Assembly: GCA_041649755.1 (NCBI GenBank)
Contig: JBAZMK010000004.1
Coordinates: 19,766-83,765 of the forward strand
Length of the DNA: 64,000 nucleotides
Source of the DNA: Candidatus Pacearchaeota archaeon
Lineage (GTDB): Archaea > Nanobdellota > Nanobdellia > Pacearchaeales > GW2011-AR1
Direction: 5' to 3'
The notes under the pieces were generated by a model. The model worked only from the letters and a program-made list of their open reading frames with translations. It had not been told where the DNA came from and made no database searches. The position numbers were made by a program, and so were the translations under genes. Below, piece after piece: positions 1 to 64,000 of the stretch (the first letter of the stretch is position 1; every line of letters starts with the position of its first letter).

Positions 1-319
1 CTTCGTCTTTTGTCAGTGTCTGGATTATTCTTTTTTCTTTTTTTGGACGTTTGATTGTTTGGGTTATGTCTTTTTGGAAGATGGTTAGGTAAGAGTATTT
101 TATCGCAGAGAGAGAAAGGATGACCGACATAGAAGATTTATCTGAGAATTTTTCGGCGAGGAAGAGTTTGATGTCTTCTGGGGAAACTTGTTCAGGGGAT
201 TTATTTACAAAGTCTAAAAGGATTTTATTTGAGTGAAGATAGTTACGAATAGTGTACTCTGAATTTTTCGCGATTTTCAATTCTATTTCAAGTTTTTTAA
301 GAAACTCTTCTTTCTCCAT
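1..319 (-). CDS. Tyrosine recombinase (XerA/XerC/XerD-like integrase), N-terminal part only; gene continues beyond the left edge
   Basis: Own minus-strand translation from ATG 319-317: MEKEEFLKKLEIELKIAKNSEYTIRNYLHSNKILLDFVNKSPEQVSPEDIKLFLAEKFSDKSSMSVILSLSAIKYSYLTIFQKDITQTIKRPKKEKRIIQTLTKDE..., open to position 1. The layout matches the SAM-like N-terminal core-binding domain plus basic linker that precedes the catalytic domain of phage-integrase-family recombinases. The catalytic domain is not visible. Absent from the ORF track because it is edge-truncated. Confidence 0.55.
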   Translation of the reverse strand, partial: MEKEEFLKKLEIELKIAKNSEYTIRNYLHSNKILLDFVNKSPEQVSPEDIKLFLAEKFSDKSSMSVILSLSAIKYSYLTIFQKDITQTIKRPKKEKRIIQTLTKDE

Positions 320-325
320 AACCTC

Positions 326-343
326 TTTTAGATTGTGCGAACT
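326..343 (+). repeat. Copy 1 of TTTTAGATTGTGCGAACT (core ATTGTGCGAACT), 6 nt from the recombinase start codon
   Basis: Read directly; identical 18-mer at 1382-1399, 12-nt core again at 2141-2152 and 2179-2190, all in the same orientation. Confidence 0.9.
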
Positions 344-457
344 ATTAAAGGGGGTGGAGTTTAAAGAGTTTTGTTTTTATGAAAAACTAAGGGTCTATGA
401 TGTATTTGGGAGATAGAACTAGAGAACACAAATCTTTATTAGGAATTTTATTTTTAT

Positions 458-1285
458 TTGGGTATGGAGACTAAACCAGAGCATGAAATTTTTGGAGAAG
501 ATGTAGATTTTGAACATATAAGGGATATTAAAAGAGTCTTCCAACCCGGAATGCTGAGCTCACAATATTTTTTTAATCCTGTTTCATTAAGAAATTCGGT
601 TTCAGAACTTTGTGGTCCTGGTTCAGAAGATATTTTAGTTTATTTTAAGGTAATAGGGGGGATAAATATTACTTCTAATGACAAAGATGAAAAAAGAAAG
701 TGGTGGGGGGCTTTTCAAGATTTTATCCCATTGGTTGAACGAATTCCTGCAGGTTGTGAAGTAGGATATTGGTATGGGTCTGATGGAAAAGAATATCTCT
801 CTCCTGAATTCAAAGAAAGTACCCCTCCTTATCAAGCATTTGCACATCTATTTGGAAAAGGAATAGATGGATTTTCAAGTTTTGTTAACCAAAACCCAAA
901 TAAAATAGATTTCTCTTCTTGGACATACTCAAAACCAGATGGTTCTTTAGCGGGGGGTAAAACTTCTGTATGGATTGGAAAATCCGACGTTCTTTTAGAG
1001 TCGGCATGGGTGTTGAATAACGCTTTTCATGAGATGGAAAGGGAAGGATATAAGGTAGGTAGTGAGGAAATGGTGGGTGATAGAAGGAAGGAGATTAGGA
1101 TTATCCATCCCGAAAGGGGAGCTTTGGTTGGGAGTTTATATGGGAAAGATAGTATAACCCTTTTTTTAGAAAAAAGTTCTCTAGTAAAATTAGTTGAACA
1201 ATCTTATAGAAGATTAATGAAGCAAAGAATGGCCACAGTTAGGGGGAGAAGTTCAGCGAAGCAAAGATTTGCTTATAATATTTAA
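458..1285 (+). CDS. Hypothetical soluble protein, no family recognised
   Basis: 275-aa ORF with only a short antisense competitor; W/G/Y-rich, no TM segment. Bracketed by the identical 18-bp direct repeat (326-343 / 1382-1399). Confidence 0.45.
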   Translation: MGMETKPEHEIFGEDVDFEHIRDIKRVFQPGMLSSQYFFNPVSLRNSVSELCGPGSEDILVYFKVIGGINITSNDKDEKRKWWGAFQDFIPLVERIPAGCEVGYWYGSDGKEYLSPEFKESTPPYQAFAHLFGKGIDGFSSFVNQNPNKIDFSSWTYSKPDGSLAGGKTSVWIGKSDVLLESAWVLNNAFHEMEREGYKVGSEEMVGDRRKEIRIIHPERGALVGSLYGKDSITLFLEKSSLVKLVEQSYRRLMKQRMATVRGRSSAKQRFAYNI

Positions 1286-1381
1286 TTAAAAGCTGATCCT
1301 TGAGGACACCAACTTTATTACAATTTGACAGACTCTTTTCGTTAAACCGAATAACTATTTTTTTATTTTGTTAAGGTATCT

Positions 1382-1399
1382 TTTTAGATTGTGCGAACT
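1382..1399 (+). repeat. Copy 2 of TTTTAGATTGTGCGAACT
   Basis: Read directly; lies in the convergent intergenic region between the orphan gene and the HNH gene. Confidence 0.9.
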
Positions 1400-1559
1400 T
1401 TTTTATGTGTAGATTTTTATTTATTTCTTATCTCACTTTTTCTTTAAGCCCCCAATAAAACTTGACTTGCTAACTCTCACTTTTTCACTTAAAATTTTTA
1501 TGATTTTGGTGAAATGAGAAGTTGAGTAGAGAAAAGCTTGTTTTTGAGAGAAAAGTGGC

Positions 1560-2051
1560 TTAAAGGGGCTCTGAAGGGCTGAAATTAGGGTTAATTTTTG
1601 GGTTTGTTTCTGTTATTGGAAGGTCAAAACCTTTTTCTTTAAGGATTTTGAAGAGCTCGGGGCGGAAGTTTATGTTGTGAATCATTCTGTGATGGTTGGG
1701 GCAGAGACCGATTAGGTTTTTTGGGTTGTTGTTTTGTTTGTTTGTATCTATGTGGTGGAGGTCAATGATTCTGTTGAAACCACAGATTACGCACTCTTTC
1801 GTGACTTTTCGATAGGTTTTTAGGTCAACATTGTGGGCTTTTCGATGGATGTATGCTTTGTTTTTTTCTACTTGAAAGACAGAGTTGTAACAGCCCGCAC
1901 AGAGACCTTTGGCGTGGATGGGCATTTTTCTCTTACAACGTTTACAAATCTGGATTTTTGGGGTGTACTTTAATTTCTTGTAACAAGTGTAACAGAGACC
2001 TTTGGCGTGGTGTTCTTTTTCCTGCTGACAGTTAATACATTTTCTAATCAT
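1560..2051 (-). CDS. HNH endonuclease with N-terminal duplicated CxxC zinc-knuckle modules
   Basis: C-terminal CVICGFNRIIDLHHID...NLIGLCPNHHRMIH is a typical HNH/His-Me finger pattern. The N-terminus has two CxxC...HAKGLCxxCY modules (CINCQQEKEHHAKGLCYTCY, CKRCKRKMPIHAKGLCAGCY). Confidence 0.75.
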   Translation of the reverse strand: MIRKCINCQQEKEHHAKGLCYTCYKKLKYTPKIQICKRCKRKMPIHAKGLCAGCYNSVFQVEKNKAYIHRKAHNVDLKTYRKVTKECVICGFNRIIDLHHIDTNKQNNNPKNLIGLCPNHHRMIHNINFRPELFKILKEKGFDLPITETNPKINPNFSPSEPL

Positions 2052-2140
2052 TTGATAAAAAATCCGTTCGCATATAAAAATCTTTGTACAAACGGGCTAT
2101 TTTCGTTCGTTTTAAAATGTAAGAACTTCATACAATCTAT

Positions 2141-2190
2141 ATTGTGCGAACTTCATGGGATTCTTGTGTACAATGTGGATTGTGCGAACT
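2141..2190 (+). repeat. Copies 3 and 4 of the ATTGTGCGAACT core, each with an ACAAT-N4-ATTGT mini-hairpin
   Basis: 2141-2152 and 2179-2190. Hairpins are ACAATctatATTGT and ACAATgtggATTGT. Located about 90 and 130 nt upstream of the HNH start codon. Confidence 0.85.
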
Positions 2191-2341
2191 AAGTTTCTAC
2201 TTTCTTCTAAAGCTCTGCCTGTTTTCTTTCCTAAAACTGATTGGAAAATTGGCGGTCTATCCTCTTATGAACTTTGTTTTCGCCAAGCCATTGTGCACTT
2301 AGGTCAACTTAGTGAAAAATAAAAAATAAAAATTTATGTTC

Positions 2342-2578
2342 TTATCTGTCGAAGATTGCGAGAATAACACTTAAGATTGTACCGATAACGACAATCCATC
2401 CAGTGATAACTGTGATGATCGCAGGGATTAGGGGAATCCTTAAAGTTTCGTCAATCATTCCTGAACCAACTGCGAGGGCAACAATTACCCCTACAATCCA
2501 AACGAGGACATTAATGAAAGTCGTGCCTCTAGTTGGTTTCGTTACCTGTTTGTTTGTTTTCTTTTTTGCTGGTGCCAT
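2342..2578 (-). CDS. Small membrane protein (basic N-terminus, two hydrophobic helices)
   Basis: 78-aa ORF: MAPAKKKTNKQ... followed by two long hydrophobic stretches. GGAGG-like sequence (aaggaggta) just upstream of the ATG on the minus strand. Confidence 0.5.
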   Translation of the reverse strand: MAPAKKKTNKQVTKPTRGTTFINVLVWIVGVIVALAVGSGMIDETLRIPLIPAIITVITGWIVVIGTILSVILAIFDR

Positions 2579-2587
2579 TTTACCTCC

Positions 2588-2872
2588 TTATTTTTTATTT
2601 GTGAAAAAATGAAGTATGAAAAATGTAATCGCAAAGGTGAGTAATATCGTGATAAAATACGCCTCTGAAAGAGATGAAGTGTAACCAAAAAATTCTTTAA
2701 TTGAATTGAAACTTCCTACCTGGTCTGGATTTAGTGTGCAAAATGTCCATTTATAGACTGGATTTGGGACTGCGGGAGCTATTCGACAAGGGGTGATTCT
2801 GAGAGAAATCGAGAGAACCAAGACTATGAATGAAACCACCCCTGAATACAACACCTTTTTCTTAAACTGCAT
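2588..2872 (-). CDS. Small membrane protein
   Basis: 94-aa ORF with N- and C-terminal hydrophobic helices; 9-nt gap to the downstream 78-aa gene suggests an operon. Confidence 0.4.
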   Translation of the reverse strand: MQFKKKVLYSGVVSFIVLVLSISLRITPCRIAPAVPNPVYKWTFCTLNPDQVGSFNSIKEFFGYTSSLSEAYFITILLTFAITFFILHFFTNKK

Positions 2873-2971
2873 AAAGTTAAGGAGGTTGTGGAGTTTATAA
2901 CCTTTTTGGAAAATAAAAGTTTTTTAGATAAATGAATCCTCTGAGAATTGGTTAAAAATAAAGGTTTTTGG

Positions 2972-3135
2972 GCGTTCAAACAGTTGTTTAAATAACTCAT
3001 CAAAAAGTGACTTTTTTCAACAGATTATTTATTTTAACGAAGATAAATCTGGTGTTTGTAATTTAAACAAGGGGTGTTTAAATAAGTAAATATGCTGTGT
3101 TTTGGGGTGTTTTGGGGTGTTTGGTGTTTAAACAG
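2972..3135 (+). promoter_or_regulatory. Cluster of GGTGTTTAAA / GTGTTTTGGG repeats upstream of the 3177 gene (candidate operator region)
   Basis: GCGTTCAAACAG 2972-2983, TTGTTTAAATAA 2984-2995, GGTGTTTAAATAAG 3073-3086, tandem GTGTTTTGGG-GTGTTTTGGG-GTGTTTGGTGTTTAAACAG 3097-3135. Contains the palindrome GTTTAAAC. Confidence 0.5.
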
Positions 3136-3144
3136 AGAGAAAGA

Positions 3145-3152
3145 TTTATAAA
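3145..3152 (+). promoter_or_regulatory. TATA-box-like TTTATAAA
   Basis: Lies about 25 nt upstream of ATG 3177. This spacing is compatible with an archaeal promoter driving a leaderless or short-leader mRNA. Confidence 0.35.
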
Positions 3153-3176
3153 GAAAGTGGTGTTAAAGATGTTAAG

Positions 3177-3788
3177 ATGTTTGGATTTTTTAATAGAAAA
3201 AAAGAAGTTGAAAAATTAAGAGAAGAGGTACAAGATTCTTTCAACCGGGTAAAACAGGATTTTGGGAAAGTAGGTGAATGGATAAAACATTTCGACGAGA
3301 AAAGCACGAATAATGAAAATGAAATTTCTGAAATAAAAGATATGATCTTGGGTATGCAAGAAGATATTTTGGAGTTAAAAGACTTCATTTCTTTTTTTAA
3401 ACCTCAGCTGTCCAAACAAGTACAAACAAACAAGTCTAAACAAACAGACTACATAGCTGTCCAAACACCTGTCCAAACACCTGTCCAAACACCTATTTTA
3501 GATAATCTTACTGTGATGGAAAGAGCAATAGTTTGGGCACTAATTAATGCAGATATGAAGTTAAGTTATGAAGACTTAGCCGCTTTATTGGGGAAAGATA
3601 AAAGTACTATTAGAGGACAGATAAACACTATAAAACAAAAAAATGATATGTTAATAAGAGAATTTAGAGAGATTACGGGTAAAAAAAGGGTATTTATAGA
3701 TGAGGAAATGAAGAATAATTTATTAAAAAACGTAAAAGTGAGAGTTAATAGCGAAAAAAAGACTAAAAAAGAGAAAAGTGAGAGTTAA
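3177..3788 (+). CDS. Coiled-coil / T-Q-P-rich linker / C-terminal winged-HTH protein
   Basis: N-terminal heptad-like charged region, VQTPVQTPVQTP tandem repeat, then LTVMERAIVWALINADMKLSYEDLAALLGKDKSTIRGQINTIK (HTH-like). Same architecture as the convergent 3985-4611 gene. Confidence 0.6.
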   Translation: MFGFFNRKKEVEKLREEVQDSFNRVKQDFGKVGEWIKHFDEKSTNNENEISEIKDMILGMQEDILELKDFISFFKPQLSKQVQTNKSKQTDYIAVQTPVQTPVQTPILDNLTVMERAIVWALINADMKLSYEDLAALLGKDKSTIRGQINTIKQKNDMLIREFREITGKKRVFIDEEMKNNLLKNVKVRVNSEKKTKKEKSES

Positions 3789-3951
3789 TAGCGAAAAAAT
3801 ATATATAGATTAATGAAAAAGTGAGGGTAAAAATGAAAGAATACAAGAAAAATTGTAAAAAAGAGAAAAGTGAGAGAGATTTCGGAAAAATAATGCAGGT
3901 TATAGATAAATAACAGACCTAAATATGGGGGATTTAGGGTTAAAGTGAGGG
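3734..3951 (+). repeat. Iteron-like array: 26-bp perfect direct repeat x2 plus three more AAAGTGAG[AG]G cores
   Basis: AAAAGTGAGAGTTAATAGCGAAAAAA at 3734-3759 and 3774-3799; cores at 3818-3827, 3867-3876 and 3942-3951. Inverted copies at 1431-1439 and 1474-1483. Confidence 0.85.
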
Positions 3952-3984
3952 TAATTATTTAGTCGTTTAACCGAATAAAGATAG

Positions 3985-4611
3985 TTAAAGCTCTCTCAAT
4001 TGAATAATTTTAGATAGGGTAACTATATTTCTTAGATCGGGGGAGATTTTAAGTAAAATTGTCTTGTTATTTAGCTTGATTTTCTGTATTGGAATCCCTT
4101 TTTTGATGAGTTTATTAATATAATCTCTTATAGAAGATTCGCTCAAATCAAGGTTTAAAGACAGGGTTCTGTAGGTTATTTCAGGTATATTCTCGTCTTC
4201 AAGAGTGTATAATTTACTAAAAACAACCATTTCCTGGGTAGTTAAGCGTTTGAATTTTAACCTTATTTCTTTTTTTATACTATCTAAAGAGTTAAGAATT
4301 TCTCCAGCTCTTGAAAAATCATGAAAATCTATAGGTTTTTGTGTTGGTTTGTCTGTCTGTTGGTTTGTCTGTCTGTCTGTTGGAACCCCCCTATTTCCTG
4401 TGGAAAATTCATTATTTTGGGCTTTTAGGGGTTCTAAGGGGGTATTTTGTGTTGGTTTGTCTGTTGGTTTGTCTGAATTACTATATTCTTTAAGCAAAAA
4501 ATCTATCTTTTGTGCCTGAATAGATAACTCTGACTTTATGAAAGAAATATTCTGATTAAGAAGAACTATATCCTCTTTTATTTTATTGAAGGCCTCTTTT
4601 AGTGGGTCCAT
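3985..4611 (-). CDS. Coiled-coil / T-Q-P-K-rich linker / C-terminal winged-HTH protein (architectural paralog of 3177-3788)
   Basis: N-terminal coiled-coil-like segment, DKPTDKPTQ...TDRQTNQQTDKPTQKP low-complexity linker (GGTTTGTCTG nucleotide repeats), then C-terminal LTTQEMVVFSKLY...ITYRTLSLNLDLSESSIRDYINKLIKKG, which is HTH-like. Confidence 0.6.
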   Translation of the reverse strand: MDPLKEAFNKIKEDIVLLNQNISFIKSELSIQAQKIDFLLKEYSNSDKPTDKPTQNTPLEPLKAQNNEFSTGNRGVPTDRQTNQQTDKPTQKPIDFHDFSRAGEILNSLDSIKKEIRLKFKRLTTQEMVVFSKLYTLEDENIPEITYRTLSLNLDLSESSIRDYINKLIKKGIPIQKIKLNNKTILLKISPDLRNIVTLSKIIQLREL

Positions 4612-4664
4612 TATAAATTAGGTAAGAGGTTCTTTATAATTATGATTATGTTTTAATGTATATT

Positions 4665-4934
4665 TCACTGAAGTTTCTTGTAAGCCTGGTAAGTCTTATT
4701 GGAAATTCGCCATCGGACTCTACGGGTGTATTTAAGTCCCTGTGAATTCTTGTCAACTTTGGTCACGAGATCTTTTTTAGACAAATCCCCTAGTAAATTT
4801 TTTATGAATTCTTCATCTCTGGCGAGTTCTTTTGCAATGTCTGAAGTAAATTTCTGGTTTGGAAAAATTGAGAAAAGGTAAGATAAGATTTGTTCGGAGA
4901 TTTTCTCTATTTTTTGTTCGGAGATTTTGGGCAT
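4665..4934 (-). CDS. Small winged-HTH DNA-binding protein
   Basis: 89 aa; FTSDIAKELARDEEFIKNLLGDLSKKDLV followed by a beta-hairpin-like KYTRRVRWRIS. Confidence 0.5.
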   Translation of the reverse strand: MPKISEQKIEKISEQILSYLFSIFPNQKFTSDIAKELARDEEFIKNLLGDLSKKDLVTKVDKNSQGLKYTRRVRWRISNKTYQAYKKLQ

Positions 4935-5011
4935 TGTGTAGTTAAGAGGTCTTGGTTTAAATTTGTTTGTAATTTAGAAAGATTTATAATATTGTTTCTT
5001 ATAAGAAATGA

Positions 5012-6118
5012 ATGAAAAAGGGGAGTTTGATTTGTATTTTTGTATTAATTGTTATTTTGGGTTTAAATTTTGTTGTTGGGGCTCCCTATATAAATGCCGA
5101 TTGCTCGGATGCAGAAATTCAAAAAGTTTGGGAGAGTGTTTTTAAAGAAAGTTTCGGTGGAGCGACTATTTCTAAAGTTAAAAATACTGAGAGTGAATGT
5201 TCTTATTATATTTATAAAGATTCTTCAGGAGAAAATTATATTTTAATAGGGAATTATTTAATTACAAGTAATAAGAAGACTATTTTAAATGCAATTTATA
5301 TTAATGGTTCTATTGGTGAAGGGGTCATTGACGAATCTGTTTCTGAAAATGAATTATTAGATTATGGTACTGAAAGAAATATAAGTATGTCCAATGCTGA
5401 AAATGAATTTAATCGGGTTTTTGAGGGTGTGAGTTCGGGGGGTTGGAGTTTGGTTGAGGGTTCTACTTCAAATTATTTTAAATCTGAAAGTGTCGGTGAT
5501 GCTGAAGAGGTAGAAAAAAGAGTTTATGATAAAAAGACTATTAATAGTTTTTACTATACTTTTACGGAAACTATAACACAAGACTCAGGGGTTGATGATG
5601 ATTTTGCTTTTAAGGAAATTGGGTCGGTTTATGTTAAAAGAGGTGAAGAATTTAAAATAAATATGAAGATTTTTTTGAAAAATCCGGATTACGATGGATT
5701 AAAATATAGAATTGTTGGTTTGAAAAATACTTCTGTTAAATTTAAAGGGGATATTATGACTATAAAATGGGATAAAAACTATGATGATTTTGAAAAAGTG
5801 CGTGTTTATGCAGATAATGGAACAAAAGAAATCAGAAGTAATGAATTTTTTATATTTTATATGAAAGAAGATGGTTCTATTGATAATAAAACCGAGGAAA
5901 TTGAGGAAAATATAGGGAATGAGTCAAAAGAAGAATTAATTGAAGAAGAAAAATCTTTTAATTGGTTGGTTTTTGTGATTATTATTTCGTGTGTTTTGAT
6001 TTTGTTTATGATTCTTGGGTTAGTTTATATTTTATTTGGTAGAAAAGATAAGAGAAAAGAGGATTTTAAATCTGAAGAAGTTGATAAGTATATAAAAGAT
6101 TTAAAAATAGATGAATAA
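5012..6118 (+). CDS. Secreted, C-terminally membrane-anchored surface protein
   Basis: N-terminal signal-like MKKGSLICIFVLIVILGLNFVVGA; C-terminal TM (WLVFVIIISCVLILFMILGLVYILF) plus charged tail. Confidence 0.6.
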   Translation: MKKGSLICIFVLIVILGLNFVVGAPYINADCSDAEIQKVWESVFKESFGGATISKVKNTESECSYYIYKDSSGENYILIGNYLITSNKKTILNAIYINGSIGEGVIDESVSENELLDYGTERNISMSNAENEFNRVFEGVSSGGWSLVEGSTSNYFKSESVGDAEEVEKRVYDKKTINSFYYTFTETITQDSGVDDDFAFKEIGSVYVKRGEEFKINMKIFLKNPDYDGLKYRIVGLKNTSVKFKGDIMTIKWDKNYDDFEKVRVYADNGTKEIRSNEFFIFYMKEDGSIDNKTEEIEENIGNESKEELIEEEKSFNWLVFVIIISCVLILFMILGLVYILFGRKDKRKEDFKSEEVDKYIKDLKIDE

Positions 6119-6520
6119 TTATTTATTATTTTTCAAATCAACTCTTGGAAGTCTTAAATGTATGGGAAAACCCATTTCTTCTTCAATTTGAATTGCTTTT
6201 ATAGAAGCTTTTTGTATTATATTGTTTGTTATAAATATATAATCTGGTGTTTCTATTTTATTTTCTTTCCAAGCTTTTTGAAGTTCCTTTAATGTTCTTG
6301 AGTCTGTTGAAAAAAATAGAGACCCTTCTAAAGAAATTTTACCTAAATCTAAATAATTTACTTCAAAAAGATATTTTGCCTGGAAAGTTTCTTTATTTTT
6401 TAATGGAAAAATTTCTAAAATCTTAATATTCATTTTTGCAGATGTCTGTCCTGAAAAATTTGGATTAAATTCTGCATTTATTTTTACAAATTTTGAATTA
6501 ATTAATTTAATTTTGTTCAT
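6119..6520 (-). CDS. Hypothetical soluble protein
   Basis: 133-aa ORF separated by one nucleotide from the upstream PRC-barrel gene; no family recognised with confidence. Confidence 0.45.
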   Translation of the reverse strand: MNKIKLINSKFVKINAEFNPNFSGQTSAKMNIKILEIFPLKNKETFQAKYLFEVNYLDLGKISLEGSLFFSTDSRTLKELQKAWKENKIETPDYIFITNNIIQKASIKAIQIEEEMGFPIHLRLPRVDLKNNK

Positions 6521-6521
6521 T

Positions 6522-6776
6522 TTATATTAAATCTTCTTCAGAAACTACTATAAAATCTCCGACCGCGATTACTGCATTATAGGGAATTAATGCCTCTTTA
6601 TCTTTAGTTCTTTCTAATGATAAATTTGATGTGTGTGGTGTTAAATCTTTTAAAATAATATATAAAAGTTCACCAGTTCTTGCTTCAAAAGTAATATCTT
6701 TTACAAAACCTAATTTTTTACCTTCTTTCGTGACTACTTGTTTTCCAACCAAATTTTTGAATGGTTTCTTATCCAT
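6522..6776 (-). CDS. PRC-barrel domain protein
   Basis: LVGKQVVTKEGKKLGFVKDITFEARTGELLYIIL...IPYNAVIAVGDFIVV matches the PRC-barrel pattern common in archaea. Confidence 0.65.
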   Translation of the reverse strand: MDKKPFKNLVGKQVVTKEGKKLGFVKDITFEARTGELLYIILKDLTPHTSNLSLERTKDKEALIPYNAVIAVGDFIVVSEEDLI

Positions 6777-7075
6777 CTTATAATCAAAAGAGGTTTGTTT
6801 ATAAACTTTTCTTTTAGTTTTTATTAATTTAAAGTAGTAGATTTTTATTTTGGGGGTGTGACCCTATGGTTTCTTATGGAAAGCTTTAAAAATATTTTTA
6901 AAATTTTGTTTTTTGTTTTTAAATTTTTATTTATAAATATTTATATTATTTAATATATATAATATAATCTTATATATTATAGTATATTTATTTTTTTGAT
7001 TTATTTTATTTTGTGTTGCATTTGAAATGAAGGTGTGTGAGTTATGTTTTCTAATATATGAATGTTTAAATAGTT
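6777..7075. other. Candidate chromosomal replication origin (oriC) with A/T-only unwinding element
   Basis: Roughly 6880-7010 is almost exclusively A/T and sits immediately upstream of orc1/cdc6. It is flanked by G-containing boxes TGGGGGTGTGACCC (6851-6864) and AAGGTGTGTGAG (7030-7041). The oriC-cdc6-polD arrangement is known from Thermococcales. Confidence 0.55.
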
Positions 7076-8308
7076 TTGAGTTTTTTTTTGATTATGGGGG
7101 TTGAACTTGATGGTATTTTTAATTCTGCCGTGAATAATAGTCTTTTTAGTAATAAAAGTGTTTTACAAACACGTTATACTCCAACCTCAATACCTCATAG
7201 GGATAAGCAAATAAAGGCGATTGCAGGTATTCTTGCTTCATCACTAAGAGGAGAGAGACCAAGTAATTTATTTGTTTATGGTAAGACTGGAACTGGAAAG
7301 ACTCTTTCTGTAAAATATGTTCAGGAAGAATTGATGAAGAAGTCTGAAGAATTGGGTTCTGGTGTTCGTTTTGAGTATTTAAATTGTAAATTGAAAAAAG
7401 TTTCAGATACTGAATATAGGATTTTGGCTGCTTTGATTGAGAAATTGGGTGGGACCGTCCCTTCAACAGGTCTTCCAACAGATCAAGTTTGGTCTAAATT
7501 TATTGAATTAATAGATTATAAAGAACAATTAGTTATTTTTATTTTTGATGAGATTGACCAAGCAGTTAAGAAAATGAGTGATAGTTTTCTTTATTCTTTT
7601 ACCCGGTTGAATCAGGAACTTAGTAAGGCGCAGATTTCTATTATTGGAATAAGTAATGATGTGACTTTTTTAGAAAATATTGACCCGAGAGTGAGGTCTA
7701 GTCTTGGTGAAGAAGAGTTTGTTTTTCCACCTTATAATGCAATTCAACTTCAAGATATTTTAAATGAAAGGTGCAAAGCCGCTTTTAAAGAAGGGGTAGT
7801 TGTTGAGGGGGTTATTGCAAAATGTGCGGCTTACGCTGCGAGAGAACACGGGGACGCCAGAAGAGCTTTAGATTTGCTTAGGGTAGCAGGCGAGCTTTGT
7901 GAGAGAGATGGGAAGAAGTATATATCAGAGGCTTATATTGATTTAGCCAATCAAAAGATAGAAAAGGATAAAATTTTAGATATTGTTGAGAGTGAGCCGA
8001 AGCAGTTTCAGCTTGTTTTATATGCTATTATGCAACTTACAAAAGAGAATAAAGATAATAGGGTTGAGAAATTTTTTACAGGGGATGTTTATAATAGTTA
8101 TCATTCTTATTGTGAAAGAGTTAAAATTGAACCCCTGACACAAAGAAGAATTTCAGATATTTTAGCAGAGATAGATATGCTTGGTTTAATTAACGCAAAA
8201 GTTATTTCAAAAGGAAGACATGGTAGGACGAGGGAAATAAAGTTATCAATACCTACAAATTTATTTGATAAAATAGAGTCTATTTTAGCTGATTCACTCT
8301 GTCTTTAA
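7076..8308 (+). CDS. cdc6: Orc1/Cdc6 replication initiator
   Basis: Walker A GKTGTGKT, Walker B FIFDEID, sensor region and C-terminal winged helix (GRHGRTREIKL). The start may instead be ATG 7094 (MGVELDG...). Confidence 0.95.
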   Translation: MSFFLIMGVELDGIFNSAVNNSLFSNKSVLQTRYTPTSIPHRDKQIKAIAGILASSLRGERPSNLFVYGKTGTGKTLSVKYVQEELMKKSEELGSGVRFEYLNCKLKKVSDTEYRILAALIEKLGGTVPSTGLPTDQVWSKFIELIDYKEQLVIFIFDEIDQAVKKMSDSFLYSFTRLNQELSKAQISIIGISNDVTFLENIDPRVRSSLGEEEFVFPPYNAIQLQDILNERCKAAFKEGVVVEGVIAKCAAYAAREHGDARRALDLLRVAGELCERDGKKYISEAYIDLANQKIEKDKILDIVESEPKQFQLVLYAIMQLTKENKDNRVEKFFTGDVYNSYHSYCERVKIEPLTQRRISDILAEIDMLGLINAKVISKGRHGRTREIKLSIPTNLFDKIESILADSLCL

Positions 8309-8322
8309 TTAAGGAGTTAATT

Positions 8323-9948
8323 ATGAGAGAAATAATCAAAACTTGTATAGAGAATGGATTTTTCTTAGATAAAGAAGTTTTGAATTTGTTTTCTCATATA
8401 AAAGAAGATAAGGTTTATGAGTTTTTGAATATTTTATTTAGTTTAAAAATAAAAGAGAGAGTTATAAGTAAAAGATTAATAATTAATAATTTTGACAGGA
8501 TAAAGCCGGCGATTTCTTTAGAAGATTATCCAATTTATGAAATTTTTTTTGAAGGGATTGGGGCTAACAAAGAAGTTGTTGAAGAGAAAAAAGAGGGGGT
8601 TGTGAAGGTTTTGTCAGCACCCGCATTTACTCAGAGAAAAGTTTCAGTCAAAGATTTTATAGATAATTTTCGTTCAAGATATAATAAGATTAAAACGATT
8701 TTTGAGTCAAGGGATTTTGATAATCTTACTTCTATAAGAAAGATAGGGGATGACAGGGGGAGTTATACAATAATTGTTTATGTTTTAGGAAAAAGAATAA
8801 CTAAGAATAAGAATTTATTTATTGAAGTTGAGGATATGTCTGGGACTTCTATTGTTTTGATAAACCAAAATAAGAAAGAGCTTTTTGAAAAAGCAAGAGA
8901 TTTGCTTGAAGATGATTTGGTTGCTTTCAATGTTACGGGGACAAGTGAAATGTTGTTTGCAAATGATTTGTTTTTTCCAGATGCGTCTTTGACAGAGAAG
9001 AAATATTCTGATTTTGATGAATATGTGGCTTTCACAGGTGATTTTCATGCAGGTTCAAAACTTTTTTTAGAGAAAAATCTTTTGAAGTTTGTTAATTGGT
9101 TGAATGGAAATGAAGGAGATAAGAAGCAAAGAGAGATAGCGAAGAAAGTAAAATATTTATTTGTGACGGGAGATGTTATTGATGGAATAAGTCATTATTC
9201 GGGGCAGGAGAAGTTTCTTACGGCTTTAACATCTGTAGACCAATATAAAAAAGTTGAGGATGTTTTGGGGAAGATTAGGAAAGATATTCAGATTATAATG
9301 TGTCCAGGTCAGCACGATTCTGTTTGGATTGGGGAGCCACAGCCGATAATCGGGGAGAGGTGGGCGCCGGGGTTACATAAAATGAAAAATTTGTATTTAG
9401 TTCCCAATCCTTGTTTGGTTGAGATTGACGGGGGTTTTAAAATTTTAATGTATCATGGGGCGAGCATAAACCGGTTTGTTGATGAGATCCCAGATATTAG
9501 GACAAATTACGGGCATAGGTCTCCTACAAGGGTTGTGAGAGAGATGTTGAAAAGAAGGCATTTAGCGCCCCTTCATGGTTCAATGGATTACATTCCTTGT
9601 GAAAATGGGGACCCTTTAGTTATAGAGACAATACCTGATATAATTGCTACGGCAGATCAGCACAGAGCAGATGTTTCAATTTACAACAATATCTTGATGA
9701 TTTCGGGCTCTTGCTGGCAGGCGACGACACCTTTTGAAGAGAAAGTAGGTAATGTTCCAGACCCTTGCAAAGTTCCTTTGTTTAACTTAAAGACAAGAGA
9801 GATAAAGATTTTAGACTTTTCTGATAATTTAAAAGAAATAAAATGGGAAGAGGGGGATGGGCTGGCTTGTAAGATTAGTGATTGTCCTAAGGAAGAAGAA
9901 TGTTTAAAAGAAGTTAATTGTGAGGAGAAAAAAGATGGAAAAGTGTGA
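8323..9948 (+). CDS. polB: DNA polymerase II (PolD) small subunit DP1
   Basis: Calcineurin-like phosphoesterase motifs (FTGDFHAG, FVTGDVIDG, PGQHD, MYHGAS) with an N-terminal OB-fold region; directly follows cdc6 and overlaps the DP2 gene. Confidence 0.9.
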   Translation: MREIIKTCIENGFFLDKEVLNLFSHIKEDKVYEFLNILFSLKIKERVISKRLIINNFDRIKPAISLEDYPIYEIFFEGIGANKEVVEEKKEGVVKVLSAPAFTQRKVSVKDFIDNFRSRYNKIKTIFESRDFDNLTSIRKIGDDRGSYTIIVYVLGKRITKNKNLFIEVEDMSGTSIVLINQNKKELFEKARDLLEDDLVAFNVTGTSEMLFANDLFFPDASLTEKKYSDFDEYVAFTGDFHAGSKLFLEKNLLKFVNWLNGNEGDKKQREIAKKVKYLFVTGDVIDGISHYSGQEKFLTALTSVDQYKKVEDVLGKIRKDIQIIMCPGQHDSVWIGEPQPIIGERWAPGLHKMKNLYLVPNPCLVEIDGGFKILMYHGASINRFVDEIPDIRTNYGHRSPTRVVREMLKRRHLAPLHGSMDYIPCENGDPLVIETIPDIIATADQHRADVSIYNNILMISGSCWQATTPFEEKVGNVPDPCKVPLFNLKTREIKILDFSDNLKEIKWEEGDGLACKISDCPKEEECLKEVNCEEKKDGKV

Positions 9949-12900
9949 GTGGGATGTGGAAGGTTATTTTGGGGGTTTAAAGGAAGAGGTAGATAAAGAG
10001 TATGAATTGGCTGGCAGGGCAAGGAGCAAAGGGTTAGACCCTTCAGATAAGGTTGAAATTCCTTTGGCGATGACTATGGCGGAAAAGTCTGTCGGGCTTG
10101 TCACAACAATTTATCCTGATTTGCCTATAAAAGAAATAAGTGAGAGGATTCTTGAATTGGAAAAACAATATGGGCAGTTAGACACGACAGTTAGTTTTAC
10201 AATTGCAAGGGAGATTGCTGAAGGCAAATTTTATAAATTTAGTACTCAACTTGAGGCAATTGACTGCGGGATTCGTGTTGGTTTTGCTTATATAACTCTT
10301 GGGGTTGTTGCTTCTCCGATTGAGGGTTATACCGGGTTAAGTTTGGGTAAAACAATGGATGGGAAAGACTATTTTATCGCTAACTTTTCAGGACCAATTC
10401 GGTCTGCGGGGACCACTGCAACCTGTCTTGTTTTAATGTTGATTGATTATCTTAGGGAACATTTCGGTTACGCCAAGTACGACCCAGATGAGAGAGAGGT
10501 CAAAAGATATATCACTGAAAATTTAGACTATCACGAGAGGGTTACTAATTTGCAGTATCTCCCCACAGAAGAAGAGATGGAGTTTCTTGCGAAGAATTTG
10601 CCTATCCAGATTTCTGGCGACCCTACTGAAAGAAAAGAAGTTTCTAATTATAAGGATTTAGACAGAGTTCCGACAAATTATATCCGCGGGGGTATGTGTC
10701 TTACATTTAGTGAGGGTTTGGCGCAAAAGGCAGGAAAGGGAATTGGGAGACTTTCTTCTCCTAAAAAATATGGGTTGAAATGTACTGGTTGGGATTTTTT
10801 GACAGAGTATATGGAAATACATAAAAGGAGAGAGGGAGGCAGTAAAGATGTTGTCGCGACTTACATTAAAGATTTAGTTGCAGGCAGACCTGTTTATGGG
10901 CATCCCGGAGCATCCGGTGGTTTTCGGTTTAGGTATGGGCGGAGCCGTTCCTGCGGGTTTAGTGCAGTTTCAATACATCCTGCGACAATGGGGATTACTA
11001 ACGGGTTTCTTTCTCATGGGACTCAATTAAAGATAGAGAAACCAACTAAAGGTTGTATAATTACATCCTGCGACAAAATTGACGGACCTATTGTAAAGCT
11101 TAAGAATGGTTCGGTGAAGAAGATAAGTGATTTTGAAGAGTCAAAAAAGATTTACAAAGAAGTTTCGGAAATTATTTATTTGGGGGATATACTTTTTCCT
11201 TTAGGTGATGTTATTGATAGAAACTCAATGTTGCTTAAACAAGGCTATGTTGAGGAGTGGTGGAAATTAGAGTTAGAGGAAAAGTTAGGAAAGAAGTTGG
11301 GTTTTGATTTTTTTAATGTTTCTTTAGAAGAAGCTATTGAGTTTAGTGATACTTATTCTATTCCTCTTTATCCAAAATATATTTTTTACTGGAGCCAGAT
11401 AGATAAAGAAGGTTTTTTTTCTTTGATTGAGTGGTTGAAGAAAGGATTTTGGCGAGGGGGAAAAATTGTTTTGCCGTGGGAGAATTCTGTTAGAGAGAAG
11501 TATAGTGTGGCAAAAAGGACTTTGGAACTGATAGGGGCAGAGCATGAAGTTTTTTTGGATAATGTTGTTCTGAGTCGTGACGCTAAACCTCTTCTTTTAA
11601 ATTTAGGGATATCTTTAGATTTAGAAGAGGGGGATTCTTTGAGAAAACCTTTTGAAAAAATTTCCGAGGGTGGTTCTGAAAAGGTTTTAGAAATTGTTAA
11701 TAAATTCTCTAGATTTATTATAAAAGACAAGGCAGGGACTTTTATCGGGACAAGAATGGGGAGACCAGAGAAAGCGAAACTTAGAAAGTTGACTGGAAGT
11801 CCAAATATCCTTTTTCCAATTTCCGAGCAGGGGGGCAGGCTTAGGAGTGTTCAGGAGGCAGTTAATATAGGATATATTCTTTCTGACTGGCCTATTTTTG
11901 TTTGTGAGTGTGGAAATGAAACTATTTATCCAGTGTGTGAAAAATGTGGGTTGAGGACGAAGAGAAAGTATTATTGTAGGGTCTGTAAAAGGGTTGTTGA
12001 TGAGCCTTGTGAATCTCATAAAGAGAGTTGTTCAAAGTTTTTGCGCAGAAGAGTTGATTCAAAGTATTATTTTGGGATTGCAAAGAACCACCTTGGCTAT
12101 GAAAATCATGAAGTCCCCGCCTTGATAAAGGGTGTTAGGGGAACAAGTAGTGATGGTCATGATTTTGAAAATTTAGCAAAAGGATTTCTAAGAGCCAAAT
12201 ATAATTTGTGTGTCAACAAAGATGGAACTATTCGTTACGATGGAACTGAGATTCCTTTGACACATTTTAAGCCCTTAGAGATAAGGACTGGTGTTGAGAA
12301 ACTGAAAGAATTAGGTTATGTTAAAGATATTTATGGAGACCACTTGGAGAGGGAAGACCAAATTCTTGAGCTTAAACCCCATGATATCCTTATCCCTTCT
12401 TGTCCAGATACTTTAGATGAGAAAGGAGATGATGTATTCTTTAACATAGCTAATTTTGTTGATGAGGAACTTGAGAAGTTTTATGGGCTTCCTAGATATT
12501 ATAACCTTAAAAGTAAAGAAGATTTGGTTGGGCATCTTGTTGCGTGTATGGCCCCCCATAATTGTGCAGGGGTTATAGGAAGGATTATTGGATTTAGCAA
12601 GATGCAAGGTTTGGTAGCGAGCCCTTATATGCATGCGGCGATGAGGAGGGATTGTGACGGCGATGAGGCTGCAGTTATGATGTTAATGGATGTTTTGCTT
12701 AATTTTTCAAGAAAGTTTTTGCCAAGTCATCGTGGCGGGACGCAAGATGCTCCTTTGGTTTTGAATGCGAGAATAAGGGCTGGGGAGGTTGATGACCAAA
12801 TTTTAGCTTTTGAACTTTGTGATGAATATCCTTTAGGGATGTACAGAATGGCTGAAGAAGGGAAACATTCAAGTGAGTGTAAGATAGAAACTGTTAAAAG

Positions 12901-13402
12901 TAGACTTAAGACAGGGGAAAATCCTTTTACTTGTACCGGTTTCACACATGATACAGAAGATATTAATAAAGGGATTCTTAATGGGGCTTATAAGATTCTG
13001 CCTACAATGAAAGAAAAGGTTGGGGCACAGATGGAATTAGTGGGGAAAATAAGAGCCGTGGACACAGAAGATGTTGCGAGGCTCGTAATAGAGAGACATT
13101 TAATAAGAGATATTCGGGGGAACTTAAGGAAATTTGCCCAACAGCAATTTAGGTGTGTTAAGTGTAATGAAAAGTTTAGACGACCCCCATTGATAGGTGT
13201 TTGCACAAAGTGTGGGGGAAAAATAATTTTTACGATAAGTGAGGGTTCAATAAAGAAATATCTTGAGCCTGCAATGGATTTAGCGAATAATTACCATATT
13301 TCTCCTTATACTAAGGAAGGAATGGAGCTTACGAAGATGTATATAGAGAGTATTTTTGGCAAAGACGATGATAAACAAGTAGAGTTGAATAAGTGGTTTT
13401 GA
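9935..13402 (+). CDS. polC: DNA polymerase II (PolD) large subunit DP2
   Basis: About 1155 aa with the DP2 N-terminus (YF..L..E...EY..A..AR..G.DP) and several CxxC zinc clusters. ATG 9935 is preferred over the GTG 9920 of the ORF track because GAGGAG lies 8 nt upstream. No intein is apparent. Confidence 0.93.
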   Translation: MEKCEWDVEGYFGGLKEEVDKEYELAGRARSKGLDPSDKVEIPLAMTMAEKSVGLVTTIYPDLPIKEISERILELEKQYGQLDTTVSFTIAREIAEGKFYKFSTQLEAIDCGIRVGFAYITLGVVASPIEGYTGLSLGKTMDGKDYFIANFSGPIRSAGTTATCLVLMLIDYLREHFGYAKYDPDEREVKRYITENLDYHERVTNLQYLPTEEEMEFLAKNLPIQISGDPTERKEVSNYKDLDRVPTNYIRGGMCLTFSEGLAQKAGKGIGRLSSPKKYGLKCTGWDFLTEYMEIHKRREGGSKDVVATYIKDLVAGRPVYGHPGASGGFRFRYGRSRSCGFSAVSIHPATMGITNGFLSHGTQLKIEKPTKGCIITSCDKIDGPIVKLKNGSVKKISDFEESKKIYKEVSEIIYLGDILFPLGDVIDRNSMLLKQGYVEEWWKLELEEKLGKKLGFDFFNVSLEEAIEFSDTYSIPLYPKYIFYWSQIDKEGFFSLIEWLKKGFWRGGKIVLPWENSVREKYSVAKRTLELIGAEHEVFLDNVVLSRDAKPLLLNLGISLDLEEGDSLRKPFEKISEGGSEKVLEIVNKFSRFIIKDKAGTFIGTRMGRPEKAKLRKLTGSPNILFPISEQGGRLRSVQEAVNIGYILSDWPIFVCECGNETIYPVCEKCGLRTKRKYYCRVCKRVVDEPCESHKESCSKFLRRRVDSKYYFGIAKNHLGYENHEVPALIKGVRGTSSDGHDFENLAKGFLRAKYNLCVNKDGTIRYDGTEIPLTHFKPLEIRTGVEKLKELGYVKDIYGDHLEREDQILELKPHDILIPSCPDTLDEKGDDVFFNIANFVDEELEKFYGLPRYYNLKSKEDLVGHLVACMAPHNCAGVIGRIIGFSKMQGLVASPYMHAAMRRDCDGDEAAVMMLMDVLLNFSRKFLPSHRGGTQDAPLVLNARIRAGEVDDQILAFELCDEYPLGMYRMAEEGKHSSECKIETVKSRLKTGENPFTCTGFTHDTEDINKGILNGAYKILPTMKEKVGAQMELVGKIRAVDTEDVARLVIERHLIRDIRGNLRKFAQQQFRCVKCNEKFRRPPLIGVCTKCGGKIIFTISEGSIKKYLEPAMDLANNYHISPYTKEGMELTKMYIESIFGKDDDKQVELNKWF

Positions 13403-13431
13403 ATAACAATCTAATTTAAATAAAAAAGAAT

Positions 13432-13848
13432 ATGGGTTTTTTTATGGATGCAGGGGAATATTTGAAGAGAATTGTTCTTCATGAGGGGAAAACCACCCAT
13501 CTTATAGAGAATCGTGATTTGTCTCCTGTTAAAAAAAGGTGTTTTGGAAATTTGTTAGCAATTCTCTGTTGCAATTCTCTTTTTGAAGACCAGCCTCTCC
13601 GCGCAGATACGGAAGGGGGTTCTTTTTCAAAAGAGGGGATTAGCTATAGAATTGAGAGATTAAGAGAGAAAGGTTTTGATGAGTTGGGGATTTATCGTGC
13701 TTTGGTTTCTTCAAGAAACGAGTTTATTTCTAGAAGAGAGATAAAAGAGGGGTACGGGGAGATTCATCAGAGAAGACTTCATTGCGAGTTGTATAGTTTT
13801 GTTTTAAAAGATTTGGATAGAATAATCTATTATGTTGATTTACTTTAA
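13432..13848 (+). CDS. Hypothetical protein
   Basis: 138-aa ORF, no recognisable family; 3' end overlaps the convergent YbjQ-like gene by 9 nt. Confidence 0.35.
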   Translation: MGFFMDAGEYLKRIVLHEGKTTHLIENRDLSPVKKRCFGNLLAILCCNSLFEDQPLRADTEGGSFSKEGISYRIERLREKGFDELGIYRALVSSRNEFISRREIKEGYGEIHQRRLHCELYSFVLKDLDRIIYYVDLL

Positions 13849-14160
13849 CTTCACTGCTGTTCCGTAGACAAGCATTTCAGCCGCACCAGTCATAATCATC
13901 GCCGTAGAATATCTAATTCCTATAATTGCGTCAGCTTTTAGTTTTATAGCCTCATTTACCATTCTGTTGAATGCTTCCTCTCTTGCCTGAGTTGTCATTT
14001 CAGTATAGGATTTTATTTCTCCACCCACTATATTTTTTAATCCCGCGGCTATATCCCTCCCAATATGTCTTGCACGGATTGTGTTTCCTTTGACTACCCC
14101 CAAGATTTTTGCAATTTTCTTTCCAGGAATTTCTTCTGTTGTAGTTGTTATAATTTCCAT
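13840..14160 (-). CDS. YbjQ/UPF0145 family protein
   Basis: TTEEIPGKKI..LGVVKGN.IRARHIGRDI.AGLKNIVGGEI.SYTEM...AREEA..RM...A..LKADAIIG.RY is a near-consensus UPF0145 sequence. Confidence 0.8.
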   Translation of the reverse strand: MEIITTTTEEIPGKKIAKILGVVKGNTIRARHIGRDIAAGLKNIVGGEIKSYTEMTTQAREEAFNRMVNEAIKLKADAIIGIRYSTAMIMTGAAEMLVYGTAVKLK

Positions 14161-14166
14161 ATTCTT

Positions 14167-14349
14167 TTATTTTCTTTTAGTTTTTATATCCTTCCTTTGT
14201 TCTATTTTATCTTCTTCTCTATTAAATATGATTAGGGTAATCCCTAAGATTATTAGAATTATTGGAAAAGATATTGTTCTTGTTTTAAGATAAAATATAA
14301 TAGCAACTAAGATTGCAATAGAACCTAAAATTATCGCTTCTTTACCCAT
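14167..14349 (-). CDS. Small two-helix membrane protein
   Basis: 60-aa ORF, two hydrophobic helices and a basic tail; tightly spaced between flanking minus-strand genes. Confidence 0.4.
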   Translation of the reverse strand: MGKEAIILGSIAILVAIIFYLKTRTISFPIILIILGITLIIFNREEDKIEQRKDIKTKRK

Positions 14350-14381
14350 ATTTTGTTTAGTTTAAGGAAGTTAATAAATGT

Positions 14382-15575
14382 TTATATGGGGAGGTAATAA
14401 ATTATTGTGGGGATTAAGAGTGTGCCCATAAGAAATCCTTTTCTTACATTAAATTCTATACAGGTCAGGCCGATTAATGTAGAGATTGTGAAAACAAGAA
14501 GTCCTAAAGGTCCTGAAATAACCGCAACTATCAGAATCAATAAGATAAGAACGAATATAGATATTTTTGAGTAATTAATTTTATTTATGTGTTTTGCGAA
14601 TTTTTTTGAAAGAAAGTTTGTGTAAGGGATAAGAATTATGGTTGAGATTAAAATTGCCACGAAAATTAATATCATTTCTTCTGTTGTTATTTTTGTTATT
14701 TGCGAGATTGCAGAGGCGACTCCAGTTCTGCTTTTATTAATTAGAAAGAGTATATAGAAAGAGAGAGCTGTGACTAGAGTGTTTACTGAGCCCAACAGAA
14801 TGAGGAATTGCTCTCTTGAGGTTTTTCCTCCGATAGCTGAACCGATTATTGCACCCTGACTTGCACCGAGACCAGGGAGAATAGCACAAATTGGAGAGAC
14901 TAAAATTGTAATGATAGAGGGTTTTATGATATCTTTTTTTAACACAGGGATTTTTTCTACTTTTTGTTTAGGAATTTTGGTTTTTGTCCGAATAGAGTAA
15001 ATTATTGTTGATGAGCCAAATAGTCCGGTGAGAAGTGGGAGTAAGGGTTCTTTTAGTCCGATGTTAAGTGAGCCTATTCCGAGAATTCCTGAAAGGAAGA
15101 ATATAATTAGGGCTTTTGTTTTTGAGTTTTTTTCTGTATAAATCAGGAAGATAGACGCCCATATTAAAATCCACCCCATCATTTTGTTTAAGAAAGGATA
15201 TATTCTTGGAAGGAATAAGAAGAATAGGGGGATGATGATTATTAAAGAGGTTATAGCAATTGTTGAGCCGATTATAGTTAATCTTACCGCGTGATGTCCT
15301 AGCCCCTTTAAAAGAAGCTCGTGTCCAGGCATTACACCCAGCCCAGTGTCTTCGTCGGGGGCTCCAAGAAATATTGCTGGAATGAAATCTATGAAAGTGT
15401 GGGTGATAGCCATAGAGACTATGAATACGAGGATTGAAGGAATCTTCTCTGGAGCCGGGGTAATTATTGAAATTAGAATTAAAGAAACAAGATTTATGTG
15501 TATCCCAGGAATTATGCCTGTAAACGTGCCTATGAGGATTCCTAGTAAAAATGCAATCACAAGATAAACCCACAT
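14382..15575 (-). CDS. Polytopic membrane permease, TctA/DUF112-like
   Basis: 397 aa, about 10 TM segments, with repeated G.IPG / PGLG.SQ motifs of the TctA-type family. Family assignment is from memory of motifs only. Confidence 0.55.
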   Translation of the reverse strand: MWVYLVIAFLLGILIGTFTGIIPGIHINLVSLILISIITPAPEKIPSILVFIVSMAITHTFIDFIPAIFLGAPDEDTGLGVMPGHELLLKGLGHHAVRLTIIGSTIAITSLIIIIPLFFLFLPRIYPFLNKMMGWILIWASIFLIYTEKNSKTKALIIFFLSGILGIGSLNIGLKEPLLPLLTGLFGSSTIIYSIRTKTKIPKQKVEKIPVLKKDIIKPSIITILVSPICAILPGLGASQGAIIGSAIGGKTSREQFLILLGSVNTLVTALSFYILFLINKSRTGVASAISQITKITTEEMILIFVAILISTIILIPYTNFLSKKFAKHINKINYSKISIFVLILLILIVAVISGPLGLLVFTISTLIGLTCIEFNVRKGFLMGTLLIPTIIYYLPI

Positions 15576-15615
15576 AAATTTACTTATCTTGTTTAGTTAA
15601 ATATTTATTGAAGGA

Positions 15616-16017
15616 TTACCTATAGCTTGTTTGTCGCATTGCTCTGGCTTTTGAGTCTCCTGGTTTACGAGTTTCTTTTCTTCTTGTGTCTGCTACCAAA
15701 AGATTTCGGTCATAGGAAAGATAAGTCATCTTTAAATTTTCATTTTCTGTGTATTTGGTTATTGCTTTTGCTATTGCAAGTCTTGATGCTTCAATTTGTG
15801 AAGAAGTTCCGCCCCCTTTTACCCATACTGAAATGTCAAATTTTAAGTCTCCAAGAATTTCTTTTGCAAGGATGATTGGTTCATTTAATTCTAATTGCTG
15901 AAGTTTAGGCAGTGAAGAAATCTTTTTTTTGTTTATAGTTATTTTTCCATTTCCTTCCCCTATTGTAGCTTTGGCTATAGCCGTCTTTCTCTTTCCTGAA
16001 ATTACTATTTTTTTCAT
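15616..16017 (-). CDS. rps9: 30S ribosomal protein uS9
   Basis: GKRKTAIA...GGG.SSQ..A.RLAIAKA...D.R.KE.RKPG...AR...Q.SYR C-terminus. Confidence 0.95.
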   Translation of the reverse strand: MKKIVISGKRKTAIAKATIGEGNGKITINKKKISSLPKLQQLELNEPIILAKEILGDLKFDISVWVKGGGTSSQIEASRLAIAKAITKYTENENLKMTYLSYDRNLLVADTRRKETRKPGDSKARAMRQTSYR

Positions 16018-16427
16018 TTTAGTGCTCTGATAAATTCTTCAACAGTGAAGCTTTTTATCGGTTTTTTGAATTCTATTTTTATCGCTTTTTTTATTTCTTC
16101 TTCGGGCAAGTTTCCTAAGCTTATATAACATCTTAGGTTTTTGAAAGCATTTCTTCCTTTTGCCCTGTCCCAAGGAAGCATACCTCTAATCATTCTTTTT
16201 AATATTAGGTCTTCTCTTCTTATGTATTTTGGACCTTTCATGGAAGAACCTCTTCCCATCTTTAATTTTGCACGCATTTTTTTTACATATTCCTCTTTAT
16301 TTCCAGAGATCAGAACTTTTTCAGAATTAATTAATACTATGTTATTCCCTTTTAACAATTCCTTAGCGATTATGCTTGAGATTCTCCCGAAAATTGCAGA
16401 TTCTCCGTTGAAAATTTTTTTTACCAT
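16014..16427 (-). CDS. rpl13: 50S ribosomal protein uL13
   Basis: GRISS.IAK.LL.G..IV..N.E...ISG...MLP....GR.A...L..Y pattern; 4-nt overlap with rps9. Confidence 0.93.
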   Translation of the reverse strand: MVKKIFNGESAIFGRISSIIAKELLKGNNIVLINSEKVLISGNKEEYVKKMRAKLKMGRGSSMKGPKYIRREDLILKRMIRGMLPWDRAKGRNAFKNLRCYISLGNLPEEEIKKAIKIEFKKPIKSFTVEEFIRALK

Positions 16428-16786
16428 TATTTCAAAATATTATATCCTTTAAGTTCAGGATTTTTTTTAATTTCGTCTTTAATTGGTGTAAAATTGGATT
16501 TTGATTCTTTTAATTTTTCAAGTGCTTTTTTTGATATAGACCATGCAACGATTTTTTTGCTTTTGCTTAATTCTCCTGCACTTAGAACTTTCCCCACTAT
16601 GATTACGTTTCCATCAACCATATCAATATCCTTCAGATTTATTGCTGACCATCTTCTTTTTGGTTTGGCGAGTTCTTTTGCAACAATAGGGTTTGTTTTT
16701 TTTAATTTTATTATAGTCTCAACTAGTTCGGAGTCTGTTTTGTGCTTTGTTCTTTTTTCAATTTTAGTTTTGCTTATTTTTTCCAT
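16427..16786 (-). CDS. rpl18e: 50S ribosomal protein L18e
   Basis: MEKISKTKIEKRTKHKTDSELVETIIKLKK...; conserved rpoD-L18e-L13-S9 gene order. The ORF-track start at 16849 is rejected because it overlaps the tRNA. Confidence 0.85.
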   Translation of the reverse strand: MEKISKTKIEKRTKHKTDSELVETIIKLKKTNPIVAKELAKPKRRWSAINLKDIDMVDGNVIIVGKVLSAGELSKSKKIVAWSISKKALEKLKESKSNFTPIKDEIKKNPELKGYNILK

Positions 16787-16806
16787 TTTTAAATTTCTGA
16801 ATATGA

Positions 16807-16889
16807 TGAGGAGAGGAGGATTCGAACCCCCGCAGGCACAAGCCAACACGGCCTTAACGTGTCCCGTTTGACCGCTCCGGCATCTCCTC
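16807..16889 (-). tRNA. tRNA-Leu (class II, long variable arm); anticodon loop UUAAGGC reads AAG by canonical numbering
   Basis: Hand-folded: acceptor GAGGAGA/TCTCCTC, anticodon stem ACACG/CGTGT, variable stem GGC/GCC, T-arm GGGGG-TTCGAAT-CCTCC, discriminator A, no encoded CCA. Confidence 0.8.
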
Positions 16890-16892
16890 AGG

Positions 16893-17597
16893 TTATTTAA
16901 TCGCTTTGATTATATCAGAGAGATTTTTTACTAGAGTGTTGCAAGACTCTGTAAATATTTCTTCGGGGCTAATTTGTCCCCAAGATTCAATATAAATCAT
17001 TAATTCTTTTTCAAATTCTATAGATACCCCTGGGAAATCCTTTAAGTCTTCGTTATCTAATTCCCTTTTTAAGTGGTCTTTAACTTTTAATTTTCCGGCG
17101 TATTCAAAGACGTCCGGATAGAGCTCTGCTAATTTTTCATGTTTTTCTCCTTCGTGAGAAATTTTCATTTTTGGAATTTGTTTATAATAAAGAAGTCCTG
17201 GGGAGAATTTTGAATGTTTTATACCAATTCCACTTCTTGCTTTTGCTATAAGTTCTATTTCTTGTCCTGCATCAAGTAAGACTATAGGTATGTCGGGATA
17301 GACCGAAATATCTCCTAGTTCTTTTGATAAAACATTTATCCCGCCACTTTTTCCTTTTGCCTTTAGTTTTAGTTCAAGGTCTAAATCTTTTTTCAATTTT
17401 TGATTTTTTATCGGGATTAGCCCCAGCCTATGGGCTATTATTTCATCGTAAAGTGCGGAGTCGTTTTTATGTATTTCAACTTCATCTATTGCAAGAATTG
17501 GAATTTCGTTTACACTTCTTCTTATTGCGTTTGCAAGACTCATATCTATTTCTATTGGGAAAGATATTTCTTCCGATTTTTTTTCAGTTGTTTTCAT
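16893..17597 (-). CDS. rpoD: DNA-directed RNA polymerase subunit D (Rpo3)
   Basis: ANAIRRS.....P..AI..VEI..N.S.L.DE..AHRLGLIP; position in the S13-S4-S11-RpoD operon. Confidence 0.9.
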   Translation of the reverse strand: MKTTEKKSEEISFPIEIDMSLANAIRRSVNEIPILAIDEVEIHKNDSALYDEIIAHRLGLIPIKNQKLKKDLDLELKLKAKGKSGGINVLSKELGDISVYPDIPIVLLDAGQEIELIAKARSGIGIKHSKFSPGLLYYKQIPKMKISHEGEKHEKLAELYPDVFEYAGKLKVKDHLKRELDNEDLKDFPGVSIEFEKELMIYIESWGQISPEEIFTESCNTLVKNLSDIIKAIK

Positions 17598-17627
17598 TTT
17601 TATTTGTCTTTTTTTCAGTTTATAAGT

Positions 17628-18014
17628 TTATACTCTCCGCCCCCTTCTTCCATGTGGTTTTTTAGGTCCGCCTCTTGGGATTTTTGTTACCTCTCCCATA
17701 CTTAATATTTTAAATCCTTCTTTTGTAAGAGTTCTTGCAATTGCGTGGGCACCCGGTCCGAAACCAGTTTCTCCTGTTTGACCTTTAATTTTTATATATA
17801 GGTTTGTAATCTTATAATCTTTACACATCTCCTGAATTTTTTTAGCTATAAACATTGCAATTGTCGGGTTTGCTTTCATTCGGTCATGTTTAGTTATTAA
17901 ACCCCCAGAGATGCGCCCAATAGTATTCCCAGCTAAATCTGTTAGTGTAGCAATTGTATTATTAAAACTTGCATAAATGTTTAAAACACCTATATTTTCC
18001 TCATTCTTCTTCAT
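17628..18014 (-). CDS. rps11: 30S ribosomal protein uS11
   Basis: I.ASFNNTI...TD..GN......GG........A...A........I...G.G.G...A.R.L...G..I..I.D.T..PHGG.R consensus. Confidence 0.95.
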   Translation of the reverse strand: MKKNEENIGVLNIYASFNNTIATLTDLAGNTIGRISGGLITKHDRMKANPTIAMFIAKKIQEMCKDYKITNLYIKIKGQTGETGFGPGAHAIARTLTKEGFKILSMGEVTKIPRGGPKKPHGRRGRRV

Positions 18015-18501
18015 TTTCTTTTATCTCCTGTTTTTTTGTTTTTTGTTTAGTTGGTTTTTTTGAAATGCTGTTCTCTAATTCTTTCGTAATTATATAGGAG
18101 GGGATATTCACTACATTTCCATTAACTAAAACTCTCTTATGAACGATTAATTGTCTTGCTTCTTTCGGGGTGTTTGCAATTTTCTTCTTAAAAACGAAAG
18201 TTTGCAATCTTCTTTCAAGCAGATTCTCTTCTGTTAGGGCCAATACGTCCGAGATATTTGAAACATTAAATCCCATTTTTTTCAGTTTTTCAAAGAATTT
18301 TTGTTGTTTTTCTACTTCCTCTCCGATTAATTTTTTTGCTCTTTTTCTAAATCTTGATATTGCTGACTTGGCTTTCCATATTTCTTTTTTATTTTTTAAT
18401 CCATATCTTTTTACAATTTCATTTTCAAGATTTATTCTTTCAAGTTCGTATAGCTTTCTTGGTTTGCTGAATTTTTTCCTTTTTCTTTTTATATCGCCCA
18501 T
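18001..18501 (-). CDS. rps4: 30S ribosomal protein uS4
   Basis: MGDIKRKRKKFSKPRK...; S4 RNA-binding domain LERRLQT.VFK......EARQLI.H..V.VNG..V..PSY. Confidence 0.95.
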   Translation of the reverse strand: MGDIKRKRKKFSKPRKLYELERINLENEIVKRYGLKNKKEIWKAKSAISRFRKRAKKLIGEEVEKQQKFFEKLKKMGFNVSNISDVLALTEENLLERRLQTFVFKKKIANTPKEARQLIVHKRVLVNGNVVNIPSYIITKELENSISKKPTKQKTKKQEIKENEEE

Positions 18502-18962
18502 TATTTCTTCTTCTTTACACCAACTGCCCCACTTTTTCTTCTGTTGGTTCTGAAGTGTGATTTAGTTCTTTGTCCTCTTACTGGCTGACCTAAATTATGT
18601 CTGTGCCCTTTATAAGAACGAATTTTTTTCAGCCTTTTGATGTCAAATTCATTTCTTAATTTGAGGTCAGCACCGGTTAAGTGTTTATCAAGACCATCAT
18701 CAAAGTCTTTTTGGCGATTTTTTAAGAATTTTGGAATTCGGGGGGACTCCATAAACTTTTCTATTTCCTCTACAGGGCTTTCACTTACTTTCGTATTTGG
18801 GTCTATTTTTAAGGTCTTACAAATTGAATTTGAAAATGACCACGAAATTCCTTTGATTTTTGTTAGTTCTGAAACTATTTTTTTCTCTCCTCGGAGGTCT
18901 TTTCCCAAGATTCTTACAAGGGTTTTTTCTTCTGTTTTTTGTGGGTTTTCTTTTGCTGTCAT
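18501..18962 (-). CDS. rps13: 30S ribosomal protein uS13
   Basis: RILGKDL.G.K.....LT.IKGI........C......I.SY.G.RH..G.PVRGQRTK.... Confidence 0.95.
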   Translation of the reverse strand: MTAKENPQKTEEKTLVRILGKDLRGEKKIVSELTKIKGISWSFSNSICKTLKIDPNTKVSESPVEEIEKFMESPRIPKFLKNRQKDFDDGLDKHLTGADLKLRNEFDIKRLKKIRSYKGHRHNLGQPVRGQRTKSHFRTNRRKSGAVGVKKKK

Positions 18963-19495
18963 ATTATAAATAAATTCTGTCTTTGAATTTCTGTGAGTTC
19001 TTCGTATATCCTTTTGGTGATTGCTTTTTCAGGGTCAGGAATTCCATGAACTCTTGTTTTTATATCTTCAAAGGAAGTAAATGGTTTTCCTTCCCTTTCC
19101 TTTAAGATTGCCTTCATGTGTTTTTTTCCAAAACCAGGTAATAGTTCAAACTGGTGGAGACGGGTATTTATAGCTTGTGCTTTGTTGAAAAAGCTTACAT
19201 ACTTTTCTTCACTTGTTTTAACGGCTTTTTCTATAAATTCTCTTAATTGTCCTTTTGCTGTTTCTGTTAGCTTTTCGCGTGGGCATCTTCCAAGGATATA
19301 CTGAACTTTGTCTCGCTTTCCTTCTCCAATATAGGCCTCTTCACCTACCTCAAATTTCATTCCGTGTCGTGGAACCAATTGTAGTAGGGTGAATTTTTCA
19401 GAACCTATAGCCTGAGCCAAAGGCATCATTTTCTTGTCTAGAGGATATCCATAGGGTAGGAAATCTAATATTATTGCTTTTTCTTCTTTTACCAT
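18959..19495 (-). CDS. DUF655/COG1491-type predicted nucleic-acid-binding protein
   Basis: A.ILDFLP.GY........P.AQAIG...FTLL.LVP..G.....GE..YIG.G.RDKV..I; conserved archaeal L21e-RpoF-DUF655 neighbourhood. Confidence 0.75.
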   Translation of the reverse strand: MVKEEKAIILDFLPYGYPLDKKMMPLAQAIGSEKFTLLQLVPRHGMKFEVGEEAYIGEGKRDKVQYILGRCPREKLTETAKGQLREFIEKAVKTSEEKYVSFFNKAQAINTRLHQFELLPGFGKKHMKAILKEREGKPFTSFEDIKTRVHGIPDPEKAITKRIYEELTEIQRQNLFII

Positions 19496-19500
19496 TTTGC

Positions 19501-19803
19501 TTAATATTTTTTAACCACATTTAATATTTTTTCCATTTCTTCGCCGTCCAGCGAAATTTCTGGGAGAATTTTAGTTATTTCTGAGGAATCTATAGGTATA
19601 AACTCTATTATTTTTACAATGTGAGAGTCTTTTAATTTGATTAGGTCTAAACTTTTTAATTCTTCTTTTATTTTCATTGCATCTTCAAATTTTGTTTTAT
19701 TAAACTTTTTAATGAAGTCTTTAATTTCTTTTGAGTTTTCTAAATCTTTGACCAGTTCTGTTACTTCCGCCATTGTTAGAGGTTTTTCTTCTTTTATTAC
19801 CAT
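19501..19803 (-). CDS. rpoF: RNA polymerase subunit F (Rpo4)
   Basis: 100 aa, PLTMAEV.EL...... helical protein directly downstream of L21e, as in other archaea. Confidence 0.7.
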   Translation of the reverse strand: MVIKEEKPLTMAEVTELVKDLENSKEIKDFIKKFNKTKFEDAMKIKEELKSLDLIKLKDSHIVKIIEFIPIDSSEITKILPEISLDGEEMEKILNVVKKY

Positions 19804-20051
19804 TATATTTTTTTTATGTGGATTGGGTGGACTATCAAGATTTTTTCCTTATTCCCATCTTTTATTTTAATTAATTTAGAATTTCCTCTGCTTCCTAGGA
19901 CTACCCCACTTCTTCCTTGGACCCTTTTTGGTAGGGAGTGGTTTACACTTTTGTCTATTGAAATTGCTACCCTGGTTCCGTCGTCTATTTTTTTAAAGTA
20001 ACTACTAAGTTTTAGCTTTCCTTTTTCTCTTATCTTTTTACCTTTTACCAT
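19803..20051 (-). CDS. rpl21e: 50S ribosomal protein eL21
   Basis: MVKGKKIREKGKLKLSSYFKK...G..V.I.ID.S......P.R..G..G.V.G.RG....I...DG.K.K.....P.H. Confidence 0.9.
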   Translation of the reverse strand: MVKGKKIREKGKLKLSSYFKKIDDGTRVAISIDKSVNHSLPKRVQGRSGVVLGSRGNSKLIKIKDGNKEKILIVHPIHIKKI

Positions 20052-20176
20052 TTTTAATGAAGACAGATATCTTTCGCTGTCGCCAACTCGGACAAATTTA
20101 TCCTTCTTTTACAAGAAAAAGTTCATTTAAAAATGTTTTTACAGCCAGATTTTAGACCTTATTTAGGTTTTTGGGT

Positions 20177-21886
20177 TTATTTAATTTTTTTAGCTAAATC
20201 GTAGGTTTTAACATAATTTTCTATAAGTTCTGACCAAGAGAATTCTTTTGCTAAATTTTGGGTTTTTCTCTTCATTTGTATTATTATTTCCCTGGGGGTT
20301 TTACAAAAATTGTAGAGCTCTTTTGTCATTTCTTCTATTATTTGTTCTTCTGTTTTATCTTTTCTCTTTAAGACTGTGACTGCATTTTCTCTGCATTCTT
20401 CTTCTCCATATTTTTTTAGAAGATAATCTCCGAATCCGCTTTCGTTGCTCGCTATTGTAGGTACTCTGCAGGTTATAGATTCTAAGGGGGTGTAACCCCA
20501 AGGCTCATAAAATGATGGAAAGATCCCCAAATCAAATCCACTTGTGAACCCATAGTAATTTTGTTGTGTTAGTTCGTCTTTTTCTTCAATATAGTTAGGA
20601 TGAAATAAAACTTTAACCTGGTTTTCTTCTTTATTATCCAATCCTTCTAAGTAAAAATTTCTTATTATCTCGTTTGATTCAAAGTAGCTGGTCGAAACTT
20701 TTGGGTTTCCTTCTTCTTTTATTAATTTTACTTCTGAGAAAATTTCCCTCAGCTTGTTGCAATCTTCGTAAGGGTTAAATAAAAATTCTATGAATGGCTC
20801 TAAGATATCTTCTTTTTTGATTACCTCTTCTTTTATATTCTTAATTTTAGATAAATTTCTGAGAATGTTTTCGTTCTTATTTGTAGAATTTATTGGGATA
20901 AGGAAGAAACAGATAATATTTATCCGACTTTTTTCTTCAATGAGTTTTTTGTTTAATCTTCCAAGAGCTTTTATAAGAATATCTATTCCTTTCCCATGAA
21001 ATTCGTACCTTCCTGAGATAAAGAATAAAAAGGTTTTTTCAAAATTAATATAATAATATGGTGAAAACGAACTCATTATTATCTCTTTTATTCTTTTTCG
21101 ACTTTTTTTTGGGGAACTTTCTCCTATTAAAGGTAGGTTTAATCCATTGAGCACTATTACTTCAGGTTTTCTTTTAAAAATTGTTTCGGCAGATTTAGCC
21201 AAGGTGTCGCTTACTGTTGTGAAGATATCACAATTTATAACTGCTTGTTTTTCTATTCCGTGTTTGTCTAAAACATTTCTTTGTTTTGCTTCTTCTTCGA
21301 TATCTTCAACATCTCCAATTCTTTTTCCGATTCCTGCCAGGGCTCTTTCAATAACTGTTGCGTGAATAGTAAAGACTTTAGATATTCTTGTCGGTGTTTT
21401 TTTTAGATAGAGAATTCCAGTTCCTGAAAGCCATTCGTGGAAGTGTGCTATGAAATGTGTGTGGTCTTTTTGATAAACCTTTTCCAGAAAGATTCCTACT
21501 GCGTAACCCCATATAACAGGTTCTTCAAACCAAAAGTCTGAGTAAAGAGAGTCTACAGCATAATCCTCCCAGAGTTTTTTCTTTATATCGTTTTTAAATT
21601 GCATAAATTCGGCGGAGTCAATCAAAATTGTTTCTGTATTATTCGTCTTCCAAATTCCATAAAAGCAAAAGATTTTTTTATTTTTTAATTCTTCAAATAT
21701 TTCTTTAAATTCATTTGGGGTTTCTCTTCCCTCAAACTCGGGATTTTCTTTATTTCTGAAATAGGGTCCGATGAAAATATATCTTTTGAATTTTTCTTTT
21801 ATGTAATTTGTTTTAGAATTGATTACAGTATAAATTCCTCCGACCTTATTACAAACTTCCCAAGAAATTTCAAAAAGTTTATCCAT
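20177..21886 (-). CDS. Glycogen synthase of the eukaryote-like GT3 family
   Basis: N-terminal LFEISWEVCNKVGGIYTVINSK is the signature start of GT3 glycogen synthases (compare FEV.WEVANKVGGIYTV). Also HFHEW, two Rossmann halves, 569 aa. Confidence 0.85.
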   Translation of the reverse strand: MDKLFEISWEVCNKVGGIYTVINSKTNYIKEKFKRYIFIGPYFRNKENPEFEGRETPNEFKEIFEELKNKKIFCFYGIWKTNNTETILIDSAEFMQFKNDIKKKLWEDYAVDSLYSDFWFEEPVIWGYAVGIFLEKVYQKDHTHFIAHFHEWLSGTGILYLKKTPTRISKVFTIHATVIERALAGIGKRIGDVEDIEEEAKQRNVLDKHGIEKQAVINCDIFTTVSDTLAKSAETIFKRKPEVIVLNGLNLPLIGESSPKKSRKRIKEIIMSSFSPYYYINFEKTFLFFISGRYEFHGKGIDILIKALGRLNKKLIEEKSRINIICFFLIPINSTNKNENILRNLSKIKNIKEEVIKKEDILEPFIEFLFNPYEDCNKLREIFSEVKLIKEEGNPKVSTSYFESNEIIRNFYLEGLDNKEENQVKVLFHPNYIEEKDELTQQNYYGFTSGFDLGIFPSFYEPWGYTPLESITCRVPTIASNESGFGDYLLKKYGEEECRENAVTVLKRKDKTEEQIIEEMTKELYNFCKTPREIIIQMKRKTQNLAKEFSWSELIENYVKTYDLAKKIK

Positions 21887-21887
21887 T

Positions 21888-22634
21888 CTAAGAAAGACCT
21901 ATTTTTTTAAGTTCGTTTGATAATTTTTTTATTTCTTCTTCATCTCCGATAATCTCTTTAGCAATTCTTAAGTAGTTTTTAGAATTCTTATTCCTTGGAT
22001 ACTGGTTTATAATAGAATTAAATTTGGAAACTGAAATCATTATTTTATGGTCATCATTTATTTCTGAGATTACTGGGAGACTCGTCGTTCTTTCAATATC
22101 TTTTGAAGTTAGCTCATAACTTTTTTTACGTTTCTTGTTTACAATTATTCCGATTATTGGCAATTTTTTCTGTTTAACTAATTCTGCTGCTCTTAGTGTT
22201 GTTGTCAAGGTGGGATAGTCTGGAGTGGTAATAAATATCATTTCGTCTGCGACCATTAGAACACCTAATATTTCTTCACTATAACTTGGTCCGGAATCTA
22301 CAATGACATAATCATATTTTTCTTTTACATAATCGATTATTTTTTTGAATTTCTCCAAGTCCGCGTCTTTATAAAAATTACAGGGCATTACATTTAATCC
22401 TGATTTATGCTCATAGATTGCATCTTCAGGTAAAATGTTGTTCCTTATGGCTTCTCTGAGAGTAATGTCAGGGTTTAGCAATCCCAAATAAATATGGAGG
22501 GTAGGGGATAAAAAATTAGCATCAACGACCAAAACTTTTTTATTTAATTTTGAAAGGGCTGCTCCTATGTTTATTACGGAAATGGTTTTTCCAACGCCCC
22601 CTTTAAAGGATATAATCCCTATTATTTTTGTCAT
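21888..22634 (-). CDS. MinD/ParA-family P-loop ATPase (copy a)
   Basis: Deviant Walker A SFKGGVGKTISVINIG, VVDAN, DYVIVDSGP; 1-nt gap to the GT3 gene. Confidence 0.85.
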   Translation of the reverse strand: MTKIIGIISFKGGVGKTISVINIGAALSKLNKKVLVVDANFLSPTLHIYLGLLNPDITLREAIRNNILPEDAIYEHKSGLNVMPCNFYKDADLEKFKKIIDYVKEKYDYVIVDSGPSYSEEILGVLMVADEMIFITTPDYPTLTTTLRAAELVKQKKLPIIGIIVNKKRKKSYELTSKDIERTTSLPVISEINDDHKIMISVSKFNSIINQYPRNKNSKNYLRIAKEIIGDEEEIKKLSNELKKIGLS

Positions 22635-23001
22635 TATTATTTTTTAATAATTTAAGAATCTTAATCTTTTTCTTTGGAGGGTTTATTTTTTTTGATTCCT
22701 CTTTTCGGAGAATTTTTTCGAGTTTTCTTTTTTTTTTAATTTCTTTTCTTAAAGCTTTTTCTAAGGTTGCCTTTATTTGTTTTATTCTCTTTTTTTTAGC
22801 GAGATTTTTTGCCAATTCTCCTTCTAAATATACATCTCTAATCCAGTTGCTGAAGTCGTTTTTATCTTTTGTTACGTGGTGTTCGAAAACCCAAGAGGGC
22901 ATATCATTAAGAACTTCTGTCAATTCTACGACATTTTTTATGACTTTTCCATCTGCTAGAAAGAAATAGTTTTCCGGTTTTGTGTCTTTGTCTATATTCA
23001 T
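22603..23001 (-). CDS. Hypothetical protein: conserved about 60-aa N-domain plus Lys-rich tail (paralog of 23017-23220)
   Basis: MNIDKDTKPENYFFLADGKVIKNVVELTEVLNDMPSWVFEHHVTKDKNDFSNWIRDVY aligns residue-for-residue with the neighbouring 67-aa ORF. The 3' end overlaps the MinD gene by 32 nt. Confidence 0.6.
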   Translation of the reverse strand: MNIDKDTKPENYFFLADGKVIKNVVELTEVLNDMPSWVFEHHVTKDKNDFSNWIRDVYLEGELAKNLAKKKRIKQIKATLEKALRKEIKKKRKLEKILRKEESKKINPPKKKIKILKLLKNNNDKNNRDYIL

Positions 23002-23016
23002 TTTTCACTTCTTTGA

Positions 23017-23220
23017 TTAGTCGAAATTTCTTATTAAATCTATTCTGCAAACATCTGCGATCCACCTTATAAAGTCATTTTTCTCAGAGTTTACATGATG
23101 TTTATAGACTTCGTCACTCATTGTTCTTAATACATCAAGTAATTCTGGGAGACTTTTAATAGTCCTTCCGTCATGCAAATGAAAATAAAACTCTGGGCTT
23201 ACTTCTTTGTCTATATTCAT
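23017..23220 (-). CDS. Hypothetical protein, stand-alone copy of the same about 60-aa domain
   Basis: MNIDKEVSPEFYFHLHDGRTIKSLPELLDVLRTMSDEVYKHHVNSEKNDFIRWIADV. Both copies share the MNIDK start and the F.L.DG..IK...EL..VL..M...V..HHV...KNDF..WI.DV pattern. Confidence 0.55.
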   Translation of the reverse strand: MNIDKEVSPEFYFHLHDGRTIKSLPELLDVLRTMSDEVYKHHVNSEKNDFIRWIADVCRIDLIRNFD

Positions 23221-23265
23221 TTTTCACCTCCTTATATTTATAGTTATATTTATTTATAAGCTTTT

Positions 23266-24441
23266 TCAATCAACTCGAGTTTCTAAATCCTCTAAGATAT
23301 TCATGAAACTTATGAATGAGTCATATGGGCTTTCATATGGGCTAAAGTATTTATGGACATCTCCATCATTGAACCATTTGGTACACATATAATAAAAATG
23401 ATCTGACGTAGTTAATTTTCTCCATTTTTCAATAAGGTCTTTTCTTTTTGAGGCGAAAACTTTTTCTCTTAAGTCATATAATTTTTTTGAAGCAGAATCT
23501 TGCATTGGATTCCCTAGCCAGGCAGTTAAATTCCTTTCTATGTCTGCCCAAGAGATAAAATGGGGAGCGTCTATTTCTCCTACAGGTTCATATTCTTTTA
23601 CTAATTCTGAAGGGGTTTTGAAAGAGTTGTCCCGATTTTTTAAGATCTCTTCAGGTAGTTTTTCAAAGAAAGAGAATATTCCTGTGTCTTCCCACTGGTG
23701 CTCTCCGAATGTTTCGTAATCCATAAATAGATTTATATTTGTTCCATTTCCATTAATTGATGAGACCCATTGAGAGAATTTTTCTGCGGTGAGAGGCCAT
23801 TCATTCCATTCACGACTTGAAAATCTGAATGCAATGTCATCACTAAGTCTATAATTTTTTAAGAGTAATTTTATTTTTTTTGTGTTTGTTGGTTTGTATA
23901 TGAAGTTTGGGCTTCTCCATTGTAAGAGGTGGTCTGCACCTTCAGCTATAATTCCTTTATAACCTTGTTCTTCTATGAATTTTGCGATCTCGTTGTTATA
24001 AATTAACTCTGTATTTCTGAAAACTTTTGGGAGATATCCAAATATTTCTTTTATTTTTTCTTTGTGAAGTTTAATTTGTTCTAAGAATTCTTCTTTTGAA
24101 TATAAAAATGAAAGTGAGTGATAATATGTTTCTGAAAGTATTTCGACTCTCCCTGTTTTGACGGCTTCTTTGAAAAGTTCTAATGTTTCTGGAGAATATT
24201 TTTCAAGTTGTTCGAGAACCACGCCCGAAAAAGAAAAACAACATTTAAATTCGGGATGTTTATTCAAAAGATTTATAATTAATCTGGTTGCTGGCTTGTA
24301 GCACTTTTCAGCAACTTTTAACAGAATTTGTTTATTTTTCTCTTCGTCAAAGTAATCTTCTTTTTTCCCTATGTCGAAGATCCTGTAATGTTTCATTCTA
24401 TGTGGTTGGTGAACCTGAAAATAAAAACATACGCCCGCCAT
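23266..24441 (-). CDS. Glycoside hydrolase family 57 (alpha-amylase / alpha-glucan-active enzyme)
   Basis: The N-terminal CFYFQVHQPHR motif, ...E.......Y.H and WADIER... are typical of GH57; 391 aa. Confidence 0.85.
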   Translation of the reverse strand: MAGVCFYFQVHQPHRMKHYRIFDIGKKEDYFDEEKNKQILLKVAEKCYKPATRLIINLLNKHPEFKCCFSFSGVVLEQLEKYSPETLELFKEAVKTGRVEILSETYYHSLSFLYSKEEFLEQIKLHKEKIKEIFGYLPKVFRNTELIYNNEIAKFIEEQGYKGIIAEGADHLLQWRSPNFIYKPTNTKKIKLLLKNYRLSDDIAFRFSSREWNEWPLTAEKFSQWVSSINGNGTNINLFMDYETFGEHQWEDTGIFSFFEKLPEEILKNRDNSFKTPSELVKEYEPVGEIDAPHFISWADIERNLTAWLGNPMQDSASKKLYDLREKVFASKRKDLIEKWRKLTTSDHFYYMCTKWFNDGDVHKYFSPYESPYDSFISFMNILEDLETRVD

Positions 24442-24442
24442 T

Positions 24443-25636
24443 TTATCCTTTTAATCTGGAATATACGTCTATACACTTTTCGGCTACTTCATCCCAATTA
24501 AATTTCTTTACCTCATTTAAACCATTTTGTTTTAGTGATTGCGAAAGTTCTTTATATTTTAAAACTGCAATAATTTTGTTTGCCATTTCTTCTACATCCC
24601 AAAAGTCTGTTTTTAGTGCGTGGGTAACCACTTCCGAAACGCCGGATTGTTTTGAAATTAAACAAGGTGTTCCATTTGTCATTGCTTCAAGAGGGGTTAT
24701 TCCAAATGGCTCTGAAATTGATGGCATAACATAAACATCTGAAAGCTTGTAGGCTTTTTCTATATCCTCTCCTCTTAAAAAACCCGTAAATAGATATTTG
24801 TCTAAAATCCCCAATTCTCCCGCCTTGTCTACCATAAATTTTTTCATATCACCATCCCCTGCAATAACAAATTTTACATTTTTAATATATTCTGCAACTA
24901 TTTTTGACATATAAATGAAATAATCTGGTCCTTTTTGGATAGTTATTCTTCCTAAAAATAAAACAATTTTATTTTTATCTTTTAGGGGGAAATCATATTT
25001 TTTATTAGAGAAATTTTCAACAGCATTATGTATTACAACAATCTTTTCAGAGTCTATCCCGTAAAATTTTATTATCTTATCTTTTGTGAAGTTGCTTACT
25101 GCGATTATTAAATCTGCTTTTTCCATACCTCTTTTTTCAACTTCATATACAAAAGTGTTTACTCCATTTCCCCCAGTTCTATCGAATTCTGTTGCGTGAA
25201 CATGAATGACGAGAGGTTTACCTGAGATCTCTTTTGCAATTATCCCTGCTTCATAAGTTAGCCAATCGTGTGCGTGAATCAAGTCAAATTCTTCTGATTT
25301 TGCAATATCTTCGGCTTCTGAAGCATAGCGCATAACTTCTTCGTAAAGAGAATTAGAATGAATTTTATCTTTTTTTATCTTTTTTAAATCTTCGTTATAA
25401 ATTTTAGAGGTTGTGTAGGGTTTTAAAAGATAATTTAATTTTTTAATTTTCACATTTTTAAAATTATGGTTATTTACTATTTTTGCGAAATCGCATTCAT
25501 AAGGAAAAGGGAGGACGAGAGAGAGCCCAATATTTTTTTTAGAGAGGGATTTGACTAACCCATAACAAGCTGTTCCTAGTCCTCCAGAATTAAATGGGGG
25601 GAATTCCCAACCGAACATTAGTATCCTCATTTTCAT
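24443..25636 (-). CDS. GT-B glycosyltransferase (GT4/GT5-like, glycogen-synthase-like)
   Basis: MRILMFGWEFPPFNSGGLGTACYGL at the N-terminus and the C-terminal E.FG..PLEAM..G.P motif (EPFGITPLEAMTNGTP); 1-nt gap to GH57. Confidence 0.8.
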   Translation of the reverse strand: MKMRILMFGWEFPPFNSGGLGTACYGLVKSLSKKNIGLSLVLPFPYECDFAKIVNNHNFKNVKIKKLNYLLKPYTTSKIYNEDLKKIKKDKIHSNSLYEEVMRYASEAEDIAKSEEFDLIHAHDWLTYEAGIIAKEISGKPLVIHVHATEFDRTGGNGVNTFVYEVEKRGMEKADLIIAVSNFTKDKIIKFYGIDSEKIVVIHNAVENFSNKKYDFPLKDKNKIVLFLGRITIQKGPDYFIYMSKIVAEYIKNVKFVIAGDGDMKKFMVDKAGELGILDKYLFTGFLRGEDIEKAYKLSDVYVMPSISEPFGITPLEAMTNGTPCLISKQSGVSEVVTHALKTDFWDVEEMANKIIAVLKYKELSQSLKQNGLNEVKKFNWDEVAEKCIDVYSRLKG

Positions 25637-25775
25637 TATTCAGAGAGACTTCCTCTTTAAAAACATTTCTCAATAGTTGATTTTTGCGATATAAGGTATC
25701 TTTTATGGTATCTCTTAAAGTACTTTTCTACGTACTAAAGGGAATCTTTAAATACTCTAAATTCTCTTAAGAAAG

Positions 25776-25982
25776 ATGAATTCTGGAGGGAAAGAAGATA
25801 AACTAAAGAAGGAAATTCTTTCTGTTTTGAAGAAGGAGTCTCAGCCAGTTTCTACCAAAGATATTGCAGAAAAGTTGTCCAAACCATGGCATTCTATACA
25901 AATGAGGTGTTTAATGCTTCAGATTCAAGGAAAAGTAAACGGATTTAGGGTGGGGAGAGTGAATTTATGGCAGGCCATTTGA
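25776..25982 (+). CDS. Small winged-HTH protein
   Basis: 68 aa; VSTKDIAEKLSKPWHSIQMRCLMLQIQGKV is HTH-like. Overlaps the start of the downstream surface-protein gene by 16 nt. Confidence 0.5.
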   Translation: MNSGGKEDKLKKEILSVLKKESQPVSTKDIAEKLSKPWHSIQMRCLMLQIQGKVNGFRVGRVNLWQAI

Positions 25983-28618
25983 ATAAAAAGAGTATGATAA
26001 AAGTAGGGGTAATTACTTTGTTATTTTTTATTTTTACTTTGGGGATTTTCTTTGCTTTTTTTTCTTCTGCGCAAGACTATCAGAAAGATTATTTTGTAGG
26101 GGAAACTTTAAAGTTAGATTTGGACAATTCAAATGTTCGCATTGTGACACCAAGTAGAGATTATGTTGAAAAGGCAGATGGGCTTTTTTTTCTTTACTTG
26201 GGTGAAGAAGGGGATTATAGAGTTGAAGTAAAAAACAATAAAGGGACTTCTGTTTATGATTTCCATGTTTTTGAAAAAGAGAATCAGCCTATAGGGGATA
26301 ATTTTTCCTCAGATGAAGAGGAGGGGTTATTTTCAGAAGATGATGAAACTGAGGGGTTTAATATCGAGCCTTTTATTGAATTAGGTAAACCTGTTAAAAA
26401 TTCAATTTTAGTAAAGACTAATTCTTCTAATAAGGAAATCCTCTTGCCAAAAAATTATGAGAATTTAAGTGTTATCGGGAGTTCTAATTATTCTTTGAAA
26501 AAGCCTTTTTATGATTTTCTTGGAGTTTTTGATGGGGGAGAAACTTTGGTTGTTGAGGATTTGGAAGAAGAGGTAGAAGTTGTTTATTATACTCCTGGAC
26601 CGGAGAAATCTGAAAGAATCATTTCTGATATAAAAAAAGAAGTGGTTGTTTATTCTGAAACTCCTTATGAGAATGTTCTGGCTTCCACTACCCTTGATAG
26701 AGAAATTAGTTCGGATGAAAATTTAAAGGTTTATTGGAAAGAAGAAGGCAAGTATTTAGATTTTAATTTAAATGACTTAGATGGTAATGGTCTTTATGAA
26801 AATGTGGAGTGGGTCGTTCCGCATTTGTCTACACAGACTTTTGAAATAATAATTGAGATTTCCTTTGCTGAGCATCTTGATAGTCAGAGAAATTTTATAG
26901 AAGATATTTACGAATCTGTTTATGTTCTTGACGATATTTGGAGTTCAGAAATTTCTGATAATGAGTATGTAAGAGTGAAGTTTGAAGAGAATTTAACAAA
27001 TCAGAATGATATAACAATTTATCCAGAGGTTATCTTTGGGAATCCTAAAATAGAAGTCTACGAAATTAATGGTGTGGAAAAAATTGCTGAGTTTAGCGAG
27101 ATTAAATCTGGCGAGTACAATAAAGTTTACTTAACAGGGCTATTAGGGGAGCAAGACACTTTTGATTTAAAAGTTGTCGGAGGGAGTTTGGAGTTTGACC
27201 ATATAATAGATCCTTATTCACATAATAATGATTATGCCGAGTCTATTGGTCAGTCGACGACAACCTCCACTTCTTATCAGGATAAAACTACCCTTACATT
27301 TACACCTGAACCGAATTCCACTTATCTTATTTTAGCTTCGTGGTTAGTTCAGGAAAGCAGTGCTTCTTATTCTGTTTATTCTAAACTAACAAGAACAACA
27401 GGTGTTGTGAAAGATTTTAATGAATTGATTTATATGCCGAAGGATACGACAGATTATATAAGTGGGGGGGCTATAGGGATAGATACTTTTGGCTCTTCGC
27501 CTGGGAGCCAGACTTACAAGATACAATATAGGTCAAGTAGCTCTTCTGGTACGGCAAGGATAAAAGAAGCAAAGATATTTGCGATTAGATTGTCTGATGA
27601 GGATTATTATAATGAATCTGAAGGAAGGGATACGACCACTTCTACTTCTTTTGTGGATAAAAATCCGTTGACATTTACCCCAGATTCGGCAGGAGATTAT
27701 ATTATTATTGCGTCTGCAACTGGAGATGGTTCTGGAACTAACAGAGACTTTAGTATTCAACTTGAAATAGACGGAACGGGCTATAGTACTTCTAATCTTG
27801 AGCCTGTAAATGCTGCTAATAGGTATATGTGGGCAACAATTAAGAGGGTTAGTTTGGATTCTTCTTCACATACTATTAAGATTAAATATTTTGCCGAGAG
27901 CCCTTCTACTGCAGGGATTGCAGATGCGAGAGTAGTTGCTTTAAGAGCAGATGATTTCAGAAATAATTATTATGCAGAGACAGAAGCAAGAGCAACGACT
28001 ACTTCTACAACCTATCAGAACAGAGTAACTTTAACTCAGACCCCTCAAGCATCCGATTATTTGGTTATTGCAAGTTCGGGGATTGATGGGGTGGATACAG
28101 GTTCTTCAGCTTATACTCAATTAGTAAAATCTGGGACAACTTATGGAGAAATGCTGACTGAGACTAAAGATACCTCAAATAGAGGTTATCCTTACTTTAC
28201 AATCAAAAAAGAATCTTTATCAGAGGTTTCAACAAGGTGGGATTTGCAGTATCGGGCGGAAAGTTCTTATTATTCAGCAGGGATTCAGGATGCAAGAATC
28301 TCTGTTTTGGATTTAGCAAGACAGAGAAATTCCTTACCTACACACACTACTCCTATTCTTAATTCCTCCCTTGGGATGAATGTGACCAGTGAGAATTTAA
28401 CTATTTATAATCAATCTACTTATGATTCTGATGGGGATAATGTTAAAAATATTTTTAACTGGTATTTAAATTCAAGCAGTTTTGAGGTTTTGAATCTCCC
28501 TTTTGAAGGAGGGAGTAATTTTACATGGACGAAAGATTATTCGGGTTTAGAAAATGATGGGACTGTTTCGGGAGCAGTTTGGAATGAGAGTTATGGGTAT
28601 GATGGGAGGGGGGTTTAG
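25967..28618 (+). CDS. Large secreted/surface protein with three tandem about 120-aa modules; ends abruptly at the start of a LamG-like segment
   Basis: N-terminal TM/signal (VITLLFFIFTLGIFFAFFSSA). Three modules each start E[ST].G/A..TTTSTS[YF]..K..LTFTP....Y.I.AS. The C-terminus DYSGLENDGTVSGAVWNESYGYDGRGV resembles the beginning of concanavalin/LamG-type domains and stops right after a G6 tract. Confidence 0.7.
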   Translation: MAGHLNKKSMIKVGVITLLFFIFTLGIFFAFFSSAQDYQKDYFVGETLKLDLDNSNVRIVTPSRDYVEKADGLFFLYLGEEGDYRVEVKNNKGTSVYDFHVFEKENQPIGDNFSSDEEEGLFSEDDETEGFNIEPFIELGKPVKNSILVKTNSSNKEILLPKNYENLSVIGSSNYSLKKPFYDFLGVFDGGETLVVEDLEEEVEVVYYTPGPEKSERIISDIKKEVVVYSETPYENVLASTTLDREISSDENLKVYWKEEGKYLDFNLNDLDGNGLYENVEWVVPHLSTQTFEIIIEISFAEHLDSQRNFIEDIYESVYVLDDIWSSEISDNEYVRVKFEENLTNQNDITIYPEVIFGNPKIEVYEINGVEKIAEFSEIKSGEYNKVYLTGLLGEQDTFDLKVVGGSLEFDHIIDPYSHNNDYAESIGQSTTTSTSYQDKTTLTFTPEPNSTYLILASWLVQESSASYSVYSKLTRTTGVVKDFNELIYMPKDTTDYISGGAIGIDTFGSSPGSQTYKIQYRSSSSSGTARIKEAKIFAIRLSDEDYYNESEGRDTTTSTSFVDKNPLTFTPDSAGDYIIIASATGDGSGTNRDFSIQLEIDGTGYSTSNLEPVNAANRYMWATIKRVSLDSSSHTIKIKYFAESPSTAGIADARVVALRADDFRNNYYAETEARATTTSTTYQNRVTLTQTPQASDYLVIASSGIDGVDTGSSAYTQLVKSGTTYGEMLTETKDTSNRGYPYFTIKKESLSEVSTRWDLQYRAESSYYSAGIQDARISVLDLARQRNSLPTHTTPILNSSLGMNVTSENLTIYNQSTYDSDGDNVKNIFNWYLNSSSFEVLNLPFEGGSNFTWTKDYSGLENDGTVSGAVWNESYGYDGRGV

Positions 28619-29835
28619 TTTATTATGAAAATAATCCTTTAGATAATACTTCTTGTAATATTAATTATGATAATAAATTCTGTTGTGATTTGGAGGAGCT
28701 TAGTGCAGGTTTTGTAAAAGATCAGAAGGTTGTTGCGGAAGTATTAGACTTTGATGCAGGTTTTGTGTCCGAGCCGGTGAGCTTAGTTACTTCGGAAGAT
28801 GGTTTTTTTGTTTTTCCAGAGATTACAATAAAAGAAGCTGTAACTTTTCATAATGAGTGTGAAAAATTGTTAGTGAATCGTTCCGAACTTTTTTTAAATA
28901 TCTCTACGGAAGATGGCTATGATAATATAAAATATTCCGTCAACTCCGGAGACGGCTTCTTTGAAGTGGTAGTATGTGAAGAGTGTAATAGTGCGGTTTT
29001 TTTAATTAATCTTTTTAAAGGAGAGAATAATATTACAATAACAGCCTATGGTGACAGAGAGGTTTCAAAGAATTTTTCAGTTTATTCTTTAGACTATTTA
29101 GAAATTAAAAGAGATATAAGTTGTATGGGTTGTTCTCAGAGAAGAGGAACTTTCCTGATTCCTCCTTCAAGGGAGATTCTCGTCAAAATAACTATTAATT
29201 CTTCTCATGAAGTTTCAGGGATTCTTGAAGAATATTTTCCTGTTGAATTTGAATCAGGAGATTCTTTAGATTTTAATTCTTATAGTCTTACTCATAATTA
29301 TATTAGTAATTATTTTTCAGGAAAGGAGTTTGAATTTTCTTACGAACTCAAATCTCCTAGAGTTTTTTTCCCAAGAGTGTATCTTTTCAGCTCTAAGTTT
29401 TATAATATTGAGGTTTTGGATAATGTCCGAGTTTCAAGGTTTTTCTTTTTGCCAGGTTTTTTTTATTTTAAGAATTTGGAAAAAGAAAATCCTTTTATGA
29501 AGAGATTCAGGGTCGGGAGTACTCATCCTTTGGTTATAAAATCTAATGATTCTATTTTAGAATTGGTTGCAGTTTATCCAAAAGGTGAAAAGGAAGTTAA
29601 AGCTTCTCTTGATGAGAGACAGGATAAAGAGAGCCGTATCTTTGAAATTGTTTCTTCACTTCAAGATTTTGAAATTGATAAAATTTATCTTAGATTTAAA
29701 GTTAGAAAAAATCAAAATGTTCTTCTTTTTTCTGAACGGGAAAAGATTCCTGTTAAGAAGTATAATGAAGATAGGAATAATGATTATTATGAGGCCTGGA
29801 TAAAGGGTAAAAATTTTGAGTTTTTAATAGGATAA
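28603..29835 (+). CDS. Probable C-terminal continuation of the surface protein (other reading frame)
   Basis: The frame is open from 28603 (after TGA 28600-28602). The ORF track begins it at TTG 28690; there is no ATG or RBS-like start. A 1-nt change in the G6 run 28608-28613 fuses it to 25967-28618. Confidence 0.5.
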   Translation, partial: WEGGLVYYENNPLDNTSCNINYDNKFCCDLEELSAGFVKDQKVVAEVLDFDAGFVSEPVSLVTSEDGFFVFPEITIKEAVTFHNECEKLLVNRSELFLNISTEDGYDNIKYSVNSGDGFFEVVVCEECNSAVFLINLFKGENNITITAYGDREVSKNFSVYSLDYLEIKRDISCMGCSQRRGTFLIPPSREILVKITINSSHEVSGILEEYFPVEFESGDSLDFNSYSLTHNYISNYFSGKEFEFSYELKSPRVFFPRVYLFSSKFYNIEVLDNVRVSRFFFLPGFFYFKNLEKENPFMKRFRVGSTHPLVIKSNDSILELVAVYPKGEKEVKASLDERQDKESRIFEIVSSLQDFEIDKIYLRFKVRKNQNVLLFSEREKIPVKKYNEDRNNDYYEAWIKGKNFEFLIG

Positions 29836-29866
29836 ATTATTTAAATAGATTTTTCTTGAACGAAGA

Positions 29867-31552
29867 ATGATTAAGCAATACTTTTTTGATTTTAATAAGC
29901 TTAAGATTGCTTATTTTAGTATGGAAATAGGGGTTGAGTCTAAAATTCCTACTTATTCAGGAGGACTCGGTGTTCTGGCGGGAGATATGCTTAGGAGTTC
30001 TGCAGACCTGAATCTTCCAGTTATTGGCGTTACACTTTTGTATAAAAAAGGATATTTTAAACAAAAAATTGATTCTGGAGGGAATCAGCTTGAAGAGATT
30101 GAAACTTGGTCGCCAGAAAATTATCTTATAAAACTACCCAATAGGGTTTCTGTTAGTCTCAATGGGAGAGATGTTTTTGTTGATTGTTGGCTTTATGAGA
30201 TTAAGGGGATAAAAGGGACGGTGAATCCGATTATTTTTCTTGATACTGACTTGAATGAAAATGAAGAACAGGACAGAGAGATTACAAAGAAACTCTATGG
30301 TGAAGGAGAAGATTACCGTATCTTACAAGAAGCAGTCTTAGGAATTGGAGGGTTTAGGATGGTTGAAAACTTAGGATGTTCAATTGAAAAATATCATATG
30401 AATGAGGGTCATTCTGCCTTTTTAACTTTGGAGATTTACAAAAAATCTTCAGGGGATAAATTAGAGGAGACCAGAAAGAGATGTGTTTTTACAACCCATA
30501 CACCGGTTCCCGCAGGTCACGATGAGTTTAGTAAAGATATTGTTGAGAGAGTACTTCAGAATAATATCCCAAGTGAAATAAAAGAACAAATCTTTTTTGA
30601 TGATAAATTGAATATGACCTATTTGGGACTAAAGTTTAGTGGGCATATTAACGGGGTTGCAAAGAAACATGAAGAGATTTCTAAGAAGATGTTTCCTGAT
30701 TACCACATAGAATCTATTACTAACGGGGTTCATTCAGTTTTTTGGACATCTGAATATTTTGCCAGTTTGTTTGATAAGTATATCCCTAATTGGAGAGAGG
30801 ACTCTTTTAATCTTAGATATGTTATGAGTGTTCCTAAGGAGAAAATTTGGGTGGCACATATAAAATCAAAGAAGAAGATGATAGATTGGATTAATAAGAA
30901 ATACTCTCTGCAAATGGATACTAAGACTTTTACTATAGGTTTTGCGAGAAGAGCGACGGGTTATAAGAGGTGGGAACTGCTTTTGTCAGATTTGAACAGA
31001 TTAAAGGAGATTGCGGGGAAGTTTGAAGGAATCCAGATAGTTTATGCAGGGAAGGCACACCCTAGAGATACGGAGGGTAAAGAGGTGATAAAAAGGATTC
31101 TTCAGAAGTCGAGAGATCTTGGGGCGAAGATTAAATTTTGTTTTATAGAAAATTATAATATTGATGTTGCTAAGAAACTTGTTTGTGGAGTTGATTTATG
31201 GTTGAATACTCCTCTTAGACCGAAAGAGGCTTCAGGAACATCTGGTATGAAGGCAGCACACAACGGTGTTCCTCAGTTTTCTGTTTTGGACGGGTGGTGG
31301 CTCGAGGGTCATATAGAAAATGTAACAGGGTGGTCTATTGGACCCAATCCTGATGACGAGCAACAAGCAGACCTAGATAAGAAAGAACTTGAGGACCTTT
31401 ATTCAAAACTGGAGTATGTGATACTCCCCACTTATTATGAGTCCCGTGACGATTGGATTGGGATAATGAGGCACACAATTTCTATTAATGCTTCTTTTTT
31501 TAATACTGATAGAATGGTTCAGCAATATGTTTCAAATGCCTATTTTAAATAA
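29867..31552 (+). CDS. Alpha-glucan (glycogen/maltodextrin) phosphorylase, short archaeal-type GT35
   Basis: FSMEIG.....PTYSGGLGVLAGD.LRS.ADL..P..GV.LLY..GYF at the N-terminus; PLP-lysine motif EASGTSGMKAA.NG. Confidence 0.9.
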   Translation: MIKQYFFDFNKLKIAYFSMEIGVESKIPTYSGGLGVLAGDMLRSSADLNLPVIGVTLLYKKGYFKQKIDSGGNQLEEIETWSPENYLIKLPNRVSVSLNGRDVFVDCWLYEIKGIKGTVNPIIFLDTDLNENEEQDREITKKLYGEGEDYRILQEAVLGIGGFRMVENLGCSIEKYHMNEGHSAFLTLEIYKKSSGDKLEETRKRCVFTTHTPVPAGHDEFSKDIVERVLQNNIPSEIKEQIFFDDKLNMTYLGLKFSGHINGVAKKHEEISKKMFPDYHIESITNGVHSVFWTSEYFASLFDKYIPNWREDSFNLRYVMSVPKEKIWVAHIKSKKKMIDWINKKYSLQMDTKTFTIGFARRATGYKRWELLLSDLNRLKEIAGKFEGIQIVYAGKAHPRDTEGKEVIKRILQKSRDLGAKIKFCFIENYNIDVAKKLVCGVDLWLNTPLRPKEASGTSGMKAAHNGVPQFSVLDGWWLEGHIENVTGWSIGPNPDDEQQADLDKKELEDLYSKLEYVILPTYYESRDDWIGIMRHTISINASFFNTDRMVQQYVSNAYFK

Positions 31553-32359
31553 CTAGAACTGTTCTTCATAAAATTTCTGTCTTAAAAGTTCTCTATTGAC
31601 TTTTTCTTTTCCCATTAAATTTTTAAAAACCCAAAATCTTTCAATAAACTTTTTTTCTTCAGGATTCCCCGAAATTGCAGAAGTAAAACGCCTAATTTCC
31701 TTAGATATTGGGCTTTTGCTATTTAAAATAGTGATAGGTTTCTTTTTATAAAGAGATTCTGCCATACATTTATTATCCCAGATTTTAGCCATAACCGGAA
31801 TTTCGGCAATATTTTCTATGTCTTCTAGGCAGTATTCATAATCTGGCGAACGAATCTTATTAACGATAATCCCCATAATAGGTGTTTCCTGTTCTTTTGC
31901 GATTACTGCGGCTTTTAGAGAAGTTTTAAGAGTCATATCGTCTGGGGTTGTTACAATAAAAATTTTATCTGCTGCGGCGACTACAGGCTTTAACTCCTCA
32001 TAATTTGGAGAAGAATCTAGAATTATAAAGTCGTATCTTGACTTAAATTTTCCTAAGACTTTTTTTAATTTGAAAACGTCAATCTCCCCATTATAATAAA
32101 GAGATGAGGGGATTATATCTATTCCGTGGGATTCATAGATTGCGTTGTGGAGAAGAGTGCCTGAAGGCGAAAGAGAGTCCTGAAGAGTAAACTCGTTTGT
32201 TAAATCAAGATAAAGCCCGATATTTGGTGCAGAAAAATTGGCGTCGACGAGAAGAACTTTTTTTCCAAAGTCATTAGCCAGAGAGCTTGCTGTTTCTAGC
32301 GCAATCGTCGTTTTCCCTACACCTCCTTTTATAGAAACAAAGGCTATAACTTCTGCCAT
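31553..32359 (-). CDS. MinD/ParA-family P-loop ATPase (copy b)
   Basis: SIKGGVGKTTIALETA, LVDAN, DFIILDSSP; paralog of 21888-22634. Its stop codon abuts the phosphorylase stop (convergent). Confidence 0.85.
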   Translation of the reverse strand: MAEVIAFVSIKGGVGKTTIALETASSLANDFGKKVLLVDANFSAPNIGLYLDLTNEFTLQDSLSPSGTLLHNAIYESHGIDIIPSSLYYNGEIDVFKLKKVLGKFKSRYDFIILDSSPNYEELKPVVAAADKIFIVTTPDDMTLKTSLKAAVIAKEQETPIMGIIVNKIRSPDYEYCLEDIENIAEIPVMAKIWDNKCMAESLYKKKPITILNSKSPISKEIRRFTSAISGNPEEKKFIERFWVFKNLMGKEKVNRELLRQKFYEEQF

Positions 32360-32406
32360 TTAATCCCCAAGAATTTTTGTATTAGAAAGTTTATAAAATT
32401 ATCCAA

Positions 32407-33864
32407 TTACAAATCGCCAAATTTCTTTTGACCGGAAATTAGGTCTCTTAAAACTTCTTTTAAACTATTTATCTTAATTCTTTTTTGTTCGCAATTATCT
32501 CTATTTCTAACTGTGACATCTTGATTTTTTATAGATTCCCCATCAATAGTTATGCAGAAGGGGGTGCCAATTTCGTCATTTCTTGCATATCTTCTGCCGA
32601 TAGAACCTGAGTCATCATAGGATACATAAGAATCTTTTTTTAACTCCTCATAAACTTCTCTGGAAATATTTACTAAATTTTCGTCTTTTTTTACTAAAGG
32701 GAGGACCGCTGCTTTAATTGGAGAGAGTGTAGGACTAAGTTTAAGCACGATTTCACCTTTGTCATTGTTGGAATAAGCGTCAAACAAGAAAACTAAAAAT
32801 GCTCTTTCAACTCCCAAAGAGGGTTCTGCTACAACCATTGGAAGGACCTTATTTCCAGATTCTTCATCCATTATTTTTAAGTCTTTTTTTGAGTGTTTCT
32901 CGTGTTGTGTCAGGTCAAATATACCTCTGTCTGCAATACCTTGTAGTTCTTTCCATCCAAAAGGAAAATTGTACTCTATGTCCCAAGTATCTGTTGCATA
33001 ATGAGATTTCTCTTCTTTAGTATGTTGTCTTATTCTGAAGTTTTCTGGATTAGCGCCGAGGCTGAAAAACCAGTTTAACTCTGTGGCAAGCCAGTAAGCA
33101 TGCCATGAAAGGACAATCAAACCCTTCTTTAGAGCTTCTTTAATTTTCATTTTTTTCGGTTCTTTTTTCTTTTCCTGCATTTCAGAAGAGTAGACATAAA
33201 CCTCAAGTTCTTCTAGTTGGGGATTCATAAACGGGCATTCTTTAGTTTTTTTCGGATTTATAAAATACTCAATTTCCATTTGTTCGAATTCTCTGCAACG
33301 AAACAAGAAATTTCTCGGAGCAATCTCATTTCTAAACGATTTCCCTATTTGGGCGATTCCAAAAGGGAGTTTCAGGCGGGCATTCTCCTGAACTAACTTA
33401 AAGTCTGAGAAGATTAGCTGTGCAGTTTCTGGTCTTAGATAGGCGTTAACCGAATCTTCTTTAATTGGACCGACAGAAGTCGTGAACATCGGGTTAAATT
33501 CGCCTTTATATTCTAACCCCCCTCCGCACTTTTCACAATAGGCATTTTCTAATTCGTGTTTGTCTACTTTTGATTTTGTCTTGCACTTTTTGCATACAAC
33601 CGCTAAATCTATGAAGTTGCCTACATGACCCGAAGCTTCCCAGACGGCTGGATTTGTAATAATTGCCCCATCAATTCCAACAATATCTTCTCTCTGATGA
33701 ACATGATAATCCCACCAAGAGTCTTTTATGTTTTTCTTGATTTCTGAACCGAGAGGACCAAAGTCCCAAAAGCCTGCAAGACCCCCGTAAATCTCCCCAG
33801 AAGGATAAACAAAACCCTTTCTTTTGCAAAAATTTGTCATTTCATCAATTGTAATTTTCTTCAT
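32407..33864 (-). CDS. glyS: Glycyl-tRNA synthetase (archaeal/eukaryotic dimeric type)
   Basis: RGF..PS.EIYGG..G..D.GP.G; class II motifs FRNEI.PR, GIG..R; C-terminal anticodon-binding domain. Confidence 0.95.
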   Translation of the reverse strand: MKKITIDEMTNFCKRKGFVYPSGEIYGGLAGFWDFGPLGSEIKKNIKDSWWDYHVHQREDIVGIDGAIITNPAVWEASGHVGNFIDLAVVCKKCKTKSKVDKHELENAYCEKCGGGLEYKGEFNPMFTTSVGPIKEDSVNAYLRPETAQLIFSDFKLVQENARLKLPFGIAQIGKSFRNEIAPRNFLFRCREFEQMEIEYFINPKKTKECPFMNPQLEELEVYVYSSEMQEKKKEPKKMKIKEALKKGLIVLSWHAYWLATELNWFFSLGANPENFRIRQHTKEEKSHYATDTWDIEYNFPFGWKELQGIADRGIFDLTQHEKHSKKDLKIMDEESGNKVLPMVVAEPSLGVERAFLVFLFDAYSNNDKGEIVLKLSPTLSPIKAAVLPLVKKDENLVNISREVYEELKKDSYVSYDDSGSIGRRYARNDEIGTPFCITIDGESIKNQDVTVRNRDNCEQKRIKINSLKEVLRDLISGQKKFGDL

Positions 33865-33949
33865 AGTAAATAAGATGTTAGAGAGTTTATAAAAATATTG
33901 AATCCATAGATATATAAAATAGCAATCCTTATAATTTTTGGAGGTGAAT

Positions 33950-34123
33950 ATGGCTAAATTAACAGCATGGCTAGTAACTATCCTTGGTATTGTACTTTTA
34001 TTAGTTCCATTGGAGATTATAAGTCTAAATGATTTGTGGTTCCAGTGGGTTCTTGCTATCTGCGTACTTGCTATTGGTATAGGAAAACTCGTAAGAAATT
34101 ACACTTATAAAAAGAAAAAGTAA
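33950..34123 (+). CDS. Small two-helix membrane protein
   Basis: GGAGGTGA lies 2 nt upstream of ATG 33950; MAKLTAWLVTILGIVLLLVPL...KKKK. Confidence 0.4.
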   Translation: MAKLTAWLVTILGIVLLLVPLEIISLNDLWFQWVLAICVLAIGIGKLVRNYTYKKKK

Positions 34124-34184
34124 TTTCTGTAAAAAATTTATTTTTTAGTTAAATTTAAAAGAATTCTTTATTTGGGATACTTAG

Positions 34185-34259
34185 GCTCCCGTAACTCAGC
34201 CTGGATAGAGTGCTAGCCTTCTAAGCTAGAAGTCGCAGGTTCAAATCCTGCCGGGAGCG
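34185..34259 (+). tRNA. tRNA-Arg (anticodon TCT)
   Basis: Hand-folded: acceptor GCTCCCG/CGGGAGC, D-arm ACTC-AGCCTGGATA-GAGT, anticodon arm CTAGC-CTTCTAA-GCTAG, T-arm GCAGG-TTCAAAT-CCTGC, discriminator G. Confidence 0.9.
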
Positions 34260-34306
34260 TACTTCTTGATAAATCTTTAAAAACTATTGAATTTTACTTT
34301 TATTGT

Positions 34307-34377
34307 GCAGGTATAGCCAAGCAGTAAGGCAATCGGCTGCAACCCGATGATCCCAGGTGCAATTCCTGGTACCTGCT
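34307..34377 (+). tRNA. tRNA-Cys (anticodon GCA) with non-canonical D- and T-loops
   Basis: Acceptor GCAGGTA/TACCTGC, anticodon arm ATCGG-CTGCAAC-CCGAT, T-arm CCAGG-TGCAATT-CCTGG (G at position 55). The D-loop AAGCAGTAA lacks the GG pair. Confidence 0.8.
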
Positions 34378-34448
34378 TTCAGGCTTTTCAAAAGACTTTG
34401 TTTTGTGCCAGGGCAAATGAATAAAAAGCCATTTTCCGTTTTGTTGAT

Positions 34449-35271
34449 ATGGAATTTAACGTTCGTTTGATTTTTATGGTGATTGGTTTTCTTATAGCTA
34501 TTTTGTTCTTCGAGATTTTGATTAAGAAGCTTAAGGTTACTCTTTTGAAGAAGGCAAGGAACAAGAAACAAATATCTAATATAAAATTTCTTACAAGGGT
34601 TTCTAGTATATTGTTTTTAATTCTTGTTTTCTTTGTCTTATTCTTCGCGTATTTTAAGTCTTGGACCGGTGTGGGGATTTTTGTTGGTTTGATAACTGCG
34701 GGGGCTAGGGTTTGCATTACAGAGACCTATCACTGGCGTTGCGGCTTGGTTAATGATGACGGTGAAGAGACCGTTTAGTATTGGTGACAGGATTATTATT
34801 GGTGATGTTCGGGGGGACGTTTATGATATTACCCTAACACATATTTATTTAGACGAAGTTGGCGCGGGAATATCTTCTGGCGAAGTAACTGGTAGAAATA
34901 TTATGGTTCCAAATTATTTGTTCTTCGAGCAGAATATCATTAATTATACACTGAATCACGATTTTGTTTTGAGCAGTCTTGATGTTTCGATTACTTACGA
35001 GAGCGATTTGGATAAGGCAATCGAGATTATAGAAAGTGTGGCTAATAAACATCTTTCTGAGTTAAAAGAGAAACATAAGGAAGCGCCTTATACTCGGATT
35101 AGTATGGCGGAGAGTTCAATGATTGTAAGCTTGAAGTTTTACGTTCCTGCAAGGCAGATGATGGAATTGAAGAGCAAGGTTACCAAGGAGATTTACGATT
35201 TGATTAAAAAAGAAAAGAAGGTTGAAATTGCCTACCCTCATACTGAAGTAATTTTTAGAAATAAGAAATAG
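34449..35271 (+). pseudogene. MscS-family mechanosensitive channel, reading frame broken at a G5 tract (true pseudogene or homopolymer sequencing error)
   Basis: ORF 34449-34778 supplies the TM helices up to GLITAG. ORF 34753-35271, extended upstream in its own frame, reads GLGFALQRPITGVAAWLMMTVKRPFSIGDRIIIGDVRGDV, which is the MscS signature. Removing one G from 34700-34704 joins them in frame. Confidence 0.75.
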
Positions 35272-35315
35272 TTGGTGTTAGTTAGAAATAAAAACTCCTA
35301 TTTCTACACATTATT

Positions 35316-36224
35316 ATGGTAGAAAAAATAAAACTCACGTTTTTAGGAACGGGGTCAGCGATACCGACAGCCAGACGTAATCACCCCTCGTTTTATTTGC
35401 AGTATAAGAATGAGAATATTCTGGTTGATTGTGGGGAAGGGACGCAGAGGCAGTTTAGAAAGGCAGGACTGAACCCTTGCAAGATTACTCGGATTTTAAT
35501 TACGCACTGGCACGGAGACCATGTGTTAGGTTTGCCAGGGCTTTTTAAGACGCTTATGTTAAATGAATATAATAAAGAATTAGAAATTTATGGTCCAAAA
35601 GGCACTAAAAGAAGAGTTGAGATGTATCTGGATTTATTTGCACACAAAGGTGCAAAAATCTTTTTAAATGTTCATGAGGTTGAAGAAGGAATATTTTTTG
35701 AAAACGAGGAGTTTTATCTTGAATCCTATCCTATGAAACATGATGTTCTTTGTGTAGCCTACTCTTTTGTTCTAAAGGAAAGGAAAAGGGTTGATAAAAG
35801 CAAGTTAAAGAATTTAAAAATAGGAAATTCCCCTTTAATTGGAGAGCTTGCAAGGGGAAAAGTTGTTGAGATTAAGGGGAAAAAGGTTGATGGAAGAAAA
35901 TTAATTTACGTAGAACCTCAAAAGAAAATTAGTTTTGTAATGGATACTCAAATGAATGATAATGCAATAAAAATTTCTAAGGGGGCGGACTTGCTTATTT
36001 GCGAGTCTACTTACTCTAAAGAAGATAAAGAGGTTGCTAAAGAGAGGGCTCATTTAATGAGTATTGATGCGGGAAAAATTGCAAAGAAGGCTAGAGTTAA
36101 AAAATTAGTTCTTACACATTTGAGTCAGAGGTATGATGAGATTCCTAAGATTATTCTAAACGAAGCTAAAGAAGTTTTTGAAAATGTCAGTGTTGCTGAA
36201 GATTTAGATAAAGAAGAGTTTTAG
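35316..36224 (+). CDS. rnz: Ribonuclease Z (tRNA 3' endonuclease)
   Basis: FLGTGSA.PT..RN......Y......L.DCGEGTQ; metallo-beta-lactamase motif ITHWHGDHVLGLPGL; C-terminal THLS.RY. Confidence 0.9.
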   Translation: MVEKIKLTFLGTGSAIPTARRNHPSFYLQYKNENILVDCGEGTQRQFRKAGLNPCKITRILITHWHGDHVLGLPGLFKTLMLNEYNKELEIYGPKGTKRRVEMYLDLFAHKGAKIFLNVHEVEEGIFFENEEFYLESYPMKHDVLCVAYSFVLKERKRVDKSKLKNLKIGNSPLIGELARGKVVEIKGKKVDGRKLIYVEPQKKISFVMDTQMNDNAIKISKGADLLICESTYSKEDKEVAKERAHLMSIDAGKIAKKARVKKLVLTHLSQRYDEIPKIILNEAKEVFENVSVAEDLDKEEF

Positions 36225-36258
36225 AAAGACTTATCTAAGAGAAATTACTTATCTATTT

Positions 36259-36612
36259 ATGAATTTTCTAATTGCAAAATCCAGAGAGGACATTGAGGGA
36301 GACATTATTGTAGAGTCAGTCAAATCTGATTTTAAGAATGTAAAATCTTATCTAAAAAGCATCGGATGGGAAGGTTCTTTTAAAGACTATGTTGATATTT
36401 GCTACTTAAATCAAAAAATTCCTGCTACAAAGTATCTTTTTTTAACAATTCTTTCAACTTTAGGTCTCATTGGACTCCTTATTTTTGGTACTAATGTTAC
36501 AGGATATTCTATCACCGATGAATCTCAAATAAATAATTCCATTGTTGGGGCCCTTCTTTTTATGACAGGAATTATAGGAATAATAATTCTTCTAATAAGG
36601 AAAAAGAGTTAA
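36259..36612 (+). CDS. Membrane protein (two C-terminal TM helices)
   Basis: 117-aa ORF with a soluble N-domain, then two hydrophobic helices. Confidence 0.4.
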   Translation: MNFLIAKSREDIEGDIIVESVKSDFKNVKSYLKSIGWEGSFKDYVDICYLNQKIPATKYLFLTILSTLGLIGLLIFGTNVTGYSITDESQINNSIVGALLFMTGIIGIIILLIRKKS

Positions 36613-36750
36613 AATTACTGCTGTTCTGCTTTAATCATATCCTTTAACCTGCCCTTTTATTCTTTTAAATAATCTAAATTAATGGACTCTTCGCTACGTT
36701 AAGCATCTTAGAATTAGTGCGGAGTGAAATTAATCCGACAAACACTATTC

Positions 36751-36996
36751 TTACGCTTTAGCTGCAGATGACGGCGATATGAAGATAATTGTATCTCCTC
36801 TCAAGAAAGTTAACCCGTAACTTCTTGTCTGTTCCCCGTTTTCAACTTCCTTGGCGTTTTCTATAACCACATTGATGTGGATGTCAAAAGCCAGCAAAGT
36901 TCCAACGAGTTGCTTGCCGTTTTTCAACTGCACTAAAATCTCTTTACCTTTCGCTGAATTCAGCAAATCTAAAGGTCGTTCAATTCCGTTTACCAT
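36751..36996 (-). CDS. Sm-like (LSm / SmAP) RNA-binding protein
   Basis: Sm1/Sm2 motifs: PLDLLN...GKEILVQLKNGKQLVGTLLAFDIHINVVIENA......LTFLRGDTIIFISP. Confidence 0.85.
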   Translation of the reverse strand: MVNGIERPLDLLNSAKGKEILVQLKNGKQLVGTLLAFDIHINVVIENAKEVENGEQTRSYGLTFLRGDTIIFISPSSAAKA

Positions 36997-37091
36997 ACAT
37001 ATATTCGCTAACCCGACTTTTTAAAGCTTTGTTTATCCCTATAAAAAACAAGTCCAGTAAACTTTTTATACACCTTTAAATATGGTAATCT

Positions 37092-37907
37092 ATGAAAGGG
37101 GTTGATTTAAACTTGTTTTTGGCAGATATTCGTGTAAGGCTTGTTTTAGGTTTAGTGGTCTTAGCGATATTAATAGCGATAGTCTTAACTTATCTTGAGT
37201 TTAAAATAAGAAAAAGAAAAGAGGTAGTTGCTGTTCGGTCTGCAGAGGATAAGTATATAATAGAATTTCTTAAGACAATTGACTCTTTAAAAAGCACAGA
37301 AGAAAAATTAAGCTTCCTTGATAAAAACGTAAAAAGGTTTCTTAGCGAAAATTTTGGGACGGGCGTCCATTCCGATTATTCTCTTTTAGCAAGGCAGTTA
37401 AAGAAACAAAAAGAAATTTCTTCATTTTGTATAGAAATGTTTGATGCCCATTATTCCTCTGAAATAACCTTTGGTAAAGTGAACGACCTTTCAAGAACCT
37501 TTATAGAAATCTTTAAGAATATACAAGCTAAAAAAATTCGGCCACAAAAAAAATCTCTTATAGATAAATTAGAGCCATTATTCTTTGAGTCAGAAAAAGA
37601 GAAAATAAATAAGAGGGAACTTTTAGATAAAATCCTTTTATTTAAGGGGTTTTTAATAGAAAAACTTGCAAAAATAATGAGAGTGTTTACTTTTAAAAGG
37701 AAAAAAAGTTTAAATGTAGATTGGTCTGAAAATTTTAAAGATATAAATAAAGAGATTCTATTGAAAAGCGCGGCTTTTAGCGGAATAAATAATATGGAAT
37801 TAGAGAAAGCTTTAATCTCTAAACAGAAAGAAATAGCTCAGAAAAAATTAAAAGAGAGTATCCCTCAAAAAATTAAAAAGAGAAAGGGAAGTAAGAAAAG
37901 AAAATGA
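37092..37907 (+). CDS. N-terminally anchored Lys-rich hypothetical protein
   Basis: One TM (LVLGLVVLAILIAIVLTYL), then a helical charged region; overlaps the next gene by 4 nt (ATGA). Confidence 0.45.
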   Translation: MKGVDLNLFLADIRVRLVLGLVVLAILIAIVLTYLEFKIRKRKEVVAVRSAEDKYIIEFLKTIDSLKSTEEKLSFLDKNVKRFLSENFGTGVHSDYSLLARQLKKQKEISSFCIEMFDAHYSSEITFGKVNDLSRTFIEIFKNIQAKKIRPQKKSLIDKLEPLFFESEKEKINKRELLDKILLFKGFLIEKLAKIMRVFTFKRKKSLNVDWSENFKDINKEILLKSAAFSGINNMELEKALISKQKEIAQKKLKESIPQKIKKRKGSKKRK

Positions 37908-39157
37908 AAAGATGGGTTAAATTTTTGGATTTGTTTATTCTAATTTTTATTTCTATAGGTCTAATCTTTTATGTGTTAAGTACTTATAAGGGTGTAGAAC
38001 GTGAAGAAGAGTGTTTTGACCTAAATTTAATCTCAAGTTTTTCTTATGAGGCCTGTTATGATTCCTATACTAAAACTATATTTTTGGGCATAAAAAGATT
38101 TCAGGATTCTTATAACATAGTAGATGTAAGAGTTTCTTTCTTTGATCTGTCTGAAAAAAATTATTCCCTGAAGAAAGTTCCTGAAATAAATAAAGAGGAG
38201 GTTTATAAAATTCCTGCAGAAAAAAATCCTCGAAATTTAGATATCTATTTAGAGCCTTCGCACAAGGACTTCTACGAAAAAATGTGTGAGACGCCAAAGA
38301 AGGTTTTTGTAAGTTACTGCCCTGAGTCTTTTTCTTCCGAGGGTCTTGAAGTTTCTGTTGGACCTTTAAAGAACTTTGGAAAAAGGGACTATATTGAGGT
38401 AGAAAGTTTTGTTAAGGAAACTCCTGATTTGTTATCTTTGAGTCTAGTAGACAGAGAAAAAATATGGGCGACTCAGTGCGACTCTGGCTGGGAATGCTCG
38501 GCTTGGGGGCCTTGTGAAGATGGTGTTCAGAAAAGAACATGTTTTGATAAAAATAAATGTTTTATTCCCACAGATATGCCTGAAACAACCAGATTTTGCG
38601 GTGATACTTGTGTAGAATCCTGGCAATGTACATGGTCTGCGTGTGTATCTGAGTTTACAACTCCCTCTTGCATAGACCTTAACAACTGCGGAACAACCTA
38701 TGACTTACCTCAAAGAATAAGATGTAGTGGTTCTGAATGCACCCCAAATGTAGAATGTTCTGCCTGGACTACTTGTGAGATAAATTACAGCTTCTCCGAC
38801 CTTGTAAACCAGAACTTTGATGAGATGTCAGGAGTTAAAAGGAGAATATGTGCAGACAAAAACCGTTGTGTTCAAAGTGTAGAGGAAGTTGTCTCCTGCA
38901 CTTCAGGTATAGATATTTATACCCAAGTTGTAGAAAAATGTGGGACAGAATTTGTTCTGGTTTATAATAGATTAGATGATCGTCTGATAGCAAGATTAGA
39001 AAGGGGCAGTTCCGAGAATCCTTATATAAATTTTGTGTTTGATGAGGGAATAGAAGAAATATATTGTGATTATTGCTATGACGGGGTTCTTAATGGAGAT
39101 GAAGAAGAGATAGACTGTGGCGGAGGTTGTATGCCTTGTAGCCAAAAATACAGATAG
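37904..39157 (+). CDS. Secreted cysteine-rich repeat protein (W.C..W..C...G.Q.R.C.D.N.C modules)
   Basis: N-terminal TM/signal. Three Cys-knot-like modules (WECSAWGPCEDGVQKRTCFDKNKC; WQCTWSACV...CIDLNNC; VECSAWTTCE...KRRICADKNRC) and a C-terminal CYDGVLNGDEEEIDCGGGCMPC motif. Confidence 0.6.
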   Translation: MKRWVKFLDLFILIFISIGLIFYVLSTYKGVEREEECFDLNLISSFSYEACYDSYTKTIFLGIKRFQDSYNIVDVRVSFFDLSEKNYSLKKVPEINKEEVYKIPAEKNPRNLDIYLEPSHKDFYEKMCETPKKVFVSYCPESFSSEGLEVSVGPLKNFGKRDYIEVESFVKETPDLLSLSLVDREKIWATQCDSGWECSAWGPCEDGVQKRTCFDKNKCFIPTDMPETTRFCGDTCVESWQCTWSACVSEFTTPSCIDLNNCGTTYDLPQRIRCSGSECTPNVECSAWTTCEINYSFSDLVNQNFDEMSGVKRRICADKNRCVQSVEEVVSCTSGIDIYTQVVEKCGTEFVLVYNRLDDRLIARLERGSSENPYINFVFDEGIEEIYCDYCYDGVLNGDEEEIDCGGGCMPCSQKYR

Positions 39158-39204
39158 TTAATGAACCATAAGTTTTAAAATCTGTCTTTTGTCTCCAATA
39201 TTAT

Positions 39205-39276
39205 GGCTCTGTAGCTCAGCGGTAGAGCGCCGCTCTCATGAGGCGGAGGCCGCGAGGTCAGCACTCGCCAGAGCCA
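39205..39276 (+). tRNA. tRNA with CAT anticodon (elongator Met or Ile2) and non-canonical T-loop
   Basis: Acceptor GGCTCTG/CAGAGCC, D-arm GCTC-AGCGGTA-GAGC, anticodon arm CCGCT-CTCATGA-GGCGG, T-arm GCGAG-GTCAGCA-CTCGC (G54 and G58 instead of U54 and A58), discriminator A. Confidence 0.7.
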
Positions 39277-39365
39277 TCACTGACCTCCGGACTAAGTTTG
39301 AAGCCAGAGATTATCTTAAATAGTACAAATATTTAAAAAGAGCTTTTCACAGGAGAATTAAGAAA

Positions 39366-39557
39366 ATGAAAAAATGCATTTATTGCTCAGAAAAAGTGGA
39401 TGATGATTCTGTTGTAGATATGTGTCCGAGATGTATGCATCAGGTTTGGGGTGAAAAAATGGCAAAAGCTATAATCGAGGGAATGGAAAAGGAGCGTGAT
39501 AAGGGCAACTTAGAATTAGGAAGGGTGGGAGATTCTTTCTCAAAAGATAAAATTTAA
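39366..39557 (+). CDS. Small zinc-ribbon protein
   Basis: CIYCSEKV...CPRC four-Cys motif at the N-terminus; 63 aa. Confidence 0.45.
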
Positions 39558-39600
39558 TCTTAATCATCAAATTTTTAAAGACTTCTTTGTTATAATTCTT

Positions 39601-40065
39601 ATGAATGATATTTTGGGGGAGATAAAAAAGAGAGGAAAAATAAAGAAGACGACGCTTAGAGATATGAAGAATTTTTTTAAAGATAGAGTGGAAGTAAAAA
39701 AAATCCTAGATAAAAAAAATCCTTTAATTTATTATGTTAATTTTTTATCTGAAGATGAGATAAGCTACGCGGTGACTTATATAAAATCTGGGAAAATTGG
39801 AAAAGAAAGGTTTATGACCAAAGGGCATTATCACAAAAAGGATTTACCAGAAGTTTATTATTTATTAGAGGGAAAAGGAAAAATTCTTCTGAAAAAAGGA
39901 AAATCAAGAAAGGAGATTATTATGAGAAAAAATGTTTTTCATTATATTCCTAAGGGGTATGCACATAGGACAGTTAATATTGGAGAAAAGGAGTTCTCTT
40001 TTTTATCAATTTACCAAACAGATTCTGGTCATGACTATAAAACAATAGAAGAAAAGGGATTTTAA
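39601..40065 (+). CDS. pgiA: Cupin-type glucose-6-phosphate isomerase (archaeal cPGI)
   Basis: TKGHYHKKDLPEVYYLLEGKG.ILL...IPKGYAHRTVNIG matches the cupin PGI metal-binding signature (T.GH.H......E.Y ... P..AHRT.N.G) known from Thermococcales. Confidence 0.8.
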   Translation: MNDILGEIKKRGKIKKTTLRDMKNFFKDRVEVKKILDKKNPLIYYVNFLSEDEISYAVTYIKSGKIGKERFMTKGHYHKKDLPEVYYLLEGKGKILLKKGKSRKEIIMRKNVFHYIPKGYAHRTVNIGEKEFSFLSIYQTDSGHDYKTIEEKGF

Positions 40066-40072
40066 AGATTTG

Positions 40073-41818
40073 ATGAAAACAATAAACTCTATTGAAAAAT
40101 ATAATCAATCGGCTGAGAAAGAAACAGAAGATATAAGCTTTCTGATGACTAATAAAAATGCCGGTTTTATATGGTTTTCTCCAAAAGGGGTTTCGTCCAG
40201 ATATCAGGGTGTTTTTTTTAATGAAAATGAAAAGATGTTTAGGGTTATAGAATCTATTGGTGTTCCAAGAGAAGTTAAGGAAATAAAAAACTTTTTTTAT
40301 AAAGCTGAAATAATTTCCGAAGACAAAACAGGGTCTTTTTTTATTCCAGATTATCTTAATGGTCTGGCTTACGAGAGTTCTTCGGAATGTGAGATAATTC
40401 TTGATTTTAAGGAAGCTTATGAAAATGATTATTCTACTTATGATATAGAAAGGGAAGACGGGCATATTTTAGTTAGAATGGGTTATAAAAATGCTGATTA
40501 TTTTTTGTCCATTCGTTTTAAAGGAGAGTTTATAGAGTCAAAGGACTGGATAGAGAAAAATTATGAATATGACCTGCAGAGGAATTCTTTTCCGAGCAAG
40601 AGAAGTGTTTTTGTTTTAGGAAAAATATATTCAGAAAAAATAGCTTTTTATTTTTCTAAGAAAAAAGAAAATGCGATTAAGGGGTCTCAGGATTTGTATG
40701 ATAATCTAGAAGAATACAAAGAAAAAAAGAAAAAAAGAATCGAAAGAAAAGTAAAAAAAATTTCTGATAGAGAAGTTAGCGTCGCTTATAACTCTTGCAG
40801 ATTTCTTTTAGATAATCTTTTTGATAATAAGGGGTTGTTTGCAGGACTTCCTTGGTTTTTTCAATATTGGGCGAGAGACGAGCTTATTTCCCTAGGAGGA
40901 TTTTATGAGATTAGCAAAAAAGATGCAAAGAAAATTATAGAAAAATGGATTAAATATTTAAAAAAAGAGCTAATAGATTTTCCAGCAAAAATTTCAATTG
41001 ATAGTTCTAAAGAAGGAAACTCTATCGATTCTTTTGGCTGGTTACTTAAACGAGCCACCCTTTTTCCAGAATTATTACAAAAAAATAAAATTTTTTTAGA
41101 AGAAATTTTCTCAAGTCTTGATGCACAAATGATATACGAAGGGAATAACACATGGATGGATTCAATAAAGAGGGAAGGGGCAATAGAAATTCAGGCGATG
41201 AAACTCTTTACGTTAAATTTGGCTTCTAAACTTACAAATAAAAAAAGAGAACTTAAGGTGAAGGAAAGACTTTTAAGAGAAAAAGTTAAAAAAGAATATT
41301 TCGATGGGAATTTTCTTTACGATTCGCTTGATAAAAAGGTAAGACCCAACATATTCATAGCTTATTATTTTTATCCAAGTCTTCTCTCAAAAAAGGAGTG
41401 GGAAACTTGTTTTGATAATGCTTTAGAAGAATTATGGTGTGAATGGGGTGGTCTTTCGACAATTAGTAAAAAAGATTATTTCTTTCAGGAAACCTATACT
41501 GGAGAAATTCCTCGGAGCTACCATAATGGGGACAGCTGGTTCTGGATTAATAATCTTGCAGGTTTAGTTCTTGCAGATTTAAATAAAAGAAAATATTGTG
41601 ATTATATAAAGAAAATTCTAAGGGCGTCAACTGAAGAGATTCTTTTTTCTGGGGCTGCTGGGTGTCATGCAGAGTTAAGCTCGGCCAAATCATTAAAGTC
41701 TCAAGGGGCTGTCTGTCAATCTTTTTCTGCGGGAATGTATATAGAACTGGTTGATAAATTGTGTAAGAAAGGTTTTTTTACTTCTCCCAAGTCTGCAATC
41801 CATCAAAGTCAAACCTAA
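40073..41818 (+). CDS. Glycogen debranching enzyme / amylo-alpha-1,6-glucosidase family
   Basis: GLFAGLPWFFQYWARDELISL and a C-terminal (alpha/alpha)6-barrel-like region with YHNGDSWFW, typical of archaeal GDE-type proteins. Confidence 0.8.
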   Translation: MKTINSIEKYNQSAEKETEDISFLMTNKNAGFIWFSPKGVSSRYQGVFFNENEKMFRVIESIGVPREVKEIKNFFYKAEIISEDKTGSFFIPDYLNGLAYESSSECEIILDFKEAYENDYSTYDIEREDGHILVRMGYKNADYFLSIRFKGEFIESKDWIEKNYEYDLQRNSFPSKRSVFVLGKIYSEKIAFYFSKKKENAIKGSQDLYDNLEEYKEKKKKRIERKVKKISDREVSVAYNSCRFLLDNLFDNKGLFAGLPWFFQYWARDELISLGGFYEISKKDAKKIIEKWIKYLKKELIDFPAKISIDSSKEGNSIDSFGWLLKRATLFPELLQKNKIFLEEIFSSLDAQMIYEGNNTWMDSIKREGAIEIQAMKLFTLNLASKLTNKKRELKVKERLLREKVKKEYFDGNFLYDSLDKKVRPNIFIAYYFYPSLLSKKEWETCFDNALEELWCEWGGLSTISKKDYFFQETYTGEIPRSYHNGDSWFWINNLAGLVLADLNKRKYCDYIKKILRASTEEILFSGAAGCHAELSSAKSLKSQGAVCQSFSAGMYIELVDKLCKKGFFTSPKSAIHQSQT

Positions 41819-42773
41819 AATCTAAAATCTTTCCTCTGTTTTTTTCAAGTGCATTAACGAGCTTGCTTCTCTTGTTTTCTCCGGCATAAAAAAGTAGTGT
41901 TCCCGCCCCCGAGCCCAAAATCTTTCCAGCAATAGCCCCATTATCTTTTCCTAATTTAAGAAATTTTTTGCAGTTAGGAGTTACAATATATTTATTTAGT
42001 TTTTCTCTGTTAGAATTTTCTTGATTGAGAAGCTCGGCGAAATCGCTAAGATTGCCTTTCTTTAGAGATTTATACATGTCAAATGTTATTTGCTTTATAT
42101 TTTTTATAGAAGATATAACTCTTTCGTTTCCTTCCATGTATCCCTTTACCGTTTCGTGATTTACATTTCCTGCGACTTTTTCAGAGTTAAGAACACACAA
42201 AACAAAATTTTTTTCAAGCTCATAAATAATATCTTTTTTTAGTTTTAGCTGTTCAACTCTGACTTTTCTTCCTTTGTATCTAAGCATTAGAATGCCTCCT
42301 AATGCTGCGGCATATTGGTCTTGCGGACCGTTATCCATATGGAGCTCTTCCTTTTCAACAATTGTCGCCATATTGACAATTTTGATTTTGTCAATTTTTT
42401 TTCTCTGAGCCCTCAATATAGCCCCTAAAACGGAAACAGAAATTGAAGAAGAAGTCCCAAGTCTCGAATGAGGAGCTACTTCGTGATAAGCTGTTAAAGT
42501 TCCTTTCTCTTTAAAATCCGTTATTTTAAATAATGCCTTAAGTAAATCTAATTCTCCATTATATTCAATTGGAAAGTTAACTTTCATTTTCTTATTGTAG
42601 TTAACAGAATCAATTTCAAGAAACCTGTTATTAGGTTTTAAAGTTGAATAACCATATTTTGCTACTGCACAATTTAGTGTTGCTCCTTTTTCTTTTTCAA
42701 TGAAAAAATCTAAGTCTAATGTTCCACCAGCAAAATCAATTCTTGAAGGTGCTCTTGCAAAAACCTCTTTCAT
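41778..42773 (-). CDS. GHMP-family sugar kinase
   Basis: RAPSRIDFAGGTLDL N-terminus and GHMP motif SRLGTSSSISVSVLGAI; C-terminal GSGAGT. Confidence 0.8.
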   Translation of the reverse strand: MKEVFARAPSRIDFAGGTLDLDFFIEKEKGATLNCAVAKYGYSTLKPNNRFLEIDSVNYNKKMKVNFPIEYNGELDLLKALFKITDFKEKGTLTAYHEVAPHSRLGTSSSISVSVLGAILRAQRKKIDKIKIVNMATIVEKEELHMDNGPQDQYAAALGGILMLRYKGRKVRVEQLKLKKDIIYELEKNFVLCVLNSEKVAGNVNHETVKGYMEGNERVISSIKNIKQITFDMYKSLKKGNLSDFAELLNQENSNREKLNKYIVTPNCKKFLKLGKDNGAIAGKILGSGAGTLLFYAGENKRSKLVNALEKNRGKILDFRFDFDGLQTWEK

Positions 42774-42873
42774 TTTGTCCTCTTTTGTTTTTATGCAAAG
42801 TCACTATTTAAAATATACTGTTATCTATAAAATCTTTAGCAAACTTTATAAACCTAAAATAGAATTTATCTGT

Positions 42874-43020
42874 ATGAAATGTACAAGCTGTGAGAAGGAA
42901 TGCAGTGAAGGAGTAGATTTCCCCTGTCCAGTATGCGGGAATAGAATTTTTAGATGTGACAAGTGCAGAGGTCTATCTATAGAATATAAATGTGATTCTT
43001 GCGGTTATGTAGGTCCTTAA
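42874..43020 (+). CDS. Zn-ribbon protein preceding EF-1beta
   Basis: MKCTSCEKECSEGVDFPCPVCGNRIFRCDKCRGLSIEYKCDSCGYVGP: four CxxC pairs, 1-nt gap to the EF-1beta gene (a conserved archaeal pairing). The ORF-track N-terminal extension overlaps the kinase gene and is rejected. Confidence 0.6.
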   Translation: MKCTSCEKECSEGVDFPCPVCGNRIFRCDKCRGLSIEYKCDSCGYVGP

Positions 43021-43021
43021 A

Positions 43022-43297
43022 ATGGTCGGAACATCTGCAGTTAAATATAAATTGATGCCGGAAAGTTTAAGTGTTGATCTTAAAAAATTGACAGAAGAGG
43101 CTAAAGTTAAGATAACTGAAAAAGGTGGTGTTTTTAATTCTGCGGTTGAAGAACCTATAGCTTTTGGATTAAAAGCCCTCGTAATATTTTTTGCTTATCC
43201 TGAGAATAAAGAAATTGATGAGGTGGGGAATGATCTTGAGAAGATTCCTGGCGTTTCTTCATGTGAGATGATTGATTATAGGCGGGCAATAGGGTGA
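43022..43297 (+). CDS. Translation elongation factor aEF-1beta
   Basis: 91 aa, ...K.MPES...DL..L.........V....EPIAFGLKAL........E....D..E..L..I.GV.S.E....RR. Confidence 0.9.
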   Translation: MVGTSAVKYKLMPESLSVDLKKLTEEAKVKITEKGGVFNSAVEEPIAFGLKALVIFFAYPENKEIDEVGNDLEKIPGVSSCEMIDYRRAIG

Positions 43298-43321
43298 TTT
43301 AGTTAAGTTTATAATTAATGA

Positions 43322-43945
43322 ATGTTATTTTTTAATATGGGTCTTACTCCAGAACAGGCAGAAGCAATAAAAGAACATTTATTGGTTCAACTTTCTAAAT
43401 TTCCTGAAGAGAAGAGAGAGATTATCAAAGAGAAAGTTGAGTCAATGACTCCTGAACAAGTGGAGAGTTTTGTTGAGCAAAATAATCTTGTTCATTTAGG
43501 GGCTAAGGGTAACTGTATTTTTTGTCTTATTGTCAATGGGGAGAGTCCGTCTTTTAAAATTGCGGAAGATAATGAGAACGTTGCTGTTCTTGAAATTAAT
43601 CCTCTCAGTAAAGGGCATACTCTTGTTATTCCGAAGAATCATTTAGGGGAGATTTCTTTTTCTACGAAAGAGTTTGGGAAAATAGTTGTAGATAGGTTAA
43701 AGAGTACTTTTTCTCCTCTAGAGATTAAAATTGGTGAGAAAGAAATTATGGGCCATGCAATTTTGGAGATAATTCCTATTTACGGCGACGAGACTCAGAG
43801 GAAGCCAGCTGATGTAACTGAACTTAAGAAGATTCAGCAGGAGATAAGAAATCCGCTCAAATTAGAGAATGTAGAAGTTAAACGTGAAGAAAAGGTTGAA
43901 GATAAAGAAGAAATTTACAGGGCTAAACCACGTATTCCTAATTAA
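43322..43945 (+). CDS. HIT-family (histidine triad) protein with N-terminal helical extension
   Basis: CIFCLIVNGESPSFKIAEDNENVAVLEINPLSKGHTLVIPKNH. The triad region is degenerate (GHAILEIIP). Confidence 0.7.
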   Translation: MLFFNMGLTPEQAEAIKEHLLVQLSKFPEEKREIIKEKVESMTPEQVESFVEQNNLVHLGAKGNCIFCLIVNGESPSFKIAEDNENVAVLEINPLSKGHTLVIPKNHLGEISFSTKEFGKIVVDRLKSTFSPLEIKIGEKEIMGHAILEIIPIYGDETQRKPADVTELKKIQQEIRNPLKLENVEVKREEKVEDKEEIYRAKPRIPN

Positions 43946-44750
43946 AGAGTGTTCTTAATAAAGCATATAGAATAAAAGCCATTAAAAAGGCCGGAACGAA
44001 TGGCAGGCCTTCTTTTATTTTAACTTTTTTCTTTTTGCTGAGTAATCTTACTTCTTCTTTACTCAGTCCCTCCCAAGAGTAGTTTATGACTTTTTTACCT
44101 ATTCTCTCTTTGTCAGCAAGCCAGTCTCCTTCTCTTAGGTCTTTTCCAGAAATTGTTTTCGTCATAGAGATATTTTCTAATCCTTTTGCGAATATGTAAA
44201 GCAGGGGAGAGATAAAAATAATTATAGAGAGTAGTTTAAAAATTAAAGAATTGCTTAGGAAATAAAATGCTACACTAATTATAGGGATTGCTAAAAGAAT
44301 TTTTTTGTGTTTTTTGATACCTTTTTTTATCTCTTTGTTTACTTTTTCTCTGTTTTTTATGTAAAGTATTGAGGAGTAGATTGTTCCGTAAATAGAACCA
44401 GAGACCATTAGAAATAAAATAAATATCCCAATATTTGTTGCACTCTCTATGAATTCCACTCCGATAAAAAAAGCACTCATTGCGAAAAGAAGTCCTGCGT
44501 CTCCTCCACCGAAAACTCTTCCATAATAAAAAATATTCATTATGACGAACATTATCGCTATTATGAATCCTGTGAGGAGTATTATTTCTGGGTTTTTTTC
44601 ATAGAGGGCTTTGTAGAATACATAAGAGAGGCTGATTAGGATTAAAAGTAAATTAAGCCAGTTGTCCACTTCTCTTCTTTTTAAATCCTGAAATGTTGCA
44701 ACCAAAATACCAATTAGAAAAAGCCAGAAGAGAAAGGTCAGTTCAATCAT
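43938..44750 (-). CDS. A24-family prepilin/preflagellin aspartyl peptidase
   Basis: First catalytic Asp context TFQDLKRREVDNWL, second in GGGDAGLLFAM; polytopic; extra C-terminal soluble domain. Terminal gene of the pilin array. Confidence 0.8.
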   Translation of the reverse strand: MIELTFLFWLFLIGILVATFQDLKRREVDNWLNLLLILISLSYVFYKALYEKNPEIILLTGFIIAIMFVIMNIFYYGRVFGGGDAGLLFAMSAFFIGVEFIESATNIGIFILFLMVSGSIYGTIYSSILYIKNREKVNKEIKKGIKKHKKILLAIPIISVAFYFLSNSLIFKLLSIIIFISPLLYIFAKGLENISMTKTISGKDLREGDWLADKERIGKKVINYSWEGLSKEEVRLLSKKKKVKIKEGLPFVPAFLMAFILYALLRTLFN

Positions 44751-44874
44751 TTTTTTTACCTTTTTCTGTTACATTTTGTGATCTAAACTTTCCGCCTTTT
44801 TTGTAACCTCTGGCTATTCTTTTTCTTTTCAAATCTTTCTTTGTTCTCCTTCTGTCTACACCACCATAATCCAT
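44743..44874 (-). CDS. Possible 43-aa highly basic micro-protein (not in ORF track)
   Basis: Own translation: MDYGGVDRRRTKKDLKRKRIARGYKKGGKFRSQNVTEKGKKND. Its ATG overlaps the stop of the upstream gene (TAATG) and its 3' end overlaps the first 8 nt of the peptidase gene, so it fills the only gap between them. Confidence 0.3.
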   Translation of the reverse strand: MDYGGVDRRRTKKDLKRKRIARGYKKGGKFRSQNVTEKGKKND

Positions 44875-45425
44875 TATTTTTCTCCTATGATAAATTTATT
44901 TTCTTTGAAACTTATTAAATATGTCTTACTTGTTGTGAAAGAAACTTCCACCGGGAAGTTTATTTTGTTTTCTTTCTTCGCGTTTAAATATTTTCTCTTT
45001 TCTAATTTTGCGCGATTAAGAATGATTGTTTTTTCTTTTTCGTTGTATTCTGCAGAGTAAATACTTTTAATGAAGTCTTCTTCGTTTGCTCTTGCTTCAT
45101 TTTCGTATATATAATCTTTGAATAAAAATTCTTTCATTTGCTCTTCCGACTTTATCTTTTTTATGAGTTCATTTGTGAATTGTTGTGTGAAGGTATCACT
45201 TATTTCAAATGTATTTTTAGTTTCTTTTAATGTTTCTAAAATTATTTCTTTTTCTCTTATTTCAAAAAGTTCTAAATCGTCTCTTAGTTCTAAAATAGTA
45301 TTTGGCGAGACAAGAGAACTACGAGCCTCTGATTGCTGGACAAAGTAGGTGTAGATAATAAAGGCGCATAAGAAACCCATAAAAACTACAAGATAGATTT
45401 CAAAGAATTGTCCTTTATTTTTCAT
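44874..45425 (-). CDS. Pilin-like protein (class III signal: MKNKGQ-FFEIYLVVFMGFL)
   Basis: Short basic leader ending KGQ, then a hydrophobic helix; overlaps the upstream gene by 11 nt. Confidence 0.55.
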   Translation of the reverse strand: MKNKGQFFEIYLVVFMGFLCAFIIYTYFVQQSEARSSLVSPNTILELRDDLELFEIREKEIILETLKETKNTFEISDTFTQQFTNELIKKIKSEEQMKEFLFKDYIYENEARANEEDFIKSIYSAEYNEKEKTIILNRAKLEKRKYLNAKKENKINFPVEVSFTTSKTYLISFKENKFIIGEK

Positions 45426-45690
45426 AGTTAGCCTCCTTTATCGCGTTTTCTAATGAAAATCCTTTGTTTATGAAGAATCTTATTTTTGTAAGACCGAGAT
45501 ATTTAATCATATATTCTTGTATATTGTCAAGGTCTAAGTCGGCAGAGGTATAAATTTTTAGTCCCGCGTTTGAATTATCAATTTCTTTTATTGTAGAGGA
45601 ACTTATCACAAAAATTAGTAAGATAATTACTATGGCAATTGTTGCGATGAACAGTGTGAAAGTTTTTCCAATAACTGCCTTATTATTCAT
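45415..45690 (-). CDS. Pilin-like protein (MNNKA-VIGKTFTLFIATIAIVIILLIF)
   Basis: Leader and hydrophobic helix similar to the next gene (KKAVMGETVF); overlapping gene boundaries. Confidence 0.5.
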   Translation of the reverse strand: MNNKAVIGKTFTLFIATIAIVIILLIFVISSSTIKEIDNSNAGLKIYTSADLDLDNIQEYMIKYLGLTKIRFFINKGFSLENAIKEANYEK

Positions 45691-46171
45691 TTACTAAAAC
45701 CTCCACTTTCATTATTATTTCTTCTCCGTTATTCTTGTTATATAAGGGGTATTCTGAAAGATAGTATCCTGGGGCGTATTTTTCTATTGATTTGACGTTT
45801 TCTTTTTGTTTTTCATAGAGGTCTTTTACCCACATTGCTCCGTCGTCTCCCTGATAGACGCTTTTTATGATGTTGCCAGAGTTATCCAAAAAATTTACTT
45901 TGACGAAGAACCTTTCTATTTCTTTTTCTTCATATCCGCAAAAGGACAGGACTTTTCTTTCTTCAACTTCTTCAAAGTTTTTTTCTTCTAATGTGAAGCA
46001 ATCTGCTATCTGGCGAGTCATGATTAAGGCTTCAGCAGGTCTTACTAAAATATAATGTGAATAAAAAACAGAGGAAACGCCTAGAACTGCTAGGGCGATG
46101 AGAGTTATTAAAATGAGGCGATACATCATGAAGACTGTTTCACCCATCACGGCTTTTTTATTTGACTTCAT
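45683..46171 (-). CDS. Pilin-like protein (MKSNKKA-VMGETVFMMYRLILITLIALAVL)
   Basis: Basic leader plus hydrophobic helix; 4-nt overlap with the upstream gene. Confidence 0.5.
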   Translation of the reverse strand: MKSNKKAVMGETVFMMYRLILITLIALAVLGVSSVFYSHYILVRPAEALIMTRQIADCFTLEEKNFEEVEERKVLSFCGYEEKEIERFFVKVNFLDNSGNIIKSVYQGDDGAMWVKDLYEKQKENVKSIEKYAPGYYLSEYPLYNKNNGEEIIMKVEVLVNE

Positions 46172-46518
46172 TCTATTTTTATGATGAATTTATTTGGAGT
46201 TTCTTCTATGTTAACAGAATATTTTGTGAAATAAGGATAGCCGTTAAAAGAAGTCAGACCTTCAATTTCTATATAGATTCTTCCGTCTTTTAATTCTATT
46301 TTCCGAATTATCCCATTTATGTTATCCTTAGATATTTCTATGTTTGTATAGGGGATTGCAGAGTCTATTAGTAAGGCTGTTTGTTTTTCTAAGACCTGCT
46401 GACGAACCCCTCTTGCATTAATCTTTTCTGAGGTCGCCATGAAGAAAATTGCTAAAATTAATCCGGCTAATATGATATGGATTATAACTTCGTGCATAAT
46501 CTCAGCTCTTTTTTTCAT
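46168..46518 (-). CDS. Pilin-like protein (MKKRA-EIMHEVIIHIILAGLILAIFF)
   Basis: Leader KKRA followed by E....E and a hydrophobic helix; same signature as the 47482 and 47376 genes. Confidence 0.55.
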   Translation of the reverse strand: MKKRAEIMHEVIIHIILAGLILAIFFMATSEKINARGVRQQVLEKQTALLIDSAIPYTNIEISKDNINGIIRKIELKDGRIYIEIEGLTSFNGYPYFTKYSVNIEETPNKFIIKIE

Positions 46519-46552
46519 GTTTTAATAAATAGAGTAGCGTTAATAAAATTAT

Positions 46553-47356
46553 CTAAGCAGGGATTGTAAGGAATTCACAATCCAATTCATTAATTTTGTC
46601 TTTTGGTATAAGCAAGATATATTTGTATTCTTTATCTTCCTCTCCAATTAACCTTGAAAGATAGTTAATTATGTTTTCCCCTAAAATTCCTTTAAGTAAA
46701 CTTATTACTCTTGCGGTTTTTCCAGTTACATAGACTGCCATAAGGTCATTGTCATTAGGATAGAATTTTACTTCATTGTCAACTGCTACAAAGTTCTCGG
46801 GGAGTTCTCCTTCTTCTGATTTTAGATAAAGGGGGAGGTAAGAATTGTAAACATTTCCTGAGTTTTTTTCTTTGCTTGTGCGATAATATTTTGCGAAGCT
46901 TTCTATTGAAAAATCGTTTTCGTTGTAATTTTCTCTTGATTTAGGAGTGTAACTAATTCTTGCAAAAACCATACAGTAAGAGTTTCCTGATAAGAATTTT
47001 TTTGGCACAATATCAAATTCTCCTTCTCCAAATAGATTCCAACCAGCGTAGAGGGTGTCCGAAATTTTTTTATAAACTTTCTCAGGCTTTGCGGTATCTA
47101 TGGTTACAACTTCTGTTTTGCATTTTAAAGGAAAAGCGTCTTTCAAATCTGCTAGTGAAATGTCGCCAGATTTAAATTCGGGAGATATTGAACGGAGATA
47201 GATACTCTGCCTGCATTCCTGCCAGTTAAGTTCGTCCGAAGATATATATGAAAAGATGTAGTTAAAAGAGATAGACAGGACTAGAAGCCCTAGTATCAGA
47301 GAGATTATTATATAATATTTCCCTGAACCTTTTTTTTCCATTTTAGGATTAAACAA
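46553..47356 (-). CDS. Pilin-like / N-terminally anchored protein (..MEKKG-SGKYYIIISLILGLLVLSI)
   Basis: KKG leader and hydrophobic helix, 267 aa with a Cys-containing globular part. Confidence 0.45.
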   Translation of the reverse strand: MFNPKMEKKGSGKYYIIISLILGLLVLSISFNYIFSYISSDELNWQECRQSIYLRSISPEFKSGDISLADLKDAFPLKCKTEVVTIDTAKPEKVYKKISDTLYAGWNLFGEGEFDIVPKKFLSGNSYCMVFARISYTPKSRENYNENDFSIESFAKYYRTSKEKNSGNVYNSYLPLYLKSEEGELPENFVAVDNEVKFYPNDNDLMAVYVTGKTARVISLLKGILGENIINYLSRLIGEEDKEYKYILLIPKDKINELDCEFLTIPA

Positions 47357-47375
47357 AAAGGATTAATAAAAGTAT

Positions 47376-47498
47376 CTAAGCAAGGTTACCTACAATTTTG
47401 TATACAGAAAAACTAACAGCTGTTAAGAGGGCTATGTAGAGAATCCACTTTATTATCTCTTCGGAAGTTATGTGGGCTTTTTTATTCTTGTATGACAT
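47376..47498 (-). CDS. 40-aa mini-pilin-like ORF (not in ORF track)
   Basis: Own translation: MSYKNKKAHITSEEIIKWILYIALLTAVSFSVYKIVGNLA. The leader NKKA-HITSEEII mirrors NKKA-ELTTHEIL of the upstream gene and KKRA-EIMHEVII of 46168-46518. It overlaps the 3' end of the 161-aa gene by 17 nt. Confidence 0.45.
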   Translation of the reverse strand: MSYKNKKAHITSEEIIKWILYIALLTAVSFSVYKIVGNLA

Positions 47499-47967
47499 GG
47501 TAAAAATTTTCACTAGGTAATTTAATTATTCTTACTTCTTCGTTTAATCCTAAATGGAACTGGTTGTATTGTTCATCTTTTTTTAGGGGGTATTTTAGAT
47601 TCTCGCAGTAGTTGCAAAAGGTTTCTTGGTCTTTTGTATAACATAGACAGATATGGTTTGAGTTTTCTCCTATGGAAAAGAATTCTTGAGAGTCTTTTTC
47701 GTAAGAGATTGTTGTTCCAAAATATATTAAGAAGTAATTTACTTCTTTTTCCGGCTGCCAAATTTTGAAGATTCCTGTTCCGCCTTTTTCGGCAGTTTCA
47801 ACAGACTCCTTAAACGAATTAAAATAAGACTCGGCGGTTTTTTCTTCAACATTAAATTTTGGTGAGATTAGGTTGTATAATAAAATTGCGACAACTGTTA
47901 TTCCTGCTATTGCTAAGATTAGTTCTAAGATTTCATGAGTGGTTAATTCTGCTTTTTTATTTAACAT
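47482..47967 (-). CDS. Pilin-like protein (MLNKKA-ELTTHEILELILAIAGITVVAILL)
   Basis: Basic leader plus hydrophobic helix; Cys-containing C-domain; 7-nt overlap with the upstream gene. Confidence 0.55.
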   Translation of the reverse strand: MLNKKAELTTHEILELILAIAGITVVAILLYNLISPKFNVEEKTAESYFNSFKESVETAEKGGTGIFKIWQPEKEVNYFLIYFGTTISYEKDSQEFFSIGENSNHICLCYTKDQETFCNYCENLKYPLKKDEQYNQFHLGLNEEVRIIKLPSENFYHVIQE

Positions 47968-49187
47968 CTTTTCTTTAGATAGTCATATACTAAATTTAAT
48001 TTTTTAATGTCCTCCCATTCTTCATCATTTATAGACATAAATTCATCATATTCAGATATAGTGAATCCGCCATTGGAGTTTTCTTTTACTAAGTGCAATT
48101 CCCCGTCATAATAAAGACCGAACTTTTCTTCTGCCGTTTCAAAATAAAATATTTGGTATTGATATTTGCCTATTATAGATTTGATAATCTTGTAGTCTAA
48201 ATTTTTGCCATCAAAATAAATGAGGACGCTGTTTGGGTTTTCTTTTAGTAAATTAATTCCATCTTTTTGTCTTGTTAAGTTTCTGTCCCATTCATTCAGT
48301 TTTCTAATAATCCATATTCTAAATTCTTCTGCGCTTTCTGTTGGTTTTGGAGCGAGAAATCCCCCTCCAGATTTTCCAAGTTCTTCTGAGAGTGGTTTTT
48401 TCCATCCGTCATTTTCTCCGTTTTCTTCTAATTTGTATCTCCAAGAAACTTTGTTTCCATTTATGAAAGAGTTTTCTAAGTCTTCTAAGATTCCGCTTTC
48501 AGGATTTGTTGTATACCTTCCGTAGAATAAAGTCCATTTTTCTCCATCCCATCTATAAGTCTTGTCCGGGCTCCAAATTTTGAACTCTAGATAATTATTC
48601 GGTAAAAATCCTAAGATGTCTTGCAACTTGTTGTAATCTTTTATCTTATAGAGAGACTCGTAGTCTTCATCACTTCCTATTCCTAATGCTCCGTTAAATG
48701 AAGTTATTAGTGTCTTGTAAGCTTCCCTTTCTTTTTCAACTTTTGTTAAGTCTTCTAAAGGGATAATGTTTTCATCTTCACAGAATTCTTTTTGGTCTTT
48801 TGTTTTTAGCAAGAATTTGCAATCTACCTTGTCTCTTTTAAATGTCCTTTCTCCTAATGCTAATCTGAAAGAATTCATTTTTATAGTGTTACCAATCGGT
48901 TCCTCCAGACTTATATTACATTCTGTTTTGCAGAGGGTTAAGAGTCCCGCTCCAATATCTTCTATGTTTGTTCCCCCATAGATACATTCTGTTTCATAAG
49001 GGTCATCCGTTCCAGCGAGTTTATTTAAAAGTATTAAAACTTCGTCGAATTTCCCCCCAGTTTTTTCCAATAAAGGTACTAGTTGTCCACTAATAAGACC
49101 TGAAATAATTAAGATTATAATTATAATAACAAGAATTAAAGAGAATACTTTTCCAAAAGTCCAGTCAATAGAACTTTTTTTTTGCAT
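47961..49187 (-). CDS. Large N-terminally anchored pilus-associated protein (tip/adhesin candidate)
   Basis: MQKKSSIDWTFGKVFSLILVIIIIILIISGL, then a 370-aa Cys/W-rich ectodomain. Its ATG overlaps the stop of the 48-aa ORF (TAATG). Confidence 0.5.
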   Translation of the reverse strand: MQKKSSIDWTFGKVFSLILVIIIIILIISGLISGQLVPLLEKTGGKFDEVLILLNKLAGTDDPYETECIYGGTNIEDIGAGLLTLCKTECNISLEEPIGNTIKMNSFRLALGERTFKRDKVDCKFLLKTKDQKEFCEDENIIPLEDLTKVEKEREAYKTLITSFNGALGIGSDEDYESLYKIKDYNKLQDILGFLPNNYLEFKIWSPDKTYRWDGEKWTLFYGRYTTNPESGILEDLENSFINGNKVSWRYKLEENGENDGWKKPLSEELGKSGGGFLAPKPTESAEEFRIWIIRKLNEWDRNLTRQKDGINLLKENPNSVLIYFDGKNLDYKIIKSIIGKYQYQIFYFETAEEKFGLYYDGELHLVKENSNGGFTISEYDEFMSINDEEWEDIKKLNLVYDYLKKRC

Positions 49188-49333
49188 TATTTTCCAAACC
49201 TCATTAAGTTTCTTATAGCTTCTAAGACTTCACTCCCTTTTCCGCTAAGAAGGAAGATAACTCCAAAAATGAGAACTACTAATATAATCACCGCAATAAT
49301 AATTTTACCTATTTCACTTGTCGCCTCTGTCAT
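49187..49333 (-). CDS. 48-aa single-helix membrane micro-protein (not in ORF track)
   Basis: Own codon-by-codon translation: MTEATSEIGKIIIAVIILVVLIFGVIFLLSGKGSEVLEAIRNLMRFGK. It fills the gap between the 117-aa pilin and the 408-aa gene, and its stop overlaps the next ATG. Confidence 0.4.
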   Translation of the reverse strand: MTEATSEIGKIIIAVIILVVLIFGVIFLLSGKGSEVLEAIRNLMRFGK

Positions 49334-49376
49334 ATACTAAATATAAAATAGAACTTAATAAAGATTTTGGAGGGGA

Positions 49377-49730
49377 TTAACAGTTAAACTTATTGCACGG
49401 ACTTGCTACTCCTGCAGGAATCTTCTTACCTTGGTCTCCAGTTACTAGCTCATTACAGGTTGTTGTGATTGCATCGTCTTTTTCATTGAAAACTACGCTT
49501 CTTTCTTGTGTGCAGAAGGCATAACTATTTCCTTGTTCACAAGCTAAGACGCAGGCAGTCCTAATTGTGTCAACGTTAACTTTTCCTCCGCCGAGACCAG
49601 TTACTCTCTGCCATAGGTTCCCCCAACCAGTGCTAAATCCGTAGATGAGGAATATCAAAACAACGACACCGAGAACGATTAGTATAATTGTTCCGAGAGT
49701 TAGTTCTTGTCCTTTTTTATCACCCTTCAT
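49377..49730 (-). CDS. Candidate major pilin (class III signal MKGDKKGQ-ELTLGTIILIVLGVVVLIFLIYGF)
   Basis: The KGQ leader resembles the archaeal class III signal (KGQ.S.E). Small (117 aa), six Cys in the globular head, first gene after the platform protein. Confidence 0.6.
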   Translation of the reverse strand: MKGDKKGQELTLGTIILIVLGVVVLIFLIYGFSTGWGNLWQRVTGLGGGKVNVDTIRTACVLACEQGNSYAFCTQERSVVFNEKDDAITTTCNELVTGDQGKKIPAGVASPCNKFNC

Positions 49731-49761
49731 ATTTTTCTTAATGCCTTCTTATTTATAAATG

Positions 49762-51918
49762 TTATGCTAATCCGGAGAGGGCTATAGAACCTATGAGGCT
49801 AAGTCCTACAATAGATAAGAGTGCCACGATGAAATAGAGGGTCATTGTTTTTTTGAGGTTTTTTCCAGTTTCCGCGGTGGTTTGGAGTTCGTCTTTTCCA
49901 GATTTTATTGTTACAAGGGTTGAAGTTAATATGAAGACGATTTCGATTAAATAGAAACCGATGACTATCTGGAGCCAGTAAGTTGGAATCATTAGAACAG
50001 GGTCAAAGAAGCCTAAAAGCCCTGTTATTCCTTCTGCACCGAGCAGTTCTTCGCTTCCCACGCCAGATTCCATCATCGCAGAGATTGAGCCAAGTATACT
50101 AGAAATCATTCCAGAGAGTCCGAGAATTATTCCGGAAAGGAGCGGAGCCAGGAAAGTCATATTGGATTTCATGTCCGAAGTTATTTCTGCTAGTAAATCG
50201 TTTAGTCTGTCGTTAATTTTTCTGATGTTTTTTACGTAATCGCTTATAGACATTAAGCTTCTTGCGGCGACATTTAGACCTTTTTTCACAGATTCTACTA
50301 AAATCTTCATTGAAGTTGCGATGATTTGAGAAGGATAGAAAATTATAGCTCCTCTTCGCGGGTCGAATAGTGCTCTTTCAAGATTCATTCCGAGTTGTTG
50401 TATATTTTCATTTACAATTTTGAAGAAGCCTTCAGTGGAAGTTCCTTTAGTTGATTCGCTTACTTTTGAGAAGGCGATTTCTGCGGGGAGTCCATCACCC
50501 AGTCGGTTTCCTAACTGGAACAGGGAGGAAGTAAATTCTTTTTCTACGTTTTTGTATTCTTCTCTTGATTTTATTAGTTCTTTTGTCTTTGTTTTGAACG
50601 CCACAATGAATATTATGGCTATAGATATTGGAATAAAAAGACTTAGAATTAGTGATAGGGTTCCTGAGGGTCCGTATAAAACTCCGTTAGGTCCCACAAT
50701 TCCAAAAATTCCAGAAGAGCCCATAAATCCAAGACCTATTTGTTCCCAAGTGTAATCTCTTGCTAACCCAAGCCATATTGGCAGGTTTGTGTAACGCCAG
50801 AAGAAAGGGATAAGTCCGAGAAGTAAAAAAGGCAGACCTAAGATGAAACCTGTAAAATAGGGCTTGTTGCTTTTATATTGGGAGTATAATGGATTTTTTT
50901 CAAGAAGAGTTGCTTCCCCGTATCCACCAGGTCTTTTCATTAAGACTCCCCAAGTAAGATATAGAACCATAAAAGGGATAATTAAGTTGAAAATTACAAA
51001 TAAGTGATACCATTTTATTGAGCCCCCCATCATCGTTGAGGCTAAGGGTAGAATTGCTAGTGCGAGTGTTGGAAGAACAATCCCCAGCATGTAGATATTG
51101 GTAAGTGGGGAGCGGACTTCGTGGGTGTATTTGAGCATTTTGTCATAAACTCCATCGAGTATTACCTGCAATGATTTTTCTAAGATATTTATTCTTCTAA
51201 GTTCGTCAGGTTCGTAAAGGCTGGATTCAACAAGATGAAGAGATTCAATAAATTCCATACTGTAATCTTTCCATCCAAGAAGATAATTGTCCAGACTTTC
51301 TTTTAATGTGGAGAATCTTCCAATTTCTACGTCCCAAAAGATTTTTTTAAAATCCAGAGAAAGTGGTGGCTGGAGGTGGTCAGAGGCAAATGAAATGGCC
51401 TTTTCAAAGTTTGAGGTATGTTTCATATAGATTACTATATACAAAATTGCTGGAACCATTTGACTGCTTGCTTTGAGACGCCATTTCATTGCGAGTCTTT
51501 CGGGAGTTTTTGAAGAGTAAAAGAAAAGGAAGACTGCAAGGATGAAAACTAGAAATAAAAACATAAAAGAGAATGTTTCTGTAATCATCCAAATTGCAGT
51601 AAAAAATAGAGCTCCGCCGAATAAAATGAGAAATAATATAACGGTGGACAGAACGAGCACTTCTGAAGGAGTTATATTTAAATGAGCTATTTCAATTGCT
51701 TTTGAGATTCTATTTTTGTCTTTTTCTCCAACTTTTATTCTGAATAAACTACCAAGACTTTTACACCATTTTTCATATTTTGTAAATTCAGGAGACATTT
51801 CTTCTCTGAATTTTTCATAACTTTTACTATATTTTTGTGATGAATTAGAGTCGTAACCCTTCATCTGTTTTTCTATTTTAGAACTATATCTTCTTAATAT
51901 TTCATCTGTGCTCGTCAT
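49762..51918 (-). CDS. Polytopic membrane platform protein, T2SS-F / FlaJ / TadC-like (two repeats)
   Basis: 718 aa with two units of cytoplasmic helical domain followed by TM helices. First unit: ERLAMKWRLKASSQMVPAILYIVIYMKHTSNFEKAISFASDHL..PLSLDFKKI..DVEIG. Second unit: FTSSLFQLGNRLGDGLPAEIAFSKVSEST...LERALFD. This matches the T2SS-F domain organisation. Assigned by pattern, not by search. Confidence 0.6.
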   Translation of the reverse strand: MTSTDEILRRYSSKIEKQMKGYDSNSSQKYSKSYEKFREEMSPEFTKYEKWCKSLGSLFRIKVGEKDKNRISKAIEIAHLNITPSEVLVLSTVILFLILFGGALFFTAIWMITETFSFMFLFLVFILAVFLFFYSSKTPERLAMKWRLKASSQMVPAILYIVIYMKHTSNFEKAISFASDHLQPPLSLDFKKIFWDVEIGRFSTLKESLDNYLLGWKDYSMEFIESLHLVESSLYEPDELRRINILEKSLQVILDGVYDKMLKYTHEVRSPLTNIYMLGIVLPTLALAILPLASTMMGGSIKWYHLFVIFNLIIPFMVLYLTWGVLMKRPGGYGEATLLEKNPLYSQYKSNKPYFTGFILGLPFLLLGLIPFFWRYTNLPIWLGLARDYTWEQIGLGFMGSSGIFGIVGPNGVLYGPSGTLSLILSLFIPISIAIIFIVAFKTKTKELIKSREEYKNVEKEFTSSLFQLGNRLGDGLPAEIAFSKVSESTKGTSTEGFFKIVNENIQQLGMNLERALFDPRRGAIIFYPSQIIATSMKILVESVKKGLNVAARSLMSISDYVKNIRKINDRLNDLLAEITSDMKSNMTFLAPLLSGIILGLSGMISSILGSISAMMESGVGSEELLGAEGITGLLGFFDPVLMIPTYWLQIVIGFYLIEIVFILTSTLVTIKSGKDELQTTAETGKNLKKTMTLYFIVALLSIVGLSLIGSIALSGLA

Positions 51919-52006
51919 TTTCCCCCAACCTCTAAGATATTATCAAAGGGGACTTTATATTTTTAATGTTAGTCATTAATTATGGGTTATTTGTTGTTAA
52001 TTATAT

Positions 52007-52933
52007 TTAAGGAATAATTCTAAATCTTAAAGTATATAAAATCCAAGATATTGAGAGTAGAATAATTACTCCAATAAGAAAGTATAAGCTTAAATCTATA
52101 GATACTTCTTTTCTTGTTTGGATGATTATCTCCTCAAACGAGCTCCTTAGCTCTTCGGGATTTTCTGCCATAAAGAACTGCCCGTTGCTGTTAAAACTTA
52201 TTGCCTTTAAAAAATCTTCATCTATCTTTGAAATCATATTAAGTCCTTCAACAACCCCCCCTTCTATGGTTCCGACTCCGATAGTGTTAACTATAATATT
52301 GTTCCTGTTAAGATATCTTATAACTTCAGGAGCTTCGACGACATTTAATTGTCCGTCGCTTATCAGAATCACCGCTTTCATCTGCCTGTTTTGGAAAATA
52401 TTGTTAGCAGTAATTAGGGCGTTATGGACGTTTGTTCCTGAGACTTCTCCAAAATTGATGGCGTCAATTGCAAGTTTTGTTTTTATTTTTGAGGTGTCAA
52501 GTATCTGATGAACTTTAGACTCTCCAGAAAAGCTTATAACTCCTATTTCGACACCCGTAGGGAGCATGTCAATGAACCTTTTTGCTTCTTCTTTGGCAAC
52601 AGATAATCTGTTTGGCAATAAGTCATGCGCAGACATACTCTGAGAGTTATCTATTAAGATTACATAAGAGAATGAACTTGTATCTGTTTCGACTGAGACT
52701 CCGATTCCTGCAAGTGCAAAGACAATTAGTATGAGGATTATTAAGTGAATATAAAGAAGAGCGAGATTCTTTGAAAAGAATTCAATTCCATAGAATCTTT
52801 GCATAGCCTTGAAGTTTGAAAACATTAGGGCTTTTTTTCTTGTGTAAATCATTCCATAAAAGTGGATAAAAATAAAAAAAGGGACGAGAAAAAGGAAGAC
52901 AAGTAATTGGGGATAAAGAAAATAGAATTCCAT
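52007..52933 (-). CDS. vWA-domain membrane protein (BatA-like)
   Basis: N-terminal two TM helices, MIDAS motif VILIDNSQSMS, a vWA fold pattern and a C-terminal TM. Confidence 0.8.
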   Translation of the reverse strand: MEFYFLYPQLLVFLFLVPFFIFIHFYGMIYTRKKALMFSNFKAMQRFYGIEFFSKNLALLYIHLIILILIVFALAGIGVSVETDTSSFSYVILIDNSQSMSAHDLLPNRLSVAKEEAKRFIDMLPTGVEIGVISFSGESKVHQILDTSKIKTKLAIDAINFGEVSGTNVHNALITANNIFQNRQMKAVILISDGQLNVVEAPEVIRYLNRNNIIVNTIGVGTIEGGVVEGLNMISKIDEDFLKAISFNSNGQFFMAENPEELRSSFEEIIIQTRKEVSIDLSLYFLIGVIILLSISWILYTLRFRIIP

Positions 52934-53847
52934 TATACTCTACCCCCCCGAGATCTTCCTTTTAGAAATTTTACTGTTGGTGGGACGAATTTTTCCTGTA
53001 TATTTAGTTCAAGCAAATCCGTCTTTGATCTTTTAAAGATATCCCTTATCAATTCTTTTTGTTTTGCTACACTTTCTTCATATTTTTTCGTTGTTATGCT
53101 GGGATCAAGAGTCATTTGTCTTTTTGAGTGTGGGTCCTGAATAGAAATCTGGAAGGGTAGGTCATCTAAAGATTCGTCTAATGAGTCTCTTATCATAATA
53201 GCCATAGTTTCGAATCTACTCCCAAGAATCTTGATAATAGTTTCATCTTCCTTTTTCAAATTTATAAAGTCAGATATTACTATGAAGATTGTGTAGGCAG
53301 ATTTGGTGAACTTAAGGACTTCCATTATTGTTTTCTCTAAATTAAACCCTCCACCATAATATTTTGGATCAGAAAGAAATTTTGTAAATAATAGAAACTG
53401 GTTTTTACTATTTGAAGGGTAGAGAATTTTTTTAGGGCCGTCATTAAACATAACTAATCCTATCTTGTCGCCAGAACTATAAATTAGGTGAGCGATTGAG
53501 GCAACTATCTCTGCCGAATATTCTGCCTTGAGTTTTTCTCCTGAGCCGAAGAGCATACCATTACTGACATCTACCAGAAAGTATATGCTCAAATCTCTTT
53601 CTTCAATGTATTTTTTTGCAAGAGTTTCGTTTGCCCTTAAGGTTGCTTTCCAATCAATCATAGAAGTATCGTCGCTTGGTTCAAAAGTTCTGTAACTATC
53701 AAATTCCAAACCTTTTCCTCTAAAAATCATATTATATAAAATTCTTTTAACTGGGAATTTCTGAAATGCTTTCTCAAATTCAGAGATGGCTCTTGCAAAG
53801 TTGATGTCAAATTTCTTTTTTTCGTTTAAGTTTTTTAGTGCTTCCAT
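52933..53847 (-). CDS. DUF58 family protein (MoxR-associated, vWA-like)
   Basis: FRGKGLEFDSYRTFEPSDDTSMIDWKATLR....AKKYIEERDLSIYFLVDVSNGM is the classic DUF58 signature; 1-nt overlap with the vWA gene. Confidence 0.85.
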   Translation of the reverse strand: MEALKNLNEKKKFDINFARAISEFEKAFQKFPVKRILYNMIFRGKGLEFDSYRTFEPSDDTSMIDWKATLRANETLAKKYIEERDLSIYFLVDVSNGMLFGSGEKLKAEYSAEIVASIAHLIYSSGDKIGLVMFNDGPKKILYPSNSKNQFLLFTKFLSDPKYYGGGFNLEKTIMEVLKFTKSAYTIFIVISDFINLKKEDETIIKILGSRFETMAIMIRDSLDESLDDLPFQISIQDPHSKRQMTLDPSITTKKYEESVAKQKELIRDIFKRSKTDLLELNIQEKFVPPTVKFLKGRSRGGRV

Positions 53848-53851
53848 TATT

Positions 53852-54820
53852 TTAAGGAGCCGTTACTTTTTGAAGAATATGTTTTATTACTTCGTCCGTT
53901 GTTATTTTTTCAGCTTCGGCTTCGTAATTTAGTATTATTCTATGTCTTAGAATAGGATAAACGACAGTTTTGACATCCTGAGGTATGACATATTTTCTTC
54001 CTTTCATCATAGCTTCTGCTTTTGATGCAATATAAAGGGAAATTGACGCTCTTGGGCTTGCACCGCAGGAAATGTATTTAGAGAATTCTTCGTCTTTTTT
54101 TCTTGTGTAGCCCACTATTTTTATAATATAATTTTTTATTGCTTCTGAGGCAAATATCTCTTTTGTTTTTTCTTGTAAAGCAATTATTTTTTTAGGGGAT
54201 AATATTCCATTTAAATCATAGTCTTCGAATTTTTTTGTTGTTACGTTGTTTTCTAGTATTTTCTTCTCCTCTTTTTCGTGAGGGTAGTTTACAATTAGCT
54301 TAAATAGAAACCTATCTACTTGTGCTTCCGGAAGGGAGTAGACTCCGCTTACTTCTAATGGGTTTTCAGTCGCCATTACGAAGAAGGGTTTGGGGAGTTC
54401 GTAAGTTTCTCTGGCGATTGTTACAGCTTTTTCCTGCATGGCTTCTAGAAGGGCAGATTGTGTTTTTGGCGGACTTCTGTTTATTTCATCAGCAATTACA
54501 AAATTAGAGAATATTGGTCCTTTTATTACTTCAAAGCCCTTTTTAGGTGTGTAGCTCATAATACCCGTTATATCTGTTGGAAGAAGGTCAACAGTAAACT
54601 GGATTCTTTTCATTTCACATCCAGTAACTTTTGCAAATGCTTTGACTAATAATGTTTTTGCGGTTCCAGGGACCCCTTCAACGAGAACGTGACCATCACA
54701 TAGGATAGCTCTTATGATTTCGTGAATGACTTCTTCTTGACCAACTACTACTTTTGATACTTCTTTTTTTATCTTTTCTACAATTTCCTTTACACTTTCT
54801 TCTTTCCTCTTTTTTTTCAT
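53852..54820 (-). CDS. MoxR-family AAA+ ATPase
   Basis: VVGQEEVIHEIIRAILCDGHVLVEGVPGTAKTLLVKAFAK, Walker B ADEINR.PPKTQSALLEAMQE, and a C-terminal lid. Confidence 0.9.
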   Translation of the reverse strand: MKKKRKEESVKEIVEKIKKEVSKVVVGQEEVIHEIIRAILCDGHVLVEGVPGTAKTLLVKAFAKVTGCEMKRIQFTVDLLPTDITGIMSYTPKKGFEVIKGPIFSNFVIADEINRSPPKTQSALLEAMQEKAVTIARETYELPKPFFVMATENPLEVSGVYSLPEAQVDRFLFKLIVNYPHEKEEKKILENNVTTKKFEDYDLNGILSPKKIIALQEKTKEIFASEAIKNYIIKIVGYTRKKDEEFSKYISCGASPRASISLYIASKAEAMMKGRKYVIPQDVKTVVYPILRHRIILNYEAEAEKITTDEVIKHILQKVTAP

Positions 54821-54829
54821 GTTTTTGTC

Positions 54830-57800
54830 TTATTTATTAAATCTTGTACGTTTATAAATGTAAATGATAAATCCGAGTAGAAGTACTGAGGCGGTTGCAA
54901 ATAAAACGTAATAAAAAATGTTGCTTATATAATCTTTTAGTTTGAATTTTACTTGTTCATTGGCTTTAATGGCGTCTTCACAGGCTGTAGCGATTTCAGT
55001 AGCCATAGTTAATGCGCTTTCTGAGTCTCCTTCTTCAAATTTTTTTCTTGCTTCTTTGATTAGTTCAGAAAGTTCAAGGCACTCTGGATTTTCTGAAATT
55101 AGTTTTTCCGTGAAAATAATTGTTTGTTCAGCTTCAGTGTCGTTAATTCTTCTTAGGTCTATAAAGAAGTCCCCCCAGTCTGAGAATTTTGGGGAGGTTA
55201 CATCAACATAGACTGTTGCTTTATATCTCCCTGTCTTTTGTGTATCTGCTAAGATTCTCATAGTCATATTTTGGGACTCTCCGATTTTTAGTTCGGGAAG
55301 ATAGATTGGTTCAATGAATACTTTTACATCTTCTGAGTAGACATTGTTAAATAAGACGATGTTTGTTACGTCAAGTCCTTTTAAGTCAATTTCACCTGTA
55401 TTTTCTAAGGTAAATGGGATTTCAATAGAGTCTTTTTCATAAATAATTATATCTTGTGGTACGATTATTCTTATTGAAAAGAGTTTTAGGAGGGTTGATG
55501 TACCGCCCGTGGCTGGTCTTTCTACTTCCTGAACCGAAGGGGTAGTGAATTCCACTTTAAATTGGTTGCTTATGTTGTTTGTTAGGGGTTCCCCTTCTGA
55601 ATTTAAATCTGTTGCATTAATGTAAAGCCATTCGCTTTTTATTGTGTTTGGTGCAGGAATTGTTAGAATCCATCCTTCTGAAACTGTTGAGAATGGCGAG
55701 GCGAGTGTGCTTGGTGTGCTGTTACTATGAATCGTGAAGTTAATTTCCTGTTCGTAATAAGGGTCTTCTTTGTCGTAGTCTAAAAAGTGTCCGTTTAGGT
55801 CAATTTCAAGGTTTTGGTTATAGTTTTTTTGATAGTAAGGACCTATGTTAGAAATGAAGAGTAGAGGGGCATTAGTGTGACTTATGTTTAATTTAAATGA
55901 AAAGTTAATCGCTATTGCTTCTTTTTGGCTTTCGTTTAATTGTTCTGTTGAAGGATATGCTTTTATTGTCAAGTTTTTTAAATTTCCATAGGTTTCGTCA
56001 AAATAGGTTTGAGTCCACGAATAGTTAAATTCGGTGGAGTTTCCAATGTTTTCAAAAGAGTCTATCATATAGAAATCTGTGTAGTTGCAGTTGGAATTGT
56101 CTAAGTAGCTACAAGTTATGTTATCTATCCAGAGTTCGTAAGTTAGGTTTCCCCCTAATGAATTATTGAAAGATAGTGTTAATTTTTTTTCTACGACTTC
56201 GGTGAAGTTAAAGACAGAGTTTTGCGAAGGAGATGTTAGATTGGCTATTCCATATATAGATAATTTAAAAATTTTCCAGTCTGTGTTTTCAGAAGTGTCG
56301 TTTACAGATATATTAAACAGCCATTCTCCTTCATAATCACTTAAGTTTGTTAAATTAATTATTCCGGTTGTTTCGTTGAAATTAGAAGTGTTTATGAAGT
56401 TTCCTCCCGTTGTTAGATTTGAAATTGAGAATGTTAAATTTCCATTTGGGGTGTCGTTTCCATCTTTTTCGTCTGTTGCATTTATATCTAAATATAAATT
56501 CTCGTAAATAGTGAGGGTCGCATTGTTTAGGCTTTCGTTTACAATAGAGGGGGGATAGTCAAATTCTGTTATGTTCAGATAGAAAAGCCTGTTTGTTTTT
56601 TCTCCAGAGAAATCTGTTATAGTGATGTTGACTGAATAATTCCCTACATTTTCGTATTGGGGAGTAAAGGTTGTGTTGTATATTGTCCTGTTGTAGAATC
56701 CTTCCAATTCTCTTGGAGATTGTTCAATTAAAAAAGAGATGTCTTCTGAGGTTAGAGGTGTTTGGGCAGGAGTTAGGTTAATTATATTAGTTGAAATGTT
56801 TAAAGTTTCATTGTAAGCACCTTCGTTTACTTTTGTTTCGCTTATTAAGAAGTCGTCGTCGTAAGTATATAGTCTCCAAAATATTGATTCTCCGTGCGGA
56901 ACGATTTGTGTGTTGTTTTCAGGTATTGCGTTTGTAGGAGGCTCAGAAAAGTCTGTATTGTTGTAAAGGGCACCGATTTGCGGAGCGGTGTTGTTGTTAG
57001 AAATATTTAAGATAATGTGGGTTGTATCCTCTAAATAACCATCGCTTGCAGTTATGTTGAAGTTCCAAATTCCGACATCTTGCTTCCATGGGGTGAAATT
57101 TATTATCCCGTCACTTGTCAGATTAAATCTTGGCGGGACTCCTGATGAATTTGAGAATGTTAAGGTGTCGTTATCATCATCTTTGACGTAGAAATTTTCT
57201 TCAGTAATAGTCGTATCAGTTAGATTTCGGTAAAAGTTAAATCCTTCTTCATCTGAGGTTCTACTAGTGTTTAGATCAAAAGCGTATTCACCCCCTTTCC
57301 AGTAAGGAGAGGTGTTGTTAGAGATTGTTATATTAAATAAGGTATAGGAAGAGGAGTCTTCTTTGTCAGTTGCACTTACATTAATTTCGTAATCTCCTGC
57401 TTCGGTTGAATTTAGTGTTATTTTTGCTCTTGAAATATTTGTTCCTGTAATTTGACCTAAGTCTTCAATGACTAAATTATCAAAAGTGTAATTTTCAGAT
57501 TCTATTGATGCAGTGTAGTTTAGGGTGAATTCTTCGTTGAAAAGGTTTTTGTCAGGAATTAATAAATCGTTGTCGGAGATGTTAAAGTAAATTGTTACCA
57601 ATTGGTTTATTGATATGTTTCTGTTTTCTATGCTTGTCAGAGACAGGGGGGAGTTTACAGAGCTTCTGTTTATGAATATGTCTATTTGTGATGAGCTTTC
57701 CTGTGAGTATTTGGTGTCTTCTACGCTGAAATTGATTGTCCAGTTTCCGACGTGGACTTTTTCCAGGGAGATGTTTATTGGTATAAAAAGGTAAAAGTCT

Positions 57801-58834
57801 GCTGCATTTGTTTCGTTTGAAGCGTAGAACCATCCCGAGTTGAAACTTCCTGAAGGGGCCGATGGATAATTTTTTAGTGTTGCAGTGCTTTCAATTGAAA
57901 GGCTGTCATTTTTCCCCTGTGTTTTTATTATGATGTTACAGGTTAGGTAGTCGTCATCTTCCGAAATTATTTTTTCGTCGCAGTCTGAGGTGTCTACACT
58001 TAGGGTAGATTGGATTATTAGAGAGGCGTTTTCGCAGGTTGTTTTGTTGTATTCGTAGTTTGAATCTTTATATGTTGGTAGTCCTGATTCTGGCAAAGTG
58101 TCGTTGATGCAGATTTGTACTGGGTAAACTCCGACGTCGTAATAGCCTATGTTTGTGAGGTTTATTAAAACGGACTGGTCTGAACCGCCATATTCGTTTG
58201 TTGTATCATAGGTGAAACTGCAGTTTGAAGCGTTTTTTCTTGGGCTCCATTCTGCCGGCTCGCAGTCGTCAAAAAAAGTGATATTTTGAAAAATTAAAGG
58301 GTAGTGTTCTTCTTCGTCTGTTCCTGATAATATAATATTGCCAGAGGTGTTTTCCTGGCTGTTTACTTCAAAAGAGTATGTTTCGTTGAAGCCTACTTCG
58401 GGGGCGTCGTTTGTTGCGTTAATTATGAAATTAAAGTATCTTGATTCTCCTCCTTCTGTACCTTGAACGAGGGCGTTAAGTGTAAAGTTTCCAGTTTCAT
58501 TATCATTTATCGAATTGATATTTAATAATCCTGATGTTGAATTTATAGAGTATGTATCGTTCCAGTTTAACCAGTAAAAGTCTGAGTGTTCTGGTCCAAG
58601 GGAGCCGTCTTCCCATTGGATATTAAGTATAGAAAAATAGCTAAAATTTTCTGTTTCAGTGAGATTTTTACTAAAGTTATATAAATTAAATTCATCTTCG
58701 TTGAAATATTTGGGCGTTTGATATGCATCATTCCAACTGACGGCGCTGACAAATACAATTATTCCTAATAAGATACATAAAAGAATGCTTTTAAAGTATT
58801 GTCTCTTAATTGTATTTGTTACACCTCTCTTCAT
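54830..58834 (-). CDS. Giant (1334 aa) N-x-S/T-rich surface adhesin with cadherin-like repeat junctions, a CARDB-like domain and a C-terminal TM anchor
   Basis: N-terminal signal/TM. Repeat junctions NATNDAPEV, ISNNNTAPQI, ISNNTSPYW and EFDYPPSI resemble cadherin-type D.ND.AP motifs. A CARDB-like segment starts near EIPFTLENTGEIDLKGLDV. The C-terminal TM is YYVLFATASVLLLGFIIYIY followed by KRTRFNK. Confidence 0.7.
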   Translation of the reverse strand: MKRGVTNTIKRQYFKSILLCILLGIIVFVSAVSWNDAYQTPKYFNEDEFNLYNFSKNLTETENFSYFSILNIQWEDGSLGPEHSDFYWLNWNDTYSINSTSGLLNINSINDNETGNFTLNALVQGTEGGESRYFNFIINATNDAPEVGFNETYSFEVNSQENTSGNIILSGTDEEEHYPLIFQNITFFDDCEPAEWSPRKNASNCSFTYDTTNEYGGSDQSVLINLTNIGYYDVGVYPVQICINDTLPESGLPTYKDSNYEYNKTTCENASLIIQSTLSVDTSDCDEKIISEDDDYLTCNIIIKTQGKNDSLSIESTATLKNYPSAPSGSFNSGWFYASNETNAADFYLFIPINISLEKVHVGNWTINFSVEDTKYSQESSSQIDIFINRSSVNSPLSLTSIENRNISINQLVTIYFNISDNDLLIPDKNLFNEEFTLNYTASIESENYTFDNLVIEDLGQITGTNISRAKITLNSTEAGDYEINVSATDKEDSSSYTLFNITISNNTSPYWKGGEYAFDLNTSRTSDEEGFNFYRNLTDTTITEENFYVKDDDNDTLTFSNSSGVPPRFNLTSDGIINFTPWKQDVGIWNFNITASDGYLEDTTHIILNISNNNTAPQIGALYNNTDFSEPPTNAIPENNTQIVPHGESIFWRLYTYDDDFLISETKVNEGAYNETLNISTNIINLTPAQTPLTSEDISFLIEQSPRELEGFYNRTIYNTTFTPQYENVGNYSVNITITDFSGEKTNRLFYLNITEFDYPPSIVNESLNNATLTIYENLYLDINATDEKDGNDTPNGNLTFSISNLTTGGNFINTSNFNETTGIINLTNLSDYEGEWLFNISVNDTSENTDWKIFKLSIYGIANLTSPSQNSVFNFTEVVEKKLTLSFNNSLGGNLTYELWIDNITCSYLDNSNCNYTDFYMIDSFENIGNSTEFNYSWTQTYFDETYGNLKNLTIKAYPSTEQLNESQKEAIAINFSFKLNISHTNAPLLFISNIGPYYQKNYNQNLEIDLNGHFLDYDKEDPYYEQEINFTIHSNSTPSTLASPFSTVSEGWILTIPAPNTIKSEWLYINATDLNSEGEPLTNNISNQFKVEFTTPSVQEVERPATGGTSTLLKLFSIRIIVPQDIIIYEKDSIEIPFTLENTGEIDLKGLDVTNIVLFNNVYSEDVKVFIEPIYLPELKIGESQNMTMRILADTQKTGRYKATVYVDVTSPKFSDWGDFFIDLRRINDTEAEQTIIFTEKLISENPECLELSELIKEARKKFEEGDSESALTMATEIATACEDAIKANEQVKFKLKDYISNIFYYVLFATASVLLLGFIIYIYKRTRFNK

Positions 58835-58871
58835 CTTATTTTATTACTATTTATCCTTATTAATCTTGTGT

Positions 58872-59933
58872 TTATAATCCTATTTTTTCAATTAAATTGT
58901 CTTTGTTAAAAACTTCTAAGTCTTTGTATTCTTGCCCTGTTCCGAGGAAATAAATAGGTTTTTTTGTGACGTGAGAGACAGAGATTGCTGTTCCGCCTTT
59001 TTCGTCTACATCAGCTTTAGAGAGTATTATTCCTGTTAAGTCTATTACTTCATTGAATGTTTTTGCCTGTTCTACTGCGTCGTTGCCTGTGATGGATTCT
59101 CCTACGAAGAATTTCATATCAGGTTTGTTTACTCTGACAACTTTTTCAATTTCTTTCATAAGGGAGTCTTTGTTTTGCATTCTCCCTGCTGTGTCGATTA
59201 AGACTATGTCAATATGGTGTTTTTTTGCGTAGGCGATTGCGTCAAATCCTACTGCGGCTGGGTCTGCTCCGTAGTCTTTTTTTATCAAAGGAACTTTAAG
59301 GTTGTCTGCATGTTGCTGAATTTGTTCAATTGAGGCGGCTCTGAAAGTGTCTGCTGCACAGAGACAGACAGATAGTTTGTTTTTTATTAAATAGTTAGCT
59401 AATTTAGCGATTGTTGTGGTTTTGCCTGAGCCATTTATTCCTGCGAATAGAATAACAAAAGGGGTTTTTTCTTTTAGTGATTCTTTGATTTCTTTTAAAA
59501 AGTCTGGGGGGTTTATGAGGGTTTCTTTTATAGAACTTTTAAGTTCCTTGCTTAGGTCAACTTCTTTTAAATTTTTACCAACTATTTTTTCTTTGAGAGA
59601 GGAACGGATAGAATCCACGACCTCATAAGCAGTGTTGTTTTGCAAAAGGATTAGTTCAAGTTCCTCAAATATTTTTTTAAATTCTTCTTCGCTTAGCTTT
59701 TTTTGAAAACGAGAGAAAAAAGACTTCTTTTCTTCTTTTTGTTCTTCTGGTTTAGTTTCTTCAATTATTGGTTTTTCTTTTGAGGTTATTTTGGGTTCTT
59801 TTTTGTCTACTTTTTTAGCTATTTTTTCTTTCTTGGGTGGTTTTTTCTCTATTTTTACAGGTTTTTCTACTTCCTGTGTTTCCTTAGTCTTACTTATCCA
59901 TTTTTTTAGCTTTTCTTTTAGTGAGCCGAACAT
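58872..59933 (-). CDS. ftsY: Signal recognition particle receptor FtsY
   Basis: Lys/Glu-rich A-region, then an NG domain: FAGINGSGKTTTIAKLA, DTAGR, SKADVDEKGG. Confidence 0.95.
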   Translation of the reverse strand: MFGSLKEKLKKWISKTKETQEVEKPVKIEKKPPKKEKIAKKVDKKEPKITSKEKPIIEETKPEEQKEEKKSFFSRFQKKLSEEEFKKIFEELELILLQNNTAYEVVDSIRSSLKEKIVGKNLKEVDLSKELKSSIKETLINPPDFLKEIKESLKEKTPFVILFAGINGSGKTTTIAKLANYLIKNKLSVCLCAADTFRAASIEQIQQHADNLKVPLIKKDYGADPAAVGFDAIAYAKKHHIDIVLIDTAGRMQNKDSLMKEIEKVVRVNKPDMKFFVGESITGNDAVEQAKTFNEVIDLTGIILSKADVDEKGGTAISVSHVTKKPIYFLGTGQEYKDLEVFNKDNLIEKIGL

Positions 59934-59993
59934 AGAAGAAAGAGTAAATTGGGTTTTAAATATGTAATCTCTTAGTGTTCTGTTACTACCCTA

Positions 59994-60659
59994 ATGAGAT
60001 TAATATATGAAGAAAGGGTTATAAGTAAGGAGATTATAGAGTTTAATGAGGAAGATTTGGATGGTGCAGAGAAGGAGATTATTTCTGATTTTAATAAAAT
60101 GAAACTTTTGGAGACTTTTGAAGTTAGAAATATTACTAAAAGTGAGTTTAATAGTGCATTGGACATTTTGGATAGTGAACTTGGGAAAAAAAGAGTTAGA
60201 AGTAATGTTTCTTTAAGGGAAAAATTTAATCAATATCCTCAGTTTTTTATTGGAGTTTTCTTAGGAGGAGATTTAATTGGGGTTGTCTGCGGTTTTCCAA
60301 GAGAAGATTATCTTTTGATAAGCGAGTTGGCGGTGGACGGGAAATTCCAAAGAAGGGGTTTTGGAAAATTGTTAGTAGAGGAATTTGAAAAAAAGGCAAG
60401 AGGTTATAAGATAAAGGCAGGTGCGCAAGATGGTACTATTGATTTTTATAAGTCCTTATTATATAAACCTTTTTTATTAGTCCAATTTAATGAAGGGGAT
60501 TACTTTCCAGAAGATTTTAATGGTTTTAAAATAAATAAAAGTAATGAGGAATTTTTAGAAATTAATGAAGAAAATGTTTCTCTTGAAAGGTTAGAAGAAC
60601 TTAGGAAGAGGTTTCCCAAAGCTTATTTTCAATATATTTTTACTAAGAAGGTGGATTAG
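59994..60659 (+). CDS. GNAT-family N-acetyltransferase
   Basis: Acetyl-CoA motif LISELAVDGKFQRRGFGKLLVEEFEKKA. The true start may be an internal Met (MKLLETFEV...). Confidence 0.7.
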   Translation: MRLIYEERVISKEIIEFNEEDLDGAEKEIISDFNKMKLLETFEVRNITKSEFNSALDILDSELGKKRVRSNVSLREKFNQYPQFFIGVFLGGDLIGVVCGFPREDYLLISELAVDGKFQRRGFGKLLVEEFEKKARGYKIKAGAQDGTIDFYKSLLYKPFLLVQFNEGDYFPEDFNGFKINKSNEEFLEINEENVSLERLEELRKRFPKAYFQYIFTKKVD

Positions 60660-60792
60660 TTTCTTCGCTTATGTTACTACCTTAAAAGGGTCATAATAAG
60701 TAGGGGGTGTTTTTGATTTGGGGGGTGTTGGTAATTAAATCTTGAATCTGGCAATTTAGTGATTCTTTGAATTTTTTACTATCTCTAAATTT

Positions 60793-61137
60793 TTATTTGG
60801 TTTTTGCATTAGTTAATATATCTTTTACATTTTCATTTAGCTTAGGAATTTTTTCCTTTATCAACTTCCAAATTATTTCCTTATTCACTCCAAAATAAGT
60901 ATGGCTGATGATATTTCTAAGTTTAGATAATTTTATCCATTCTATCTCTTTATGGTTTTTTCTTAATTCAATGGGGATATGTTTTATAGATTCTCCGATA
61001 ACTTGAAGCCTCATTAGAGTAGCGTCCCAAACCTCGCTTCTTTTTTCAAAATTTTCTTTTGTAATGTTTTTTGTTGAATCAATTATTCTTTGTGATGCAT
61101 CAAGAATATCTTTAAGATAAATTTTATAGTCTAACAT
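60793..61137 (-). CDS. hepT: HepT-type (DUF86, HEPN) toxin
   Basis: R.4-H.Y motif in LRNIISHTYFGV; 114 aa; overlaps the upstream MNT gene by 14 nt. Confidence 0.85.
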   Translation of the reverse strand: MLDYKIYLKDILDASQRIIDSTKNITKENFEKRSEVWDATLMRLQVIGESIKHIPIELRKNHKEIEWIKLSKLRNIISHTYFGVNKEIIWKLIKEKIPKLNENVKDILTNAKTK

Positions 61138-61420
61138 ATTTTGCCTCTTTTTTTATATACTCTAATTCAGGTCTTAAATCTTCTTCAATAACTAAGTCTA
61201 TTTTTCTTTTAAAAATTTTCTCTAAAAGTAATTGAAGTTCTATATATTTATCAAAGTCTACGTCCCTAAAACTTACAAGGATATCTATGTCACTTCTTTT
61301 CTTCTGTTTTTTTTTAGCAAAGGAACCAAATAAGCCAATTTTTTTAACTCCGAGCTTATTTATCTTTGATTCGTTTTCCTGTATTCTTTTTAATATTTTT
61401 TTTGAATTTAATTCTTCCAT
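61124..61420 (-). CDS. mntA: MntA-type minimal nucleotidyltransferase antitoxin
   Basis: GLFGSFAKKKQKKRSDIDILV (GS....... SD.D motif of the Pol-beta-fold NTase); 98 aa. Confidence 0.85.
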   Translation of the reverse strand: MEELNSKKILKRIQENESKINKLGVKKIGLFGSFAKKKQKKRSDIDILVSFRDVDFDKYIELQLLLEKIFKRKIDLVIEEDLRPELEYIKKEAKYVRL

Positions 61421-61500
61421 AAGGAGTAATAATGAATTTTATTTATATATCTTCTCTTTTATTCTTCTGTTACTACCTCAAAAAGACAATAAACGAAAAG

Positions 61501-61508
61501 TTTATAAA
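61501..61508 (+). promoter_or_regulatory. TATA-box-like TTTATAAA
   Basis: Lies 21 nt upstream of ATG 61530; a spacing typical of archaeal leaderless transcripts. Confidence 0.3.
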
Positions 61509-61529
61509 GGTTGAAAACTTAGGAAAGTT

Positions 61530-62549
61530 ATGAGCTTAGAAAAGACAGTTAGGAAAAATGAGAAAGTTTCTTTTAAGGACAGGGTTACTTCAGGGCTTAA
61601 ATATGCTGCTGGAGTCGGGGTGACTTTGGGGGCTTTGGCTTTTGGAACTGCAAGGGCAGAAGAGCCTGCTTATCAAGGTGCTGATTTTAATAGAGATGGT
61701 GTTGTAGATGCGAGAGATTTAGCGGAATATGCAACACAATGGCTTGCAGAGTCAGAAGGAAAAAACGTGATTCCTGTTTATGATTGCGGTTGTTTAAATG
61801 AGTCAAATGCTGTTTACGTTTTACAAAACGATATAAATGCCGAAGGTAATTGTTTTGATATTACTGCTGATGGTGTAAAATTTGATTTAAGGGGTCATAT
61901 TCTCCAAGGGAATGGTGGGGGAGTAGGAGTAAATATAAAAGGGGGTTTTGTTAGTGTAATCGATGGGACAATTTATAATTTCGCATCTGGTTTGCAGGTT
62001 TCTAGTGGTCAGTCAAATTCTATTTCAGATTTAACTCTTTTTCAAAATACCTATTTTGGGATAGCTTTTGAGGAAAATCTTTCCTCCTCTGTAACAAATA
62101 CTCGTTCAATGGAAAGCCCGATAGCAATTCAATTAGGGAGTTCTGGAGGGAGAATTCAAAATTCTTCTTTTTCTGGGACTCTTTATGATATTGATTCTAT
62201 GGGAAGGAATGTTTTTGAAAATTGTATTTTTCAGACTTTTTCTCCTAACTCTTCTTTTAAAAGAATGCATGACTATAGGTGTTTGGTTTTAGACAAAAAT
62301 CGCTCTGCTGTTGATGACGCATTGGTGACTCTTGTAAGGCAGTCAGGTGAAGTAGAATCTTCTTTGAGAACCAGGCAGTGGGATGGAACACCGAAAGTTA
62401 CCGTTACTTCTTGGGTTTTAGAAGAGGGAGAAGTAAGGTATAATGCCCCTTTTTCGGTAATCATAGAAAAAGAAGGAACGGTTTTAAATATTCCTCACTA
62501 TTGGAACCCTAATGGGACAAATGGTAATGAAATAATTGTTCTTGAATAG
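61530..62549 (+). CDS. Secreted protein: dockerin/EF-hand-like Ca-loop plus right-handed parallel beta-helix
   Basis: Signal/TM AAGVGVTLGALAFGTARA; DFNRDGVVDARDLAEYATQW is a dockerin-type loop. Repeated G...V/I..N motifs (NIKGGFVSVIDGTIYNFASGLQVSSGQSNSISDLTLFQNTYFGIAF) are typical of PbH1 repeats. The first about 200 nt look more GC-rich than the surroundings. Confidence 0.6.
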   Translation: MSLEKTVRKNEKVSFKDRVTSGLKYAAGVGVTLGALAFGTARAEEPAYQGADFNRDGVVDARDLAEYATQWLAESEGKNVIPVYDCGCLNESNAVYVLQNDINAEGNCFDITADGVKFDLRGHILQGNGGGVGVNIKGGFVSVIDGTIYNFASGLQVSSGQSNSISDLTLFQNTYFGIAFEENLSSSVTNTRSMESPIAIQLGSSGGRIQNSSFSGTLYDIDSMGRNVFENCIFQTFSPNSSFKRMHDYRCLVLDKNRSAVDDALVTLVRQSGEVESSLRTRQWDGTPKVTVTSWVLEEGEVRYNAPFSVIIEKEGTVLNIPHYWNPNGTNGNEIIVLE

Positions 62550-62662
62550 AAAAGTTTAGGAAAAGTATTAGTGTGGCTAAAACAAAGATTATTTAAATAA
62601 GGGTTCTATTGATATTTTGGGGTGGTAGTACCTCAAGATACTCAATTCTTGAAGAAATTAAA

Positions 62663-63529
62663 ATGATAAAAACCCCAGTAATTTGGAATATTACAAATAG
62701 ATGTCCTTATTCGTGTTCTTTCTGTTGTGTTGATGCAAATAGTTCTATAGAAGATTTATCTTTAGAGCAAAAATTGAAGGTTGTTGAAAATATTGATGTT
62801 CAAAATATAACAATAGACATTTCTGGAGGAGAACCCTTAATGTTTGAAGAAAATCTAGAATTAATTAGATTGATTTCAAAAAAATTAGGGAAAGATTCGG
62901 TATCGGTTACTTCTACTGGAAAAGGATTAGAAAGAGTAAGTTTGAAGGATCTTTCTGAATATGTCTATGAAATTGGATTTAGTTACGATTTTCCTTTTGA
63001 GCCCTCTCCAGATAGACTGCTTTGGTACAATTCTCACAATTTAGAGTGGGCAAGTAAATTATCTCATTACGGAATTAAAACAATGGCTCAGGTACCTCTA
63101 CTTAAATCTAATTGTTCTAATGAAATAGCCAGAGGGATTTATAGGAATCTCTTTGAGGGGGGAATTGATAGAATTTTACTTATAAGATTCTCAGAATCTG
63201 GGAGGGGCATAGCTAGACAAGAACTATCTTTAAATCAAGAGGAGATTGGTCTTTTGTTAAGGCATTATAGGTGTTTAGAGAAAGAATATGGTAAGCCCCG
63301 AGTTAAGGTAACCCCTTCTGTCAGGGGAGACTTCTTAGGGAAAGTCTTAACTTCTTTAAATATCTCGAATAATGGGTTGCTACTGTCTAATCCTTGGGCG
63401 TATAGTTTAGGAGGTACACCAGAAGATTACTGTATTTTAGGCAATTTAACGGAAGAGAAGTTTTCAGATTTAGCGGGTAGAAATATTTATCAAAGATTTT
63501 TTCTTCAGTTAAGGAGGAATTTAAAATGA
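62663..63529 (+). CDS. Radical SAM protein
   Basis: NITNRCPYSCSFC (C...C..C) and GGEPL. ATG 62663 (MIKTPVIWN) is preferred over the TTG 62609 of the ORF track. Confidence 0.75.
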   Translation: MIKTPVIWNITNRCPYSCSFCCVDANSSIEDLSLEQKLKVVENIDVQNITIDISGGEPLMFEENLELIRLISKKLGKDSVSVTSTGKGLERVSLKDLSEYVYEIGFSYDFPFEPSPDRLLWYNSHNLEWASKLSHYGIKTMAQVPLLKSNCSNEIARGIYRNLFEGGIDRILLIRFSESGRGIARQELSLNQEEIGLLLRHYRCLEKEYGKPRVKVTPSVRGDFLGKVLTSLNISNNGLLLSNPWAYSLGGTPEDYCILGNLTEEKFSDLAGRNIYQRFFLQLRRNLK

Positions 63530-64000
63530 AAATAAACGAAGTAAAAACAAAGTCCGCATTAACAAGGAGTAATCTTCCTGAAGCAGATTATGTGATAAAT
63601 CCTTACATTGGATGCCAGCACGCCTGTATCTATTGTTATGCCGATTTTATGAAAAGATTTACAGGGCATAGTTCTGAAGATTGGGGGACTTTTGTAGATG
63701 TTAAAATTAATGCCCCAGAAACACTTATTGTTTCTGGGATATCTTCTAATGATTTGATTCTTATTGGTTCCGTTACAGATCCCTATCAGGCAGTTGAGGC
63801 AAAATATAAACTGACAAGAAAGTGTCTTGAAGTCCTTTTAGACTCTCAACCAAATATCGAGATTTTAACGAAATCACCTTTAATTTTGAGGGACCTAGAT
63901 TTACTGAAGAAATTTAAAAGATTGAGGGTTGGGGTATCTATTGGAGTGTTGGACAGGGGATATTCTAAGGAATTGGAGCCTTTTGCACCATCTCCTCAGG
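63526..64000 (+). CDS. Radical SAM protein of the SplB/COG1533-like type (3' end beyond the window)
   Basis: Own translation from ATG 63526 (ATGA overlap with the previous stop): MKINEVKTKSALTRSNLPEADYVINPYIGCQHACIYCYADFMKRF... The NPY.GC.H.C.YCYA motif is typical of this family. Open to position 64000. Confidence 0.7.
   Translation, partial: MKINEVKTKSALTRSNLPEADYVINPYIGCQHACIYCYADFMKRFTGHSSEDWGTFVDVKINAPETLIVSGISSNDLILIGSVTDPYQAVEAKYKLTRKCLEVLLDSQPNIEILTKSPLILRDLDLLKKFKRLRVGVSIGVLDRGYSKELEPFAPSPQ

Follow-up and report, generated by a model that had tools for sequence, protein, structure and literature searches.

Is the type IV pilus-like gene cluster in this stretch of archaeal DNA, originally predicted to have no assembly ATPase, part of a complete machine? 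The 64-kb window analysed here comprises bases 19780–83779 of a 93,083-bp contig from a member of the Pacearchaeota (DPANN), and the contig was rebuilt without mismatch. We consider it very likely that the platform–pilins–peptidase operon in region 43938–51918 belongs to an archaeal type IV filament machine, pilus-like and complete; this degree of likelihood applies jointly to the operon, the completeness of the machine, an ATPase gene at 63 kb and the mechanism proposed below. The region contains 13 ORFs, all intact, co-directional on the minus strand and densely packed, which encode, in order, a 718-aa polytopic protein, nine leader-bearing proteins plus two further micro-proteins, and an A24 prepilin peptidase. 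Every junction quoted for the predicted array was found in the ORF lists: 1-nt TAATG overlaps at 49187 and 44874, and longer overlaps at 47482–47498 (17 nt), 47961–47967 (7 nt), 46168–46171 (4 nt), 45683–45690 (8 nt) and 45415–45425 (11 nt). A further overlap, of 8 nt (44743–44750), can be added to these, and all other gaps in the operon are 19–43 nt. The gene order g01–g13 is conserved among relatives with a platform identity of at least 67%. An 88-nt AT-rich spacer 5' of the platform gene (51919..52006, minus strand) contains a TATA-like ttaaatata and a GGGGG stretch ahead of the platform ATG, and, as read from the sequence, it is probably the operon promoter with its ribosome-binding site.

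The 718-aa protein (49762..51918, minus strand) is, on the strength of its sequence relatives and its modelled fold, a platform protein with two fused T2SSF/TadC/FlaJ-like units. Pfam and NCBIfam searches of the protein itself gave no direct match, which taken literally speaks against a T2SSF platform, but this is overturned by the matches of its homologues and by the fold. Pfam T2SSF was matched by 26 of 54 diverse members of the family (best E 3.2e-10), the above-cut-off matches lying in either the N-half (about 137–280) or the C-half (about 458–608), and hhalign of the N-half against the C-half revealed an internal repeat (E 0.0021, 145 columns in register). The best PDB profile match was GspF, at a marginal E of 0.13. 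In the AlphaFold model (pLDDT 88.1, pTM 0.85), Foldseek recognized the cytoplasmic domains of EpsF and OutF with a probability of 0.99–1.00, a TM score of 0.67–0.74 and an rmsd of about 3 A. The two-unit architecture originally predicted is supported. The protein has more than 4000 homologues, the best 120 of which are all at least 67% identical; its relatives are encoded in 375 stretches of species-representative genomes, and identity is 55–92% across the relatives examined, which comprised genomes and metagenome contigs. It has the cytoplasmic helical-bundle fold and two-repeat build in common with GspF/EpsF/OutF and PilC of the bacterial T2SS and type IVa pilus, whereas in length it exceeds them by about 300 aa, it has additional TM helices and a further region (about 330–420), and its sequence is too divergent for a direct Pfam match.

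At the other end of the operon, the last gene (43938..44750, minus strand) encodes, as predicted, an A24 aspartyl prepilin (class III signal) peptidase of 270 aa. Pfam Peptidase_A24 (PF01478) matched it with 36.7 bits (cut-off 26.5), and its two catalytic Asp motifs, QD (21–22) and GGGD (81–84), align with those of FlaK (3S0X). Directly 5' of the peptidase gene lies that of a very basic 43-aa micro-protein (44743..44874, minus strand), for which the Pfam search gave no match. This conserved partner was found in 42 of 80 related loci (median identity 57%), always in this position, the compact platform–g12–peptidase loci included. The 43-aa ORF and a 48-aa ORF described below, neither of them pilin-like, had not been separated out in the original prediction.

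Between these two genes, the operon is characterized by its leaders. A home-made class III-signal filter, run over six frames of the full 64 kb, was passed by ten ORFs, eight of them within a 5.8-kb part of the operon. The two matches outside are a two-TM micro-protein and a 368-aa protein (5012–6118) whose N-terminus, MKKG↓SLICIFVLIV, fits a class III or an ordinary Sec signal (arrows mark predicted cleavage sites). All eight leaders quoted originally are present, and the predicted number of about ten pilin-like genes becomes nine: eight pass the filter, and the largest, of 408 aa, has an atypical leader in this window. Across the nine orthologue groups the consensus has mostly N at –4, K at –3, K or R at –2 and G or A at –1, positions –3 and –4 having been left free in the motif search; an N-K-[KR]-[GA] leader followed by a hydrophobic helix is conserved across the nine. 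Pfam and NCBIfam searches of the pilin-like proteins gave no match to any pilin family, Class_IIIsignal included, in agreement with the original failure to place their globular heads in a named family. One might take the leaders for plain signal anchors or Sec signals of unrelated membrane proteins, given this lack of pilin matches and the two-TM protein that the filter picked elsewhere. Such a reading is extremely improbable: the leader, together with its spacing from the helix, is kept in nine orthologue groups, in up to 51 species, while the remainder of the proteins diverges, the genes lie in a single operon that also encodes a platform protein and an A24 peptidase, and the one subunit modelled has a pilin-style long N-terminal helix.

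That subunit is the 117-aa protein (49377..49730; this and all ORFs in this paragraph are on the minus strand), with the leader MKGDKKG↓QELTLGTIILIV. It is the product of the best conserved pilin-like gene (53/80 loci, median identity 43%) and is a likely candidate for the major pilin. K-[KR]-[GA] and the hydrophobic stretch are kept in every one of the 51 orthologues whose N-terminus aligned; in the alignment the N-terminus is conserved, as are six Cys, and the C-terminus varies. The model (pLDDT 79.7) consists of an alpha-helix (12–45) and a small head, for which the PDB fold search gave no match. Its 109 homologues have no Pfam domains and no names in their sources ("hypothetical" where annotated, one evident misnomer aside). 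The next ORF encodes a conserved 48-aa single-TM micro-protein (49187..49333; 36/80 loci) with the C-terminal motif SGKGG..L.SI.N.LRFG and no match in Pfam; it was rejected as a pilin because it has no basic leader. The 408-aa protein (47961..49187, leader MQKKS↓S) carries Ser in place of Gly or Ala at predicted position –1; its orthologues, found in 17 loci with a median identity of 32% and ranging in length from about 400 to 607 aa, have KKG↓S(V/I)(D/E)WT.GK. It has no Pfam matches and may be an adhesin or tip subunit. The 161-aa protein (47482..47967, MLNKKA↓ELTTHEILELIL) keeps the motif in 20 of 21 orthologues and has no above-threshold Pfam family match. The 40-aa micro-protein (47376..47498, MSYKNKKA↓HITSEEIIKWIL), an annotated gene in the public record, is predicted to be 32 aa long once processed, hardly more than the helix; it was found in 17 loci, with the motif kept in 14. 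For the 262-aa protein (46553..47341, MEKKG↓SGKYYIIISLIL; motif in 29/31 orthologues), the length is that of the public gene call, and the ORF list extends to a TTG start at 47356. The 116-aa protein (46168..46518, MKKRA↓EIMHEVIIHIIL) keeps the motif in 31 of 32 orthologues and has a conserved ARGV(R/K)QQVLEK after the helix. The three remaining subunits are of 162 aa (45683..46171, MKSNKKA↓VMGETVF; motif in 22/26 orthologues), 91 aa (45415..45690, MNNKA↓VIGKTFTLF; 15/16) and 183 aa (44874..45425, MKNKG↓QFFEIYLVV; 16/16, with mostly Q at +1).

The original prediction that no assembly ATPase accompanies these genes is true within the 64 kb and false for the contig. In the window, tblastn with an orthologous ATPase gave no match at E<=1e-5, and the P-loop proteins recovered by a Walker A scan, among them FtsY and a Cdc6-like protein, were all unrelated; a MoxR protein was identified by Pfam. 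However, an intact 755-aa T2SSE ATPase (P0126; Pfam T2SSE, 57 bits), with Walker A, Asp box, Walker B and His box all preserved, is encoded on the same contig at record positions 4316–6583, 13.2 kb beyond the window and 62,958 bp from the platform gene. Our view of the genome was this 93-kb contig, and the search for an orphaned T2SSE/FlaI-family ATPase found this one on it; a second system may lie beyond the contig. The apparent absence thus reflects the window boundary and a rearrangement. In related genomes the ATPase orthologue normally lies directly upstream of the platform gene: the two are within 10 kb of each other in 65 of 80 species loci, and in 55 the ATPase gene is the upstream one, on the same strand (median gap 837 bp). 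In relatives, a tyrosine recombinase gene either separates the ATPase gene from the platform gene or immediately precedes the latter, and the recombinase encoded next to the ATPase gene in the present genome is 65–66% identical to theirs. This gene marks the rearrangement breakpoint; the ATPase gene is 63 kb from the operon because a rearrangement beside it parted ATPase from platform, and the two are no longer co-transcribed. With its ATPase displaced on the same contig by a local rearrangement, the system is therefore ordinary for its lineage. A truly ATPase-less or orphaned operon, its motor absent or borrowed or the locus decaying, is very unlikely. Within the window, the 44 kb downstream of the platform gene and the 12 kb upstream of it contain no T2SSE gene, and three of the 80 related loci (L024, L039 and L042) have no ATPase within 8–10 kb; against this stand the orthologous ATPase itself, the intactness of 13/13 ORFs, the conservation of the platform, and a relative with 92% platform identity that has the same split arrangement, also with intact genes.

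We infer from this gene set how the complete type IV filament machine would work. The nine prepilin-like proteins would enter the membrane via their N-terminal hydrophobic helix, and the A24 peptidase of the operon would cleave after the G/A of the leader. The hexameric T2SSE ATPase would then dock with the platform at its two cytoplasmic T2SSF domains and power the extraction of processed subunits from the membrane and their assembly into a helical filament. The larger, fast-evolving subunits are likely to be minor or tip subunits with a role in adhesion, and the filament may serve in cell–cell attachment. A real machine of another kind, namely a short pseudopilus that secretes proteins, a competence-type filament for DNA uptake or a bindosome-like scavenger of host nutrients, is unlikely, though the many minor subunits and the tiny processed subunit would suit a pseudopilus, Com- or Tad-like machine, FlaI is a more distant relative of the ATPase than CpaF and archaeal GspE are, and the literature reports reduced metabolism and reliance on outside sources in the group. 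Three observations point away from it, none of them decisive: Pfam found no substrate-binding-protein domains in the leader-bearing proteins, neither the operon nor the 10 kb flanking it on each side showed a DNA-receptor or ComEC-type gene, and, in the orthologue comparison, the heads diverge rapidly whereas the motor is conserved, as is typical of surface-exposed adhesive subunits. We keep to the pilus-like reading, in which a tiny symbiotic archaeon carries a genuine and full set of type IV pilus-like genes, and the locus is a member, here split, of a widespread and strongly conserved type IV filament system of Pacearchaeota and Woesearchaeota.

Among known systems, the archaellum (FlaI/FlaJ/FlaK = ArlI/J/K) has three core families in common with this machine. 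KEGG-style annotation of such genomes would make the locus one for motility: ATPase homologues are publicly named "archaeal flagellar protein FlaI", one paper lists flaI/J/K for Woesearchaeota genomes, and FlaK_Arch is the best NCBIfam match of the peptidase. However, that match (E 1.9e-6) reaches 27.6 bits where the cut-off is 330, and FlaI (E 1.8e-17) is only third among the solved relatives of the ATPase, behind the archaeal GspE-type secretion ATPase of A. fulgidus (2OAP, 2.5e-29) and CpaF (1.4e-23). As Pfam and NCBIfam found no archaellin, FlaF, FlaG, FlaH or FlaX/CDE domains in the operon products, and none occur in the genes flanking the ATPase, an archaellum is exceedingly unlikely.

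Archaeal type IV filament system 1 is reported from methanogens and DPANN archaea (Sivabalasarma & Albers 2026, bioRxiv 10.64898/2026.04.22.720090). Its Epd pilus of Methanococcus maripaludis, encoded in a single cluster (10.64898/2026.04.22.720090), shares with the present system an ATPase, a platform, many pilin-like subunits, several of them with Q at +1, and a dedicated class III peptidase. In contrast to that system, the platform here is encoded by a single gene instead of two, its two T2SSF units lying in one protein, the 755-aa ATPase has about 200–400 residues ahead of its conserved core and is unlinked from the operon, and the subunits match neither Class_IIIsignal nor other pilin profiles. 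The bacterial Tad/Flp pilus (CpaF/TadA, TadB + TadC, TadV/CpaA) has a clearly related ATPase, two T2SSF platform units, and a peptidase that, as here, has no methyltransferase domain; the 40-aa subunit, hardly more than a helix, resembles Flp in this respect. Here, however, there is no secretin or outer-membrane part, the leaders are of the archaeal K-K-G type and not Flp G/XXXXEY, and most subunits have globular heads. In some sources, homologues are named TadB or TadA.

A listing of ORFs between 42 and 54 kb of the window gives 13 co-directional genes on the minus strand, running from 51918 down to 43938 (here numbered g01 to g13), and the public gene calls for the contig contain the identical 13 genes. 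The packed array described in the original prediction was recovered with every one of its listed overlaps, and the gaps elsewhere in the operon measure 19-43 nt. Under standard annotation, 11 of the 13 products receive no name and the platform protein is missed entirely. The interpretation of this array as a type IV pilus-like operon is upheld by the peptidase, the platform protein and the conserved leaders. Orthologous loci were compared in 80 species-representative genomes.

The first gene, g01 (49762-51918), encodes a 718-aa protein that had been described as two T2SSF/FlaJ/TadC-like units, and a direct profile scan of it gave no match in Pfam or NCBIfam. Its family is large, with more than 4000 matches (the best 120 are at least 67% identical) and 1035 representatives after clustering at 50%. 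Three family members taken at random gave no T2SSF match; a scan of ten more distant members was informative. In an alignment (A1) of 54 diverse full-length homologues, 26 matched T2SSF individually (best E 3.2e-10), some above the Pfam cut-off of 25.2 bits; matches above this cut-off were found in the N-terminal half of the database proteins P0388 (138-270, 32.8 bits) and P0381 (two stretches, 30.4 bits) and in the C-terminal half of P0335 (458-587, 32.1 bits). Set against each other in hhalign, the N- and C-terminal halves of the family alignment gave E 0.0021, with 145 columns in register. The AlphaFold model of g01, built on A1 (pLDDT 88.1, pTM 0.85), matched the cytoplasmic domains of OutF (5NBG) and EpsF (2VMA, 2VMB and 3C1Q) in Foldseek, with probabilities of 0.99-1.00, target TM values of 0.67-0.74 and an rmsd of about 3 A, and a PilC model was fourth in the ranking. 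Whole-chain Foldseek E-values were all >0.1, because the PDB holds only domain fragments of platforms, and domain-level matches were used instead. When the platform profile was compared with PDB sequences, GspF ranked first, with a marginal E of 0.13. Homologue matches in both halves and the EpsF/OutF fold of the model thus support two T2SSF units in g01, as predicted. Taken literally, the lack of a T2SSF match in the window's own protein would count against a platform, but it is overturned by the homologues, the fold, the two halves and the conservation of the family. The one half-length match that was looked up for a split into two genes is a fragment on a 1-kb contig and is uninformative.

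The operon ends with g13 (43938-44750, 270 aa), whose prediction as an A24 aspartyl prepilin peptidase is borne out by a Pfam Peptidase_A24 (PF01478) score of 36.7 bits (cut-off 26.5) and by an alignment with the solved FlaK structure 3S0X that spans both catalytic Asp motifs, QD22 and GGGD84. The preceding gene, g12 (44743-44874, minus strand), encodes a very basic micro-protein of 43 aa (MDYGG.DRRRTKKDLKRKRLARGYKRGGKFR) with no match in Pfam. It is conserved in 42 of the 80 species loci, at a median identity of 57%, and its gene always immediately precedes that of the A24 peptidase, also where the locus is compact and consists of platform, micro-protein and peptidase. The other small gene, g03 (49187-49333, minus strand), encodes a 48-aa single-TM protein with no basic leader and with a conserved C-terminal motif, SGKGG..L.SI.N.LRFG. 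It is found in 36 of the 80 loci, usually directly after the 117-aa gene (g02); in relatives further removed it comes straight after the platform gene. It may be an accessory part of the filament machine. Neither g03 nor g12 has a class III-type leader, and neither is a pilin.

All ORFs in six frames of the 64 kb were screened for class III-type leaders using a filter of our own ([KR][GA] within the first 22 residues, then a hydrophobic core with few charges). Ten ORFs passed, eight of which lie in the 5.8-kb stretch of the operon, a concentration far beyond chance. In addition to these eight, a ninth operon protein, g04 (47961-49187, 408 aa), has the motif in an atypical form, KKS-S in the window versus KKG-S in its relatives. 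The leaders of the nine orthologue groups (g02 and g04-g11) were then compared, the question being whether they are more than positive-inside signal anchors. Positions -3 and -4 were left free in the search. The consensus has N in position -4, K in -3, K/R in -2 and G/A in -1; a few semi-polar residues come next, and then the hydrophobic helix. All 51 of 51 g02 orthologues (49377-49730, 117 aa) keep the motif, as do 31 of 32 of g08 (46168-46518, 116 aa), 29 of 31 of g07 (46553-47341, 262 aa) and 16 of 16 of g11 (44874-45425, 183 aa); the other groups are those of g05 (47482-47967, 161 aa), g06 (47376-47498, 40 aa), g09 (45683-46171, 162 aa) and g10 (45415-45690, 91 aa). Outside the leader region, the median identity of the subunits among orthologues goes down to 26-43%. 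A reading of these N-termini as plain signal anchors was considered and ranked low; the motif kept across nine orthologue groups argues for class III-type leaders on nine of the operon products, as originally proposed.

Elsewhere in the window, a 78-aa ORF (2342-2578) passes the leader filter and was rejected as a pilin, being a two-TM protein. A 368-aa protein (5012-6118, plus strand), with the N-terminus MKKG|SLICIFVLIVILG (MKKG|SLICIFVLIV), also passes and has a C-terminal TM segment too; its leader may be a class III signal, which would make it one more substrate of the peptidase, or an ordinary Sec signal of a secreted, anchored protein.

No operon subunit matched a pilin or archaellin profile of Pfam or NCBIfam at E<=1, Class_IIIsignal (PF04021) and archaellin (PF01917) of Pfam included, save for an NCBIfam UpsA match that is meaningless (10.7 bits against a cut-off of 130). 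Databases contain 109 homologues of the 117-aa g02; no Pfam domain is found in any of them and, where the source names them, all are called "hypothetical protein" bar one evident misnomer. In their alignment, the N-terminal 45 residues are almost invariant, the C-terminus is variable, and six cysteines are conserved. In the AlphaFold model of g02 (pLDDT 79.7), an N-terminal helix of 34 residues is followed by a small head of alpha/beta type, and the model's Foldseek comparison with the PDB yielded no credible match (all probabilities <=0.05). The globular parts thus match none of the named pilin families, and the operon subunits are pilin-like by N-terminus and context only, the same outcome on both points as in the original prediction.

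The prediction that an assembly ATPase is missing is correct for the 64-kb window, in which no T2SSE ATPase was found, but not beyond it. By walking outwards from the end genes of the window, we reached ENA contig ERZ27247363:k141_317092 (93,083 bp), of which the window represents bases 19780-83779; the four fetched pieces tile without one mismatch. A search with the ATPase of a related locus, L005, identified an intact 755-aa protein (P0126, 78% identical) on this same contig, named in NCBI a Pacearchaeota type II/IV secretion ATPase. Its gene, at record positions 4316-6583 on the minus strand, is located 13.2 kb before the start of the window and 62,958 bp from the platform gene. P0126 matches Pfam T2SSE (57.2 bits) and has intact Walker A (GTRSSGKT), Asp box (VEDTLE), Walker B (LIVGEIR) and His box (TIHG) motifs. 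Its nearest solved relatives are, in order, the A. fulgidus secretion ATPase 2OAP, CpaF and FlaI. That the locus encodes an archaellum is unlikely, since FlaI is not the nearest relative and no archaellins or FlaF/FlaG/FlaH were found among the genes of the operon, those flanking it or those around the ATPase; this reading and that of a bindosome were both ranked low. Three homologues of the pilus ATPase (P0193, P0224 and P0237) are about 1265 aa long and contain intein and homing-endonuclease domains (PF14890 and PF14528).

In related loci the ATPase and platform genes are close neighbours: a 755-aa T2SSE ATPase is encoded 1.6 kb upstream of the platform gene in L005 (platform 80% identical to the window's), a 756-aa ATPase 0.5 kb upstream in L006 (75%), and a 763-aa ATPase 6.4 kb upstream in L001 (69%). 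The ATPase gene lies within 10 kb of the platform gene in 65 of the 80 species loci, and upstream on the same strand in 55, with a median gap of 837 bp. Twelve of the 15 loci with no nearby ATPase have <2.5 kb of upstream sequence, and the gene is truly absent nearby only in L024, L039 and L042 among the 80. Absence of a partner gene from a sequence window, or even from 10-kb flanks, is weak evidence for its absence from the genome.

The genes upstream of P0126 match those upstream of the ATPase in L006; they encode an ERCC4 nuclease, a helicase, a trio of paralogous membrane proteins and a pair of coiled-coil proteins. The ATPase gene has thus retained its neighbours on this side, and it is the operon that was lost from beside it. 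Within this stretch of conserved synteny (L091:6918-9913, a piece of the same contig outside the window, and L006:4043-7124), the three paralogues are polytopic (167, 178 and 159 aa), the coiled-coil proteins (233 and 132 aa) are divergently transcribed, and a 96-aa protein is encoded as well; all of these may be accessory components of the filament machine. A tyrosine recombinase gene follows the ATPase gene on the window's contig, outside the window (L091:13170-14021). Its product is 65% identical to that of L033:623-1270, directly upstream of the platform gene of the related locus L033, and 66% (second segment 44%) identical to that of L005:5176-5679, between the ATPase and platform genes; both of these copies are truncated. 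Because the orthologous recombinase stands next to the ATPase here and near the platform gene in L005 and L033, the break is placed beside the recombinase gene. An assembly error is ruled out as the cause of the split by L093 (platform 92% identical), which has the same order as the window, MoxR, DUF58, VWA and then the platform gene, so that the split is fixed in a small clade. For its lineage this pilus system is nothing out of the ordinary, and its seeming oddity does not hold.

The block directly upstream of the platform gene in the window (52007-58834, minus strand) encodes an AAA ATPase of the MoxR type, a DUF58 protein and a VWA protein of the membrane, together with a protein of 1334 aa, likely surface-exposed, that has an N-terminal hydrophobic segment and weak Ig/PKD-like matches. 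L093 has this block too, but it is absent from all 80 species loci.

Across the 80 related species genomes the platform is 55-85% and the ATPase about 55-84% identical, versus only about 28-63% for housekeeping neighbours in the same loci, and the locus type is conserved in at least 375 species-level genomes. The pilus locus is among the best conserved gene sets of Pacearchaeota and Woesearchaeota, and the genome contains each of the four core parts of a type IV filament machine. The homology of the parts, the conserved leaders and the operon structure are established here; the working of the machine is proposed as follows. The peptidase g13 would cleave the leader-bearing subunits after G/A, and the subunits would be extracted through the platform by an ATP-driven process. 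The major subunit would be g02, since its gene comes first after that of the platform and its product is small and better conserved than any other subunit. The larger, faster-evolving subunits would have minor or tip positions, and among them g04, which measures about 400-607 aa in relatives, is a candidate adhesin. A strongly conserved motor with fast-diverging heads is compatible with surface-exposed, partner-specific subunits, and we infer a role of the filament in attachment; alternatively, it may serve in secretion, DNA uptake or scavenging.

The archaea of the Pacearchaeota and Woesearchaeota are abundant, uncultured and small in genome size, and we know of no account of how they contact their hosts. 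At the annotation level, type IV pilus-like genes have been reported from DPANN genomes as "Pilus type IV (FlaIJK)" in one study, and flaI/J/K have been listed in Woesearchaeota genomes by another. In contrast, according to a groundwater study, DPANN genomes lack such components. The gaps in standard annotation may account for these conflicting reports, and the N-K-[KR]-[GA] leader and the platform alignment could be used for proper annotation of such systems. A 2026 preprint classifying archaeal systems (bioRxiv 10.64898/2026.04.22.720090) reports system 1, which has two platform genes, many pilins and its own peptidase, from methanogens and DPANN, and subsystem 4A from some Nanoarchaeota. 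Membership of system 1 (Epd-like) would call for the two platform genes, for an ATPase and pilins in arCOGs specific to that system, and for an EppA-type peptidase of its own. The window locus resembles system 1 and also the bacterial Tad system; a dedicated peptidase is present, and one fused platform with two T2SSF units takes the place of two genes. Its ATPase is long, and its subunits are unclassified.

It is a tentative and rather doubtful idea that this locus type represents an undescribed subtype of archaeal type IV filament serving Pacearchaeota and Woesearchaeota as a host-attachment organelle. The marks of such a subtype could be the fused double-T2SSF platform, undetected directly by Pfam; the 755-aa ATPase with its long N-terminal extension; nine subunits that share the N-K-K-G leader with none in a known pilin family; one head whose predicted model has no solved-fold match; and the 43-aa basic micro-protein tied to the peptidase. 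If this were true, the conserved motor versus the fast-evolving subunits would reflect host specificity.

Two further gene groups were observed in the window. A HepT/MNT-type (nucleotidyltransferase) toxin-antitoxin pair is located at 60793-61420 on the minus strand. Three radical SAM proteins, one fused to a methyltransferase, are clustered at 62609-63529 and beyond the window, in a flanking piece of the same contig (L088:10001-20696), where they are followed by a 2154-aa protein that reaches the contig end.

Follow-up and report, generated by a model that had tools for sequence, protein, structure and literature searches.

A Bat-like cassette led by a giant cadherin-like surface protein, and the pilus operon that probably came to adjoin it by rearrangement, in an uncultured Pacearchaeota archaeon

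The window, by which we mean the whole 64,000-nucleotide stretch of DNA that was analysed, contains a run of genes from position 58834 to 43938 that all lie on the minus strand; the plus-strand open reading frames in this run are short antisense frames inside larger genes. In the direction of transcription, the features in and just upstream of the run are as follows.

58872 to 59933, minus strand: FtsY (open reading frame)
58857 to 58864, minus strand: TATA-like box ATTAATAA, located 23-30 nt upstream of the giant gene's start codon, ATG (read directly)
54830 to 58834, minus strand: giant surface protein of 1334 aa, first gene of the cassette (open reading frame)
53852 to 54820, minus strand: MoxR-type AAA+ ATPase, MRP-like (open reading frame, Pfam)
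52933 to 53847, minus strand: DUF58 protein with a vWA-like fold (open reading frame, Pfam)
52007 to 52933, minus strand: BatA-like TM-vWA protein (open reading frame, Pfam)
51919 to 52006, minus strand: 88-nt junction between the cassette and the pilus operon (read directly)
51927 to 51967, minus strand: relic of an integrase gene, with the platform-gene Shine-Dalgarno sequence (alignment to loci L010/L011)
49762 to 51918, minus strand: presumed platform, a 718-aa polytopic membrane protein, first gene of the pilus operon (context)
43938 to 49730, minus strand: pilin-like genes with class-III-type N-termini and an A24 prepilin peptidase (open reading frames, Pfam)
43938 to 44750, minus strand: the A24 prepilin peptidase itself (Pfam)

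The giant gene and moxR are separated by 9 nt, moxR and the DUF58 gene by 4 nt, and the vWA and platform genes by 88 nt, while the DUF58 and vWA genes overlap by 1 nt (TAATG). The open reading frame list and Pfam reproduced every gene, strand, spacing (9/4/-1/88 nt) and domain call of the initial annotation of this DNA. Because an independent Logan contig (23.4 kb) spans positions 50800-53200 and matches them without difference, the junction between the vWA and platform genes is not an artefact of one assembly.

The first protein of the cassette begins with a signal anchor and carries a TM helix at its C-terminal end; between the two lie some 8-9 cadherin-like/Ig-like domains, whose linkers contain conserved acidic motifs, and then a CARDB-like domain (25.7 bits against a cut-off of 22.7, in the C-terminal piece). 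It carries 82 N-x-S/T sequons, or 6.15 per 100 aa, which is 2.8 times the composition-based expectation; none of the 40 other open reading frames of the window exceeds 2 per 100 aa. The profile built from 27 orthologues matched protocadherin-15 at an E value of 2.4e-6, and Ig-like_KY, He_PIG and Big_9 matches were found in 8-11 of those 27 sequences. Thus, the sequon count, the profiles and the TM prediction bore out the N-x-S/T richness, cadherin-like similarity, CARDB-like domain and C-terminal anchor that had been ascribed to this protein as an adhesin. Near the C-terminus, a helical hairpin with two invariant Cys residues, which adjoin the membrane, precedes the TM helix, and the protein ends in a basic tail that is likewise conserved (YKRxRFNK). 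The ectodomain is strongly acidic (188 D+E versus 67 K+R), and E1254 and E1257 are invariant. An AF2 model of the C-terminus (pLDDT 84) contains two beta-sandwiches, for which Foldseek returned generic Ig-like folds only; the C-terminal piece showed no Pfam match to BatD, even at an E value of 5, and no TPR family above noise. The orthologues, 1243-1393 aa long, can be aligned from end to end, with identities of 30-71%. The family is single-copy, keeps a length of about 1230-1390 aa and is found in every species locus, its C-terminal module is carried by 873 representative clusters, and its homologues are named "hypothetical" in every source. Upstream of the gene, the box ATTAATAA can be read as a candidate promoter for a leaderless cassette transcript; the motif TTAATAAGG(A/T)T(A/T)AATA is retained in L009 and L013/L018 despite a different upstream gene.

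The MoxR protein matches AAA_3 (193.4 bits, cut-off 27) and AAA_lid_2 (73.7 bits, cut-off 22.7), its translation contains intact Walker A (GVPGTAKT) and Walker B (DEINR) motifs, and its gene neighbours encode DUF58 and vWA proteins, as expected of a member of the MRP-like group. The DUF58 protein scores 117.4 bits with PF01882 (gathering score 23.4). Neither protein has a TM segment, and both are predicted to be cytoplasmic. The vWA protein (VWA_2, 66 bits; VWA, 56 bits) has three hydrophobic segments, the predicted TM helices, at residues 11-29, 57-75 and 281-299 and a complete MIDAS, whose residues D95, S97, S99, T167 and D193 do not vary among 18 orthologues. Its top NCBIfam match, PRK13685, reached 96.4 bits against a curated cut-off of 432, and BatA reached 58.7 against 380; since these scores fall far below the cut-offs, we class the protein as BatA-like by architecture and not as an equivalog. 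Its vWA domain is predicted to face outward, both from the positive-inside count and by analogy to Borrelia BB0173, a protein of matching TM/vWA layout in which the vWA domain is periplasmic by experiment (PMC5700661). As a point against, the vWA loop contains no sequons, although the pilins contain none either.

The order giant-MoxR-DUF58-vWA is present in all 30 species-level Pacearchaeota/Woesearchaeota loci that have enough upstream DNA; the other four of the 34 species loci end at contig edges, and L050 begins within an intein in moxR. The same order was found in L013, L015, L016/17 and one JGI contig. A reverse search, starting from the C-terminal module of the giant protein, recovered the full triad in 57 of the 61 metagenome loci with at least 3 kb of downstream sequence and MoxR in 13 of the 14 with less than 3 kb. 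An obvious triad is missing after the giant gene in 4 of these 75 metagenome loci, which counts against the triad serving the giant protein. The gap from the giant gene to moxR is 12 nt or shorter in 24/34 loci, the DUF58 and vWA genes mostly overlap by 1 nt, and the genes that flank the cassette, such as FtsY, Toprim and an AbrB-like gene, vary between lineages. The conserved order and tight packing thus uphold the earlier proposal that the adhesin and the MoxR-DUF58-vWA triad belong together, and the comparison supports one conserved, tightly packed unit. Such an order could stem from shared regulation rather than from physical interaction.

The Bat operon core, including Borrelia BB0170-BB0176 and the Leptospira Bat genes, likewise combines an MRP-type MoxR with DUF58 and BatA-like vWA proteins. 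In those systems, as predicted for the cassette, the BatA-like protein has two TM helices at its N-terminus and one at its C-terminus, with a MIDAS vWA domain between them. This domain lies on the outer side of the cytoplasmic membrane in Bat systems (PMC5700661), as is predicted here. The Bat operon also encodes an Ig-like, membrane-anchored protein, BatD. In contrast, the archaeal cassette consists of four genes only, without BatB, BatC (TPR), BatD or BatE, and its Ig-like partner is the 1334-aa cadherin-like protein, encoded first. A gene for a large secreted FN3/Ig-like glycoprotein directly precedes those for an MRP-type MoxR and DUF58 in the bifidobacterial PFNA cluster (pkb2-fn3-aaa-atp-duf58-tgm), as in our cassette, and there MoxR has been proposed to fold the FN3 protein (PMC8430577). 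Unlike PFNA, however, the cassette has no Ser/Thr kinase or transglutaminase, ends with the BatA-like vWA gene and belongs to another domain of life. Mycobacterium tuberculosis moxR1-Rv1480-Rv1481 is a triad of the same type, and the secreted factor RipA is reported to need interaction with the MoxR1 chaperone for its export (PMC4810496); the client in that system is a TAT-exported peptidoglycan hydrolase encoded nearby and not a giant adhesin of the same operon.

In archaea, the complex associated with arCOG01314 (DUF4350) combines a MoxR/GvpN-family ATPase and a vWA protein with anchored or Ig-like surface or S-layer proteins, and Makarova, Galperin and Koonin (2015) predicted it to be a secretion or membrane-remodelling system that builds or holds a surface complex (PMC5898192). 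The initial annotation had not recognised the present linkage as a described system, but MoxR/vWA genes had already been predicted to go with archaeal pilus loci (PMC4858521) and with Ig-like surface proteins (PMC5898192). Since MoxR/vWA genes were linked to Ig-like surface proteins by a 2015 prediction for archaea, and bifidobacteria are known to have such links, the cassette is best viewed as a variant of an already known type of system with an unsolved function. It differs from the arCOG01314 complex in having DUF58, a BatA-like vWA protein rather than a secreted Ig-vWA fusion, and, as partner, a single giant cadherin-like family restricted to DPANN lineages. The giant protein might be the S-layer or main envelope protein, with the cassette a version of the complex predicted in 2015 and not an adhesin system, a serious contender that we still consider unlikely. 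Single-copy occurrence at conserved length in every species locus, the sequon-rich, acidic and C-terminally anchored sequence, the two further secreted proteins that most species encode upstream of the cassette, and the ties of predicted S-layer proteins of Ig-like type to MoxR and vWA (PMC5898192) would all suit such a role, whereas the cassette proteins gave no Pfam match to DUF4350, the arCOG01314 protein, and cadherin-like repeats are commoner in adhesins.

It is somewhat harder to see the triad as a general envelope or stress module with the giant protein as a co-regulated neighbour rather than a client. Bat/MRP modules do occur in many bacteria without giant adhesins, with reported phenotypes that concern stress or the envelope (PMC3557215, PMC11834572, PMC11432383). 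The gene order here, however, is kept in ~95% of loci in both search directions although the giants are only 30% identical, the gene junctions are tight or overlapping while all flanking genes change around them, and the length, membrane-proximal module, TM helix and cytoplasmic tail of the giant protein are all conserved. We therefore regard a mere neighbour as quite unlikely.

The pilus operon downstream begins with the 718-aa protein, which we presume to be the platform, a label taken from its conserved context. Pfam T2SSF (PF00482) reached no better than an E value of 1.3, its profile found no match among PDB sequences, hhalign of its two halves detected no internal repeat, and, owing to an overly uniform alignment, AF2 modelled it poorly (pLDDT 48). 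Its homologues number more than 4000, at up to 92% identity, and some are labelled TadB by JGI. In relatives, the platform gene always occurs with pilin-like genes and an A24 peptidase gene, with a T2SSE ATPase gene upstream in four of five, and the string of pilus genes is common to L001, L004, L007, L009, L010 and L012. The A24 peptidase of the window matches PF01478 (36.7 bits versus 26.5). The pilus machinery had been described as lacking its own ATPase, and within the 64-kb window this held, with no T2SSE found by tblastn. On the same contig, however, an intact T2SSE of 755 aa with a PF00437 match lies 63 kb from the platform gene, and it is 78% identical to the L012 orthologue, which adjoins the platform there. 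This 93-kb contig also holds an orthologue of the integrase (70.5%), so that T2SSE and integrase lie 63-68 kb away. Judged by its gene content, the pilus system appears to be a complete one of the kind usual in the lineage.

The 88-nt gap between the two units contains a 41-nt segment that corresponds to the last 11 codons and stop of an Xer-like integrase gene. It aligns with the 3' end of the integrase gene that precedes the platform gene in L010/L011, with 39/42 aligned positions identical and the frame IKNIKSPLIIS* where the integrase has IKNIKSPLDNI*. The segment includes the Shine-Dalgarno sequence of the platform gene, GAGGT, and its stretch AAAAATATAAA could be a TATA box. This relic marks the scar of a rearrangement. 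The order triad-platform of the window was found only in one 92% relative, which has not kept the sequence of the 88-nt gap, relic included; because the relic is absent from that relative, its retention as a promoter of the pilus genes is left as speculation. Orthologues of the platform at 69-85% identity are preceded by the secretion ATPase and/or an Xer-like integrase and never by the triad, which is beside the platform in none of 6 distinct neighbourhoods. Conversely, platform, A24 and T2SSE genes are absent within 10 kb of the triad in all 34 species loci. We dropped a model in which one inversion produced the rearrangement, since at least two events are required to explain how the T2SSE, ParA and aaRS genes are oriented in the window and in L009. 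Loose regional proximity of the two units does recur, since a T2SSE gene lies about 1.1 kb past the triad, behind ParA, on the metagenome contig L086, and in two genomes a single contig carries both the cassette and the pilus unit, at distances of 20 and 52 kb.

These data bear on the initial proposal of a single surface-apparatus regulon for the adhesin, the triad and the pilus genes, with MoxR/vWA maturing or loading the filament as well. All the genes are co-oriented, the order is retained in the 92% relative, and the gap at 51919-52006 has no oligo-T run and no terminator-like hairpin, as one regulon would allow (a sigma-70 promoter scan, meaningless for an archaeon, was used only for the absence of such a hairpin). 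A search of RNA runs found none that contains the locus, and read-through from the vWA gene into the platform gene may occur. The T2SSE gene near the triad in L086 points the same way, as do the pairs of vWA and MoxR/GvpN genes that are associated with thaumarchaeal T4P loci and were proposed to be regulators (Makarova et al. 2016, PMC4858521). Those pairs, however, consist of ArnB-type vWA proteins (arCOG02900) and GvpN-like ATPases, and their association with pilus loci is maintained within a clade, whereas here the proteins are of MRP/DUF58/BatA type and their adjacency to pilus genes appears to be a rearrangement in one lineage. The proposal failed the co-location comparison in both directions (0/34 species loci and 0/6 platform neighbourhoods), the junction is a scar with an integrase relic, the gap sequence differs even in the 92% relative, and the platform gene retains its own Shine-Dalgarno sequence and TATA-like stretch. 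Synteny thus largely refutes a single regulon, which we judge very unlikely. As the triad seems to adjoin the pilus genes only through a recent local rearrangement, we find no combined adhesin-helper-pilus system. That MoxR replaced a missing secretion ATPase as pilus motor, as the want of a T2SSE in the window and the position of MoxR 2 kb upstream of the platform might suggest, has next to no chance given the intact T2SSE orthologue on the same contig, the different ATPase classes of MoxR and T2SSE and the location of the same MoxR far from pilus genes in all other species.

We favour, with a probability of about 0.65, two independent units that lie side by side, in which a Bat-like module serves its own giant protein. 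Its genomic part, namely a conserved cassette, a separate pilus unit and adjacency by rearrangement, is highly probable. Gene content, order conservation, domain identities, the scar and the ATPase location were observed; beyond them, we infer a topology, a client relationship and the following mechanism, which is tentative at every step and to which we give somewhat less than an even chance. The cassette (52007-58834) would be a minimal Bat-like envelope module of Pacearchaeota/Woesearchaeota-type DPANN archaea, in which a MoxR hexamer and its DUF58 adaptor would act in the cytoplasm on the three-helix membrane protein; the vWA domain of the latter, with its MIDAS, would face outward. That domain may bind an acidic site on the giant protein, most likely in the conserved membrane-proximal module, and ATP hydrolysis would in this way be linked to the folding, anchoring or assembly of the giant protein or to a switch in its conformation. 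A point against a client relationship is the predicted location of MoxR and DUF58 in the cytoplasm, with the vWA domain and the bulk of the giant protein outside, so that any coupling would have to cross the membrane. The giant protein itself may be either a host-cell adhesin or an envelope (S-layer-like) component. The pilus unit (43938-51918) would be the ordinary type IV pilus-like operon of the lineage. Rearrangements that broke the DNA at the integrase/platform boundary, in the ancestor shared with the 92% relative, would have parted this operon from its ATPase and put it behind the vWA gene.

A bolder version, which we consider a long shot, is that the four proteins make a membrane-spanning, ATP-driven "inside-out" adhesion switch, analogous to integrins. 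Cytoplasmic MoxR and DUF58 would alter the state of the outward MIDAS domain, which would lock or release the Ca-stiffened giant cadherin-like protein, and these tiny archaea could bind host cells and let go of them as needed. If true, the widespread MoxR-DUF58-BatA module would for the first time have a defined client and mechanism.

For annotation, the reading of two independent units carries a warning that function should not be read from the gene order of one genome, as the apparent adhesin-chaperone-pilus super-operon is probably a product of rearrangement. To our knowledge, MoxR-DUF58-vWA (Bat-like) modules are very widespread and their substrates mostly unknown. In Pacearchaeota-type archaea the module is tied to one family of giant proteins with conserved length, TM helix and tail, and this family is thus a specific candidate client.

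From position 59933 down to 43938 of the window, which comes from a low-GC archaeon (~33%) with DNA polymerase D, all real genes lie on the minus strand. In order, they encode FtsY, a 1334-aa protein, MoxR, DUF58, a membrane-bound vWA protein, a polytopic membrane protein of 718 aa, pilin-like proteins and an A24 prepilin peptidase. The closest protein relatives are labeled Pacearchaeota, Woesearchaeota or Nanoarchaeota only. Our analyses confirmed this layout as first described, with spacings of 9 nt (1334-aa protein to MoxR), 4 nt (MoxR to DUF58), a TAATG overlap (DUF58 to vWA) and 88 nt (vWA to the 718-aa protein) all exact. In a second assembly of the same sample, a Logan contig, the vWA–platform junction is identical. 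The features considered are as follows.

54830 to 58834, minus strand: 1334-aa cadherin-like surface protein, here the giant protein
52007 to 58834, minus strand: cassette of the giant protein gene and the MoxR–DUF58–vWA triad
51919 to 52006: 88-nt gap between the vWA and platform genes
49762 to 51918, minus strand: 718-aa presumed pilus platform
43938 to 44750, minus strand: A24 prepilin peptidase

The initial annotation proposed that adhesin, triad and pilus genes form a single surface apparatus. The adhesin–triad half of this interpretation is supported. The neighborhoods of four vWA homologs (55 to 71% identity) each showed a gene for a 1288- to 1342-aa protein followed by MoxR, DUF58 and vWA (4/4). 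One genome per species was then scanned using the vWA alignment as query, which yielded 34 loci, all from DPANN MAGs; four are interrupted by contig ends, and the order giant ortholog, MoxR, DUF58, vWA was found at all 30 loci with upstream DNA. In the reverse test, in which metagenome contigs were searched with the C-terminal module of the giant protein, the whole triad was present at 57 of the 61 loci whose downstream sequence reached 3 kb or more, and MoxR was seen up to the contig end in 13 of the 14 with less. The gene junctions within the cassette overlap or are ≤12 nt in most cases, and the genes flanking it differ between relatives. A TATA-like sequence, ATTAATAA, located 23 to 30 nt ahead of the giant gene ATG, is retained in close relatives despite other upstream genes, and this conserved box fits a predicted leaderless transcript of its own.

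One candidate exception to the cassette order, L050 from a divergent Pacearchaeota MAG, was rejected, as the sequence begins within an intein in moxR (L050:75-2213); this intein lies just past the Walker B region, ending ...ISHN before the extein restarts at TQSALLEAMQE. About 20 species (e.g., L016:388-4140; L026-L031, L037-L039, L043-L051) carry a longer cassette with three extra co-oriented genes upstream of the giant gene, encoding a ~358-aa secreted protein, a 700- to 750-aa secreted protein that is weakly cadherin-like and, from the gene that abuts the giant gene, a 55- to 91-aa AbrB/MazE-like protein. The window's clade has none of the three.

The triad–pilus half of the interpretation is not supported. 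At all 34 species loci, the 10 kb around the triad are free of platform, A24 and T2SSE (secretion/pilus assembly ATPase) genes, and among the platform neighborhoods compared the window order recurs only in the closest relative.

Neighborhoods of the platform gene in relatives, by platform identity
L009, 92%: upstream order as in the window
L010 and L011, 85%: Xer-like integrase gene immediately upstream, without the triad
L012, 80%: upstream order T2SSE ATPase, integrase, platform
L001, L004 and L007, 69 to 73%: T2SSE ATPase 0.9 to 6.4 kb upstream, without the triad

The next gene past vWA in relatives is ParA-type and convergent, with a class II aaRS gene beyond it; the window encodes this pair at 31553 to 33864, 18 kb from the triad. 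The surrounding block (31553 to 39157) holds ParA, class II aaRS, Lactamase_B, 271-aa and 417-aa genes in the post-triad order of relatives, but inverted and 13 to 20 kb from the triad, with glycogen/sugar-metabolism genes (GDE, GHMP kinase) in the intervening stretch. Within the 88-nt gap, 39 of 42 aligned positions at 51967 to 51927 (minus strand) match the 3′ end of the L010/L011 integrase (last codons and stop) and the Shine–Dalgarno sequence preceding platform, the relic frame reading IKNIKSPLIIS* vs. IKNIKSPLDNI* in the integrase. This integrase relic is the proof of rearrangement. In L009 the corresponding gap is 63 nt and differs in sequence from that of the window, and thus the vWA–platform junction is not under conservation.

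An Xer-like tyrosine recombinase gene is co-oriented with and immediately upstream of the platform gene in three relatives (L010:623-1433, L011:682-1488 and L012:5176-5679), with a spacing of 0 to 9 nt in L011 and L012 and a frameshifted recombinase in L010. The rearrangement point of the window's lineage is this recombinase/platform boundary, which the recombinase may make a recombination hot spot. We attribute the position of the triad beside the pilus operon to ordinary genome shuffling. The 88-nt gap contains neither an oligo-T run nor a hairpin, so read-through from vWA into platform is possible; it also retains GAGGT and, in AAAAATATAAA, a possible promoter. A screen for RNA runs containing the locus found none. 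The triad is also close to pilus genes, in a different arrangement, on one metagenome contig, where a T2SSE gene with 75% identity to the query ortholog lies ~1.1 kb past the triad, behind the convergent ParA gene (L086:4812-6833).

The suggestion that the pilus machinery lacks its own ATPase was not borne out. Following the 93-kb contig leftward from the window by sequence look-ups revealed a 755-aa T2SSE gene at window-equivalent −15463 to −13196, 63 kb from platform; the pilus system is therefore complete, just scattered. This T2SSE is 78% identical to the L012 ortholog, and an integrase ortholog (70.5%) lies 0.9 kb from it.

L054 (the window's contig):318-1169 and L054:2071-4338, 13 to 17 kb to the left of the window start: orthologous integrase and pilus ATPase, now in opposite orientation to each other

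Between T2SSE and the window are at least two recombinase genes; a second integrase paralog (from window position 319 leftwards) and a gene for a serine recombinase occupy this interval. The L007 T2SSE gene (L007:3127-9024) encodes 1965 aa with two inteins containing LAGLIDADG endonuclease domains.

The giant protein begins with a signal anchor and has an acidic ectodomain (D+E 188 vs. K+R 67) and a CARDB-like domain. Its profile similarity is cadherin-like (protocadherin-15 at E 2e-6), and Pfam matches among its orthologs are Ig-like and mixed. These orthologs, named hypothetical in all sources, are 1243 to 1393 aa, 30 to 71% identical and alignable over their full length. AF2 modeled the last 340 residues (pLDDT 84) as a pair of beta-sandwiches, a helical hairpin and a single long helix containing the TM segment; a fold search with this model returned nothing beyond generic Ig-like folds. 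Conservation is highest in a membrane-proximal module (NPECLEL and two invariant Cys), in the TM helix and in the tail YKRxRFNK, and the C-terminal module recurs in 873 clusters (50% identity level), almost always ending proteins of ~1250 to 1450 aa. The giant protein contains 82 N-x-S/T sequons, and the 40 other window ORFs have ≤2 per 100 aa; if the organism N-glycosylates, no other candidate in the window comes close to it in sequon content. The pilin-like proteins (43938 to 49730) have zero such sequons except for a 408-aa protein with two.

MoxR matches AAA_3 (193 bits) and AAA_lid_2 and its Walker motifs are intact, the DUF58 protein scores 117 bits, and neither sequence contains a hydrophobic segment. 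In the vWA protein, three TM helices (11-29, 57-75 and 281-299) accompany a complete MIDAS motif that is invariant across 18 orthologs. Because its short TM1–TM2 loop carries six Lys/Arg, the vWA domain is predicted to lie outside; the cytoplasmic loop is nearly invariant among orthologs. The layout is the same as that of Borrelia BB0173, for which a periplasm-facing vWA domain has been demonstrated (PMC5700661).

Based on conserved gene order, topology and analogy to MoxR/vWA pairs, we infer that the cassette would be a minimal envelope module of the Bat-like type, with its own giant protein as the client. Such pairs include NorQ/NorD, RavA/ViaA and CbbQ/CbbO. MoxR and DUF58 would act on the BatA-like protein from the cytoplasmic side, and its outward MIDAS domain would bind the giant protein at an acidic site, helping it to fold, anchor, assemble or switch. 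On the giant protein, the conserved TM helix and basic tail are candidate contact points, as is the cytoplasmic loop on the vWA protein.

The triad is the core of Bat operons, but the cassette lacks their full gene set, and the vWA protein falls below the NCBIfam BatA and PRK13685 cut-offs. The bifidobacterial PFNA cluster starts in the same order, with a large FN3 glycoprotein, MoxR and DUF58, and the same role has been proposed for its MoxR (PMC8430577). In archaea, a surface complex comprising MoxR, vWA and Ig-like proteins of the S-layer type was predicted by Makarova and colleagues in 2015 (PMC5898192), and in 2016 the same group noted vWA and MoxR/GvpN pairs at thaumarchaeal pilus loci (PMC4858521). 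The cassette is a DPANN form of a known kind of system, and it supplies a specific candidate client for the MoxR/DUF58/vWA module.
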